Below, piece by piece: positions 1-64,000 of a stretch of DNA of 64,000 nucleotides. This DNA comes from an uncultured Planctomycetales bacterium (GTDB lineage Bacteria; Omnitrophota; Gorgyraeia; Zapsychrales; JAHFFX01). The stretch lies in contig CAZTCI010000001.1 in NCBI GenBank assembly GCA_964612665.1, positions 508,896 to 572,895 on the forward strand, given 5' to 3'. The position numbers and the translations under genes were made by a program. Each line of letters starts with the position of its first letter. Positions within the stretch are counted from its first letter, which is position 1. The notes under the pieces are model-generated. The model was not told the origin of the DNA and did no database searches. It was given only the letters and a program-made list of their open reading frames with translations.

Positions 1-3000
1 ATGCAGCACACTTCCTAAACTGTAGTAATTGGGAAGCGGTCGCGTTAAAACAGCGGTCAAGAGACCTTCGACCCAGGCGAGGCGAATGTCGACGTGCTCT
101 GTTAAAGAAGTGATTTGATAACCAGGCTGGCTTTTAATAAATTCCCACTGCTGCTTGATTTGACGCACAAATGAAACGACGCGGTCAAACACCGACTTGA
201 TTTCGCCAGCTATATTGTCGTGCTGTCTTTTAATTGTTTCGTTGATCTCTTTAATTAAGTCCATTAGGTTTTCATAACTGAACTCTTCTTTAATGGCCAA
301 TGAACTTTCTCTTTGAGTGGCAGCATCAGTTATCTCATCCCAATAAGACTGCACAGTTTCAGTAATAAGCTCCAGGGCGTTTCTCACATCATGCAAGCTG
401 AATAGCATTACTGCTTCAGTTTCTTTACCTTCTTCTTTATTCTCCGACGGAGGGATCTCCTCTCCAAAAAGACCGGCCACCAAATTACAGAGTCTTTCTC
501 GTCCAGCGATCTTCGGAATACGGATGACCTTACCTTTATAATCTTGGTTAGGTTCAACTTCAGTCCAGTATAAAGAATCTGTAATACCATACCCTCTAAA
601 ATCATAAGCCAGGATATCGTCGTCTTCACCACTTCGAATGATCATGGGATTAGGGAATCCGATTCTTTTCATTTCCACAATCAATTCAATGCCCGCATTA
701 TTCTTTCCCATCTGATTATCCGTCAACAATAAGTCAACGAGTTTTCCTTCTGCCAAAAGCTGATGATACGTTGATAAAGCCTTTTCCTTGTTGGCAGCCG
801 TATATACTTGATAACCTCTTTGTATTAAATCATTGGATATTGTCTCAAGCACGTCTTCGTCGTCGTCAACCAGCAAAATTAAGCGTTTATACGCCTGAAC
901 ATTGGGAGTTAAAATGGATAAAAGAACAATCATCATTAACCAATCTAACGACACAAAAATGCCTAATGTGGCTCTGGACTCCACTCGCGTTGAATTCTCC
1001 AACCCATTGAACCACCGTTCGACAATTAGCTCGAAATTCCGCAGTTTCGGATCGAATTGCGCTCTCATTTGGATCAGAAGCGATTGGATTTCCTCAATAT
1101 CTCTGAGCGAATTCATTCTAAAATCGGCTTCAAGAATTTTTCGTAAGGAATCAATTAGATATTGTTTCCCATCGGGGATAAAGGCCTTAAGTAATTCTAC
1201 GATTCTGGTCCTCGAGAATCCTCTATTCATCAAGCGCAAAACATGTTGGTTATTTAAAAAGGCCACAATATTAATTGCCGCAAGAATGTCGACATCTTCT
1301 AGGAGGAAAAGCATTTCGTTTAGTGAAATAAATTGCCCGGCTATTCTTAAATGCCAACTGAAAGAAGTCTTAAATTCTTCTTTTCTCGGCAGGCGATCCG
1401 CTTTATTTACAATCCGCATAAAACGCGCCAGCGAATTGATGCCCATTAGATAACCATCAAACGGTCCTTGTTTTAAGAGTTGCATTGCGAATATATCAGT
1501 CAAAAACTGCGGCGTAAGATCCTTTGTGTCCGTCGTCGAATAAAGTGGAGAGCTACGATTGAAAAGCTCTCGAAGGAACTCATAATAGGACAACACATTT
1601 TTCTGAATGTCCTGATAATCAGAAACTCCCGCATCAACAGCCAGCGCCACGGCCTGGCCAAGCAAAGCCAAGTACTGCGGCTGGCTGATTCCGACGGGTT
1701 CAGTGAGTCTCCATAAATCAGAAATTAGCGTGTCGACACTTACTGGAATATTATCTACCCCAATTATGTGCTTGAATCGATTGAAGCTGGCAGCGACCAG
1801 ATTCTCATCGTTCCTAGATTTATCCAACCAAACTTTCTGCCACTTTTCAACCGATGAGAAGAATTCCACCTGAACAGCCGCAGGTTGTCCAATATCAGCA
1901 TCTAAATTCTCCTCGAGAATACGACCGTTGCTCAACACCAAATAATTAACAGGAAGCATTCGGATATAATCCAAATACATCAAACGATCCTCATCCCTAA
2001 AATCTTCAATCGCCGGTTCGATGAGAATGATTTGGATCGGTACTTTGAGACCAAACACCGCCTGCATGAGGGCAATAGCAAACTTCTTAAAAATGCAGTC
2101 AAATGCGGTACTGCCGATCAAAAAGACAGTCAATTTCTTGGAGTCTCGCTCTTGATTTTCAATTAAAGATTTCAAAAACTGGGCGGTTGAATGTCGCGAA
2201 TTGCTTGCGTGCCAGCGCTGAATTATGCGGTCAGGGCCGACGGGAGGATTCTCCGATTCGATGGCCGAGGAGAGAATTTTGCAAGGTTGCTGTGCCACTG
2301 AAAGTTCTTTCACGTCAACCGTTTTTTGATTCCACAAAATGGAACGTAAAAGATTGCCTGCTATTTTTGCGGCACTTCCTTTTGGCGAAGCCGAATAATC
2401 ATTAACAACATCGATTCCAATGCCCCGTACCGCCGCGATAGCTCCTACTGATACGAACAAGCCTGTCACAGCGCTTAAAACTGTCGGCAAAATCTGCGCC
2501 AGCATCCATAGGAAGAAGGTTAGAATATCACCGTGGGGTAAAACGATCATTTCATAACTTTCTTCATCCGACGACATAAATAGTTCTTGACCTTCCAACT
2601 CTTCTTCTAACGATGACAGCCCTTGAAACTCCTGCGTCAGATGTTCCCAGCTAAGTGGTATCTGTCTTTCTTGTGCCTGTATCATGACCAACTTTGCTTT
2701 TTCTTCATCCACACCTAATTGTTGAGCCAGGGCTTTGGGATTATTAATTAGCTCGTACCATTGTTTTTCTGTTACTTGTTTTTGCAAACGCCAGTAGCGA
2801 AGTAATTCTTGGGAGTGACCAAATTTCGCTTCCAATAAGCGTTTAACCACGTTTCTAAAAACAGCTATTACCATGTTATAAGTTAACGCGCCTAGGGCCA
2901 TGAGATAAAATGAGAAATGGAAAGAATAAACTGCTTTTGCTTTTGCTTTTGCTTTATCTTTATCCATCTTGAACTCTGCATCGGTAAATGCCAGCAAATC

Positions 3001-6000
3001 TGTGAATATAGAAATTCTGACTTGCCATTGACTGGAAAGTTTATTCCACGCTGTTGGCTTGCCATCAAATGTAATGATTGATGGCAATTCGTAAGATTGG
3101 CCCTGGACTTCTGAAATCCAATATTGTCGTATCCGGGATTTACCGAGAAATGTTTCGTCACTTCCAACAACAACGAGTTCTTCGATCAGTAATATTTCGA
3201 TAAAAACTCCCTTATCTTTCGCATAATCCATAATAATAGCGGCGGCATTCAAGAGACAATCGCCATATTTCCCGCCGAGCAGAACAACCTGAATACCGTT
3301 TTCTTGGAGAAGGAGATCTAAGAATTTATAAATACGCTGACGGTCTTCTTTAGAAGATTCATGAATTTTTTCGGGCTTGGGTTCTTCTAATTCTTGAACT
3401 ACGATCCCACGCTTTTTTAATAAAGTAACCAAAGATTTAAAAATCGGCTGCATCTCTCTTCCCAAATCACCAGAAACGCTACGATAATCCCTAACTTCGA
3501 AAATTCCAATTGTGAGAGACCTGATTCGATTTATAGCTACAAAAGATTCTTGAGATGATGTGTATTGATTTCGGCGTTTTTGTCGTTGAATAATAATAAA
3601 CTTGCCAAATTCAAAGATAACTATGCCCAAAATAATACTAACCATTCCCACAGTAAATCCCAACATCCCGGCCGTTTCTTTGGTGGCCTTTAAATAAATA
3701 ACATCCGCCGATAAATCTTTATGACCACCCACATTGATAATCATCTGCTGTTCATACGCTAAAGAAAGCGCGGCCGCTTCGTTGATTTCAAATCCGGCGG
3801 ATTTGACCTGAGCGATCAGTTGGTCTTTAAGTTCGCCGAGCGGACCAAAGGATTCTTCAATCATTTCACCATTGAAGGAGACGAGATGTTTAGTTGCCTT
3901 AATAATATGTATTTCACCTCCATGGGAAAGGACGTTATAAACCTCAGATAAAACTATGGACGGCCTCGTCGATTCAAGCACGAAACTAAGCAAGGCCACA
4001 TCAAACGTCTCTGGCGCAAACGACAAATGCTGGGCGTCTCCATTCACCCAGAGACCATCGCTTACTGTGTGTTGCACGATGCGTATCTTTGAGAAATTAT
4101 TATCTAATCCAACAACGACATTCCCCTGTCTTCTTAACTTACCGGCGATGCCGCCGGAACCAGTACCTACATCCAAAATACGATGACCGCTCCCAATTTC
4201 CTGCAGATACCAAAACGAGAGCATAAAAGAATTATTAATAGTGTGCCGCAACAAATCCTCCAACGTTATGATGATGGGCTTACGCACGGCGGCAACAGAG
4301 ATCATTACTACAAGCAGCATCCATTTTATTAATCCGACGAACCAGATCATCGAAATCAAAGAATAAATATCTACATACAGCGAATTATATTGGCCTTGTT
4401 TATAATGTTCATTCGCACGCCTGATCAATTCTTCATGGATCCGATCACCAATCGGAATCATCCCTCGCCGGTGATTATCGGCCAAATATCCGAGCGCCTC
4501 TGCCAATGTTTGCGCGGCGATGCCGAAAAATAGGCGGACATCATTTGTGCCCATTATGCGGGCCGCGGGATTGGGCGCTGGGGGTTTTTCACGCGCGATA
4601 AACTGGCGGATTTCTTCCAGGACATTGAAGACTTCGGTGAGTTGTTTGAGTGTCTTGACCGATAAATGCGGTTGCGGTTCAACAAAGACAATTGAGTTGA
4701 CCAAGGCCAGCAGATGGTTTTGAATTTGATATGCATAATTATCCAGGTCTTTTATATTGGTCTGCTCGGCAACATGCATTTCATAATCTAAATCTTGATT
4801 AGGAAGATCAAGGATTTTGATCGACAACAGCCCTTTGTGTTGCATCTGTTCCAAAGCCGTGTACAAGGCGGCCATTGATTCCATGAAACCTTCACCCGAC
4901 GGAATATAAGTTTGATTCTTTAATTTCGGACCTTCGCTTCTCTTATCTTTCTTGGGCACAGACTCTTTCTGCGTGTAAGGTAAGAAAACGGCGCCTAATT
5001 TTTGGTTGTCTTTCTTGCCATAAAGGAAAAATTCAATCGCCAGCTGCGGAAAGACCCGGACCGTTTTGGGCAAAGCATCAATAGAAAATCTTTGTATTGT
5101 GACGTCCGCTTTCTTAATCGAGACATACTTGGGGTCCTTAAAGAAAATGACCGCTTCTCCATAATCCGTTGAAATCAGGAACTCAACCTTTTCGCCGGCT
5201 GCAAGATTTTGCTCAACCGCTTTCAAATTGATCGTCAATTCAGACTGGGAATTCTGTTCAAGTACTTCTTGTTGGGAGATCGGCTGTCGTCGAGGATGAT
5301 AAGAAGCAACGTCGAATGAACTTCCTTCCAGCAGCATAAGGATAGTTACGACCAAATAGATATTTTTGAAAAGTTGGAATGAAGATTTAAAGCGCGACGC
5401 GAAAACAGCAATTAAAACTAACACCGCGATAATTACCCAAAACTCTTGTGAATGAATAAGGGAAAAATTACTTCCCTCATCAACAGCATTCAAATCTCCA
5501 TTCTTGGCTCGAACTTCCCAAGTTTTATCAGCTTGTTGGTAAGAATTCTTTTGAATCGCCTCTCTAACTCTTTGAGTCAAATCATTTTCGTCGATGCCGC
5601 CAACGTCGATCCAATTCACGAAGGCAGCAATAATATGCTCCTGAAATTCCTCCGAACTTGCCGACATCCTCACTCCGATTTCCATAAATTCTTTGGCCGC
5701 CCTTTTGAGTTCTTCAATGGCTTGACTGCGTAATGACAAATCCTCGATGCTTCTCGCCAGCGTCCATCTCAGCTGATTGTTTAAATACCGTATGAACGTC
5801 TTTAATTTCTCCATATCTCCCTCGAGTAACTTAATTTTCCATAATTGATTGGCCAGCCGGCTGATCGTTTCAAATGCCTTTTGCCAGGTCTTTTCCGACG
5901 ATGAAAGCGAAAGACGCTCTGCCATTAAAAGCAAAGTCTCATCCAAATATTTCAACTCATTCGATGGATAAAAAAATAAATAGCTATCGTAATCATCCAT

Positions 6001-9000
6001 GCGTCCCATTGCGTGGCTATGATAAAGATCTCGCTCGGGAACAAGGGCGATATTCAAAACATAATCTCTGAACGGTGCTTTTTCATAACTGCAATTTTTT
6101 TCGTATCTAAGCCAACCATCGAGATTTTCCATCGCCATTGAAAAAGATCCACGAAGTCCCGGGTTCGCCCTCCAAGCAACGATTTTCAGTAAGAGCTCTT
6201 TCAGTTTGTGATTTTCAAGTAACCGGCCCGTCGCTTGTCCTTGCCAGTTTAGTTCTTCCACATTAAACAACATCTGCGCCAAATATTGCGGAATCGAATT
6301 TAGTCGCCCTTCGGTCCCCCAAAGATCCAGGGCATTTGTTGACTGAGGATCGTTCGAGATCGCAGGATCAAATGTTTTGAAGTCCAGCGCCTCTTTGAGC
6401 ATCCATAACGTTAGATCCTCATAAGTAAAATCGGAAAATCCGCCATTACGCAAAGACAACGGCTGCTGTAATTGTTCACTCATAACAAAATAAAGTCCGA
6501 TCAATCGTCGGAGGCCTTGAATCAGCGGCGGGAAGTCAATCGGATAAGTTCTTTCTTTATCAAAGTGCATTCCAATTGTTCGCACATGCAACAAAAAGAA
6601 TATCGATGTCCAGGCGGTTAACCATTGTTCTTTCAGTTGTCCACCTGCCCAAAACCACATTCGTCGGGTTCCTATTTCAAATGGTTCGACATCCTCAAGC
6701 GAAGCCAAGCGCACAATATCCTGATTGGGATGACCATACTTTGATAACCAGCCTCTGGCTTTCCAATACCGACGCAGACAATCGCCGATCAATGAAAGCT
6801 CTTGCTCCGAAAGTGGGAGCAAATGACCATCTCCTGTCTCACTATCCATTCTTTCAGAAGTAGCATTCACAATTAGATAACCTAAGAGCTTTGTGAAACG
6901 TTGACTCTCGTGAGTGAGAGAATCAAAAATGGTTGAAGCATTAGCATTATGCAGGCTATACAAAACATATCTTCTCTGCTTTTCGTTATAATGTTCCGTA
7001 TTCAAATCTATCTTAGAATCTAACGTAAATTCCCACGCAGGTGGAAGTAACATGCCTTGCGAATTGATATACCCTAGTTGAACAAGATCATTAAATAACT
7101 GTGGCAAGTCTTTGTCAGGAACAATCCCCTTAAAACTTTTCAAGCTTACCGCATCATATTGATCGAGGAGGTTTGTCAGTGTTTCGATCCATTGCGCAAC
7201 GGGCCGCGATGTATTCTGAGCATTGGAATCAGTTAAAGTAACTTTCTGCTGTCTGACTGAGAGACGACGCCAGAAACTCTCTCCCCATGACAACTTCAGC
7301 ATCATCAAAATCCCGAAGACAATCAGCGCAAGCCATCCCCAACTTCCTTCCGCACCCGTCGTTGGCCAGAGAATCAGATGGCTGCTCAATTCATTTCCCG
7401 ACGCTGATTGAGCACTCAACATCACGATCCCCATCGCAGCGGCAATCATTCCGCCGCGCAGGCGTCCCCAAAATCCTCGTACTAAGCGAATTGCTAACGT
7501 AACAACGAGACCCGCAGTAATGACGGTCAATAATCGATTGAGAATAGATTGCAAAAGGTTTGAAAAAATAGGGTTGTGCTGCAGGAAGGAAAGAAGCGGA
7601 GTATCTTTTTTGCCGACGGGCGGGGCGTTGGGCTGCATCTTAGCATAGTGCCACACAATCAAAATACTAACGCCAATTAAAATCAATAGATATTGCACGA
7701 GTGAGTAGGTGTCCATGTTGAAAATGTTATTTGTTTTAGTCTCCCGATCAAAACCTCCATCCCGTTCGGCGAGCATCAGAAAAGCCGTCTCGGCGATGTG
7801 CATGTCGCTGATGCCGTGATGCAGATAGATTTTATGCACGCTGCGCGTCGAAAGACCGTTTCTGACGAGGCCCAGGTCCCAAACGCCCTGTCCTAACCGC
7901 AACCGATCACCGATTCCAGCGAGAAACTCCGGCGATGCATCCGCGACGGTAACAACCGGGGTGAACTTCCGTTCAGTCTTTGGAATTAATTTTTCTAATT
8001 GTTCGAATAGATTTTCTCTTCCTAACCGTCCAAGAAGAAGATTGGGGCTCGTCACCACAATCACATTGGCGTAAATGGGATAATTTTTATGAAGTTTCAA
8101 AAGCTCGTCGGACGCGGACAAGGCGGCCTGGACCATAGGACCGATGGCGACGATGTTAACCACATTGTCATCGGGATGGTAATCAGGAAGATGGCTGTAA
8201 TCGACGAGCCGGTAACCGCCTTTGAGAATTTCTGGGCCGAGACGCTTGATGGCGGCGGGTTCATTAAGGCCGGAATAAGTTTTCTGTTCCCGCAACCGCC
8301 GGAACAATCCGCTGCGTTCAACCAACAGGCTCGATGCGCGGATATACACGGCGTTACGCCCGTGGTCATGGCCGGTCAACATAAGTTCAAAGGTTTTTTT
8401 CAATATATAATCTAACTCGTCAAGAAAAGCCGGTTCCCACATAACCGTGTTGGGCATCGCCCGGCCGATGTCCGCCGAGACACTCGATTGATGTTGAGCA
8501 CCGTCGGTGGCCAGCGTTGGGCCGGACGGTGTTCCGACAGCAATAAATTGTGAACCCCAGTACTGGGCGTAAAAAAATTGATCCAGCGCCCGGCGGAATA
8601 AAAACATATCATAGATCGTAACAACCGGAATCAAACGCACGCCAAACAAATCATAAGCCTTGCCAAAAGCCGCCGCCAAGGTCACGGCGTTCATTTCTGT
8701 AATGCCAATGCGTAAATGATTTCCCGCAAATGAATCGGCGCTGACAACACCTTGAGTGGCGCCAGGAGCAATCATTCCCGTAGATGATCCAACATCCGGA
8801 GAAATCGTGACCAACCGCGGCGCTATTTTCTGCCAGAAGCGATCGTCTTCGGAAAGGTCCGCCGCCGCCGATTGACTGAGTAGACCTTTCACCCTATTAA
8901 TCGACATACCCAGATATGTCTGCGTTGGAATTCTCCCGCGGGCCGGTGAATAAAGTTTTTCCGGCCAGATTTGATTCTTTAATTCTGCTTCAAACGCCGC

Positions 9001-12000
9001 GCGGTTTGCATCGATCATTTGCTGCGCTTCGGCGGCTTCATGATCTAAACGTGAACGGACATTCTTAAGTGTCTTAAACTCGACGGAAGTTTCATTGAAA
9101 TTGGGGAATGGATTATCTTGCGGCATGCCTAATTCGTTACGGACCTGCGCCAATTCTTCGGGAGTCAATAACTGCGAATGGTTTCCTTCCTGACCAATCA
9201 TCGGTCTTAGACCCCAGCCTTTGATCGTATGCGCAATAATTACCGTCGGGCGATCGCTGGCGCGGGCTTCGCTCAAGGCTTTGATTAACTCAACCAAATC
9301 ATGGCCGCCCAAATCGGTAAAGAGCTCATAGATTTTTTCATCGCTGTATTTCTTCAAGAACCGCTTTATTGGCCTTTTCCTTTCCAAAGAGAGTTTCTTA
9401 TTCTTATCATCCAAGGGAAAAGGCCTAATATTGACTTTTGTTTCTTCCTTTGGATTCACAAAAGTCAATAAAGAAGAACGTTGTTCGATCATCCAAGCGC
9501 GGATTCCGGCGCCGTTTTGAGCGGAAAGATTTTGGTAAACTTTCTGGTCGATTGTTTCCATAACTTTCCTAAAGACACTTCCCCCTCGTCGGGCAAAAGC
9601 CGCTTGCAATTTTCGGCCCCAGCGCAGTTCAACGACTTGCCATCCAGCCGCCGCGTACATTCCGCGCAGTTGATCCAATTTCCAGTTTTCGGTATTTCCG
9701 TCGAGTGATTGGCGGTTGTAATCGACAATATGCGTCACGCGGTCCAAGTTAAATTCTTTCACTAACGTCAGAATCTCCCGCAGGTTTCCTTCTTCAGATT
9801 CAGCATCACCCAAGACCGCGAAGAAATGCGAATCAGAAACCGCATGGCCATGCGCCTTGAGCCATTTCCAAACAACGTTAAGTGCTAAGGCAACCGCCGG
9901 CCCTATGCCAACCGAGCCCGTCGGAATTTTGACGCCGTCCGGGTCCGCCATTCCCGGATACGCGTGCAGGCCTGGTTTGTCTAATTCATCCGTGTTGACT
10001 TCCGGATGCTTGGCGATGAAGGCGGCTTTTAATTCTTCAAGTTCTTTTAAGACTTCTGGCGCAAGACGGCCCCTGATATCTTCAGCCCTGAAATCAACCG
10101 GCAGCCGGACAGCGTTATCACGCAAACGATAAAGTGTATCGACGGGTAATCGACCTAAAAGATATTGAATGGCATGATACACCGGCGCGGCGTGCGGTTT
10201 GTGGGCGACAAAATCATGACCGCGCATGACAGCCAGCTCGAGGGCGATCATAATGTGCAATGCAGACGCGGATGCAGCCTGGTGCCCGCCGGTTTTAGGC
10301 AGTTCATATTTAATTTTATTGGCTTCATCAATTTCACCGATTGAAATCCCAAGCGCCCGACGGGCGATGCTTTCTAAAGCTTCGATGTCCTTCGGTGCAA
10401 ATCCTTCCGGAATTTTATCATTTCTATTTCGGGGAGGCCGGTGTCCGGATGAGCTCATTGCAACAATCATCATCGTGGACAAGAACAACGCAGCCACATG
10501 TCCACCTACGAAGTAGGACACAGCCAATAGTCCATCCAGTGCCAGCGCGATGAGGACAAGCGCAGTTGCAAATACGGTGGAGAGGTTTTGATCTGAGCAT
10601 TCTTTTATTCCATTTTTTGTTTTTTTGGTTTCCTGAGCTGAAAACTTTTTCCACCAGGCAAACGTTTCACTCAAACCCGTCCCAATATTCTTTTGTCGTC
10701 TCAACTTGTTGACAATCAAAATGATTAATGTTATGTTGGCGTCGAAAAGATCATTGATCAATAATTGCGTGGCCCTCTTTGAAAGATGGGAGAATCGTAA
10801 GTGAAGATCTGGGAATTTGAATGGGACAACTGGAATATTGAGCATATTGCTAAACATTCCGTAAAATCTCAAGAGGTAGAAGAAGCTTGTTATCGCCGCC
10901 ACGTCGCTAAGAAAACTAAAGATGACATTTATCTTGTCTATGGTCAAACGTATTCTGGCCGTTATCTTTTCATCGTTATTAAATATAAATCTAAAGGAAT
11001 TGTTTACCCTATAACCGCTCGAGACATGACTGATTCTGAGCAGAGATTCTTCCTTAAACGGAGGTAACATATGATTAAGAAGTCTTCTGTAATCCCAAAA
11101 TTTAAGAATGTCGCCGATGCGGCTGAATTCTTCGATCAACATGATACGACCCAGTTTCTCGACGAATTGCAACCAGCGCATCTTAAGTTCCCTAAGCCCA
11201 AGCATCTTTTGATCACCTTGAAACCTAAACAAATAACGAGGCTCAGACGCTTGGCCGACAAAATGGGTAAACCTTCCGATCAAATTGTTGAGCAATGGAT
11301 CACCCAAAAACTTGCCGAAGGGTAATGATCTGCCCAATGTGGCACGGCTCAATTTCTTTACAATCTCTTTAAAAACGCCTTTCGCTTTATCTGAGGATTT
11401 GGTTCGAATCGTCAGTATCAACAGCAACACATCAACGGCCAACACAAGGAACATCAAATGTAATCCCGGTCCCGGAACAAAATATCCTTTAAACACAACC
11501 ACCGGACGTTCCTCATCAGGCAGAAAACCTAATTCCTCGCGGATCTCCTCGGGAGATATTCTTAAAATATGTATGGGCTGAGGATGATCTTCAAAATATT
11601 TTAAGAACAGGCTTGTAATCGTTTGTCCGTTATCAGAAGCAATATGAAGACGGCCCAGAATAAAAAACGTGTCTTTAGCAGCTTTTCGGCCGCGCGATAA
11701 GATATTGATCATATTGGGGAACATGAATGGTTCCCTTAGGTCAATAGCGAATCTAAAGTTCTCCGAGACATTGATCCCTTTCAAAATTTCTTGAACAGCG
11801 GGCTCGGCCTGGCCGACGACATGATTTTCGCGTTTGGCTCTGGCCATGAGGGCTTTTATAAAAACAACAGTCAAATCACGCCAAGTTGTCAAGTCTTTAA
11901 GCATGTCCGCTGAGTTATCCGGGGGCAATGTTACGATCGCGGAAAAAACGAGACTGTTCCGGGTGTTGTAATAAAGAGAAATGCGTCTGTATAACGTTGT

Positions 12001-15000
12001 AACAGGGTGCATATAGCCGGGAGGTAACCATTGGGCCAAATCCTGCCACGTGGGAAGGATGAACAAATTCAACGCAGAATGAATAAATCCTCTTTTTAGC
12101 GATTGCAGTTTATCTAAAGAAACCTTCGAAGGGTCGGACAGCCATTGTTCATATTGCAGATAGTCATCTAATCGGGTGGCCAATTCATAACTCAAAATCT
12201 CCTCGACGCCAAACAAATGTCCTTTGGTACTACGGTTAAAATGGGTCGACACATACCACAGTTCGTCTTCTTTAAACCGGGCCACTCCTTCGACACCCGC
12301 AAAGATTTTCTTGCGTGCGGCCAGGAGATGGATCTCTTCTCTAAATAATTCATGCTCGGGATTGGTATGGTTTTCCCCGATTAAAAACAATCGCGGTGCG
12401 GATTCGGGTTTCAGGCGGACAGCGAGGAAAATTAATGTGCTCAATAAAAACGTCAGGTTTAAACTATTATCGAAACCATGGACGGCAATAAAGAAGCTCT
12501 TGAAATTTTCAGTCTTTTCCAATTTTCTTGACGACAATTCTTTATTGATCTTGTTGCGTTCTGATGACACATAGGCCAGGACAGCATCCAAAAATTTTCG
12601 ATGGATTGAATCTGTGGGTTTTACAATACGGCCATATTCCGCATATAACGATACAGCTTTATCAAAGGAAACTTCCCAACGGAAGCTGACAGTCTTTTGC
12701 CAAACAATGATTTGGCCCCGCCCGACAGATGACAAGAAGGCATTGGCTTTCTCGTCCGACGGGTTTTTCCGCGCCTGCAGCAAAACACACTCTCCATTAA
12801 ATGGAGGATAAAGAACCATCCGGTAAATAAAACCCAAATCACCCCCAAATTTTTGTTTCCTAAATAAATTTTCCAGTGCCTTGAAATGATGTTGTCGGTT
12901 GGAAATATCTCCCCCTCCTTTAGGAAGATATCCGGCAGCAGCATTAATCTTTGACCAAATTGCTTGAACGGCTTTTTGTTTGACATTAAATCTTTCCGCT
13001 ATCTGTTGATCACTTAGACCTTCAACGAAACCATATAAAATATTCAATTGTTTTTCCGTAAATACTGGTTTTGCCACATCGAATTTTGGAAACGGAGGCC
13101 TCCGGTCGACAAGTCCTAACTTTCTCGCTTTTTTGATAAGTTCCCTTCGCTCCGACGTCACAGCCAACACTTTATAAAGTCTCGAAATCTTTGAGCGTAT
13201 ATTGATTGCCGGTGAACTCAGCGCCTGGCCGATCTCAATCGTAGTATTTCCTTTATTAAGCAATCTTAAGATATGAAGTTCAAGCTCACTTAGGATGAAC
13301 GCATGTTTTTTTGCGAAAAGTTGTTTAGGTTTAACCAGCCGCTCAGACGATCCGAAAATCGCCACGCGGTATTCTTCATGCTGATTGAAAAATTTCCAAA
13401 GAAGATAAGGGTAATCATTATTAAAGTCGCGGGGTCCGCTTTTAATTTCCAGATTTAAAAGTTGATGAATTTGGCTCCTTGACTTGCGGATGGTTTCGGA
13501 CCCTGTCTCAAGCTGAGCGGCAATGTCCTTGTCATTTAATCCAGCATAAAGGCCTTTTAGAATGGCTATGTGTCGCGAAGAGAGTTCTTCGACGGACGCA
13601 CAAGATTGAACGCTGCGCGCTATGGCCGCGAGGACAGCGACAAAGATAAAACTGAAATTGGATAAATAATCCGATGGATTTGTAAGGATAAAAAAGTTAT
13701 GCTCTCGCTGCAACCCTGGCAAAAGACTTTGATTATCTCTTTTACGAAAGACTTCAAAGGGTTGAACAAACATAAACTGCGCGCCCGCTGTTCCCCTGCT
13801 AGTTTTAAAAACTTCACTTTGCCTAATCTGATTATTCAACGCATCGAGCGCTTCTTTAAGCGGTTGCGAGGTAATCAAATCTTTCCAGCCTCTTAAGAAG
13901 CCTATCTGTTCGAGCGCGCCAAAGATCCATGGTTCTTCATCAAACACAATAATGGTATCACTAGACCTTAAATCCCTTAATGTATTAAGCAGCCTAACCA
14001 CGACTGGTTGATCGATCCAAAAAGTTCCTTTTAGAATAACAGTCACACTTTCTTGTCCAGCTCGACGTAGAAATTCGACAATATCATCCAGCGCGTTGTC
14101 GATGTGTAACGTTTCCTTAGGGTAAATTCTATTTAGCAAAATTTTTTCTGGCTCCATAAACTGATTCACGAATGATTGCAGCTCCTTATAAGCTCTTTGC
14201 CGGTCTTCATGGTCATAGAGCCGGTCAATTCCGAGGACCAATTGGGCCGGCAGCTCCGCCACAAAAATGTCAACGCCTATTGCGGGATAAATCCGATACG
14301 GTTTTAAGAGACCAACCGCCGCTAAGACTTCTAACTCTCGCCGCCAGGCCTCGGCCAATGGCCCATAATCAACGCTTCCCCGCGATGCCAACCGTCTGCC
14401 TTGTTCTTCAACTATCATGGAAATCGCTTGAATCTGCTGGAGAATTTCTTCTTCGGAAATTATTTTGCCTCCGGTCCGTCTTGTGCTCTTTCGTAACGCT
14501 CGAACCAAAAATATAACCAGCGCGCTAATTGAAATTAGAGCAGCTGCGGCATAAATAAAACCAGTATCAACTAACATCGACGATGATTCTGGATATTTCG
14601 CGTCATAAGTTTTCGCTAATTGATACAACGTCCGCTCTACACGGTCTTTAAGACGGAGGAATTGCCTTTCTGATAGGGTCAATGTCACCATTATCTCTGG
14701 CCAGGAGCATGTCAGAATATGATTATTATTGTTTTTCTCAGCGAAATCACTTTGGCTTGTATCACTGACCGCATCCATAAGGACTTCCAGTTCTAATAGC
14801 GCTTTGACAATTATCTGACTTGTTTCTTCACCTCGACGATAAACATCGGTCATATCTTGTTTGGTTGGCTCCAACCTTTCATCCGTTGAAGGTTCCGGAA
14901 CATTTTCAAGTTCCGTCTCAAAATCAAAAACTTGCTGCTCCAGTTCTCTTCCCTTCTTAACAGCCCAATCCAAGACCGACGCTTTATAAAACAAAAGTAC

Positions 15001-18000
15001 AAATTTCGGCCCGCGCAAATTATGCTTTAAAATATTTAAAATCCTTTCGGCTTCTTCTTGCATCTGGACATAAGAAATCTGGTCTTCATAAATCTGACCC
15101 ATGAGTATCTCAATCAGCTTTCGTTGATCTACATTTATTCTTTCCTCTCTCCAAATTCTCTCGAGGATTGAAGATGTTCCCGACAACTGGACAACCGGCA
15201 TCAGAGTCTCATAAAATTGAAACACCCTCTTTATCATTTCTGATATTTTTTCTGTTCTTTGTCCTTCATGCTGAGGCTTGAACCAAATATCGACTTCCGA
15301 CGTCACAATAAAATTCTTCATCTCTTCGTAATTGGTATTGATCTTTTCTCGAAAACTCTCAATCTTTTCTAATATAACGTTAAAGACTTTGTCCCACCCG
15401 ATTTCAGCTTCGGTTTTGTTTTCATCGGCCGATTTTGTGTCTCCCTCTCGATCCCCTGCTATGCCTTCCGAATGATTTTCAGTGACGATTACCACTATCA
15501 CTGCTCCCACCCACAACATAAAAGAAATGACCGAGAGATCTAAGAAGGAATGCTCATTGTTCCGGTTTCTGTTTCTGAAATTTCTCCTCCGGCCTGATGA
15601 ATTAAATCTTTCTGTCAACCGCCGTAGATCCTCTAAGTTTGCACTCATGCTCAAACCGTAGTCATTAAAAATATCTCTCAGCGTTTCGGTGACTTTGGAA
15701 ATTCCAGAAAAATCGACCTCTTGGCTCAATGAAAGCATTTCCAAGTTATATTGCCGCAGCCAGCCCTGAAATTCCGCGGGGGTGATTCCACGGGATTCCA
15801 AAGCCTCCCAAAGCCGGAGTAATACAATTCCCATTTCTTCGATTGTTTCCGATTGCTGCCGTTCTATTAAATATTCTCCGCTTGTCGCGGGTTCTGGCAA
15901 TCTTGCCGGTTTTTTTCTTGTTTTTTCCGGCCGGGGAATTCTATGGCGAGGAAAGGCATTGTAAACAGCGCGCTGTATATTTACGAGTTCAGTCACTCCG
16001 CTGCTGATGGCATTTTCAGCCGCATGCAATGCCTTTGTGAATTTACTCCGGCTGGAATTGAAAGACTCGAGGAGCCATGGAATAACTTGTTGGTTCAAAA
16101 TTTCTTCACCACGGCGTCTGGCTTCTTCGCTTAAATTAACCTGATGGGATAAAGAAATTCTCTTATTCATCCAGCGGTCTGCGACGACTAATCCTAAGAA
16201 TTTATATTCAGGATACTCATAAAGATAAACACTGTAACGCGGCTCGTCTTCATTCAATTCGACTAACCGGTATGACCTGCCTTCGCCCCGAAAATCTTCA
16301 TAAATTCCTTCACCCAAATCTCTCAAAGAAAACCAGACAAACTCTCCATCTCTAATCTTGAAGATATCCTCCAGCCATCTTCTTTCTTTTGTTATCTGAA
16401 CGAAATACTTTCCGGCCTGCAATTCTTTGGGGGTGGAATTTTGGGGATTAGGTTTCCGGCGTGTGACTAATGTAAACCACAGCCATTCACTCTGATCGCC
16501 GCGTGCCGTAACGATTTTGGCTTTCAGGGAAACATAACCTCGAGTTCCCCATGAATACCAAAGATCAGCGAATCCGCCTAAATACGCGTCTCCGACGTAA
16601 ATTTTATCTAAACGGTAAAGACCTGTAGATACTCTTGGGTCAACAGCTTCAATCCCTTGGCCTTTCTTAATAATCATGTCGAAACCCTTGCGGTGAAAAT
16701 CAGCGATGTCTTTTCTCACATGACTACTCCGCGCTTTAAGCAGCTTTTGTTGCTTTCCTTGAATGCCCCAATAGTGAAGAATCGGGGAACGTTGTAATTT
16801 TCCGCCGATATTTTCTTCAAACCATACCGCAACATACTCGGAATAAACTGAAGACCAGCGCAGCCCTAAGTTTCCATAACGCTTTCGGACTGTAAACGTC
16901 GAATATCTTTTTCCAAAGAGCGGAATCTTTCCGTCGGCGGTAGTTTTAACATTCTCAATCTTAAGCAATTCATATCCTTGGGCAGACCATCGCTGCGCCA
17001 GTTCAAGACTAATGACACTGTATTGGCCCAAATTTTTTTCACGTTGTCCTTCGCGTTTCGATCCTTTAACGACCAGAATTAAACGCTGTTGACGATCGAC
17101 CTCATGCAGCACCATTTCCTGCTTCACTCTTCTCCATAATTTTGTCCACAACCGTATCCAATCTCGACGGCGCGGATAAATCCGTCCAATTTCAATATCA
17201 TTAATAACTCTGGCACTAATGTCTGCCAAAAGGCCGGCGTCTTTTTGGGACATTCCTAATGACTCCCGCACGGCTTTTAATCTCTTCCCTGGTTCTTGAT
17301 AGAAGTGATCCAACAATATCTTCCAGTCTCGCACCCCCCATCTTACCCGTGCCCCTTTTTCTAATCCCTTAATTTTGAAAGGAGTGGTATTGGATAAGTC
17401 AGCGATTTTTTGCGGCGAGAGTTCTAATATATTCCTGAATAACTTTAACTCTCGTCGGGCTTCTTCATACATTGTATTCAACAATAATGCCAAATCATCG
17501 GCTTTCCATCTGGCATTCTTTGACTTTAAATCATTAATTCTATTTCTACTGATATGCGCAAGAGCCGCGAGTTCTTCTGGCGACATTCGCAAAGCTTCCC
17601 GCAATATCTTTAATTGCCGACCGGCCTCTTTATGCAGTTTATTCAATATAATATTCCAACGGTCAACACTCTCCCTAACATGACCATTCTCTAAAGCACT
17701 AATGCGTCTGGCCCTAACCTTGCTCAAAGCACCAACATCTTTTGCCGTCATTCTCAAAGACTTTCTTAATACCTTTAATTGCCGATGGGCCTCTTCATGC
17801 AGGTCCTCGAAGTTCCATAATTCCGATCGGGACATGTTGAGTAATTCTCTGGATCTCTCTAACAGTTCAATCGATTTTTTATCATCTTGCCCCTGTCTTT
17901 GGGAAGAAGCCGCCATGCCAAGAATCACTAAGGATAAAACGGAGTATACCATCCATAAATTGCTTATAATTTGAACAACCGTTAAGATAATAATCGTCGT

Positions 18001-21000
18001 CGGTAAAATGATCAAGATTTGGGCAGATGAGGTTTTGTCGCGATAAGTCTTTTCAAATTTTCTAAGTGATTTCTCGGTTTTAGAAAGGACGTCATTATAT
18101 GAAACAACCATGAAGACCGCTGCTGATACAAACATCAACAACGGCAAAACAAAATGCCCAGTTCCCCGGACACTTTCCCATCCGGTAAAGATCGGCACCA
18201 GAAAGGAATTTTCCACCTCAACATCGGAAGTTGAGGTCATTTTGCTCTGATTTTGCAGGATCCGAGCTATCCGGGAAAGATAGAGAACATAAATAACGCT
18301 TGCGAAACCAATAAGCAACGTGAACAATTCTCCATTGAAAGCAATCATTCCGAAACCAAACAACTTTGTACGATCTTCCATGAATGTTTTAAGGAAATCT
18401 CTCATCTTTTCTTGAATTTGAGATCGAAAGATATCCTGAACCCGGCGAGGCATAATATTCATACGGGTGCCCGCTTGTTTCCATGCTTCAAATTTTTCTT
18501 TGGTGAATTCTGCCATGAGCCATTGATCTTCTTCGATGGTCTTCAACATGCCACCTTTTTGGGGGTCAAACATTTCACCCAAAACTCTTGAAAAGTCATT
18601 CACATCAAAAGCGACCATGCGACCCAGCTTTCCATCATGAGAAAATGTCAGACCGTAATTTTCTCGCCAATTATGAAAATCGCGATCAACCAGTCCATAT
18701 GTCCAAATCCGACGCGTCAAATTCGAGAATTCGTTTTGAATGTGCCGAAGCTCCATTTGCAAAGCACTCACCTCATCCCACTGTTTATGTTTCTCAGAAA
18801 TCTTTATACGACGGGCAATGGCATCCAGCACTTCTCCAACGGGATGCACGCGTTCTTGAACAATCACATAAGGGAAACTGGTAAGTTTCTCATCCACGAC
18901 AATCGTCAAGTTATTTAAAATAGTCAACGTCATGGCAAAAAGATGGCCCAAATGTTCTTTAACCAATAGGTATCCAGGCAACACTTCTCTCTCGAAGTCC
19001 ACGTCGGCCTTCGGGACCTTGATAATAAGATTTGGAAACGCATAGGAGTAATATGCTTTCATCAGCCCGCCTTGGTCCAAATAATGAAAGGTATGACCTC
19101 GTAGAATACCTTCAACGGTGGTGATTCGAATGTGGTCAAGGTGTTCCTGTAAAACAGTATCCTCTATTCCCATTCTACGCCCCCATTGCATCAACCTTTC
19201 AGGCCAGCCCTCCATATAATTGTCCAATAGCGCTTCCAGAAGAGCATCTTTTAAATTGTTCCTGATCCGACGTGATATAGGTTGGAGGTGGCGTTGAATT
19301 AGTTTTTGATATAACCATCTGAGTATTAATATTAGAGTAACAGCAGTAACTGCGATCAACACCCCTACACGCCACCCATGCATCAGCTCGCTAGAAATAA
19401 GCTGGGCGTTGGATTTTTCCGTTGTTACATCAACCTGCGGGGCCGAAACAGATGAAAACATTTCATCCACCAGCCGTTTGGCTTCCTTGGCCGCATCCAT
19501 GCTTGAACTCATTTTTCCCGAAAAAATGGAAATCTCTCGCGGACTTAAATGCTGAACCGTCGTCGGCCGCGCCGCATTCTGAACCGAACTCACCAGAAAA
19601 TCTTTGAGGGTAAAGATCGAACCAATATGGATCGGATTGAAATCGTGGAAGAATCGATGAGCTTCTTCTTTGATTTGGTCAAATGCCGTCACCGTTGGAT
19701 TCCAGATGATATCGCGTCCCAGTAAATCTTTATACTCATCGGGAATTTCTGGAAATTTGCCAACGTTGAGATGATGAATCGAGTGCTTCACATGAGCGAT
19801 AAAGTGCGCATTATTGCCTAAAGGATTGATCCCGACAAACGGCCCGTCCATAATCAAAATACTTTTGCCCCGGAATGCCGGAGGAAGAAGGACGACAGGC
19901 AACTCAAAAACTTCGAATTGATAGTTTTGCTGATTGGCCGGTTCCGCAATGAACCGATTAATATCGCTGTAAACGGCGTAGACAACGGCATCATAGTTCT
20001 TTAATTTTTCCGGAGTTGCCTCCTGAATGAGCACCTGCACATTGAATTCCTTAAGTTTATCAACGGAGATCTCCGCCAGCTTGCGGATGTTCATAAAGTC
20101 TTCCCCAACAAGCAGCGATAATCCCACAGAATTTTGTTTTAACACCTCCGGATACTTTGTCTCGTAAGGCAAATTAAAACGATTTAATAAAGTCAAATAC
20201 TGCTCGGGCGTAACCGCGCTTCCTTCCGCGGCGATTGCATAGTATTGTTCCAAACTCAAAACCGCTTCACCGAAGACACTCAAAAAGCTTTCACGAGAAT
20301 TAATGACTTCTTGGACAGTTTCTGGACTGCGCGGGTGATGATAGCCGCGATGCAAGCGGCGATCCCAATTGCCGGACACGCCGCCGAAGAGTTTGTTGCG
20401 TTCATACAAAGTCACATCGTATCGAGAATCTTGAGCAATAAACCATGCGGCCGTGATCCCGAAGATTCCGCCTCCGATGACAGCGACTTTGCGTTTCGAT
20501 GGAGCAACAAACGCAGAACGGGACGCCGAAGGAGGTATCCCGGCATCGGCACTCAAATCGAAATCAAAGTATGGCTCCTCAAGCATGTCATCCAAATCGA
20601 TTCCCTCGAAGACCTCTCCCGAATTATCATTAGATTGAACAACTTTAGGATTCACGGGTTCTTCATCTTTCCAATTCCATCCGCCCGCTGCGATCTTTTC
20701 ATCAAACAACCGATGCGGATAACGCATAATGACCGCGTTGACGCCGGCGAATCCGCCCATGCCGTCGTGAACATCGTAACGGCCGCGGATGATGTATTCG
20801 CGATTCCAACGCACCGCTCCGTTTTTCTCGTGATAGCCTTGCGCCGCGTCGGGACTGTAGGTCAGCAATTCTTCCAGAGCATCGCGCCAGGCTTGCAAAG
20901 CTTGAATGTAAATGACCGCAGTGCCGATCCCGCCGACTTGCTTGCCTCGCACGCGATAATGATCGACCCGCGGATGTTTGGCCACAGCCAAGACCGATGG

Positions 21001-24000
21001 AATCGGCGCTCCGACGGAAAAATTAAATCTGACATTGCCATCGTTGTCCTGGATTCCTTCTCCAGCGAGCGTAAAGCGATTCGTCAGCGTCTGAACGTGT
21101 TCCAAAAATGTGCCTCGAAATTCCTGCGCGTCACCATGCTGAATCAAGTCGATCATCTCCGGCGTTAGTTTTTTCTGAATGCTCCAGATCACCGCGCCGA
21201 TGTAACGTCGAGTCACTGCCGAGCGAATCATTTTCCCATCGGCATCCAACGGGTGTTCGAAGACCTCCGCGACCACATGTCCCGTTGGGTGATTCAGAAT
21301 CATGGAACGAATTTGACGCGGACGGATCTGTTCGTAGGGCTGATTGACCCACGCGTCGTTATGAACCTGATAAAGTTCAAGGACATTCTCCAACGTCGGC
21401 CAGCGATACACAATCGTAATCCCCTGCTCCGGACGCTCCTCGCGCACGAACAGCGCCAGGTCGTCCAGCGGAATCTGCTCTATATTAGGAAAGAAGCGCT
21501 GCAGGGCATGATTCAATGTCGTGGGGATGTCTTGCCTTTGGAGCGCCAGCGGCGACGGAGCGGTGGACTCAAAATTCTTGATGCGGAATTGATAATATTC
21601 ATCTAAGGTGCTAAACCACGTTGAGAGCGGATGGCGATTGTTCTGGCGCCGAGCCGCTTCAAGAAGGCGGGAAGTTGAGCCAGAGAAGAACATCGTCGTC
21701 AAATGGCCGTTCAGATGGAGAGCTCTGGTATGAAGGATGGATACAACAAGGACTAAAATAATAGCCAAATTCAAAATCATCATCCATCCCCTGTCGTCAA
21801 AACCGTGGATGGCGAGGAAGTAGGTATGGGTGTTAGAATCGGCCGGACGAGTTACATAAGAACTCTGTCTAAGGACGGTCGCAATCAAAGCGAAGGCAAC
21901 GACAATGTATATATTAGAGAAGATACCTCGAACCTTTTTCTGATCTCCTCCGAACGCCTGCTCCATCGTTTTAGTCTCGAGACGGCCGGGATTGAATGGC
22001 GTCCGATCTTCCATCACTTTCCTTAGAATTCTCAACCGCCCGCCCAAGGCCAGTTCGCGGGATTGTCTGGCCGTAATGACATCCACATCCTGATCCGTAA
22101 ATCCGCGGGTTTGGAAATTGGAAATAGGATGCGCGTTAAAATTCTTGAGACGGGAATATTGTGCGTCGGTCAACCGGGCCTTGGCTTCATCCACATAACG
22201 GCCGGACGCAATCATTTGATCGGCTAATCCTTGAGGAGCAAAGACCCCGAATCGGGTCGGATGCTCCCAAACAACAATGATCACTCCCATTGGAAGACTC
22301 GCTAAAAATTCTTCTGTCCATCGCCGCGTCGATTCCAAGGGCGAAATGGTTCGATCGAGTTTGCGCGTTAGCCAAATATAAATATATTCATAAGCAAATT
22401 TTAAAAACACAACGTCCGCCGGCTTTATGTCTCGAACAAACGCTCTCATTTCATCTCTCGACATCAAATCACTCATATGATGATGAAGAGGCGCCAACTT
22501 TTCCAATCGCAGAATCGGATGACCGACGATCCCGACCAATTTTTCTTTCAGTCTTTTAAAACCCATCGTGATATCCCACTCACTCAGCCGATTGTCCACA
22601 GTTGTCATGGACGAAACATAATAACCGGCAAATAAATCAATCCCGGAAAGGATGTTGTGGAGTTGCGTATTGTTACGATTGAAGATCCCGATGGCGGAAA
22701 GGAGTTGTAATTGCAGGAAATAAATTCTGACTTTGATCGGAATCACGCTGTGTACGGTGAGCTGATCCTCACCGAGCCGAATCTGCTCTTCAATTTTACT
22801 GAGGATTTTTCGAACCGATTTTAGTGAATGGAGGAATTTAAATTTGAAAATGGAAACGACCATGAGTAACACGATGGCCAAATTCAAAATCATCATCCAT
22901 ACCCCGTCGTCAAAACCGTGAGTGCCGAGAAAATAGGCTTTGGTGTTGGAATTAGGAACCATGCACGGCATGTTCCACCCGATCATCATGTATCGGTTAA
23001 AAACAGCGATATCATGGTTCCCATCAGGTTTGACACCTCCAGTCATGTGTGTTATTCTTCCTTCACCGGAGGGGGACAACCAATGCATAAACGAAAGGAT
23101 AAAAACATGAACGCCATCAACATGACGGACATCGTCCGCAAGTCGATGCAAGAACTTGTTGTCCCTGAGTTGAAAATCTTGCAGGGTGATGTTCAGAGTC
23201 TCTAGAATGACAATCTTGAGATCAAGGCTGATCTTCGGATCCTCAATAACCGTGTCGACAATCTGGAAAAATCTTTGAACAGCCGGATGGATTCTCTCAA
23301 CAGCCGGATGGACTCCCTCGAGAAAAGGCTGGATAACTTGGATAAAAGGGTTGACGGCCTTGAAAGGCAAATTCATAGCATGCGCGAGGATTTTAAGCTC
23401 GCGCTCGATATTCATGAGCGGCTCACTGCGCTTGAAGTCAAAATTTCTCATCATAATTAGGCAGTGGTTTTGTTGACGAATCATCGCCGGGCCGATTTCC
23501 TCAAAGTTATATAAAGGAAATCGGCCCGTTGTTTTTTGGTTGCTGTATACGATTTTATAGAACGCCGTCACTGTCGAATCCCAGATCATATCGCGCCTAA
23601 GTAAGTCTTTATATCCCATCCCACCGGATTGACCATACCAAATGAAATAAACCAATGCCCATAAAACCAAGGCCACATCAATTCCAACCATGTATGATAA
23701 ATATGCCGATTGAACGCTGTTTTTATTTTGATCTGGCTCAAACGCAAACAAGCGCACGGACAGACGCGAATTCATATTCCTTAAAAGTTCATTTTGCTCA
23801 TTTATGATTTTTTCCAAATTCAACCGTCTCGCGATGGCCGCCGCGCCCACCAGTGCGACAATAACTTGGATCTCCCGTTGACCGGGCAGCCAGTTTTCCT
23901 GAAAATGCAGACGATTCATCTTCTTGATCAATTCTTTCTTCAAATTTAATTTTATTGATCGAATTTTGCCGGCCCGGGACGACAGAGGCACGTCAAAACT

Positions 24001-27000
24001 TTTGACTTCCACAAAAACTAATCGGTGGTTAGAGTCGATCAACACAGCGTCGATTTCGAACGACTTGTTTTCTCGATGGGGATCAGCGATTTCTTTATTC
24101 AAACTCACTACTTTGAAATGAAAATCCATCAGCAACTTGTGTACCGCCCGCAACTCATTGAGCGTGCCAAATCGTAACCCTTTTTTGATGCGGTAAAGAG
24201 CTTTCTCGATACCGTCCTCATTTAGGAATCTTTCCACCAACGAGGCCTCATTCACATTCAACGTCGGTTTCACCTCAGACCAAAGTTGTTGAATGTACGT
24301 TCGCCTGTCTTTCTGATGCTGTTTCCAAACCCGCTGATAAAATCCGCCATCAATCCATCCGTGCTCTAACGATAATCCCAGCCATCGCTCTTGTTTTTCC
24401 CACCGAGAAAAGATAAGCGGCTGGAAGAATTCTCGCGCCTGCAAAAAGGCCTGCACATCTTCATTGAGAAGCTCGTCGGAGTTCTTTAAAGGAGAAACAG
24501 CGCGGCTCAATTCATGCCGCAACAATAGCTTGAGCCATAACCGGCCGGTGCCAGGTTGCAATTTATTGAACATCTTCACAATCCTCTCGACCTGCCGGTG
24601 AATCAAAATGACGTGGTGTTGCGGATCATAGTCAGACATCAGGTCGATCAGTTCTCCCGTTGCTAATGGACACAGAATATGGTCTGCCCACAAAACCGTT
24701 GTAACCTTGGCCAAACGACTGTAATCCAAATTAAAGCTCTCAATGTCTTTAACAGCGATATCAAACCTTTCCGGAAAGTAAAACGCCTTCCCGTCGGAAA
24801 ACTTCAATGTAAAATGTTCTCGCCAGTTTCCTTCGGCCAATGAAACTCTCTGCGTATCTTCGTCGGTTGACGATGATAAGGCTTGTTGAATGTCGTTGAA
24901 CAACGCGTCCGTCGCTCGCAGCGACGGGCCTGATGGCGTCTTTAAATAAACCCCTTCACCTTCTTTAATCAACTCCGGCGCAACAGCCTCAGGCCATATC
25001 GCCCAGTGCCGATGAGACATCTGCACAGCCGCCGCAAGAGCGGCAGACATCAAAACAAGACTTACAATGCCAGCCCAATGCCAAACAATCATTACAACCG
25101 CCACAATTAAAATAATCCCCATGAATAAACTTTGATTTTGGTCTTCGTTCTTTTTATCGACGGATGCGCAGGATGCGTTATGACCGTTGCCATCCGCCAA
25201 AACCAATTTGTGCCGGCGCCAAAATTCATCGAGCTTCTCGGGATAGTTCACGACCGTTTTTACATCCAGCAGTGAGAATTCTTTGAATAAACTAAAGGCC
25301 ATATTGACCAATTGCTGTTCCGTGACTGGAAGTGACGGTTTATAAAAACTTAAAACCGCGTGTTTAAGCATCCCTTTTTTGCCGTCGGTCGCAAATCCGG
25401 ATTTTTTCTTCATATCCGTCAGCGCCTTGCGGATCGCCCAAATTAAATCCTGGTTGTTTTCAAAAGCCCTGGCTTCTTCCGTCGATATAAATACAGCCTC
25501 CTGAATAGGAACGATGATTGTTCCATCACCGTTCTCAAAAGGTCCTGTCAGTTTAAACAATTTCCGTTTTTGATCGACCTCATAAACCCTGGCCATCGCA
25601 TAAATATTCGTCATCACATAAATTGCCCATTGCCGGCTAATCAAATCTAAATCTTCCGCTGACAACCATAAATGAATAGGGAAAGACGGCTTATGTTCGT
25701 GGTAGCCCATCGAAATTTTATTGGGATTGCTTCTGCCTAGGATAGCGGCCGCTTGTTTATGGGTGATGCCGGGTAAAAAGGCTTTAATCAAACGGAAGCG
25801 CTCACGCATCCCCATCCATTTATCTAAGACCCTCAACGACGGCTGGCCGCTTGCAGCTCGTCGCTGGTTAATTTCCACCACCCAGTGTGCGATTGTTCGT
25901 TTAGGAATATTTGTCATCTGCGCGAGCTCTTCGGCCCAGGTGATGGTCAATTGTTCAGCCATGGATTCAACTAACTCTTGGCCCTGGGCATGTGTTGTTT
26001 GTGGACGTCTTTGTGATTGCTCAACCCATCGCTCTAAGAAAGCAGTATCCTCGGCGCTTAAGGTAATTTTTAAAATAGACAACAGGTTTTGGACAGCTTG
26101 CGGTTTCGGAATAGTAAAGCCTCTTTCCCATCGGTCGTATCTTGCTTTGCGGATTTCCATTCCGGGCATAGCATTGAGCATAAAGTCAAGCTGACGTCTC
26201 GATATAGTTTCGTCCTGGCGTTCTTTCTCGATGAGTTCGAAGACGCGTTTCAGGAAATCTCTGTATGCCGCATCCCGGGTCCACGGCAAGTTGCCGCGCG
26301 TCAATTCCACAACAGCCATTACCCAAAAGATACCAAGCCCGAGCAGTCTAACGCCCCAACCGCTCCCCAACGTCTCCCATCCAATCACCGCCTTCGCTTC
26401 ATGATCGGATTTTCTTTCATCGGAATCAACCGGCGAAATTGAAAAATGATTGGCGTTTATCGATGGGCCATTTTCAAAATCCAAATACTGAATAAACTGT
26501 TCAAATCGCTTCCAGAAAACAATGGTGACATCTATATTCTTCGTCGGATGATTGGCTTTGATAGTCCAGAATCCGAAGGCCGTGGTCCATTTCAATGACT
26601 CGATAATTTTAAAATCGCGGGACAAAACATGCTGCAAATGGTAGGCATCTTCCATAGAAAAATGCGCCATTTTTCCAAACTGATAAATGGGCCCTTCAAA
26701 CGGCAGATGGAATTCCCAATGTCCTTCGGAACTTTTCGGCAAATTCGCAAAAAGATCCGCCATTTGCGCACTCAAACATAAGCTATTATTACCGCCCACC
26801 ACAATAACATGGTGCGCGTAAGGCCATAGCTCGTCGGTTAAGTACTCTGATTTATAACCCGCATGACTTAAATAACTATCATCTCCGTTCAGATTCTCAC
26901 TGACATTTTCAAAAACGGCAGTGATCCTGGGATTCTCTAAAAGCTTATTGATAGACGAAGCGGCTGTCTTCAAAGGATCAAACTCTTCGTTAGTATGAAC

Positions 27001-30000
27001 GATCACCAACGTCCATGGGTTAGGAACTTTTTTAGACAAATGCGCGGACAAATGATCTGAAATGGTTTCTTCCAGCGCACTCTGCCAGATATATCGTTGA
27101 GAACGACCGGCAAGAAGTTCGATTCTTCTGGATGAAGAAACGATATTTATATTAAGAAAATCAACATTCTGTTGCCTGTGGATTTGCTGTGCCGCCAGCT
27201 GGACAACGCTATGTAGGATAAGGCCGGCTAACGCGGGTTGATTGTTCAGTTTCAAAAGACCGACGACAAATCTGCGGGGAAGATAAATGACGGGGCCATT
27301 GTCATTCCATTCCGTCGCAGCGACAGCCACATGACGCCAGTTGTCCGCATAAAGGAATGGTTGGCTCTCATCTTCGCGATCGCGAACCAAGATCAATTGA
27401 CTTCGAAGAAGGATGTCAAACAAATCGCTCGCCGCGACGAAATCAAACAATCCTCCCCGAATTTGATCCCACGGGATATTCATCAACGCACTTAAACTCG
27501 CGTCGAGAATTGAGCGATGCAACTCCATGTGAGTTAATAACGGTTCAACATAACGTTCATTCCTTCGACGAACTTTGTCGATTAGTTCCTGGATTTTCTT
27601 GTACTCTATATTCCATGCCTTCACTAACCTGCCGTTCTCATGATTTGTCATGACACCTGCGGCGGCCATCAGCATGAGGGAAGCCGTCACCGCAATGAGA
27701 CTAAAAGACCAACCACCGCCGAGCTGCTCCCATCCCAACAAAGCCTTCGCTTGATGATCTTTGTGATTAAATCTTTTATCGTCTGAATTAACCAGGGGCG
27801 TAATATCTTGAGCCATGGGCAGCGGCTCGATATGATTTCCGTTCGTGGATTTTTCTCTTGGCTCCCGTAAAAGTGAAGCCTCGTAGCCAATACCTCGATC
27901 TTTTCCATTATTTGGCCATAAACGATATTTCTGCAAGAACGAAGGGTCCTTAAGACTCTTTTTCAAATTTTGAATCATGATTCGACTCTTTATATCGCTT
28001 TTGAGAAATTCATTCCTTAACCTCAGAATGATATTCACAAACTGCTGTTGAGTTACAAGGACTCTTGTTTCTTTAAGCATCTGGTGTCCATAATATTTTA
28101 TGGCCATGCTGATGAGTTGCTTGATATCAGACTTTCCACCGTATGAATTCTCACTATATTCCTCAATAACTTTTCTGATCGCTTCGATCAAACCTGGATC
28201 ACCTTCCACCCGTCGATATTCTTCTTCTGTGATATAAACTGCATTCTCCTCGGGAAGCAGCATGACATCACCATTCGCAAACGGGCCTTCTATTTTTAAA
28301 AGACCGTCCCGCTTGGCTATCACGTGGCCAACTTTATAATAACGGTGTTCGACATATAAAACATCATTCTTAACGGGGTTAAAGCGGCGTCCAGGCATTT
28401 GAAAACGCCACAGAGGATATAAATTCTTTTCCAATTTTGAGATGATCTTAAGACTTATTGGATAGAGCGTATTCTTGCGAGGCAATCTCGCGCCACGGAT
28501 TTTCGCAACGGAAACTTCACATATCTGAACAAGACGCTTATCGGAGATCTCCATTATTTTGGGATTGTCCATAAGGCGATTGAGCGCTTCGCGCGCCTCG
28601 ATGAGTTGTTTAAGCACCGGCCGCATCTTGGCGATCACGTTTTCAGATGGAGTGGCTTTTTGTAGACGATATAGCTTGGCATCACGAGAAACTTTGGAAC
28701 GCTGATTGATCTCTGAATCCGTAATGCCCAGTTGGTTGGCTTGCGTGAGCAGTTGAACCAGTTCTATTCGAAGTTTTTTGAGATCTGGCCTTTGTTCTTT
28801 GAAATATTCCGTCAGGGCCATAAGCAATTTAGAGATAGTCGATGCGTGCGGCAACGTCCTATTTCCGGCTGCAATCATACTGATCGTGGTCTGATCCACC
28901 CCAGATAATTTTGCCAAACTCTCCTGATTTAATCCTTGCTCAAAAGCGTTCGTCATCAAGACGAGTACACTTCTAAATTGTTCCGCCGGAGATCCTGCCA
29001 TAGGCAGTCGATCCAATTTACTTTCAATCGATGCAATCGTATCTCGCCTTAATTGCGCCGGAGCCTCTCCTAATATTTTGCGCAGCGTTTTGTCATCAAT
29101 ACCCAATCTCGCCCGGATGGCCCGTCCCGAATATTGGCCTTCCTTATTAAGTCTCTTGATGTAATTCTGAAGGTCAACGGGAAGAATCACCATCACAGCC
29201 AATCCCGACAGGATTTTTAATACAATTATTATTCCTTTGAGGCCGATCAAAAGCCACGTGGATTCGAGGGTGATCGAGGAGAGTTTCTCCGTGTTTTCGT
29301 TTGAAGATTTTTTCCCAGGTTTGTCTTCATACTGCGCCACTTCTTTTAATTTCGACGCCAAACGATCAATATAGTCCTGAGCCTCGTCGGTGACGACGTA
29401 ACCCTGAGCTTCCAGGACATCCAAAACTTCCAGCACAAAAGCGGCCATCATCAAATAATGAATCAAATTTCTACTTTTCCAAGAAGACCATTCTCGAGGA
29501 GAATTTTCTTCTACATAGATCGGTTGAGGAATCGTTTCAACACGGCCTCCCACTTCTCTCAATTGCGAATGAATATTCTCAATCTTAGGAAGATAATCAA
29601 CATACCGCCACAACACATTTTCTTCTGTCTCGATATCCACCCCTTCGCGGAAATAATTCCAGGCCGTCACGATCATTTTCTGATCATAATCTCGCTTTGA
29701 AACGATTCCTTCCCGTCGAAAAACGTACTCACGATCAATCGTGCCCGAAATCATATGCATATAATACAGATCAATATATCGTCGGCCGCCGTTATTCCAT
29801 GGTTTTAAGTCCAAGTTGAATCGTTGATTGGCCTGGAAAATAACCTCGGGGTTAATCAATGTTCTATACAATAGAAGTTCCGTACCAATGGAATCGATGG
29901 TTCTCGTATCCGTGTCGATGAGTATAATTCGGTCTGTTTCCGGAGATAAAATCCCCTCGTCGTGCCAGTATTTGACAAAAAGGACCGCTTGAAGTGAATC

Positions 30001-33000
30001 TTGCCGAACGGCTTGGTCATTGTGCATTGTCGCCCAAACACTATGCATGCGCTCTTCAGGAAATTCTTCTGTAATTCTGGTGTAAATCTTTGACATTTCA
30101 AAAAGCGGTTCGGCTCCTGCTCGCAAGAACACAATACGCGTGTTCTTCCGGTATTGCTTATTCTCTTCGTGGGATCGAGGATATTCTTTGATACGCATGA
30201 ATACGTGTTGTATGAAATCCATCAATCCCAGTCTGCGCTCGGCGCCATGACCCAAAAATGTCGTCAAATGTTTAGTATCCAAATAGTGTTGATACGCTTT
30301 GGCAAACATTGCTTGATCCCCCGCAGAAAAGATTCGTCCGAGGGATTGAATACTCTGATTACGCGCGCGAACATTATCTTCATGTAATCTGAGTCGATTT
30401 AATCTAACCGAGGCAATGGCCGCAAATCCTGCCAGGATTTTAAAGATCAGCATTACACCCTTGATGCCGATTATGATCCACGCGGCGTCGAGGGTGAGGG
30501 CGGGAAGCTTTCCAACATCAGATGTTGGAAAGGGCGGGTTCAACCTGCGGGGTTGATGTCCGTTGGCATGCTTCTCTTGCGGATGGGTGAACTTTTCCGA
30601 GGAAAACTTCTTTATATCTTGGTCGCTCCACTCTTCTCCAAACACCTTTTTTAAATCCGATTTATTTCCGTTCTTTCCGTTCCTCTCCTTCTTTGCCAAA
30701 TCGTCATAGAATTTTTTCATGATCTCATCTTGCCGACGATCGAACTCCTCGGCGGAGAGAGACCAGTCATCTCGCTCTCGTTTGTATGCTTCCTCCGGTT
30801 TCCGATTCTGATTTAACCAAACGTCCTTAAGAACATCGTAGAGATTACACAACATGCGATTCCCCGCAAATTGCCTTAATCCCTCCCGATTGTCCTTATT
30901 CTTCAATATAATGCGGGCCATTTTAGTCTTCTCGAGATCCTGCTTGAGAAGGTGAACTAGGGCTTCATGGCGTCCGAGGTTTATTTTGGCCTCCCCGAAC
31001 ATGTCTTTCACAATTTGAACAAAAAGCTCAGGACCGATCTCCCTCATCGATAGCCAGGCATGCAAGACGATTTCTACTTTTTCTTCCTCGCTTTGAATAC
31101 GATGATGCCAAATCCAGATTTCATCAGAATTTTTGAGACCGCCAGAGGCATGGGAAGATCGAGAAAGGTCCCCATAGATCACACCGACGACGAAGAAGAC
31201 CACGATCAACATTTGTATCGGCGAGAGAACCGTCGACTCCACTCCCAATCCCAAGGCATTCATGGCCGTTGGTTTCCCGGGCCCGCGGAATGCTGTGAGT
31301 TCATTCAACCTGCGGGGTTGATGCCCGTCGGCAATTTCATTCGAAGACTTGATGTGGCGGAATCCTCGGTCGGAGATGTTCAATGTGAACCCATCCTCAT
31401 CAGAGAAACTACTGTAAAACAAAATCTCCCGGGCCAAATACGTTTCGTTAAACTCGATGACCAGCGCCTCACGCTTTTGGCCCATCTCCAACAGATCGTT
31501 CCACAAGAATGTTCTTGAAAAACGAAGTTCGCCAGCACCGATACGAAACGTAATGATGATGTCATTTCCGATGAGCCGGCCTTTCACAAAATAGATCCCT
31601 TGATCTTCCGTCACAATCCGGATTCTGGAATGTCTCAACAGCGTTGAAATCGGCAATTTGATTACTTCTCTGATATGATAAACTTTCTGGAGGGAATATT
31701 CGGCGTAGAAGGACAGCTCGTCTGCATCTGGAAGATGAAGGATAAAGTCATGAATCGGCGGCAATCCGCAGGCGGAATTGGTGAGCATGGCCATGATCAT
31801 AAAACGGATCAGCGTCGGGCTGCGAGTGAAACCAGCGACCTTAAGCCAGAATAGCCATACGATCATTGCCGTAATCAAAACGGCGAGGAAATATGCTAAG
31901 AAAGCAGCTGATAATTTCTCCTCAGAAGACGTCTTCCACCAGGTATATTTTTCCTTCATCTCATGATAGGAATTCAAAATAAGATTTAACGTTCCCTTCA
32001 CGCTTTGTTCCGTTGTCCCCCGCTCGGTGCTGATGTCTTGAATCGTCCATCCATTTAAGATCAGCGTAATAATCTCGCGCTGCGGCGGCGACATTTGATT
32101 CAATAGGGCCCGACGATGTGGATCCAATGATTGAGAATCGCGGATAATTTCGCCCAGGATTTGTTTCCGTTGAGAAGCACCCGCGCCTTGGAAATGAATG
32201 TTGATGCCTTCATGCAGCGGATATAATTCATCGCACCTTTCTTCCCGTTCAATTTGTTCTCTTAGGGGTTTCAAAGACAATTCGTTCTTAAGATCACGGT
32301 ATCTGAGTAATCCTCGACGGGCGGTGATGATCACCGTAGTCCACTTAATCTGCAATAGTCGGGCCACATCCGCCGGATGATAACCTGCAATGGCAAACGG
32401 AAGAATTTCTCGCTCCTTTTCCTCCAGCTGATCAAAGATCTCTCGATGGTCCAAGAGAAAATCTTGTTTAACCTCTCTGAGAATATTGATGAATTCTCGA
32501 CGGTTGGGAGATTTCAGGAAGAAATTGAATTCCGCATCTCGATCGTTGCGGATAACCATCATGGCCAACATGCCGGGTAAAAGGAGTATGACCAAAAAGT
32601 AAAGGCCCTGTATTTCTATAAAAATGATCTGTGTAAACGCGATCAAGACAAGCACGGACGGGAATACGGCGGAAAGTTTTTCCACCTTCCGATCTTGCGA
32701 TGTGGGGGCCAACTCTTTCTCAACAAGCTCCCCACGATATACCATCCGCTGAACAAGGCCCATCGGATAATTGATTTCTTTTAAGTCACCCTTATAGGCT
32801 TCACGCCGGATAACTTCATTGAGCAGGCGAAGTTTCTTTTTGATCTTTTGGACCTGATCTTTTTCTTGCGCACTTAAACTTTGATGATTAACGTATTTTT
32901 TGTGAAGTGTATAATCGTAAACGCTGAGCGAGATCGTCTGTTGTTCTTCTCCAACAATAACGACATTACCTTGATCCCCGGCTGGTTCGATGAAGAATTG

Positions 33001-36000
33001 ATACACAATTCCCTCAGCATAGAGATAATATTGGATTTGTGCATGGCTGTTATTAAAAATGCGGATATCATCAACCGAAAGATAATGCGGCCCATCAGGA
33101 TGATTGTGCAGGTCCAAATAAACGAGGGGATAATCTGGATTTAGTTCCGGACCGACGGAATCCTTATCGCCTTTGACGATACTGTAAAGGTCCCCTTCCA
33201 AGGATTGATGGGAAACTTCAAAAGGTAAATATCCAGAGGCGACGGTGTAAAAACGATCAATCGCGCGCCAGAACTCCGGCGTCCCGACGGCCGCGGCAAA
33301 TGGTCGAGCGCTGTAGCGTGTTCCTTCCTTCGCACTAATAATATCCTGCTTTATCTGATCGAGCGTCATGACTGGCCGACGCTGGATCCGGGAGATAAAC
33401 TTCCGACGGATGAATTCCTGGGCTTCCAGTTCATGGACGGCCATACCGATTATCGCGACCGCCGTCAGGCCGAGCAGGCTAAGCCAATCGGTATAGGCGG
33501 AAAGTTTTTCCACCTTCCCAACCCCGGAGGTTGGGGAGGATAATAATTTTTGGCTAAGATCTGCAGCCACATCCAAGTTTTCCAACACTTTCGTCGCATC
33601 TTTAGAACTTTTAATAAAGACAACCGCCTGAGAAACCGCCGCCGATATTGTTTCTATTTCGCCGATCATCGGAAAACTTCTCTTCCAAATAGCAAACTGG
33701 TGATTCCACGCAGCCAAACGCAGTTTGATGGCCAGATACCTCTTATCGGCCCATAACTCCTTCACTTGATCTCGGGCATGGACCATCGACGGGATTCGGT
33801 CCAAGGACAGGAGCAATCTTTCCTGATTTTCCCGTCGTTGTGCTTCCTGAAGTTCCCGTAATTCTTTTCTAATTTGCTGTAGTTCTTTTAAACTATGGAA
33901 CAATTGCTCAGTGGACGGGCCTTTAAGGACCGTCCGCGACATAGCTGCTGCCATTGCCCCCATCCCAGCAGAGAGCAATATCTTTCCGACGGGGATTCCA
34001 AACCATAACGCGGTCCCCCCATCTACACCTACGAGGTAAAGATGGATCCCCACTCCATACAACGCCAGTGCAATCATGACGGATGGAAATATGGCGAAAA
34101 GTTTTTCCACCTTCCCAACCCCGGGGGTTGGGGAGGATCTGAGGATCACCGCCAGCATTTCAATTAGTCCAACCAATCCCTTAAACACAATCCAAATCCA
34201 CACGGCTTCGATCGTGACGGCGGAGACGTTCTCGATGGGATTGTGATCGAATTCTTCTAGCGCATCGATTTTTCCGTATAAATATTGGGCCAAATGGCGG
34301 ATATCTTTTCGATAGTCGTGCGTCTTAACCAAATCCCAGAGGTTCAATTGTTCCCATTGATCGCCGGCAGCTTCGAGAGCTGCTTGGATTATCTTTAACC
34401 ATTCCTTCGCATAGAATTCTCGATGACGGAAATTGGACGCCACAATCCAGTGCAGTAATTCTTCTTCGGAAGATGTCTTCAACATCTCAATCGCGGCCCG
34501 GCGTTTGGCTGGCGAAGTGACCACCAAATCATTCATCCGCAAATGCTCGTTGAGAATGTGCTTCAGGCGCCGAGTCCTGGCAGAATTCGCCAAGCTGGTT
34601 TTATTTGTGAAGTCATCAAGAGAATTGAACGGATTGTTTAGCTTGCGAACCATCACCACAAATTCGGTCTGCGTCATTGTAAATCCACTCAAAAGAAAAT
34701 CCACCTCATCAGCGTAATTAAGGAAATATAGAATTTGTTTTTTGGTGTTTTTCGGGTGCTTCTGCAATTCTCGACGATGTTGCTCCGCATTTTCTTTCTT
34801 CTCTTTTCGTCTTTCGTTCTCTTTCTCTAAATCCGCCCGTGCCCTTTCACGAGGATTCTGAAATAGAATCTCTCGACGGTTTTCGGACGTTCGTTCCCAC
34901 GACATCGCAAAGACAAAGATATATGCCAGCAACATCCACGGACTGAACAGATAAGTACGAACTCCGGAATGATGGACGATTTGTTTCTGTGGAGTTTCTT
35001 CTTTAGTTGACAAGCCAACTTTCAGGGCTTGGGCGCGGCTGGCGGAGAGGTAAATCAACCGTTGAACAAACATGCCCGCGATCATCAGCACCGTAAAGAC
35101 ACTCATTCCCGTCGATAAATCGATCGTCACGGCGCGGTGTTTTTCGATATCAGAAGAACGACTTGGTGTTTTATCTTGTGCATTCAACCTGCGGGGTTGA
35201 ATGGACATCCTGTTCCCCTTCACACCTCCGAGGCGCGAAAGAGCATTATTTCTTAGCTTTTTACGAATACTTATAATTTTTAACACTGAACGAATATGCC
35301 ATTCTCTTAGCCCCAACCGCTCTTCCCGGATTTCTAATCTATCCCCAGGATATTTTTCAAAATCTGCAGTCACAATTTCGATAAGCCGTTCCCTTTTTTC
35401 TAGCTTTTCTCTTAAACGCACTCCCGCGGCTTTCTGCTTTAAGAACGTTAAATCATAATCCGGCCATATTTTGCTAATAATGTAATTCGACACTTGTTCA
35501 ATGTATTGATGCGATGATCCCATCTGTTCGACAATGATGCTTGATGATTGATCCAAAGCTATTTTGCGGACTAACACTTCTTTTTGCGGGAGCGTTAGTC
35601 CATACCTATCTCCTATATCGTTAAGGGTCCTTACAAGTCCTTCTTTAGTGATGGCATAGCCACTACTCTCCATAATGTCGCGAGCAAAACTTACTCTATT
35701 ACCATGCTCCATCGCTGTCTCCTGAGACGATAGAGAAGATCGGTATTCCTGGATCCCTTTTTGGCGATCTCGGTTTCGCGCATATGTATTTCGTTCGCCT
35801 CGAATTTTTAAATTAATTCCATTAACGACATATGTCAATAAGCCTACGCCATTGCGCCGATCAAATTTGATCACACTGCTGCGAATAGTTTTAATGAAGT
35901 CATCTGTTCTTTCCTTTAGGAAGGATCTATTCCATCTCTGTTTAACTAAGGGCATTTCTGTCAGACCGGCGATGAGGACTTCCATCGCCAAACCATCTTT

Positions 36001-39000
36001 CTTATCTTGAATAAGGTCAATTAAACGGCTCTGTTGCTCACGGCTTAAATATCCTCTGGAATGACGTGGCATGCCCAAGATCGTATTGACAGCGGCTTCA
36101 TCTCTTTGCTGAGGAGCCCAAATAATTTTAAGTTTAGACTCTTTAATAACCGGCACAGGAGGATTCAGCCCGTACCATTTCTTCATTTCATAAAGAATTT
36201 CTACTGAGCTTTTTCCTTTTAGATCGTGATTTTTTGCCCAGTTCAGCAGAAGCCCCTCTAAACATTTTCCTCCAAACCCTGGAATACCTGTATGAATAAT
36301 ATCGCCCACTTTTAAATCTACTATCTTCCCTGCACGGCGATGATTGGCTAGATGTTGAAGGATCGCCCATTGCAACCGCTCTTCAAGTTTGTCCCAGGAG
36401 AATTTCCTCGCCCGTCGGAATTGATCCAATACCGTTTCCAATTCTTCAAGGGTTACTGGTTTTTCTTCTGCCATCGTCATAAGAACAGCAGATGCGCAGA
36501 GGACTGCTATCCACGCTTCCGCACCTACGAGGTGCTGATGGGTAACCATGGCGACGAAAGCGGCGGAAATGATGATAAAGCGGAAGACTCCGTCGAGGAA
36601 ATCATTCAGTCGGCTGGGTTGAACAAATACAATTCGACGCAAAATGGAATTCACATTGTCTTGGCCGACATACGCAAGCGCCGCCGCAATTCCTACCAGA
36701 ACAAAAATCCATAAGGATGGACCAACGGCCATCAGTTTTATCTCTCGATCCCAAAACTGACTTGGCCCACACCGGCGGACAACAAATTTCTTTTCCAAAT
36801 CCTCTTTGACCGTCGTCACATCTTCTTGGACGATCGCGTCCGCCACACGTAAAGAAAATCCCATTTGCAGGGCCTGACGGCCGGGCATGGATGGGCTATA
36901 TCTCAAGCGAAGCCCCTGAATCAACGCGCGATAGGGCGCTTCCTGTCCCCGGAGAAACTTAAGGAAGGCAAACTGTTTGATTTCTTTGGTGGATACGGAG
37001 GTTTCAATATTATTTCTAAGATACGCTAAAAATTCTTTGTAATAACTGACCCAGTGCTCAAGGATTCTTTCCAGCCCCAACTCATTTAATTGTTTGTTCA
37101 AACGATTTGTGTTCCCAAAGACCAAATCTGTCGGTTTAAATTTATCAAATGTATCGGAGGTAATAGGACTCAATAAACAGCGCTCATTTAACGTTGATAC
37201 ACTGAGCTCATGCTTTTCGCCCCCGATTCTGACCCACCGCCCCAATCCCCGTCGGGCCAGGGCAATGAGATATTCGGGTTCGATATCAAATTGATCTTTC
37301 CCTTGATAATAAACGTGAATGTCCAGGTCCTTGATCATGGACCACAATGGGATTTGATTTTCGCTAAAAAGATAGGTCGAGGAGCCGGTGACCGTGATGA
37401 TCGGAGCCTCCACAATGGATAACGTAGCGACTTGCTTTAGAAGTTCGATTAAATCGACCGGCGGTAAAGCTGGATTGTCTGGCTGAACAATAAACTGGCG
37501 CTCAGGACGATAGTAGGAAATGTGTTCATCTTGGTCCACGATCAAAACAGGCCAATGCACTGTTTGGACCGCCGCCAGTAATATCAGCGCGTAGACCGCC
37601 TCGTTCAAACCGATCAGATCTCCGTGGGCCAAAAGACCGGATAAAGCCGCGAGGATGGCGATAGGGCGGAAGAGTTGTGCGATCAACCTGCGGGAGTGAA
37701 CAGACTTGATAAAGCGGAAAATTCCGTCGAGGAATAACATCACCCTCTCCGACGGCGGCGAAGTCTTGAGAAATTCGTAAAACGCGCGGAGGTTTTCAAG
37801 GATGACGCGGGATTTGGAGATTAGAACAGCGGCCATCAAAACAATAATGAGAATTTCCGCGAGGTGAAACACATTATTCGACGAAAAATTTGATTTTCTC
37901 GTCGGTCTTATCCGTGCAGTCGAAAGGAAATCGATTCGATGGGCGTTCAACGTCGCGGCATCTAATAATTCAAACCCTGGGAATGTTTGATCGACGATAT
38001 GTTTAATCAAATCCGCCAACTGATCCGCAGGGATTTTGATTAGATATCCTGGAATTCGGTGCATCTGCTGAGGACTAATTTCCCTCATCTCTTCTGCAGT
38101 CAAAAATTGAACCGCGGCCATCGATACAACCCGGCCTTCTAATCTGTTGACAGTCCATTTTCGCGACATTATACTTTGAATCGAAAAGGAGATAGATTGA
38201 TGACTTCTCTTCAAGATGCTATGAAAATCATTAAACCGCTTCAAAACCGTTTCAAGAAAAGCCATAAGTCCAGAAGAAAAACGAAGATTGCCGACGATCT
38301 TTTGGGTGCGTTCAAAGGTGCGACCGAAGGTAAATCTTCCAGTCAATGTGTTCGAGAATTGAGAAATTCTTCTTATGGTAAGTTTAAATAACCCTTCCTT
38401 GCTCTTGGACTCCGATGTCCTTGTCAGCTGGTTGACGCTCGAAGAAGATATTCTTACCCATAAAAAGCTCTGGGAAGCTCCCCACAAAATAATGACAATG
38501 GTTGAGGAAAATTCTTCTCTCGGTTGTTCAACGATTATCAATCTTATGGAAATCAGGTTTGTGTTGCGTGCTAAGAAGAAATTCAGTGAGCATAAGATTA
38601 CATCTTCTCTTAATAAACTCTCCGAGATTCTGAAGCTATTCATTCCAGATGAAATCAACCTATTAAAGGCGAATGAACTCCAGTCCAAATATCTTTCATT
38701 ATCGCCAACCGACGCTATCCTTCTGTCTGTGGCCACAACCCTAGACAATGTTGTCCTAATCACCCGCGATCGAGAATTATTGAAAGCTGCCTCAAAAATT
38801 GTCTCCGCATCAACTCCTGAAGAATTTCTGGCGAAACGCTGATCTCTTCTGTTCCAATAAAAATTCCCCACCAGCATTGCAATTAGCCCAACCACTCCCT
38901 TAAACACAATCCAAATAAAGCGGAAAATTCCGTCGAGGAATAACATCATCATCTTCGACGGCGGTGAGGTTTTAAGAAGTTCGTAGAACGCGCGGAGGTT

Positions 39001-42000
39001 TTCGAGGATGACGCGGGATTTGGATAGCAGAACAGCGGCAACCAAAATAATGATTAGAATTTCCGCGAAGTTAAAGGAGTTATTCGTTGGAGAATTCGAT
39101 TTACCCGTCGATCTCGTGGCGAGAGCTCTGCTGTCCTGAGATCTTCTTTCTGTGGTGACGAAAGTTCCTACCCTTCTTAAAATTTTGATAACTCTATCCC
39201 TTCCCTGAAGGTTATTAGAACTCTGTCGAGATTGGGGTTGTTCAACGATCGGCAAAGTGACGAAAAAGCTGGCGCCCTGGCCCAACTCGCTCTCCACATC
39301 AATCTCTCCATTGTGCGCCGTAATAATGCTTTTCACAATGTAAAGTCCCTGGCCGGTCCCGTCTTTTCCTTTCGTCGTGAAATATGGCTCGAAGATTTTA
39401 GAGACCAGCTCGGGCGCGATCCCGGGGCCATTGTCTTTCACCTCGAATTGCACGAGGGGCGCATTGTCGATTGGCGTGACGATCAACTCAATCTTTCCGT
39501 CTGGTATCTGCGCTAAGGTATACACCGCATTCTTTAGGAGATTGATAAACGCATGCGTCATCTGAATTTGTTCGACATCGATTCTAATCCCGGCGGCAGC
39601 GGAAAAATCAATCTGAAGTTGCTGTGGATCGAAGAGAGCGAAGATCTCTTCAAAATGTCCTCTAAGATTAGTCAAGAATTCCTCGACGGAAATGACTTTC
39701 TTCTTACCTTTCCCGGAATAACTGAGATAAAAATCAATGATTATTTTAAGCCGGTGGGTAACGCTGTGGAGGGTTTTGAGGACTTCACGCTTGGCTTTAG
39801 GCTCAACGATACCTTGATCGATATTTTTGTCTTGCGGATGCTGGCGGAAATCTTTGACGAGCTGCTTCCAGGCGCGATGAAACTTTTTCAGTTCAGGTAA
39901 ATCATCGAGAAGGATTTGCAACGCCAACATAATTAACCTTTCGCGCTGTTCTTGTGTAAACGGTTGGGCATAATTTTCAAGCACCTGTTGTAATGCCGGA
40001 TTGAATAACCCACCTATTGGCCTTTTCTCTCTTAAAGATAAGGTTGTTCTGTCATGCTCGGGGAGAAAAGGCCTAATACTAGACTTTTGCAATGCAAAAG
40101 TCAGTAATAACTCCGCTCGCTGTTCTCCTGTAAGCAGCTCAGCATATTTTTCAAGCATCGCCCGTTTTAATTCTGGGTTTGATAATGACTGAATATCGAC
40201 ATAAGGTTGATCAGATGCGGCATGGTTGCGAAGAATCTTCAAATCATTAATTTTCTCGAGAAGATTTAAATCCATAATATTCTCACTCAAAGATTGCATA
40301 GCGGATTTGAATGGTTCCGGCAAAATATCGGCATTACCGTTTGCCGGATCAAAGAATAAAGTAATCACGGTCAAATCATTGCCGATTTCATGCAGGAAGA
40401 CCGGCCCCAAATCAGCGATGATCCCCTGCCAATAATCTTCTTTTGGTATCCGCATTACCATAACGACAACCATCGATAGTCCCAGCAGCCAATTGAACGG
40501 CATAATGTATACGGCGTTTCTCTCGGTTGGGAGCTTCATAAATACATATTCCCTTCTGGCCACTGTCTGAATTTCAAGACCAAGCGGCTTTCGGTTTAAC
40601 GTTTTGAGCATTTGGGTGATAAAGTTTATCCGCCGCAAAACTGATGTGATCGGCATGCTGCTGCCATCACCCAACGTCGTCCCTGGTTTTTCTTCCAGCA
40701 GCATCTCCATGGTCTGCCCAATAACTGTCAAGGCCCCGGACAGATTTATGACGACGGGCCCGTCTGTAATAGAATTTCTAAACGCCGTCCCCATCACATT
40801 GCTTTTCCGCACTAAAGCGATCAAATCCTTGGCCTTTGGTGTCGTATCATTGCCAAACACAGGGTCGGATTCTGCCTCCTGCTTGACGTTTAGCATTGCT
40901 TCCAAAATCAATCTTGCGGACTCGCGTGCCCGTGTCGGATCTCCTAACGCTTCGCGTTGGCCATTAACAAATTTAACGAACTTAACCAGCTCCGTGCGCA
41001 GAGCCTTAATCCATTGCGGCCATTCTAGGTAATAAAATAATTGTTCCAGGACTGCCATAATAAGGAGCGTGCGTTCTCCGACGGGTTGGATTGGATTTCT
41101 AGATATTTGTTCTTCTTTCTGTTCAATGTCTAGAATCAAATGCCAGACTGGCTCTACAAATGCTTTCCTCTCAAGCAAGCCCCTTGTATATTTGAAGAAA
41201 TCATTCTGAGATTCATGATGACGCAATACTCGACGGGCAGCCAAACGGGCCATGGGATATTTCATGGAGCCGATTAAATCAGTCAACGTAAGATAATTTT
41301 TTACAAAGCTGCGCAATCCTGGCTCTTCAATCAATCCTTTAAACTCAATCAGCTCGGAAATAAAACGGAAATAGAAAACAAACCGTTCTCCGCCGGCCTT
41401 ATAAAGGATCCGTTTCCTTCCCGTGGCGGAAATAGGCCTATCATTTAAAACTTCGATCAGCCAAGCAGCGATCAAAAGTCTTAATGCCTCCATGTCCTCA
41501 TCCTCAACCGGCCCACTTAAAATCCACGCGCGTTTTTCGTCGGTGGAAAGGGCCAGGAGATTATCGAGACCAGTATACTGGCCGCGCACCGCCATCAAAA
41601 ATACCGGAGCGCTCAGCAACATCAAAGACATTCCCATCCATAAAACGGTTTTGATGGCGAGTATAACCAACATCAATCCGCCCACGGCGCCGACCAAGGC
41701 GATGGAATGCAATTTCTCCTCGAGCTGCGCGATTTTATTTTCTATTCCATTTGTCTTTTCAGATTCTTGGTCTTTCTTCCCGTTTCCATTCAATTCAGTG
41801 GAATACGCTGTCAGAGTGAATAATTCTTTTAAGTCCTCTTCCCATTGCTTATGAAAAGGAAGGCTCTCTGCATATTCCTGGAAGAGACCTGCGCGCAGCT
41901 GACGCCACACCATATGGTCGAGCAAGACCTGACCATTGATGACAAATGCCTGCGCAAAGTGTCTTAATTCCTCGACGTAGGCCGGATATTTCTGTGAGAT

Positions 42001-45000
42001 CTTTTGTAAAGAAGACAATTCCTCGGATAGAGAATCTTTCTTAAGCAAAGCATCCACGTATTGTTCAATCTGTTGGCTTTTAGCATAGTCATGGTCTTGC
42101 GATAAACGGATACGTTCTTCAATACGATCCGTGGCTGTTTCAAAAGCAATGATCCAATCGGCATCAGAACCGGAGAATTCCGAGACATAGCTTGATACCC
42201 TGGACTTTAATAAAAGCCTGTGCGTCGTCCCGGCCTCACCGTTACGGGCGATACGGGCCATGATTTGTCGCATATCACGTTTGGAAAAAAGAACGTTGTA
42301 AAGAACAGCCACAACGCCGGAGGCAACATTGGTCAAAATATTCACCCCTCGGCCTCCCATGGGACTGGTAATAAGAATCGTAATCTGTAAGCGGCCTTTC
42401 TGGTTAATAACATAACCGGCCTTTTCAAATTGACCGGCTTCTTCCCTGCGCTTTTCAGGATTTTGATCGATCCCTAAAACAGTCTCAATCTTGATATCAT
42501 TGTTGGGCCGGCCTCTTTCCAAGATGGCGTTTAATAGTTCCTTGACATGATGGGCCGAAGCGATATCTTCCGTCGCGATAAAAACCGGCCTTCCTGACAA
42601 TAAAGCATTCATAACAATTTCGATTAAGCTTTGGTCCATCTCTTCCACGGTCTCATATCCGATGGAGGAATGATCAACCCGGATGGATTTGATATCGGAG
42701 GGTTGAACATACACTTGCATGTTCAATCTTTTCTTTAAATGCTGTTCAATCGTCGGACTCATCTCTGAACCACTGACCGCGGCATAGCCATGTCTATACA
42801 ACTTTAAAAGGGAGTGATACGTCAAGGCCGCCAAAAGCCGGCGCGGATTCTTTTCATTGTCGATACCGGAACGCGCTTCTATCATACGTTGTACCTCGGG
42901 AGAATAAACACGCAAAATGTCCGGGCGTTTACTATCGTCGGGAATAGGCAATACATTTTCACGTTTAGCATCTAAACAAAAATCATGATCCTCTTTAAGG
43001 TTCCAGCCAATCACCGCAAAGTCCGCCAGCTGACGCAAATGCGCATCAGAGATTTCATCTAATTCCCGACGATTTCTAAGAAATTCCATAATCTTCCGCG
43101 GGTCACGCCAAACCACTTGTCTTCCCTGATCGGAAGAAATAATCTCTTCGGGATTCGTAGCCCAATCTTTCAACAAAAAGAAGACGTCCTTATCAAAACG
43201 ATGCCACGCTGTATAGGCTGCGATAATTCTCTTCACTAATTCTTTATCCTTACCGTTGACGATGATGTCGATCGACAGAGTATTCAAGACGGAGAAGATA
43301 TCCCAAAGATAATAATCCGCCTCATCCAATAAAGCCCGACGATCAATGGTCAATGGTTGTTCTAAACTTTTTCTGGTCGAAATTTCTCGCGCCAGGGCTG
43401 TTAAAGAAATATATCGGATCTGTGCTTTGCCGGCTTCAGCCCAGAGAGAGGAACCAAAAAATCTAGTGAACCTTTTTGACTGGCCCGGAATAAGTAGTGT
43501 ACGGGACCCTTCGGTGATGCAGCTTACGGAATGCCCCAAAGAAGCCAAAATCCCGGCCTGACTGTTAAAGCCGTCTTGGGCCAAATGATCTGTCGTGGTG
43601 ACGATATCCGTTGATACACCCATTTTCTCCAGAGCATCGGCCGCCATCGACAAGGCCATGGTTTTTCCGGCGCTGGTATCAAACTTGACAAAATATCCCC
43701 GCGATCCGTCTTCGGTCCTCGGTTGCATCAAGAGTTCAGCAGTTTTAAGTTGTGCGGGGCGGCGTTGATACTTAATCATAATATTCTTATCAGCCATCCT
43801 TCGACGCGCAATGACCTCAAATTCCTCTAATGATTCCCTAATTACGTCGGGAAAATATTCGCTCAAGGATAAAGGCAGATCGGTCCACGCCACGCCATTT
43901 TGTATCGATGTTTTAATAATTTCTTTTTGTTCACTGAATACGTTCAGTTGAGGGGTGGGAGTCTCGTCGATCTCCCCAATGATATTCGCGGGCGTAGATA
44001 AAGATTCCATCTGAAGTCTTTCTGCCTCCTCTTCCAACGGCGAAACTTTTTCCGGACGCTGGAACTCAAACGACATCTCGGGTTCAGGAGGCTGAAAAGC
44101 AATTCCAAAATAATGGGCGAGATGATGGACTGACTTAAAGAATCTTTCCATTGATATCTCAAATCTTCCTTGTTCATAATTCTTCACTGACGACTGGCTT
44201 AATTGTAGAATTTCGGCAAATTGAGTTTGAGATAAGTCCAGCTCCTTACGAAGATGGGTTAAATTCAAGAGATATTTTTTCAGTAAAGCATTCTGTTGGC
44301 TGTTTGGAGAGGATTTCGCTTCTTGTTGAACATCATTGATGAATTCTTTCACTTCCGTCGGGACCTCACTGGAAACATTGTCCATTAAGAAATCTATAAC
44401 CTTCTTCATTGACTTTGCGCTAAGTTTCCATGCCTTGGCAGAACTTGCGTGATCTACAATATATTTTTGCCCTCCCATCGACGCGATCATTGTCTCGACA
44501 GAGTATCTCTGCTTAAAACGATTTAGTAAATGCTTAATCGGCTCGCTCAATCTCTTAAAAATTTCGCGTCGTTCTTCTCTTGATGCACGCAAAGCTTGTG
44601 CATACAAAAGCTGTATCTGCTGCTTCCACTGCTTAATGTCTCGAGACCACTCACCAATGGGCTGAACATCCTCATTCTGCCCACCGAAAGTAGAGATGAT
44701 GATAGATTCATCGATGAGCTGAACATTCTCATTCTGCTCAAAAGCGATAGGAATCTCGTCCGCCTCTTGTAATGAAATCAAGCTAGAGATTGGCTTTTCT
44801 TCTTCAATGAACTGAGTATCCTCATTCTGCTTACCGATCAAACTTTCATCGACCTCAGGCAAAGTTAATTCAAAAGTCGTTTCTTCATCGCTTTCTGGAG
44901 TAAGGATGATGATAGATTCATCGATGAACTGAACATTCTCGTTCTGCTCAAAAGCGATAGGAATCTCGCCCATCTCCCCAATTCCATTCGTGGGCGGAGA

Positions 45001-47013: not shown

Positions 47014-47061
47014 TAGCTCATGGAAAAATTCCTTTGTGTCTTGAACGATGACCTTCCAACT

Positions 47062-50000
47062 CAGCCTGGTCCTCCATGCCCGTTTCCACTCCATGACCAA
47101 GATGAGGAATTGAATCAAAATAATCAGGCCTGTTACGATTGTGATGACAAGATCGGCCGTCGGTGAAAGTTCCTGTTGGGGCACCACATAGGCCGCCTCG
47201 GTCAAGCTTGGCAGAATCCCCTGCAAAAACAAAACGCCGGCAAGCACCAACAACAGCGCAATAGCCACGAATACGAAATCAAAAATTCCTGCTACCGTTA
47301 CCAGATCTCCAAATCTCTCAGAAAACTTCGAAGATAAAATCCGTGCATTCCAGCCAAACGGAGAAACGAGGCCTTCATCCCCTAGGTGGATTTCCGGTAA
47401 ACGTCTCAAATCCAAAATCAAATGATCCTGGCCAGCCACTTGGCGTTCTTTTATTTGGTAAATTCCTCTGAAAAAGTCATTGTTCCGTAAGAGAAGATAA
47501 TCAAATTGGGCGGCTAATGTTTTAAGGAAATTGTTTTCTGGTTTGAAGAAGTCCCGCGCTCGACGGTACATTCTTTGTTTGGCCTGCGTTTTGTTCAGTC
47601 CTTCATGTTTTTGATAATAGGCGCGCACGGCCTCGTGGTTATATCCGGCCATATGATAGACGCCGAGCTTAACGATCCTTTCGTTGAAATAAAGCTCAAG
47701 CGATACGAGACTTGACTCTTTAGATGATCCGAATAGATCAATCGAGACAAGATTTAAATTTTCATTAACCTCAATCTGTTGAACACCGTCCCAATCGTGA
47801 GTTAATTCCAAAACCCATTGCTTGAAGGATTCTGATAATTGATCATCATTAACAAATCGCATCGATGCCAGCGTCGAAGAATTTTGGTCCATCATTCCCG
47901 CGGTAACAAAAATCATCGCCCACAACACCCCGATTCCACCTACGAGGTGGAACGTGGTCCAAACGGCGATTAGGAAGGAAGGTATAACGGTGAAGCGGAA
48001 TAATTGATCGAACAGCGGCGCCGAAATCTTCGCCGGGACTTGGGTACGTTTGGCGGTATTTATAATCAACACAATAATGACAACCGCCAGCGCCAACATG
48101 GTAACAGCAAGAAATTTCTTATTTGTTGATTCAGGATTGCTTTTTTGGACCGATGGTAAGGATGTCCACGGCATTAAGACTCCATCGACTGAGAATCGCG
48201 CTGCCAAGGCTTCCGGCGACACGACGTAATTTTGCGGGAGAAATATATCCGCCAGAAAGTTCGGGTCTTTTTGACTTCGACCTTCTGCAGTTTCTACTCT
48301 GATCAGTAAAGAAAAGACATAAACCTGAAGAGGTATGACATTTATATCTGTCTTTGCGTCTTTCAAGACGGCTCCGATATGATGGAAACTAACAATCTTA
48401 TAAATTGTTTCATCATCAGAAAAAGCAGCCGTATCGTGGAGAACACCCGCCAACCATTCTCCATAACCGATACGCTTTTGAAGGTCCATGAGATGCTCGG
48501 ACCGGATGCCTCCAGCTTTCTCATATTTAATATCTTTGATATACCCTGCCCCTTCCATTCGCATAATTATAGCGGCCATCACTTTAATAAAGTCGCCAAA
48601 TAAAGTATGCGCCAAATCCTCCGACGGAATATCAGATACATTTCGAACACCTTTCTGAGCGTAATGTTCCAGTATGCTAAAAAAGGCCTTACGACCTTCT
48701 CTCAATGAGCGACCGAGATAAGGAAATTGAGTTAAATAATCGGCACCCGCCAGTTCCTTGACCAACATGCCAAGAAGAATCGTCTTTAAAATCTTGCTTT
48801 CTTCGCTCGAATCCTTTGTATAACGAATTAAAACAGGAATAATCCTCGGATTAATTAGAAAATCAAATTCAAGATATCCTTCACTGTTGATTGCGAATCC
48901 TTGATCTGTCATCTGGGGAACAATCGCGATGGGTGATTTGGAATCTCTGGGAAGAAAATCAAACTTACCGGTCATTCGCTTTAGGATTTCAGCCCAGCGC
49001 CGTTCGCGCTCATCGGAAGAATGAGCCCATTGAGCGGCTGTTGTCTGGAAAAATTGTCTAATAACCCGTTTAATTTCTTCGGGAGAATCAGGTAAAGATT
49101 CCTTTTCCTTGCGGGAAACAGCAGGAACGGAATTCGATGGTGCGGCAAATATGAGCGTTGATGTAAAGAGGAAATGAACGGCCGTCAGAAGAATCAAGAT
49201 CTTCTTAGAAATCGGCGGCGGTGAATTCTTCTGACGTTCAAAATAGCGTCGAAACTCGCTTAGACTCATCAATCCGCCGGCGAATCTTCTCCCAATAAAT
49301 ATAAGCATTACAACAACCACGCCCAGAATCGCATACCCATCTACACCCCGGAGGTGTAGATGGGTAACAGGATTTTTCTCTGACTCAAAATCACTTTCAG
49401 CAAAAGCACCTTCCAAAAGTGCGCCGACACGTTTCAGCCAAACATCAAAGTCAATCGCTTCATGCTGTGCCAACCACATAATGGCCTGCTCGAGCACTTT
49501 CACATGCCGAGGAAGTGCTTTTTGTTTCCAGGCCGGTAACGCGTTATAGGCCATGACATCCACTTGGACGCGGGCCGTTGTCCAATTTTCCTGTATGAGC
49601 AATGCGCGTACACTGCGCAAGACGTCTGCGCAATTTTCTATACCAATCGCATCAGTGAGAAATATGTCGATGTGCGTTGCATTCTCTTCTTGGGCTTCTA
49701 CCTTGGCCCATACATGAACAGCCGAAAGGTCGCGGTATTCAGCGACGACGGAATTCACCAGATCAATCAACGCGCTGCGGTCGTCGCGGTGCATGGTCAA
49801 TGCAATGTCCTGATTTTCCAAAACATCTTTGAGATGAAGCAGGAAGCTTACAACTTTATACGTGCCGGCCTGCGCAGCGAGTTCGATGCCTCTGGAGACA
49901 ATTTCCATGCGGACAACTGGATTGCGAAATTCAACAGCTGTCAGACCTAAAAGATCGTTGAGCGCAACAACGCTCGGTGATCTGTGAATCTCGTCGGATA

Positions 50001-53000
50001 ATTGATTCATAACAGTCAAGACACGATCCATTTCTTCTGTTTGAGCTTCGATAGCCGCTGACAAACCGTTAAGTATGTATAAAATCCAACGGAATTCTGG
50101 ATTATATTGCTTAGTCATCGCTGATACTATTGCCTTCGCCTGTCGAAGCGGCGCTCGAGCCAGATCTATTTGATCATTTGAATAGTGACTCCAGGCCAAG
50201 TACACGTAAGCAGCCACTTTTTGCGGTTCTAAAATATTTAATGATGTGATCGACGTCCAGCGTCTCACAGCTTCATCATATTCTTTTTGTTCAAAACTAA
50301 TTCTAGCCTGAGCGATTGCGGTCAAAGACAACACGCGGCCCTTTATGCCCAAATCGGAATACTGCTGGCTCCATGCTTTCAGAAGCCTGATTCTCTCGAC
50401 GGCAGATTCGAATTTCTGTTCCGTAATATCTATGATGATTCTGTAATAATTGGCCAGAATGTCCAACTCGATATAGCTAAAGTGGGGATGAAACTTCTGG
50501 GTCAGCATTGGCTGATAATGTGTCACATACCGATTGTTGATAGCGAGCGCCTGCACAAACGCTTGATTAGCTTCTACATAATGTTGCTGATCAAAATGAA
50601 TCATGCCTTTAAACAACGTAAACCATGCTTGTTCCAAGGAATCATCAGGGAATTTTTTGATCGCTTGATCGGCGGCCTGCAAAGCGGCTTCAAATTCTTC
50701 AAAAAGGGCCAAATGTAAGACCTTTCCAGTCAACTGCACAGACATGTCATCATCTTTTTCTGTCCTTTGTACCAAAACGCTCTGTTCCTGACGTGACAAC
50801 CATATCTCGACGGCATTTTGCACTTTCGCGACATCCAGGTTTTTCACTCTCGTCGCTTTCGAAAGAACAGCGCGTACCGTCGCTTCGTTTTGAATGCCAG
50901 CGACCAATGTTCTTAACTCCTGATCACTCGGCTGACCGCTTGGCAGATTCGGCAAAACATTCCGCAAGGCTCGACGCAGAGACGCATAATCTGTTTTGGG
51001 TCTGCCGGATGATATGGCCATGGCGAATATGAACATCAACAAGATAACCATCTCTAAAGACACAGGGTGGGCTTGCATCTGGTTGTTACCGTCGGCCAAT
51101 CGCATTGATCGGTTGTGTTGCGGATGTTTTGTTGCCAGGTTATTCTTTTGTGGACTGCCACTGACGACTTGTTCTGCCGCGATAAGACATTTCGTTCTGT
51201 CTTCTTTAGGTAGATACAAACACTTCACAACCAAATCAAGATACTGTCTGGCCAGCTCTGGATTATCAGAATTACTGCTCATTTGTCTAGTACGCTCGAG
51301 TACTATCCCCGCGAGAATGAGGGTTCCTTGTGGCCCTGTCCATAGAATGCGTCTGGCTTCCACGTTTTCTAATCTTTCTTCCGGTCGGAGAATTTGCCGC
51401 ACAAGAAAGCGGCCGGATTCAATCCAATCCAGCTCATCACGATTCCAGGCAATACTGCCATCCGCCGCCGCGTTCACGGCCCGGTAAGCGCGATTAAATG
51501 AGGTGTCTTTGCTATACCAAGGAATATTGCTCAAGATAATTGACCCGATGAAAAACACAACAACAGTCCTGCCGGTCATATTCAACAATCGTCTTATCGA
51601 TTCTCGCCATGACCATCCTAGCATCGTCGAGGGCCTCGCAAATTCCCGATGACTTTCGAAGTAATCAGAAAGCAGTAACCACACAACAAAAACCACAAAC
51701 AACCAAACACCATAGTGCTCAAAGAACGGCTGTATCAACTGTATATCGAAAAGATAATTCTTGTTTTCGACAACTTTGAAAATCTTCCAATCATGAGTTG
51801 AATAAGATCCTAAAGGATCTGTGCCGATAGACCCTTGGGCCACTTCTACCAATTGCCGTCGGGCTTTGTTAAGCAGTGTATTTAATTGATGCAGGTAGAC
51901 CTGAGTATCTTGCCATTCGATTGAAGATCTTTCTCCAGTTTGTTTATCGGTAACTTCCTCATAGTGCGTATACCATCCGACAATAAAATAACCGTTTAAT
52001 CTTAATATCCGCGCGATTGAATCAAGCATGCGTCTTTTAACGTCTTCCTTAATATAAGGACTCGAAAAAATGCTCATGGCAACGATTACAGCCACTGACT
52101 CTTTGCCTAACAAACTGTTTTCAAAATAAGCTTGAGCCCGTGGAAGGACCTGGAGTTTAGGCTCTCGGGCTGCACGGTTCTGCCAAATTTCATGGGAATT
52201 AATTTCTAGCGGATTGGCATCGGAATCATCGGAGGGTTGATAGATGATCAATTGATCGATGTGACAAAGAAGCATATCCTCCCATGGGATCTGATAAAAG
52301 TCTGACGGATTAGCGCTGGGTCCGATTGAAACCGCCCGCTCCCATCTGGATTTTTCAAGAGCGTTAATGGCGTTTCGCGCCCGCTGATAATACTCGGGGA
52401 CAAACCCGCTCGCCAAAAGTTCGCGTATACGAGTTCTCCTCTGCATTAGATCAATCCGCCTTTGCCGTCGAATTTCTTCCTGAAACTCTAAAATTGAACC
52501 TCGAGGATGTGCCCCTGTTATCCGTGCCCAAATATAATTCGCCCCAAGAACGAGGAAACCAAACACAATAATCAGGATTATTACTGCGGTTGAGTTATCA
52601 GGGATAACATTCTGCTGAATGAGAACATCCGTGATCGCTCCGGATGAGATGGCGCGATTAACTTGGGCGGTACGAGGAGAAGGAATCGGGATAATCTGCT
52701 CGCGCCATGCCATCAGCGGTTGATTAAACTCCACATTTGGATTTCGGAGTTGGACGGCTTCCCACATCATCTGTCTGATCTCTTCCTGCCTAAACTGACC
52801 ATCAAAATAATTATGTGAAATACCGTTGAGGTTATGAAGCCGCAATAAGGCGTTAACAAAATTCATAAATAAAGAGTTGTTACCTTTTATCATAAGGTTC
52901 ACGGCACGATTATTCAGATGTCTAGAAGAACCGATATATCCATTGATAATAAAATCAACGATTTCAGCCAATCTCAAATCGGAGGCTTCCGGAGTTAAAA

Positions 53001-56000
53001 TAGGAATGAAACGTTGCCAGATGGCTGCCGATAGTTGTAGAGAGAATTCTTTGGGATAACGTGTTGTTCCGGCGACGAAGCGGATGGAGCGTTCGTCCCG
53101 CTTTTGGGCGCCGATCATGGTGGGGGTGATGTAGTATGAATCGCCCAGTCCGATGATAACAATTTTGTTCAAGTACCGGAACCATTGCAGAATGTCTTCT
53201 GGACTGCCGATTGTTCCTTCGTTTTGTGCCAGAATCATCTTTAGAATTTCTGGCCTTACAGTTTTCTGATTTTTCCAGTAATTTTCTTGGTTGGGTGTTT
53301 CGGGCCTAATTTGACGTTCAGGAAGTCGAATAACTTCGTTCCAAGGCACCTCCAAGGCCTTTGTAAAATTAAAATAAGGGAATGCTTCTTGGAATCTCTT
53401 CGCCAGATTTTCATGGTCTTCTGCAGAATCCCCCGCAACACTACCGACGGCAACCGCCAATGCCGCTGCCCAAACCCAAGCGCCGGACAATCCGGCCGTC
53501 CATAACTTAATCAGTGCCATGATTACAGCAGTCACGGCAACCGGCCCTGCGCGAAGTTTGATTGTCAGGACGATAATCGCCAGAATAACGAGGAATCCGC
53601 CGATGAGATACGCCGATGATTCTTCTTTTTTGCTTGAAGTATTTTGAACGAGACTCGAAATCGATTGTGCCTTCTCTTCTTCCGCTTCCTTGCGCAAGCG
53701 TTGCCACATCCTTCGAGTTTGTGTTTGAAATCTGGGAGTTTGAACTCGTCGATATAATTTATTCAAAATATATTTGGCTTCCGATGATAACTGATGAGAT
53801 TGCTGCACCAACTCCCCTTGACGCAGGTTCAGCACATACTGCAAATCTTCTTCTCCTAATAAAAATGCAAAACGCAATTCTTGCAATAAAACATGCGGGT
53901 GGGCATGCATTTCTTCATAGTACCGTGACAGTAATCTCATTCTAGCCGCTCTTCCTCTTGACCAAGAAGGATTGAACACCTCATTCCAAATATTTCTAAA
54001 CGAATCAGAAATAATTTCTCTCCACGTTGTGCGATACGATAACTCCAGAATTCCGTTTCCGCGATAGCGCGTGTGATCGTAAACCATCTCAAATAGCTCA
54101 TGGACAAATGCAGCCTTGTCCCTATTGGGCGACGTCGGTTTGGGTTTCTGGTAATAGAATTGTCCCGATCTGAGGAATTGATTTTTGAGCGCAACCCAGA
54201 CTTGGCCTCCCTCAGTCACATAAAACATGTCACTCAAAAATGCGTACTCGGGTCCTTCCAAAAGAATGGCCCCTAACGTTTGGCCGAATTCATCGAAGCT
54301 CATCGCCTTGATCTCGTTGATCGTGCCCAGCCGCGCAATACGCAGCCAGGCCTGGTGAATCAAACGATCATCGTGGCGTTTCATTGGCCGATAATCTCTA
54401 AAGTACCAAAACAATAGCTGTGTCACGGATATCGCCAGAATATTAACGGAGAAAGGATAATTTTTAATTTCTTCCATAAGCAACGAAGCCATCGTCATGA
54501 TGATCGTCGGCGCGGTTAGGTGCGTCACACCCACTACGACGATGATGATAAGAATCGCTATCGAACAAACCCATAACATTCCATGCAGTTCCTGCTCGGA
54601 GGAATTTGTTTGAACCTTCTTCGCATTGGCGTTGAATTGTTTTCCAAACACCTTCTCCTGCGCCTCTTGAGCAGAAACTTTGTCGGCGCGCAGATTAATA
54701 TATTCGAGCGCGAGATCTATTTGATGACCACTCAATTCCCACGCGATGCCGGCGAGGATCAGGCCGTAGGCTTCTTCGTGATTTTCGATATCGTTCAGCA
54801 CCTTCTTAATGACGGCTTCCCGTTGATCCACATCTCTGATTCCCGCCAAGGTCATGGCGGTCTCAATTAACTCACGGTCTTCTTCCGGTTCGATTGTGTT
54901 CAATCCATCAATGGCCATCCATTGCACATATGTACGGGCATGCTTGTAGGGATCCGTGATCTCCTGCGCCCAGGAGACTTTGCTAGACAACACAAAGGTA
55001 GCAATTAGAAGTAGCAATTCTCGACGATGAAATGCAGATCTATTTTTTGTGCTGATAGAAGATGTATTCGTGATTGTAGTTGATCGGGTGTAAGATTTGA
55101 GGAGCCAAAGAAGAAGGACAATCAGCAGGAGATCAATACCTAACGAAACTATCCAGACTTTTTGTTTTAATAAATCTTCAAAATCCGAAAGACCATCATC
55201 TTCCTCATCAATTTCTAAATTATTCTTACTTCTCGCCATCGAGATCATACTCATCGTTTGGTTAAACAATACCTCTGATCTCCGCTCTTCCTCTTCTTTC
55301 TGTGTCAAAACTTTGGGCCGCAGTTGCTGCTGTTCGGCGATCGCCATTAATGTTCCAAAATAAATCGGATAAAGTGAAGATGATTCTCTAAGAATCAGCA
55401 TGCCGTGACCATCATGGAATTCTCTATTTTTGAGCTGCTGAATCTGACTTAATGTTGCCAGGGCATTCATCGCTTGAACAGTGAACGGCTCATCGTATTC
55501 AATCGCCTGTTGAACAAATTCTGCCTTCAAAATTGGACTGTCAGCGTACGCATGAGGATTCGGTAAAATGATCTCAACTTGGATATTACTTTCTGCATCC
55601 TGATAAATAAATCGTGTGGCTCCATCCACTATCTCCTGAGTTAACTGATCAAACCTGATGTCATGACGCAGATTTTCTGTCGTATAAATCATGACATCGT
55701 TATAAAGGGTGAGGACGGCTCTTGAGATTTGACTGAGCGCATAACGGCCCCCAATGTCATCCATTTCAAGATCAGACCCATCCAGAACTTGAGTTTCATC
55801 CGCATCAGATCGTGGAGCATTAAATTCAGCGATTAGACTTTCTATTCCAAACTTTACCATTCCGAAAATTTCATCCAAATCCGCCTGACGAACTTTCACA
55901 TCAAATTGGCGTCCTGAAGAATATATACTTGAGGCTCTTTTTAAAAAGTAATCGATAAACTCTTGCTTATCAACTCCTGTATTTAAATCTTCAAAATTTT

Positions 56001-59000
56001 CTTTCCTATTAAGAAATACTTCCCAGCTGTCTTTAATAAAAGAATTCATCTTCTTGATTAATGAAGGTAAGGTCAATGTAGAGCTTGACCATATTTGGTG
56101 AGGATAAAATTCCGTATTGAAAAATTCTTTCCGATAATCATTCAAATATTGATTTAAAACAGGGACACTTAAAACGAGGCCATTGCCACCTAAGACTTTG
56201 CGCAAAATATCATGGATAATCCGCCCGCCGTTATTTTCTCCCATTTTTATAAAATAAATGTCTCTAAAGGTCGGCGGTACATTGTGGTTTGTGTAATTCA
56301 TATTCATCAGTGTCAACAAGGCACGAACTCTAGAGATTGTTTCTGCGCGACTTTGATTTTTTTCTAGCGCCGGTAAAAATCTGCTGGCGAGGTTCGGATA
56401 ATTCATGATTCCATCAAAAGAACGTTTACCAGCAATGGACACTTGAAATGCAAAATGTTCACTGGTCATAATCATCTTTCGAATTGCGTATCCCTTGACG
56501 AACCAATTTTGTTCAATCAGTTCTTCTCGAGCCGGAACATAAACAATTAACATCTCAATGATCAGTTCAGCCATGGCCAAATTCTGTTCAAACAAAGCAT
56601 CCTGTTCTGGATACATCCGACGGGATAGAATGACAGTATGTTGCAGCGCTGAAAGAATTCTAACGGCCGGCCAATGATCGATGCTAAGCAATGCGGTTCT
56701 CAATTGCCTGACCTCCTCGATCAAATTAGACAGATAAGACATTTTTGAAATTTCTGGATATTCTCCGACAATCGCTTCCAACTCCTGAAGAAGCGGCTCG
56801 ATGAATTCCGGGATAACATAATACCGTTCGTAGGTCGGTTTATTCTTCGTCCGCGTTAGAGTCACCATCCGTTTCTCTTGCTGGCGCTGTCGCTGTCTTA
56901 AATGATTCACGATCGGACCGTAGTCATTTTGAATTCCTTTAAAACGAGAGACCGTTTTGGATGAAAGGGGCGTCGTCGTTTCTAAGGTCACGACAGCGTC
57001 GAGAATGGATTTCAAACTCTCTAATACATGTTCGGTCTGCGTCAAAACGTCCGATTCCTCGGCTTCAAGCTTATCGGCCTCAGCCATTAATTCTTCAACC
57101 TTATAGGCTGGAGCCCTATGCGTTTTTAAAGCTGCCTCCATGTGAACCATTCTCGTCCTGGCCGCATCAATGAGTGCGATGGCTCGTTTTTCTGAAACCT
57201 CTTGCATGTATTGGGTCAATGTCTTCCCGAGTGCGTCCTGATCACTGGCTAATGTTTGTAATTCATTCCGTCCTTCCTCGGAAATCTTGGATTGATGAAC
57301 GGTGATGGCACTGATCGTCAGCGCTGCTTTACTCACATCATCCGTCATCGTCTTAAGCCTCTGATAAAGATCATTAAACTCCGTCAACAAGACGCCCATA
57401 TTATCATCACTGACGATTAGTGTCTTCTTTAGATAAGTGGCTACGGATGCATTGATCTCTAAAGACACAACGTTGCGCATCTGCGTCAATCGATCCTTCG
57501 TTTTTTCCATTAAATCTTCGAGCGTAATAAATCGATGACCAGCTTCAAAAGAGTCCTGAAGCAAGATCATTTGCGTCTCTTGCGTTCCTTGATAGACATT
57601 GCGGGTCTCCTCAATCAGCGTCTCAATGGATTGAGGATCTTGCTGCAGAATTTGGGCCGCTCTTCTTATTTCCGCCACGGCCAGCGTCCAGAGATCCTCG
57701 TCGGCCTGATCCATCAAACGTTGCGCCCAAGCGATAAATTCAAATTCCATCAACTCTTGATTCCAAGACGAACTCAATTCGTGAATCAATTTAATCGTTT
57801 CAAATTCGGGAGACTCTTTTAAATAATCTCGTCGAACCATTCTTAAAATACGTGCCTCGATGACATCGAATTCATCCCAATTAGAAATTTGTCGATCAAT
57901 GAGGAACTCGGCGACCTCATCCAGCGTTTTGAGTTTTACGATCGCCGTCAACAATTCTCGCTCTTGTTTCGATTCTGTCTTCTCTTCTTGTTGCAAGTTT
58001 TCGTTCGATTCTCCGTTTGCACGGAAAAGTTCGTTATGCTTTGCAGATCCTTCTTCGATCGATTCGTTAATGGCATTCGCCAATACTCGTCGGGTGTTTG
58101 GATCAAAAGCCACATTGTCCGGGAGATCTCTGCGCATGCTAAAGTAAACAAATAATATTTCGCGCCGTTCTCCTTCCCGCCAGCTATATCTGAAAAAGAT
58201 TCGATATGGTTTCCAATGAAGTTCTTGTAAGTTCAAGTAATTAATTCCAAATCCCATAATCACCTTGCCCAACGCCTTCCCATGCTCAATTTGCGATGCC
58301 GACGTCATCCATCGATCGATCTCATCCAGTAAACGCTTCTTTTCTTTCTCGTTGAGTTCGGATATGTTTTCATAAAATTCTTCCGAGGCCCTAGCTCGTA
58401 AACGTTTCAATGATGTGCTGCCATTGGCATAAATTGCTGTGCCGACAATAATGCCAAGGATAAACATCCATGAAAACGACGTGTCGATCATAATCCCCAC
58501 CACCGCTCCGATGAGAATCATGCGGAAGAGGTGATCCGCCGTGAGATGGTAGAGATGACGAAGGACGTAGGCGGAGACGCCGATAAAGAGGATGCTAATG
58601 AGCAACACTGGCGAGATCGCTTTGAGATTATGATGTTTCGACGGGTTTAACTCACCAGCCTTCTCATCCAAATGCTGAGTGATGTCTTCAACGGGAATGG
58701 CAAGACCATAATAACGTATAATTTCTGATAAATTGACAAAAGTGGTTTGGGCTTCATCCCATTGTTTCAGAGTTTGAATCTGTGATACCTGTTGCGCCAG
58801 TTGATGAATCTCTTCGACCATAACATCATGCAGCGCGTCTTTCCGAATGGCTTGACGGCGAGATTCAATCTCGTCGATCATCTCTTGGAAGGTCTGACGA
58901 TAAGCATCCAGAGCTTCCTTTGTCGATTGATATTGATCATCCAGCAAGGATTGCTGTTTTTGTAAACGCGACTGCAACAATCGTACGCGCTCAAGGGGAT

Positions 59001-62000
59001 CTTGAGGATGACGTCGCTTCGCCTTCGCTTTGGATATCGTTTTCCGCCCATGAGGATATCCTACAAATTTTTGATCACGAATCACGCGCCGGACGGCTTT
59101 CCCCTGCGTTTCTCCTCGCTGATTCTTTCCGGTGATGAACTGAATCGCACTTCGCCTTTTATTCCAGATGTTATCCGAACTGATTTCAACCGGCAAACTG
59201 ACTCTGATGGCACTGTTGGGCCAGATGCCTTCGGAGGTATCAATTCCAAAAGACAGCCGGATGATTTCAGCGGCCGCCGAATCTTTCCCTTGCAACTCCG
59301 CATATCTTAAACGCATCGCCTCAGCCTCGGGAGTATCGATCTCACCGCGGAAAACCTTTCTCAATTCCAAATCTCGCGCATTCAACACGACCGCTTTTTG
59401 CTTAATCGCCAGAACCTCCTTTTTCCTGGCCTCAGGCAGAAGCAAGATGGTTGACAACGGAACATTGAAAGCTGCGGCAAATTGAGGCAACGCACTGATC
59501 GAAAGCGTGCCGTCTCTCATTTGCTTCTGAAGATTTTGATAAAACATCCCGATCCGCTTGGCAAAATCTTCTTCGGTTAAATCGCGTTCCAGGCGAAGGA
59601 CCAGAAGATTGGCGAAGATTAAGCGTACAAATTCTTTTCCATCCGTCGGGCCGATGAACGGATACTCGGCTTCGTCTAAATTATCCAAAAAGAAAAGCAA
59701 TGGATTTCGCTGCAAGATATTCGCTATCTGGACAATTTTCGCCACCTGCGTGAATTGCAAATTATTTTCAATCCGGCGAATAGAATTCCCCGACATTCCC
59801 AGTTTTGTCGCGAGCCCTTGACGGGCTAAATCTGATGACGATGCTTCACGATATTTTTCAACCTGAGCGCCCACCCATTGACCATAGCGTTCAATTTCTT
59901 CCAATTTCTCGGGAGTGAAAATACTCGTCCTCGACTTCCTATCCACTCTGGCCATCCCGGCGAGGAACATCAGGTTAAGACCAAGGGCGGTGAGGGATAG
60001 CGATGAGAACAACATCCCCATTCCCGTCGATAATCCGGAAATGATTTTGGCGAGGGCGAGAACGGTGATCACAACAGGGGTCAATGCGACAAGGCTCAAA
60101 CGGCTTTCGGTGATCGATGGAACTGGATCGAATCTCGCTTCTCGCCGCGGAAACTTTTTGCGCAATTTCTCTAAAATCGATTCCAGCGTTTCATTCTTCG
60201 GTAATCTTTGGATAGTAAGGCAAAGGCGGCCTTCCTCAACTCCTTTTAATACCTCGACGAGGTAACACGCGGAGGGTGGCTTGAGGATCTTTCTTAAAAT
60301 GAATGGGAGTCTTTCTTTATCTGATAACGTCAGGCCGGGCGCCGCTTTAATCTCCTGTAAAATTTCTTCGAGCGTGCCCTGGAATTTGAAGGACTGAATT
60401 TTGAGGTGTGGATTTTCTTGTGTCCCAGCATCCGGCGCAGAGGTTTCGAGATAAACATTGATAGAACTATCATTGGAAGGGACCATCGCGGATTCGTTCG
60501 GCACCGTGACAAGGAAACGAACAACCGCCGCATGCAGTGCTAAACTCAACATCAACGCCAGGATATTCACTTTGCGGTCGGATAAAATTCTCAACGAAGA
60601 TGCAAAGATACGCGACATCCGCTGCGTCGGTGACCGGATCATGCCCGCCACAAAATACAAAACGAGGAACAATCCGATGATAAGGATGCCCGCCCAAGAA
60701 AGATTATTGAATCCTTCTCCAATGAAATAGGCCTTCAGTTTTTCCTGCTGGGCTTGATCCAAATTCGATTCTGATCTCACGCGGATCGGCAACAGATTTT
60801 CATGCTGGGCAATTTCCTTGAGCATGCCCAAGGCAGCTTCTGATTCGACTGATCCCTTCTTTAGTAAACCATCTTCACCTTGCAGTTCATTGTGCTGATG
60901 AAGGAAAAACATTTGATAAATCGTCCCGGCAAACAAAGCGCGCTGAGTAAACTCTGGATGCATCGTGGCCGCGGATTTAAATATGCGCTGCTCTTCTGTT
61001 TCTTCAGACTCCGATGAAGGCGATGAATCATCGCGGGAAACTTGATAGGCTCTCCAATCTTCCACAATAAAGCCGACATGGACAAATTCGTTCTCAAAAT
61101 AAAATCGCGTTGACTTACCGTCGGAGTCTGAAATTTCTATGTCCTCATACTTGACACCCAAATGCGGTCGCAACATATAGTGTTGTACCTGGACGTAAGT
61201 ATCAATAAGCACTCTGACAACCTTGAGTAAATTCTTTCTGGCTGTAAGAATTTCCAATCCAGCCAGATCGCCCTCACTTTCCATCTTTGCCTGCAGTTTC
61301 GCAATGGTTTCCCCCACACCTTCTTTCTTATCCAGCATATTTTTGGTTGTATTCAGGATAATTTTTCTATTGTATGGATAACGTAAGTGCTTTTTGAATA
61401 CCTCAAAGCCGTTGGGGACCAATCCAGTCTTGTTGTAATCTTCAATAAATTCGTGCCATATTGCAAGGGCCTCATTAATCACCTCCGGAATTTCATAACT
61501 CGACCGCGGTCTTCTAACATGCGGCAGATTCTTATTGCGAAAGGCGGACAAAATTCCAGTCTTTTTCTTTTTTAATTTTGGATCAACCCACTCCAACTCT
61601 GGGAACAGTTGCAATCGTTTTAAAAAGAATAAATAAATGCTCATCATAAATGGACCAAGATCCATATCGTGATAATAGGAGGTAATCAAAACCATAGGTT
61701 CAATGCCAAAAATGATCATGGCCATTTCTCGAGCAATAAATCTGGCTCTATTTAACTGAGTCGCCAGATTTTTATTAAATGTCATCGCTGGTTTTAATAA
61801 ATTTGAAATATTAACTCTACAATAAATCAATGCTTCAAATTCTTCATCTGTAGAAATGGTCTTTATTTTTTGAATGATCCCAACGTTGATTTTCTCCGCT
61901 CCCTCAAAACGAACGATTCTCGCTCTCGCCATGGCATATTCTTGAAGCATTTCCACAGCCAGCATGGATATGGCGATGCGGCCACTTAGCTCATCTAGAT

Positions 62001-64000
62001 ATTCCTGTAGCTCAATGCCCTGGCTAATCGCTTGCTTTTCAAGTTCGTTTCTTACTAAAGGATTGATTTCATCGAGAGTCTTAAATTTCTGTTCAATAAC
62101 ATCATCATCAAATCCAAGGAAATACAAGATACGCTCCAAAGCAGCACGCAAAACGTCAAGAGGGGCAAATGAATCTGCATCGTCGAGATGACGCAGCGAT
62201 TCTCTAAAATCCTCAACGTCAATGAATAAATTCATCGACGAAGAGAAGAGTGTCAGTGTGGGGGCAAACCGGATGGTGTCTTCAATGACCTGAATGGCTT
62301 CTTCGACCAATGGAGGAATGGAATAATAACGATCAAAACTGGACTCATCGGCGACTTTCTTCTTTTGAAGTTGATTCAACTTAGTCGTGAAGTCTTTTTG
62401 CTGGGCCTTGAATTGTGCGGCGAGCTCTCCATATTGTAATTCCAAAGTGTTAATCCGGGTTTTGGTGGCATCAGAAACCTTTTGTTGATCTTGCTTTATG
62501 ATATTTAATAATCCTCGGCTCCATCGCATCAAAACTTCGCATTTTTCCACAAATCTTTTCTGCGATTCAATAATGGCATTCACATCTTGTAAATCTGTTT
62601 CGGTGATTGTCGGCTGACCATGTCTCAAAATTATTAAGAACTGGCCTGCTTGCATTTCAAAAGCTTCAATTTCCAACGCCACGATCGCTTCATACCCGGC
62701 GGTGATGACTTGTTGAACAGAAGCGGTCAACTGCGCAAATTCATTTTGAATGACAGAAATATCTTCGGTCCAGCCATTCTCAATCCCCGTCGCAATTTCT
62801 TTTAACAAAGCAACCGCGTGGCCGATTGATTGCAAATGATTCTTAACTTCTGTCTGCCTCCCTTCGATCACATCCATTTGATCCAAAACGTCTTTTTGTT
62901 CGCTCCAGGGCTTTGTCGGATCGATATGGCGTGTCAGCTGCACAACAGGCCAGCTGGCCACGACAGTGGATAACGTTTGAATTTCCGTCTGAGTTCTTGC
63001 GATCAGTCCGGAAATTGAAATCTTTTCTTGTGACTCCAAACGAAATGGATCTCTCACCAATACATCCATATCCTTCGGTTCCGACGGATTAGCCGCCTCC
63101 AACGCTTCTTGAATCAACGCGCTCACCGCGGATTCATCCATTTCCAGAATTTTTCCGGCTTCTTCAATTTCCAACGACGCCACGGCGATCAAATCTGAAT
63201 CCCCTTCGGTATTTTTATAACTCAACAATCGGCTGCCCCATAATGTAAATTCATGTTCAATCAGCGTGCTTAAAAAGATCGACTCGCTGTGATCGATGAT
63301 GGATTTTAGACGTTGGAATTCCGATGAGCTCGGATTGCGAAAGGCCTCGCGAATGCGTTTGGCGGCGCGTCGTTCAACAAATGCGGCTTCTTCACCTTCC
63401 ACATATTGCCTGAGGAAGAACTGTTCGACATCCTCAATACTCTGCATGGCCTTGACGCTTTGAACCAATGCCTCAGATAAATTCGCATTTGGCATTGAAT
63501 CTCCATTGGTCTCAGAGATATCTTCAACCTGGATATATCTCAACAACCGCTCATCCAATCGACGAATCATGTCGACTTCACTCACGGGATCGAGAATATC
63601 CCCGAGCACTCTCATAAGAATATCATTTATTCCTATCTTGGCGCGGGGGCTGTTAATGTCTTTCCTAAGCGTGTAATACAATAAAGTGATCTCCCGTTGG
63701 CGCCATTCGTATTGGAAAAAAATGCGATGGTCGCTCCACGGCAATTCCTGAATATGAGTCTCTGCGAAAATACTTGTGAACGCCTTTCCGATACTTTTCG
63801 GCTCGATCATCTGATTAACCCCACTGATCCAACGGGCGAGTTGATCCAAAATTTGATTTGTTTGATCGGCTGTCAATTCGTTAAACATCTGGCGATAAAA
63901 CGCAAGCGAATACCGCAGGGTTAATGGTAGAATCGCCGTCGTTCGAATCTCCGACGATTCATGGACCTGACCATTTCCATTATTTTTGATCGATTCTTTT
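47062..64000 (-). CDS. Giant ORF-A, 5'-partial: the N-terminus lies beyond 64000 and the ORF ends at TGA 47062-47064. It is in the same frame as ORF-B and may be the same gene if the TGA is read through or recoded. At least 5,646 codons lie in the window.
   Basis: Aligned-frame scans at 47.1-47.4, 50.0, 52.0, 55.1, 58.1, 61.6, 61.7 and 63.66-63.96 kb found no stop. The translation is protein-like, with TM helices, an XRE HTH at about 59.7 kb and coiled-coil segments. The C-terminal peptide before the stop reads ...LIILIQFLIWSWSGNGHGGPG*. Confidence 0.75.
59700..59830 (-). other. XRE-type HTH in ORF-A.
   Basis: LARQGLATKLGMSGNSIRRIENNLQF. Block 59761-59820 was translated directly. Confidence 0.5.

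Follow-up and report, generated by a model that had tools for sequence, protein, structure and literature searches.

How can a complete toxin-antitoxin (TA)-like gene pair occupy the opposite strand of a giant gene while the giant reading frame stays open? This question is raised by a locus in a 64,000-nt stretch of DNA (the window), where the initial annotation had placed a VapB/PIN-VapC-like module between direct repeats within a giant open reading frame (ORF), captured there and then domesticated.

Anatomy of the antisense cassette

The minus-strand frame with codon starts at 63999-3i contains no stop over 64,000 nt, compared with 849 to 1344 stops in the other five frames, confirming that the giant frame is open. 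This ORF (positions 1 to 64000, minus strand) runs off both window ends, spans at least 21,333 codons, and is a mosaic with many transmembrane (TM)-like segments (127 hydrophobic windows). Its in-frame Pfam domains include HATPase_c, several HTH_3, Sigma70_r4_2, transketolase, methyltransferase, DAO, GerE, and SecA_DEAD (E = 4.4e-5, just under the cut-off), and P-loop_SecA was also matched. Omnitrophota-type giant genes are characterized by a length above 10,000 codons, abundant TM segments, and a SecA DEAD domain of divergent sequence (10.1101/2023.11.21.568195), and the host ORF has all three. No homologue of the host flanks of the cassette was found among 5.8 billion proteins.

Antisense to this frame, the annotated gene pair forms part of a complete plus-strand unit of promoter, ribosome-binding site (RBS), partner ORF, and PIN ORF at 38147 to 38842. 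The unit lies within a conserved cassette block (38107 to 38892, plus strand), and nothing else in the region is common to other nested loci. The sigma-70-type promoter, TTGACA-17-TATACT, matches 11 of 12 consensus positions (38147 to 38175, plus strand, antisense to the giant gene), and the RBS, AAGGAG (38186 to 38191, plus strand), ends 8 nt before the ATG at 38200. Of the 11 other nested loci tested, 10 have an equivalent promoter 22 to 42 nt 5' of the start codon, and a GGAG-type RBS is kept in all nested loci. The partner ORF overlaps the PIN ORF by 17 nt (ATGGTAAGTTTAAATAA), exactly the overlapping stop-start originally described. Two small codirectional genes with a stop/start overlap and their own promoter have the layout of a type II TA operon. 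This two-gene arrangement is kept in nested and free-standing relatives, and the window cassette carries only the two TA genes.

The downstream ORF (38375 to 38842, plus strand) encodes a 155-aa protein with a PIN domain. The profile search that the annotation had suggested bore out this assignment, with matches to Pfam PIN (PF01850; E = 9.5e-9, 36.4 bits versus a curated cut-off of 23.6) and PIN_3 (PF13470; E = 3.9e-6, 28.1 bits versus a curated cut-off of 27). Residues D12, D14, E59, D113, and D132 are invariant across 17 family members and are all present in the window protein, which on its sequence alone has the acidic active site of PIN/VapC proteins (Asp, Glu, Asp, Asp). The AlphaFold2 model (pLDDT 94.4) has alternating strands and helices. 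When this model was compared with the PDB using Foldseek, the top 40 matches were all PIN/VapC proteins (probability 1.00), the best being VapC toxins with TM-scores of up to 0.70/0.81, and the VapC matches came from Shigella, Mycobacterium, Pyrococcus, and Rickettsia. The window PIN protein is a putative VapC-like RNase toxin.

The upstream ORF (38200 to 38391, plus strand) encodes a 63-aa putative antitoxin (MTSLQDAMKII...ADDLLGAFKG...CVRELRNSSYGKFK) and most likely starts at the ATG at 38200 rather than at the TTG at 38176. A Pfam search at E <= 1 returned no match, and NCBIfam gave only sub-threshold noise. VapB identity was rejected, since neither database revealed an AbrB/SpoVT, RHH/CopG, PHD/YefM, or MerR/HTH domain. 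The partner belongs to an unnamed family of 55- to 65-aa proteins with the motif TLxxAI...LLGKxKG...TSTEFIxxLR...YGK, and a homologue lies upstream of every nested PIN gene and of many free-standing ones. The proposed VapB/PIN-VapC-like module therefore stands as a two-gene PIN/VapC module, without a recognizable VapB, and the data support a putative PIN/VapC-like type II TA module.

Stop avoidance and the strand under selection

Across 38125 to 38892, the antisense strand contains no stops in the giant phase, whereas its two remaining phases have 17 and 21. The giant frame is thus open across the insert, as proposed; the accompanying probability of about 2e-3 has to be relaxed: re-synthesis of both coding sequences with host codon usage gave P(no stop) = 0.03 (0.055 for the partner and 0.53 for the PIN gene). 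Among free-standing relatives, 9 of 117 (about 8%) are also stop-free across the PIN gene in the giant phase. Taken alone, the stop-freeness of the window cassette appears moderately improbable and is only suggestive; the strong significance of the read-through comes from its recurrence across loci.

The two genes avoid antisense stops in different ways. The partner ORF lies codon-on-codon with the giant frame, and it never uses TTA, CTA, or TCA: among 109 Leu/Ser codons counted there, none is one of these three, against 145 of 434 for the PIN gene (Fisher p = 2e-17). The PIN ORF occupies the phase in which it and the giant frame share their wobble positions. Here, the nested genes have no T- or C-ending codon before Tyr and no T-ending codon before His or Gln (the preceding base is A in 7 of 7 cases for Tyr and is T in 0 of 46 for His/Gln), and they encode on average 4.5 Tyr, His, and Gln residues per protein versus 8.9 in free-standing relatives. 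This codon avoidance and residue depletion agree with the original suggestion that the cassette sequence is shaped to keep the giant frame open.

Identities at codon positions 1, 2, and 3 are 0.68, 0.77, and 0.45 for the partner gene and 0.63, 0.80, and 0.43 for the PIN gene, so that the most variable position is plus-strand position 3, even where this is position 1 of the giant frame. When the same columns are translated in each direction, amino-acid identity is 56 to 58% in the plus frames and 33% in the giant frame. The proteins under selection are those of the plus strand; over this stretch the giant frame does no more than stay clear of stops. Domestication in the sense of co-option into the giant protein is contradicted by these data. 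Across the cassette, translation of the giant frame through the reverse complement would give a Ser- and Arg-rich filler of about 255 aa.

Recurrence of the cassettes and the repeats around them

All PIN relatives with at least about 49% identity, at 11 further loci in Omnitrophota-type metagenome-assembled genomes (MAGs), lie antisense in stop-free frames; these frames have 0 stops, run off both ends of loci of 1.2 to 20 kb, and are always in the same codon phase. The more distant relatives (n = 117) are ordinary free-standing genes with an average of 2.9 antisense stops. In a neighbour-joining tree, the nested copies form an exclusive clade of 11 tips. Homology of the window to L001-L008, L029, L065, L066, and L106, by blastp of the giant frame and by blastn, is confined to about 38107 to 38892, and the flanks of the nested loci are unrelated to one another. 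The idea of capture followed by domestication in this gene is too narrow in light of this comparison, because the stop-free adaptation is common to an exclusive clade at 11 or more other giant-ORF loci with unrelated flanks. For the same reason, the cassette most likely arrived in the window gene pre-adapted.

The cassettes are not limited to one family. As the initial annotation had suggested looking for, a second antisense TA cassette lies in the same giant ORF at 10709 to 11325 (plus strand). It consists of a promoter (10709 to 10737, plus strand; TTGACA-17-TATGTT with an upstream TG), brnT (10801 to 11067, plus strand; Pfam BrnT_toxin, E = 9.2e-7, 29.5 bits, below the curated cut-off of 34.5), and brnA/CopG (11071 to 11325, plus strand; Pfam CopG_antitoxin, E = 5e-9, above the cut-off). 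Homologous brnT/brnA pairs are antisense in L029 and L066, and antisense cassettes elsewhere comprise HicAB, MazF, further PINs, and DUF433/DUF5615. In the window and 115 kb of other giant-gene DNA, all Pfam families matched by antisense ORFs are TA families.

The window cassette lies between duplicated module-boundary segments, as had been described, and both encode the quoted giant-frame peptide; the repeats are 200 nt rather than about 210 bp, with coordinates shifted by about 10 to 25 nt. Copy B, upstream in the giant-gene direction (38915 to 39114, minus strand), encodes a TM-like module-boundary segment (...NNSFNFAEILIIILVAAVLLSKSRVILENLRAFYELLKTSPPSKMMMLFLDGIFRF), and copy A, downstream (37709 to 37908, minus strand), encodes its counterpart (...NNVFHLAEILIIVLMAAVLISKSRVILENLRAFYEFLKTSPPSERVMLFLDGIFRF). 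The copies are 84% identical at a spacing of 1206 nt (402x3). With a dN/dS of 0.30 in the giant frame, both remain under giant-frame purifying selection, and a dS of about 0.41 marks them as old. A third, older, diverged copy of the motif (...SLWIFVLVGIAAALAYV...NDFLDGVFRFI) lies about 1.1 kb further along (36574 to 36708, minus strand) with no adjoining cassette; it was found by blastp at 36.7% identity (E = 0.015), with nucleotide matches of 26 to 28 nt. Given their age and this third copy, the window repeats could stem from an ordinary module duplication.

Between copy A and the cassette is an orphan spacer (37909 to 38106, minus strand) without a Pfam match, and no match to it was found among 1.84 billion representative proteins. 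Its giant-frame reading, MSRKWTVNRLEGRVVSMAAVQFLTAEEMREISPQQMHRIPGYLIKIPADQL..., has an ATG at 38169-38167 and reaches into the cassette block. At L002 and L005, the equivalent spacer is a remnant of a second cassette, hicB.

Within 178 kb there are 21 local direct-repeat pairs, and every spacing is a multiple of 3. Of these pairs, eight bracket a PIN cassette, versus 1.07 expected, a count reached in 0 of 2e6 simulations. The duplicated host sequence differs from locus to locus, and the duplications are long and variable (58 to 303 nt); a hairpin-containing 58-nt repeat occurs only at L008. Repeats also bracket a MazF cassette at L029 (203 nt, 96%), a PIN_3 cassette at L006, and a further PIN at L004, and some repeats of other TA families are 96 to 100% identical, starting 17 to 26 nt before the promoter and ending 5 to 36 nt after the toxin stop. 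No flanking repeats were found at the nested loci L007, L065, and L066, and searches for terminal inverted repeats, a shared end motif, or a recombinase found none. An IS or transposon was rejected, given the content of only two TA genes, the lack of terminal inverted repeats, and the long and variable duplications. An integron gene cassette was also rejected: neither end of the window cassette carries an inverted-repeat site, and the 64-kb window holds no integrase domain except for a sub-threshold Phage_int_SAM_4 match in the giant frame. In the searches made, no empty site or orthologous locus for the window cassette was found. These data establish the anatomy, homology, phase, stop avoidance, selected strand, recurrence, and repeat association of the cassette.

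Origin of the arrangement and known systems

The locus probably belongs to a lineage of TA cassettes specialized for antisense life in the giant ORFs of Omnitrophota-type bacteria and transparent to their translation. The window region would be an intact TA cassette, predicted to be expressed autonomously from its own sigma-70 promoter and RBS, with the PIN toxin translationally coupled to the 63-aa partner. It is held stop-free in a single giant-gene frame, so that the giant protein would read through; the partner gene achieves this in the codon-on-codon phase by omitting TTA, CTA, and TCA, and the PIN gene, in the wobble-coincident phase, by having few Tyr, His, and Gln residues and restricted ends of the preceding codons. 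The cassette probably entered where the giant protein has a TM module boundary and duplicated 200 nt of its target, which would leave an intact boundary helix on each side of the filler. Integration would then be coupled mechanistically to a long, variable target duplication. We infer that the pair acts as an addiction module of stable toxin and labile antitoxin. If so, selection would act against any deletion in this stretch of the giant gene, and the cassette itself would be hard to lose; the cassette may thereby stabilize the giant gene against deletion.

Several other readings were weighed. The repeats may be ordinary paralogous module-boundary segments between which the cassette merely happens to lie, as the cassette-free third copy, the age and giant-frame selection of the window repeats, the nested loci without repeats, and other local duplications in giant genes would allow. 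This reading is unlikely, because bracketing of PIN cassettes is about 8-fold above expectation across loci, each locus duplicates different host sequence, and other TA families are bracketed likewise, sometimes at 96 to 100% identity. Such near-identical host repeats, tightly bracketing the cassettes, imply recent insertion into an existing frame, which argues against a reversed order of events, in which the giant ORF grew over a small opposite-strand TA operon by fusing genes through stop loss, with addictive TA genes alone persisting as working antisense passengers. That order would fit the patchwork of ordinary, mutually unrelated domains in the giant ORF (transketolase, methyltransferase, histidine-kinase ATPase, sigma-70 region 4, LuxR, and many XRE HTH), antisense ORFs that yield TA families only, and free-standing outgroups that already tend to be open in the giant antisense phase. 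We consider it quite improbable, since the nested copies are one exclusive clade in unrelated flanks and the repeats are under giant-frame purifying selection.

A one-off local event, in which a generic mobile TA cassette landed here and its antisense stops were purged in situ, would account for the window repeats and read-through as first described, and the 8% of free-standing relatives that are already stop-free across the PIN gene would fit it as well. It is nonetheless very improbable: every one of the closest relatives lies inside a giant frame, in the same phase and with the same codon avoidance, and the adaptation therefore dates back to the clade's ancestor and was not acquired in the window gene. 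That the plus-strand ORFs arose by chance or are relics in decay, with a conservation that simply reflects constraint on the giant protein, is scarcely credible. The PIN gene is truncated at one locus, L029, but 11 of 12 loci retain the catalytic residues, the promoter, the RBS, and the overlap of the genes even though synonymous divergence is close to saturation, and both the variability of plus-strand position 3 and the higher plus-frame amino-acid identity argue against this reading.

The specialized lineage of antisense cassettes resembles several known systems in part. The host ORF is like the described giant genes of Omnitrophota in its length of over 21,000 codons, its numerous TM segments, its divergent SecA_DEAD, and its patchwork of enzyme domains, and the relatives of the window cassette come from Omnitrophota MAGs; those descriptions, however, do not mention antisense, opposite-strand, nested, embedded, PIN, or TA genes within giant genes, and neither they nor a literature search yielded a report of antisense TA cassettes in giant genes (10.1101/2023.11.21.568195; 10.64898/2026.06.07.730766). 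The two-gene operon, stop/start overlap, and PIN-fold toxin with conserved acidic residues (D12, E59, D113, and D132) are shared with VapBC type II TA modules. Unlike in VapBC, the partner shows no domain of the AbrB, RHH, PHD, or MerR type, and the whole operon, promoter included, lies inside an opposite-strand ORF of another gene.

TA cassettes of Vibrio chromosomal superintegrons were reportedly proposed by Szekeres et al. in 2007 to stabilize large cassette arrays against deletion. The present cassettes are similar in being many, small, from several families, with their own promoters, and spread across one large, deletion-prone, non-essential-looking region, and they may have the same stabilizing role. 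They differ in having no integrase or attC, in lying inside a coding frame where they are necessarily stop-free, and in being bracketed by duplicated host sequence instead of attC. Rickettsia palindromic elements, which Ogata et al. are said to have found in 2000 inserted in-frame into protein-coding genes, likewise exemplify selfish DNA that persists within ORFs and is translated as an extra, tolerated peptide. Those elements are noncoding palindromes of about 100 to 150 bp, whereas the element here is a two-gene operon of about 0.7 kb, predicted to be functional and read antisense. Finally, antiparallel overprinted bacterial genes, such as E. coli O157:H7 laoB, originate de novo on top of a gene already resident there (PMC5810103). 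Both cases have protein-coding frames on both strands, and in both the wobble-aligned antisense phase minimizes mutual constraint. In contrast to laoB, the embedded partner here is a gene pair that is old and widespread and also has free-standing relatives, and the overlap would have arisen through insertion and is seen again at other loci and in other families.

The antisense cassette and its host frame

The cassette lies antisense within a minus-strand frame (codons starting at 63999-3i) that contains 0 stops over 64,000 nt, against 849 to 1344 in the other five frames, at a window GC content of about 45%. Its translation is at least 21,333 aa long and contains about 127 TM-like hydrophobic windows together with a very mixed set of Pfam domains (HATPase_c, several XRE-type HTH_3, Sigma70_r4_2, SecA_DEAD/P-loop_SecA, transketolase, methyltransferase, DAO, and GerE). 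The predicted giant protein of the window fits the published picture of Omnitrophota giant genes, with mosaic enzyme content, many TM regions, and a divergent SecA DEAD domain (10.1101/2023.11.21.568195; 10.64898/2026.06.07.730766). It has many sense-oriented, XRE/antitoxin-like HTH domains, and these might be antitoxin genes captured in frame. A tandem duplication of about 1 kb on the minus strand at 43958-45667 (721 nt aligned, 86%, spacing 1002) also contains sense-strand XRE HTH_3 domains.

On the plus strand, a promoter (TTGACA-17-TATACT, 38147-38175; 11/12 consensus matches) and an RBS (AAGGAG, 38186-38191) precede a partner ORF at 38200-38391 (63 aa), for which the ATG at 38200 is the most plausible start. 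The partner overlaps by 17 nt the start of the PIN ORF (38375-38842, 155 aa), so that the overlapping antisense pair proposed in the initial annotation is present at 38200-38842. The PIN ORF was also correctly assigned there as a PIN toxin, since it matches Pfam PIN (E = 9.5e-9) and PIN_3, both over the cut-offs. Twenty-four database proteins of 144 to 170 aa match the window PIN at 36 to 66% identity, and it keeps all family-invariant residues, including D12, D14, E59, D113, and D132. Its AlphaFold2 model has a pLDDT of 94.4, and the best PDB matches to the model are VapC toxins and archaeal PIN proteins (TM-scores up to 0.70/0.81). VapC was also recovered by a profile search of PDB sequences with the window PIN. 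These data indicate a genuine two-gene module of old origin. An exact-sequence look-up returned no called gene for the window PIN; callers presumably suppress an ORF that lies under the giant ORF.

Pfam and NCBIfam gave nothing usable for the partner. The description of the pair as VapB/VapC-like therefore holds for the toxin, by its PIN fold and VapC matches, but not for the partner, which falls in no known VapB family. In bacteria and archaea alike, nested and free-standing relatives keep the partner upstream of PIN; its conserved motifs are TLxxAI, LLGKxKG, TSTEFIxxLR, and YGK. It belongs to a conserved, unnamed family of 55- to 65-aa proteins found across bacteria and archaea (L009, L011, L013, L014, L017, L018, and other free-standing loci), which is a candidate new antitoxin family. 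On the minus strand at 37885-38169, the giant frame encodes a 95-aa, protein-like spacer peptide that starts with an ATG abutting the -10 box of the cassette (MSRKWTVNRLEGRVVSMAAVQFLTAEEMREISPQQMHRIPGYLIKIPADQLADLIKHIVDQ...). This peptide had no Pfam match and no homologue among 1.84 billion representative proteins.

Nested relatives, stop avoidance, and selection

Loci with PIN relatives were fetched for comparison (n = 140); the comparison of locus DNA covers relatives beyond the two closest, P0001 (66%) and P0002 (60%). All PIN relatives with at least about 49% identity, plus the one in L106, are antisense in a 0-stop frame that extends past both locus ends (loci of at most 20.4 kb). The nested loci are L001-L008, L029, L064-L066, and L106, and the named records among them are MAGs assigned to Candidatus Omnitrophota or auto-classified as "Planctomycetales." PIN has one and the same codon phase relative to the giant frame in all of them, and in a neighbour-joining tree the nested copies group as an exclusive 11-tip clade. 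More distant relatives (n = 117; Nitrospirota, Elusimicrobia, many archaea, and others) occur as ordinary free-standing genes, which contain a mean of 2.9 stops in that antisense phase and 0 stops in only 9/117. This finding indicates that antisense nesting of the PIN cassette is conserved, and a one-off local domestication is very unlikely.

Giant-frame similarity between loci is limited to the cassette (window positions ~38107-38892), and the flanks are unrelated. Synteny between nested loci was ruled out, as common domains lie on differing sides of the cassette depending on the locus. When L005 (9108-9837) was compared with the closely related L003 (943-1672), differences amounted to 1.1% of sites in the PIN gene region, 7.7% in the partner gene and promoter region, and 13% in the adjacent flank (L005 8149-8456). 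This mosaic divergence suggests that part of the cassette was recently recombined or transferred between giant-gene backgrounds that had already diverged.

The giant frame was said to remain open through the insert, and there are indeed 0 stops across 38125-38892, with 17 and 21 in the other two antisense phases. The probability of about 2e-3 first attached to this openness is roughly right only if the noncoding parts are included; resynthesis of the coding part with host codon usage gives P = 0.03 for the window alone. Within-gene shuffles (P = 0.43 and 0.11) were rejected as a null because they preserve the adapted codon usage and are uninformative, and host-usage resynthesis and the empirical base rate in free-standing relatives were used instead. 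The real weight for stop avoidance comes from replication across loci rather than from the window alone.

Position 3 of one PIN codon and positions 1 and 2 of the next lie opposite a single giant codon, and therefore the wobble positions of both frames coincide. Antisense stops in PIN arise solely where a T/C-ending codon precedes Tyr or a T-ending codon precedes His/Gln. The sum of Tyr, His, and Gln per PIN averages 4.5 in nested copies versus 8.9 in free-standing ones; in nested PINs, the base preceding Tyr is A in 7/7 cases, and that preceding His/Gln is T in 0/46. The partner is codon-on-codon with the giant frame, and TTA, CTA, and TCA would therefore read as stops. These codons account for 0/109 Leu/Ser codons in the partner versus 145/434 in the adjacent PIN genes (Fisher p = 2e-17).

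Plus-frame identity at codon positions 1, 2, and 3 is 0.68, 0.77, and 0.45 in the partner gene and 0.63, 0.80, and 0.43 in the PIN gene. The predictions of the two frames are opposite in the partner-gene region, where plus-frame position 3, corresponding to giant-frame position 1, varies most. Over the same columns, amino-acid identity is 56% for the partner versus 33% for the giant-frame translation. Because of this codon-position variability and the difference in identity, amino-acid selection is assigned to the plus-strand proteins, with the giant frame across the cassette only kept open. The same pattern contradicts the possibility that the plus-strand ORFs are relics. The promoter and RBS are kept in 10/11 other nested loci tested, the exception being a deletion derivative. 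Compared with the rest of the giant protein (Ser and Arg, 6.7% each), the read-through peptide is aberrant in composition (Ser, 14.5%; Arg, 11.8%). The window repeats that bracket the cassette have the opposite selection pattern, with differences of 13/3/16 by codon position and a dN/dS of 0.30 in the giant frame. The giant protein is thus the selected product there, and this purifying selection argues that translation of the giant ORF is real.

Flanking repeats and other antisense cassettes

The initial annotation described two direct repeats around the cassette; these are present, at the corrected coordinates 37709-37908 and 38915-39114 (200 nt, 84% identical, spacing 1206 = 402 × 3), and the giant frame reads both as the same TM-like peptide. 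Local direct repeats are rare: 178 kb of giant-gene DNA yielded 21 pairs, and spacings are divisible by 3 in 21/21. Eight pairs bracket the ~0.7-kb PIN cassette (window, L004, L005, L006, and L008) versus 1.07 expected, a number reached in 0/2 × 10^6 simulations, and L002 has the same repeat-bracketed arrangement. The duplicated sequence differs by locus, from 58 nt at 100% (L008) to ~300 nt at 69% (L006). In-frame direct repeats also bracket other antisense cassettes, namely, an AF2212-like antitoxin and PemK/MazF pair (L029 10316-11448; 203 nt, 96%), a PIN_3 pair (L006 13951-14841; 87 nt, 87%), and a further PIN (L004 2572-4284). In the youngest cases, the insert begins 17 to 26 nt before the -35 box and ends 5 to 36 nt past the toxin stop. 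Neither a transposase or integrase nor terminal inverted repeats or an end motif common to the cassettes was found. Hairpins at cassette ends are not general: the 58-nt perfect direct repeat in L008 (9670-9727 and 10468-10525) includes a perfect hairpin (16-bp stem; AGAGGCGCTCTTTGCC ... GGCAAAGAGCGCCTCT), which may be a terminator, a recombination site, or host sequence, and none comparable was seen at the window cassette.

This geometry points to insertion with an in-frame target duplication of variable length rather than to a giant ORF that grew over a pre-existing operon. Candidate mechanisms would be a Campbell-type "insertion-duplication" from a circular molecule containing the repeat and cassette, or capture at a widely staggered break. 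The repeats of the window could instead be a module duplication without connection to the insertion. Because they are old (dS ~0.41) and an older third copy of the boundary motif (36574-36708) is without a cassette, we leave this reading a small share of the probability. To look for an empty site, a spliced query of flank, single repeat, and flank was used; it returned only generic histidine-kinase matches covering at most 33% of the query, and no match once the kinase domain was removed. The window flanks had no homologue in 5.8 billion proteins, so that no orthologue of the site, empty or occupied, was recovered.

A search for other TA cassettes in the same gene, as the initial annotation had recommended, identified a plus-strand BrnT/BrnA cassette at 10709-11325 (promoter TTGACA-17-TATGTT with an upstream TG; brnT, 10801-11067; brnA/CopG, 11071-11325), which is without flanking direct repeats. 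Homologous pairs are antisense in L029 (1564-2085) and L066 (3928-4434). In L005, a hicB-like gene and HicA (Pfam E = 8e-12) lie at 8353-8893, directly upstream of the PIN cassette. L002 and L003 (L002 591-889) have an in-frame 651-nt (217 × 3) deletion running from inside hicB to just before the RBS of the PIN cassette, which fuses the hicB 5' end to that RBS and removes the cassette's own promoter. These loci were considered as the empty site of the L005 HicAB and rejected, as the junctions are those of a deletion retaining the hicB 5' end.

An antisense scan of 141 ORFs of at least 65 aa from L004-L008, L029, L065, and L066 (114.6 kb) matched only TA families in Pfam: PIN (9), PIN_3 (8), DUF433 (3), DUF5615 (3), PemK (3), HicA (2), CopG_antitoxin (2), BrnT (2), DUF5647 (1), and AF2212-like (1). 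A DUF5647 cassette is also found at L002 146-418, and the L029 PIN of the studied family, next to the MazF cassette, is truncated after ~96 aa. The whole window has 11 strong sigma-70-like sites (≥10/12) antisense to the giant gene (plus strand) versus 3 on the minus strand. One plus-strand site at 23030 (TTGACA-17-TATTCT) is followed by an RBS and a 40-aa ORF (23083-23202) without a family match; it lies just beyond a 103-nt repeat pair (21737-21839 / 22850-22952).

Interpretation and comparison with known systems

We consider it probable that the window contains a functional, self-expressed PIN-type TA cassette, of a lineage adapted to lie antisense and stop-free in giant ORFs, that was inserted at a TM module boundary with target duplication. 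Type II TA systems are addictive, and by analogy the cassette would be expected to have an addiction effect. Addiction would stabilize the surrounding giant gene against deletion, in the manner of superintegron TA cassettes, and would equally aid the cassette's own persistence; convergent transcription may affect giant-gene expression. More tentatively, and with somewhat less than even confidence, we propose that giant ORFs of Omnitrophota-type bacteria are landing pads for a guild of translation-transparent TA cassettes (PIN, BrnT/BrnA, HicAB, MazF, DUF433/DUF5615, and DUF5647). Each would have evolved to lack stops on its antisense strand and would insert independently of a recombinase with an in-frame 58- to 300-nt target duplication; jointly they would act as addiction modules that guard these enormous and costly genes from deletion and possibly tune expression through convergent transcription. 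If true, this would represent a previously unrecognized mobile-gene lifestyle and a mechanism for giant-gene maintenance.

As judged from sequence, a complete functional operon can sit on the opposite strand inside another gene and leave that gene unbroken, under explicit rules of phase choice, codon avoidance, and amino-acid depletion. This would be a natural, replicated case of long antisense dual coding made by insertion instead of overprinting, and it brings to light genes that are hidden from view when standard callers discard them. Embedded addiction modules offer a testable answer to how small-genome bacteria keep ORFs of 60 to >400 kb from decay or deletion. The target duplications, being in frame and variable in length, suggest a route of integration that has not been described. 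The read-through filler suggests that part of the length of a giant protein is not functional protein, which bears on the interpretation of giant-protein architecture.

Two published accounts of Omnitrophota giant genes (10.1101/2023.11.21.568195; 10.64898/2026.06.07.730766) make no mention of antisense, opposite-strand, nested, embedded, PIN, or TA genes inside them, and a literature search on nested or antisense TA genes returned nothing comparable. The PIN/partner module is predicted to work similarly to VapBC but differs in that the window partner lies outside every known VapB family. Taken singly, the VapC-like TA module and the Omnitrophota giant gene are of known kinds. What appears new is the arrangement, in which a whole operon is translation-transparent in antisense. 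It is found repeatedly, at different loci and with different TA families, and in association with long target duplications that are in frame.

Follow-up and report, generated by a model that had tools for sequence, protein, structure and literature searches.

Giant proteins of Omnitrophota and Actinobacteria carry SecA_DEAD modules from which the scaffold and wing domains are missing; the SecA domains of these proteins form a separate long-branch clade, and the modules have been proposed to act in self-export (West-Roberts et al. 2023, bioRxiv 10.1101/2023.11.21.568195). A PF07517 architecture cluster has also been described among giant proteins (Nielsen & Lui 2026, bioRxiv 10.64898/2026.06.07.730766). 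Such modules have been known since 2023, and here we describe a new, extremely divergent example, found in a window of 64 kb (the whole stretch of DNA that was analysed). As in the published cases, the SecA DEAD motor is divergent, has a PPXD-like part and no detectable scaffold or wing, and lies in an open reading frame of tens of thousands of codons, which encodes many membrane helices and has membrane anchors adjacent to the motor. Unlike the hosts of the published modules, the host protein in the window has recognisable content that is regulatory, DNA-binding and metabolic, and is not of the glycoside-hydrolase or dockerin type. Since the idea of self-export was published in 2023, the value of the present analysis lies in confirmation and detail rather than in discovery.

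The window is covered by one giant reading frame on the minus strand (1..63999; all features described below lie on this strand). Translation of the 64-kb window from plus-strand coordinate 63999 gives 21,333 codons without an in-frame stop, open at both window ends and thus part of a giant gene. Chance is excluded as the origin of so long an open frame, for which (61/64)^21333 comes to about e^-1024 by our own arithmetic. Reassignment of a stop codon was rejected as the cause, because all three stop codons are absent from the frame. The small plus-strand ORFs beneath the SecA-like module (115-155 aa) were rejected as genes, being antisense within the 64-kb coding frame. Scans of the window for tRNAs, Rfam families and tandem DNA repeats were all negative. 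The giant frame encodes about 40-70 hydrophobic segments resembling membrane helices, many of them in close pairs (70 non-overlapping 19-residue windows with a Kyte-Doolittle value of at least 1.8, versus about 20 in shuffled sequence). Together with the length of the open frame, these segments support the original prediction that the motor is embedded in a giant membrane protein. The domains recognisable across the 21,333 residues (HTH, sigma-70 region 4, LuxR, HATPase_c, receiver, transketolase, FAD/NAD-binding and SAM methyltransferase) are all cytoplasmic in type. A phmmer search with the module as query found no second motor copy in the rest of the frame, so that the motor count is one per at least 21,333 residues.

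The module itself (42130..43851, aa ~6717-7290, supported by hhalign and BLASTP) consists of NBD1, an insert at the position of the SecA PPXD, and NBD2. The segment 42180-43760, to which the motor had first been assigned, corresponds to residues 6747-7274; SecA homology begins about 30 residues before its start, at aa ~6717, and the homologous region is succeeded by a long helix that extends to aa ~7329. The module matches the NCBIfam secA model TIGR00963 with an E-value of 6.5e-14, at a score (51.1 bits) below the family cut-off of 800, and the same holds for PRK12904 (50.9 against 814). In Pfam, SecA_DEAD scores 25.2 bits, above its gathering score of 24.6, and P-loop_SecA matches NBD2 (E 6.9e-5). 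Only SecA chains were found among PDB sequences at E <= 1, and phmmer aligned B. subtilis SecA (1m6n) across NBD2 with an E-value of 7e-9. When three giant-type modules were compared with 29 canonical SecA by hhalign, the match had a probability of 100% (E 1.2e-45) and ran co-linearly along residues 60-696 of SecA. In BLASTP, the SecA-like protein P0001 was 23% identical across 529 aa (pairwise E 2e-16). On these sequence comparisons, the module is homologous to SecA over its full length, with NBD1, the PPXD position and NBD2 included. SecA models and structures came first in every search, and the Pfam families DEAD (E 0.01) and Helicase_C (E 0.077) scored far more weakly, as expected if the module is SecA-like rather than a generic SF2 or restriction helicase, which is what had been predicted. 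We conclude that the module is almost certainly a SecA-family motor: a complete but extremely divergent SecA-family ATPase, situated in a loop on the cytoplasmic side of a giant multi-pass membrane protein.

An exhaustive HMMER scan of 1.84e9 representatives returned 207 matches, and at least one SecA signature motif was present in 138 of the 150 best of them. The remaining 12 of the 150 listed were eight short fragments (193-607 aa) and four divergent or otherwise unmatched proteins, including P0002; the latter, the top match, has the generic G.GKT alone and is a fragment of a larger ORF. The closest identity was at most 26% over the best HMMER match and 23% over the full-length BLASTP alignment, and no close relative of the module was found in the searched collections. 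By BLAST, the module is about equally distant (29-73 bits) from giant-type and canonical SecA sequences, and its distance to every SecA lineage is roughly the same. Protein-pattern searches of genome, metagenome and viral contig collections gave no match, nor did an exact 45-mer in the genome and metagenome collections. Word-indexed protein searches gave only 1, 8 and 10 matches, too few for a deep AF2 alignment, and the models stayed at low confidence (pLDDT 50 and 59). These models were built from alignments of SecA homologues, so fold searches with them are not independent of the sequence evidence.

The original prediction had also placed a GKT motif, a DYLAQ-like segment, DEAD and helicase motifs V and VI in SecA-like order and spacing, and all of these can be read in the translation. 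A Q-like motif 'RRPAQL' (aa 6746-6751) is followed by Walker A (motif I) 'DTSAGKTMAL' (43651..43680, aa 6774-6783, with the lysine at aa 6779), whose G, K and T do not vary across the alignments with SecA. Motif Ia 'VTTTDHLAQDG' (43570..43602, aa 6800-6810) aligns with SecA 'VTVNDYLAxRD' and lies 26 residues past GKT, the same distance as in SecA. Walker B (motif II) is 'LLDEADYYLWD' (43300..43332, aa 6890-6900), with D, E and D invariant. In the alignments, the SecA signature 'DEARTPLIIS', which normally follows Walker B, is lost, and so is 'TNNEFGFDYLRDN', another strongly conserved signature of SecA. The counterpart of SecA 'GMTGTA' is motif III 'AAVSGSEMS' (42757..42783; 'AAVSGSE' is aa 7073-7079). 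NBD2 (42175..42732, aa ~7090-7275), supported by the P-loop_SecA match, phmmer and alignments, includes 'GRPVFIAT' (aa 7136-7143, read in the translation), a stretch resembling the SecA-specific 'VLNAK...EA..AG', motif V 'ITSPMGGRGVNI' (42337-42372, aa 7210-7221) and motif VI 'RQIMARIARNGEAG' (42226-42270, aa 7244-7257). It is modelled by AF2 with a pLDDT of 60-88. The arginine of motif V and the two of motif VI (aa 7217, 7249 and 7252) are invariant in the alignments. The distances between successive motifs are 26/88/183/141/31, near those of the canonical SecA P0154 (26/76/181/118/62); in B. subtilis SecA, the last of them comes to about 35 when counted from the alignment. When the module was compared with SecA and with two other giant-type modules, to which it is 23-26% identical, the invariant columns were exactly the catalytic motifs. 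Judged from these alignments, the residues predicted to bind and hydrolyse ATP (the Walker A lysine, the Walker B aspartate and glutamate, the motif V arginine and the two motif VI arginines) are all kept.

The check that had been proposed, for the SecA-specific insertions PPXD and HSD/HWD, was borne out in part: at the position of the PPXD there is an insert of matching size, whose C-terminal half can be recognised, and the HSD/HWD were not detectable. The insert lies between motifs II and III (42778..43290, aa 6904-7074), and the distance from Walker B to motif III is 183 aa, versus 181 in SecA. Its C-terminal half (aa 7005-7046, window positions 42862-42987, ~45 residues) is recognisably SecA-like, with 'HDFCLDAKRENVLPIPDDSKR...VQRMIEARSGI' aligning with SecA 'DYIV.DG.V.IVDE.TGR...GLHQA.EAKEG'. 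The N-terminal half is not alignable with SecA and is poorly modelled, and the pLDDT of the insert in AF2 is below 50. SecA_PP_bind (PF01043) has no Pfam match in the module, and hhalign of the isolated insert gave a weak match (P 0.007, probability 5.5%) over the last ~46 columns only. Directly after NBD2, AF2 model 2 predicts a helix of ~48 residues (42013..42156, aa 7282-7329; model residues 543-590) at low confidence (pLDDT ~50-60). This helix occupies the place of the SecA scaffold helix and has no detectable sequence similarity to it. The scaffold (HSD) and wing (HWD) were not detected when the post-motor region was compared with SecA HSD/HWD by hhalign (probability 0.6%), and neither PF07516 (scaffold/wing) nor the SEC-C zinc motif (PF02810) has a match in the module or elsewhere in the window ORF. 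With no scaffold, two-helix finger or wing detectable, the elements by which SecA pushes the polypeptide and docks to SecY are unaccounted for.

Compared with canonical SecA (E. coli and B. subtilis; 3bxz, 1m6n; TIGR00963), the module has the same motif order and near-same spacing in NBD1 and NBD2, and shares with it the PPXD-position insert with a conserved C-terminal half and the 'VLNAK..EA..AG' stretch. It is, however, only 20-24% identical to canonical SecA and scores 51 bits where the family cut-off is 800; the N-terminal lipid-binding region is not alignable, and no HSD, HWD or SEC-C was detected. Canonical SecA is a free soluble protein, whereas the module is part of a giant polypeptide. 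SecA2 accessory translocation ATPases (M. tuberculosis 4uaq; C. difficile 6sxh) also stand alone, keep the scaffold and two-helix finger, and score far above the module on SecA models. A similar domain content is found in four uncharacterised proteins of normal size, P0001 and P0158 (~630-660 aa) and P0160 and P0161 (~1,500 aa), which, like the window module, have SecA_DEAD and P-loop_SecA and are without SecA_SW. All but P0161, in which SecA_PP_bind has no match, also have a PPXD. The four are much closer to canonical SecA (112-295 bits for SecA_DEAD, against 25 for the module), and they differ from the window protein, which is giant. In P0160 and P0161, the motor is followed by a C-terminal fusion to 4-8 membrane-like segments. 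In P0054, conversely, 32 membrane-like segments precede the SecA-like module. A further relative, P0022, is annotated as Candidatus Omnitrophota.

The motor of the window is flanked by hydrophobic segments on both sides. Two adjacent membrane-like helices form a hydrophobic hairpin 'IALVGAVGGLMLVILAIKTVLWMGMSLMLLSAPVFLMAV' (41584..41703, aa 7433-7472; Kyte-Doolittle peaks of 2.34 and 1.94), 140-160 residues past the end of the motor and ~100 past the post-motor helix; the hairpin is likely to be a membrane tether. Upstream lies a cluster of hydrophobic helices (45859..46071, aa 5977-6047), which bounds the stretch of ~1,390 residues without membrane segments, the longest such in the window, that contains the motor. 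Just N-terminal of the motor, the same loop holds a tandem pair of 241-residue units, each with an XRE-type HTH (43957..45669, aa 6111-6347 and 6441-6681), which are 75% identical in self-BLAST (E 1e-108) and match HTH_3 in two stretches (E 3e-18). The HTH domains place the loop in the cytoplasm, where ATP is available.

We tentatively favour cis-export, in which the motor may help to thread the giant protein's own chain; in line with the published hypothesis, we infer that self-export is plausible. The motor would hydrolyse ATP, and a clamp between NBD2 and the PPXD-like insert would grip unfolded polypeptide. The membrane helices of the giant chain would keep the motor at the membrane, in place of those parts of free SecA that bind lipid, SecY and SecB, and the motor would then help to thread extracytoplasmic segments of the same chain, or later-translated ones, through SecYEG or YidC. 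SecA is known to drive membrane proteins' large periplasmic loops across the membrane, and SecA2 of M. tuberculosis is functional though it has no wing domain. Cis-export is consistent with the retention of the catalytic residues, with the likely tethering of the motor by the hairpin after it and the hydrophobic cluster before it, and with the recurrence of the arrangement in P0054, P0160 and P0161, which pair a SecA-like module with membrane-like segments. It is somewhat weakened in this window by the recognisable neighbouring domains, which are all of cytoplasmic type. Moreover, close hydrophobic pairs could insert without SecA, so a large exported passenger is not evident in the window. That there is a single motor per at least 21,333 residues also speaks against cis-export, as do the failure to detect a scaffold, two-helix finger or wing and the unrecognisable N-terminal half of the PPXD-position insert.

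Alternatively, the motor could be membrane-tethered and, in the manner of SecA2, export dedicated other proteins in trans rather than the giant chain. We consider this unlikely, if worth keeping in view: the scaffold and two-helix finger, which SecA2 retains, are not detectable, the gene neighbourhoods of P0160 and P0161 gave no functional hint, and no candidate client or partner gene is visible in the window, because the window is a single ORF.

The setting of the motor bears on another reading, in which it no longer translocates protein and acts as an ATP-driven conformational switch or as a nucleic-acid-dependent ATPase with the neighbouring HTH units. The loop that holds the motor has the two XRE-type units immediately before it, HTH, sigma and LuxR domains abound throughout the ORF, and the scaffold and wing, which are specific to translocases, are lost; SecA, in addition, is an RNA binder with weak helicase activity in vitro. 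P0054 likewise joins a SecA-like module to an upstream Sigma70_r2 and a weak HTH_8, the latter, however, below threshold (E 0.0099). The upstream HTH unit of the window showed no similarity to the regions upstream of the SecA-like modules in P0054, P0002, P0009 and P0022, and we did not adopt a conserved 'HTH-SecA' architecture on this ground and that of the sub-threshold HTH_8. As the units upstream of the module in the window, in P0054 and in P0002 are dissimilar in sequence, the association with HTH may be coincidental. The top similarity of the motor, furthermore, is to SecA across SecA-specific segments and not to nucleic-acid helicases, which makes such repurposing distinctly improbable.

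The extreme divergence of the module (at most 26% identity in the best HMMER match, and rough equidistance from all SecA lineages), as well as the loss of several strongly conserved SecA signatures, would fit a decaying relic of a captured secA gene that has no ATPase activity and is structural filler only. The catalytic residues are, however, all kept and invariant with giant-type modules at 23-26% identity, the motif spacing is preserved and the reading frame is intact; we regard decay as quite improbable. The proposal of a generic SF2 helicase (DEAD-box, RecG, or a type I/III restriction or defence helicase) is already contradicted by the first rank of SecA throughout, by the lack of a Pfam match to ResIII in the module and by an empty PADLOC scan of the window, in which no defence helicase was found, and can hardly be maintained.

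Returning to cis-export by a SecA-family motor, the window copy illustrates how far a SecA motor may diverge while only its catalytic core and a portion of the clamp for the substrate are kept, and thereby defines a minimal construct of aa ~6717-7330. More speculatively, and with little expectation that it is so, the motor, having lost scaffold, wing and finger, might bypass the housekeeping SecYEG channel and form, together with the membrane helices of the giant protein, a self-contained device for insertion or translocation, or might couple DNA-bound HTH- and sigma-like modules of the same chain to membrane insertion. Either would be a new use of the SecA motor, and the coupling of DNA-bound modules would amount to a built-in link of gene, nascent chain and membrane. 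For an organism that has to make, insert and export one polypeptide of tens of thousands of residues, the built-in SecA-type motor is the most concrete lead to how this may be done.

Nucleotides 42180-43760 correspond to residues 6747-7274 of the giant ORF that fills the window. The minus-strand translation of this module reads Walker A ('DTSAGKTMAL', aa 6774-6783), the SecA-like 'VTTTDHLAQDG' (aa 6800-6810), Walker B ('LLDEADYYLWD', aa 6890-6900), motif III ('AAVSGSE', aa 7073-7079), motif V ('ITSPMGGRGVNI', aa 7210-7221) and motif VI ('RQIMARIARNGEAG', aa 7244-7257); all motifs named in the original prediction were found, confirming that observation. Successive motifs are 26/88/183/141/31 residues apart, versus 26/76/181/118/62 in a canonical SecA (P0154) and, for the last interval, ~35 in B. 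subtilis SecA (counted from the alignment).

The module was also said to be embedded in a giant membrane protein, and the ORF bears this out, with 21,333 codons and ~40-70 membrane-like segments in a hydropathy scan (70 at a threshold of 1.8, versus ~20 in shuffles). The frame runs on the minus strand through the entire 64,000 bases with zero stops and both ends open. By our arithmetic the chance of this is (61/64)^21333 ~ e^-1024, that is, such a run cannot arise by chance. Stop-codon reassignment as an artefact was ruled out, because none of the three stop codons occurs in the frame. The remaining ORFs listed are short ones, either antisense or out of frame, and scanning the 64-kb window for tRNA genes, Rfam families and tandem DNA repeats found none. 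The sole ORF of at least 200 aa outside the giant frame (20245-21168, plus strand, 307 aa, TTG start) lies antisense to it in the GC-richest part of the window (GC 0.51), and is probably a chance antisense ORF.

We checked whether the best match of the module was to a generic SF2 or restriction helicase, the outcome that the original prediction had named as refuting it; SecA came top in NCBIfam, Pfam and PDB-sequence searches. Every top NCBIfam match was to a SecA or SecA2 model (TIGR00963, E 6.5e-14, at 51 bits versus a cut-off of 800 bits), and SecA and SecA2 were the sole matches at E ≤ 1 among all PDB chain sequences. In Pfam, SecA_DEAD scored 25.2 bits, just over its gathering score of 24.6, and P-loop_SecA matched at E 6.9e-5. 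That the module is a generic SF2 helicase is scarcely credible, since these SecA models lie ahead of DEAD (E 0.01) and Helicase_C (E 0.077), ResIII has no match in the module, and PADLOC found no defence helicase in the window.

When 1.84 billion representative proteins were scanned exhaustively with HMMER, 207 matched at E ≤ 0.001, the best at E 4.9e-12 and 26% identity; no close relative was found in the collections searched, this one included. At least one of the SecA signatures scored (GEGKT, NDYLA, DExD, MAGRGTD, RGRxGRQGD) was present in 138 of the best 150 of these 207 matches, the other 12 being 8 short fragments (193-607 aa) and 4 divergent or otherwise unmatched proteins, among them the top match, P0002. 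When the module and its two nearest divergent relatives (P0002 and P0054) were compared locally, as a profile, with 29 canonical SecA proteins, the probability was 100% (E 1.2e-45), and the alignment was co-linear over SecA residues 60-696.

The two nucleotide-binding domains of the SecA motor, NBD1 and NBD2, are complete in the module. When the module is aligned with SecA and two further giant-type modules, the invariant columns coincide exactly with the catalytic positions: the Q-like glutamine, G-K-T, D-E-x-D, R-G of motif V and Q/R/R/G of motif VI. Of the SecA-specific parts proposed as a check, the preprotein cross-linking domain (PPXD) has a candidate counterpart; the scaffold and wing domains were not detected. 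Walker B and motif III are separated by an insert of 183 residues, of PPXD size and in its place, whose C-terminal half is SecA-like: the last ~45 residues ('HDFCLDAKRENVLPIPDDSKR...VQRMIEARSGI') align with SecA 'DYIV.DG.V.IVDE.TGR...GLHQA.EAKEG'. The first half has no recognisable resemblance to SecA, Pfam SecA_PP_bind does not match the insert, and the insert alone matched SecA weakly. After NBD2 there is no scaffold or wing sequence similarity (profile comparison probability 0.6%), and PF07516 and SEC-C match nowhere in the module or the ORF. Two signatures strongly conserved in SecA, 'TNNEFGFDYLRDN' and 'DEARTPLIIS', are lost. The module thus descends from a SecA motor and would work like one, and it fails several features that define the SecA family proper.

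Two AlphaFold2 models, based on shallow alignments (9 and 10 sequences), had mean pLDDT values of 50 and 59 (60-88 in the RecA-like cores, <50 in the insert at the PPXD position); a ~48-residue helix was predicted after NBD2, at the position of the SecA scaffold helix. The top 36 Foldseek matches in the PDB were SecA or SecA2 (E 1.7e-16 to 8e-10), followed by DinG, MDA5 and RIG-I at E ≥ 5.5e-8. These fold matches corroborate the sequence evidence for SecA but are not independent of it, because the AlphaFold2 alignments comprised SecA homologues.

The module is an extreme long branch, about equally distant from giant-type and canonical SecA in pairwise BLAST (29-73 bits). Its nearest relative, P0002, is a 1,932-residue fragment almost filling a 6-kb contig. 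P0054 (6,657 residues; JGI 3300001380 contig, gene 227-20200, followed by a ParE/MazE-like toxin-antitoxin pair) contains methyltransferase domains and 32 membrane-like segments; ahead of its SecA-like module stand two repeats with an HTH_8 match below threshold, and Sigma70_r2 comes after it. P0022 is a partial protein of 5,059 residues annotated as Candidatus Omnitrophota. P0160 and P0161, stand-alone proteins of ~1,500 residues annotated as hypothetical, combine an N-terminal SecA-like motor (no SecA_SW) with 4-8 C-terminal membrane-like segments; their gene neighbourhoods (loci L002-L005) gave no functional clue.

The motor, present once in the 21,333 residues, sits in the ORF's longest stretch free of membrane segments (~1,390 residues), with a hydrophobic cluster (aa 5977-6047) at one end and two helices in a tight hairpin (aa 7433-7472) at the other. 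Within this loop, immediately N-terminal of the module, are two tandem 241-residue units (44959-45669, aa 6111-6347; 43957-44679, aa 6441-6681) with 75% amino-acid identity (E 1e-108), each combining an XRE-type HTH_3/HTH_19 domain with a weak stretch resembling Phage_int_SAM_4. The co-occurrence of DNA-binding domains and an ATPase argues that this loop is probably cytoplasmic. The tandem duplication is much younger than the other internal repeats (25-78% identity; aa 20-348 vs 1861-2179, 3536-3733 vs 5746-5938, 8296-8362 vs 8698-8764, 11881-12007 vs 12793-12917, 12051-12145 vs 12513-12595, 13683-13724 vs 14054-14095 and 15390-15492 vs 15493-15603), which are old duplications, because tandem repeats are absent at the DNA level. 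Several of them include hydrophobic helices with a recurring motif of the 'W.W/IIVFKG..G' type.

Elsewhere this membrane-protein frame encodes many domains for DNA binding and signalling: further HTH_3/HTH_31, Sigma70_r4_2 (31987-32109), GerE/LuxR (13450-13587), HATPase_c (39247-39570) and a receiver (Response_reg, 577-879). HTH, sigma, LuxR, HATPase_c and receiver domains are normally parts of soluble cytoplasmic regulators. Housekeeping metabolic enzyme domains also sit inside it, namely transketolase N and pyrimidine-binding domains (8395-9960; a partial match, which for the N domain covers profile positions 98-216 of 334), DAO/NAD_binding_8 (20302-20490) and a SAM methyltransferase (Methyltransf_25, 4000-4179), and there are TPR repeats. 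Except for the TPR repeats, which are uninformative on location, all recognisable domains are cytoplasmic in type.

SecA ancestry, an intact catalytic set and flanking membrane helices are established for the module, as are the losses of scaffold, wing and zinc finger. The module may be an ATP-driven polypeptide clamp and motor, which the chain's own helices would keep at the membrane and which would aid threading of the same chain's extracytoplasmic parts via SecYEG or YidC. We hold this reading tentatively, at somewhat less than an even chance: the module has no equivalent of the two-helix finger, an exported passenger is not evident among the recognisable domains, and many of the hydrophobic segments are closely paired and may not need SecA. 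A SecA2-like motor acting in trans is unlikely, and a repurposed switch or nucleic-acid-linked ATPase, cooperating with the adjacent HTH units, is distinctly so; an inactive relic, with the catalytic set still in place, is quite improbable.

Self-export of the giant chain, as suggested in the original prediction, is an already published hypothesis. According to West-Roberts et al. (2023, bioRxiv 10.1101/2023.11.21.568195), the majority of giant proteins in Omnitrophota, and some in Actinobacteria, encode SecA DEAD and preprotein-binding domains of divergent sequence. These authors point out that scaffold and wing are absent from the modules and propose self-export; our module agrees with their account point by point. 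A PF07517 architecture cluster occurs among 916 long Omnitrophota proteins, as does a methyltransferase and HATPase_c regulatory module resembling the content of our ORF (Nielsen & Lui 2026, bioRxiv 10.64898/2026.06.07.730766); HTH or sigma domains are mentioned in neither paper. The feature is thus real and correctly identified as a SecA-type module, a new, extremely divergent copy of the kind already described in giant proteins, and it offers a handle on how cells produce giant proteins and bring them into position.
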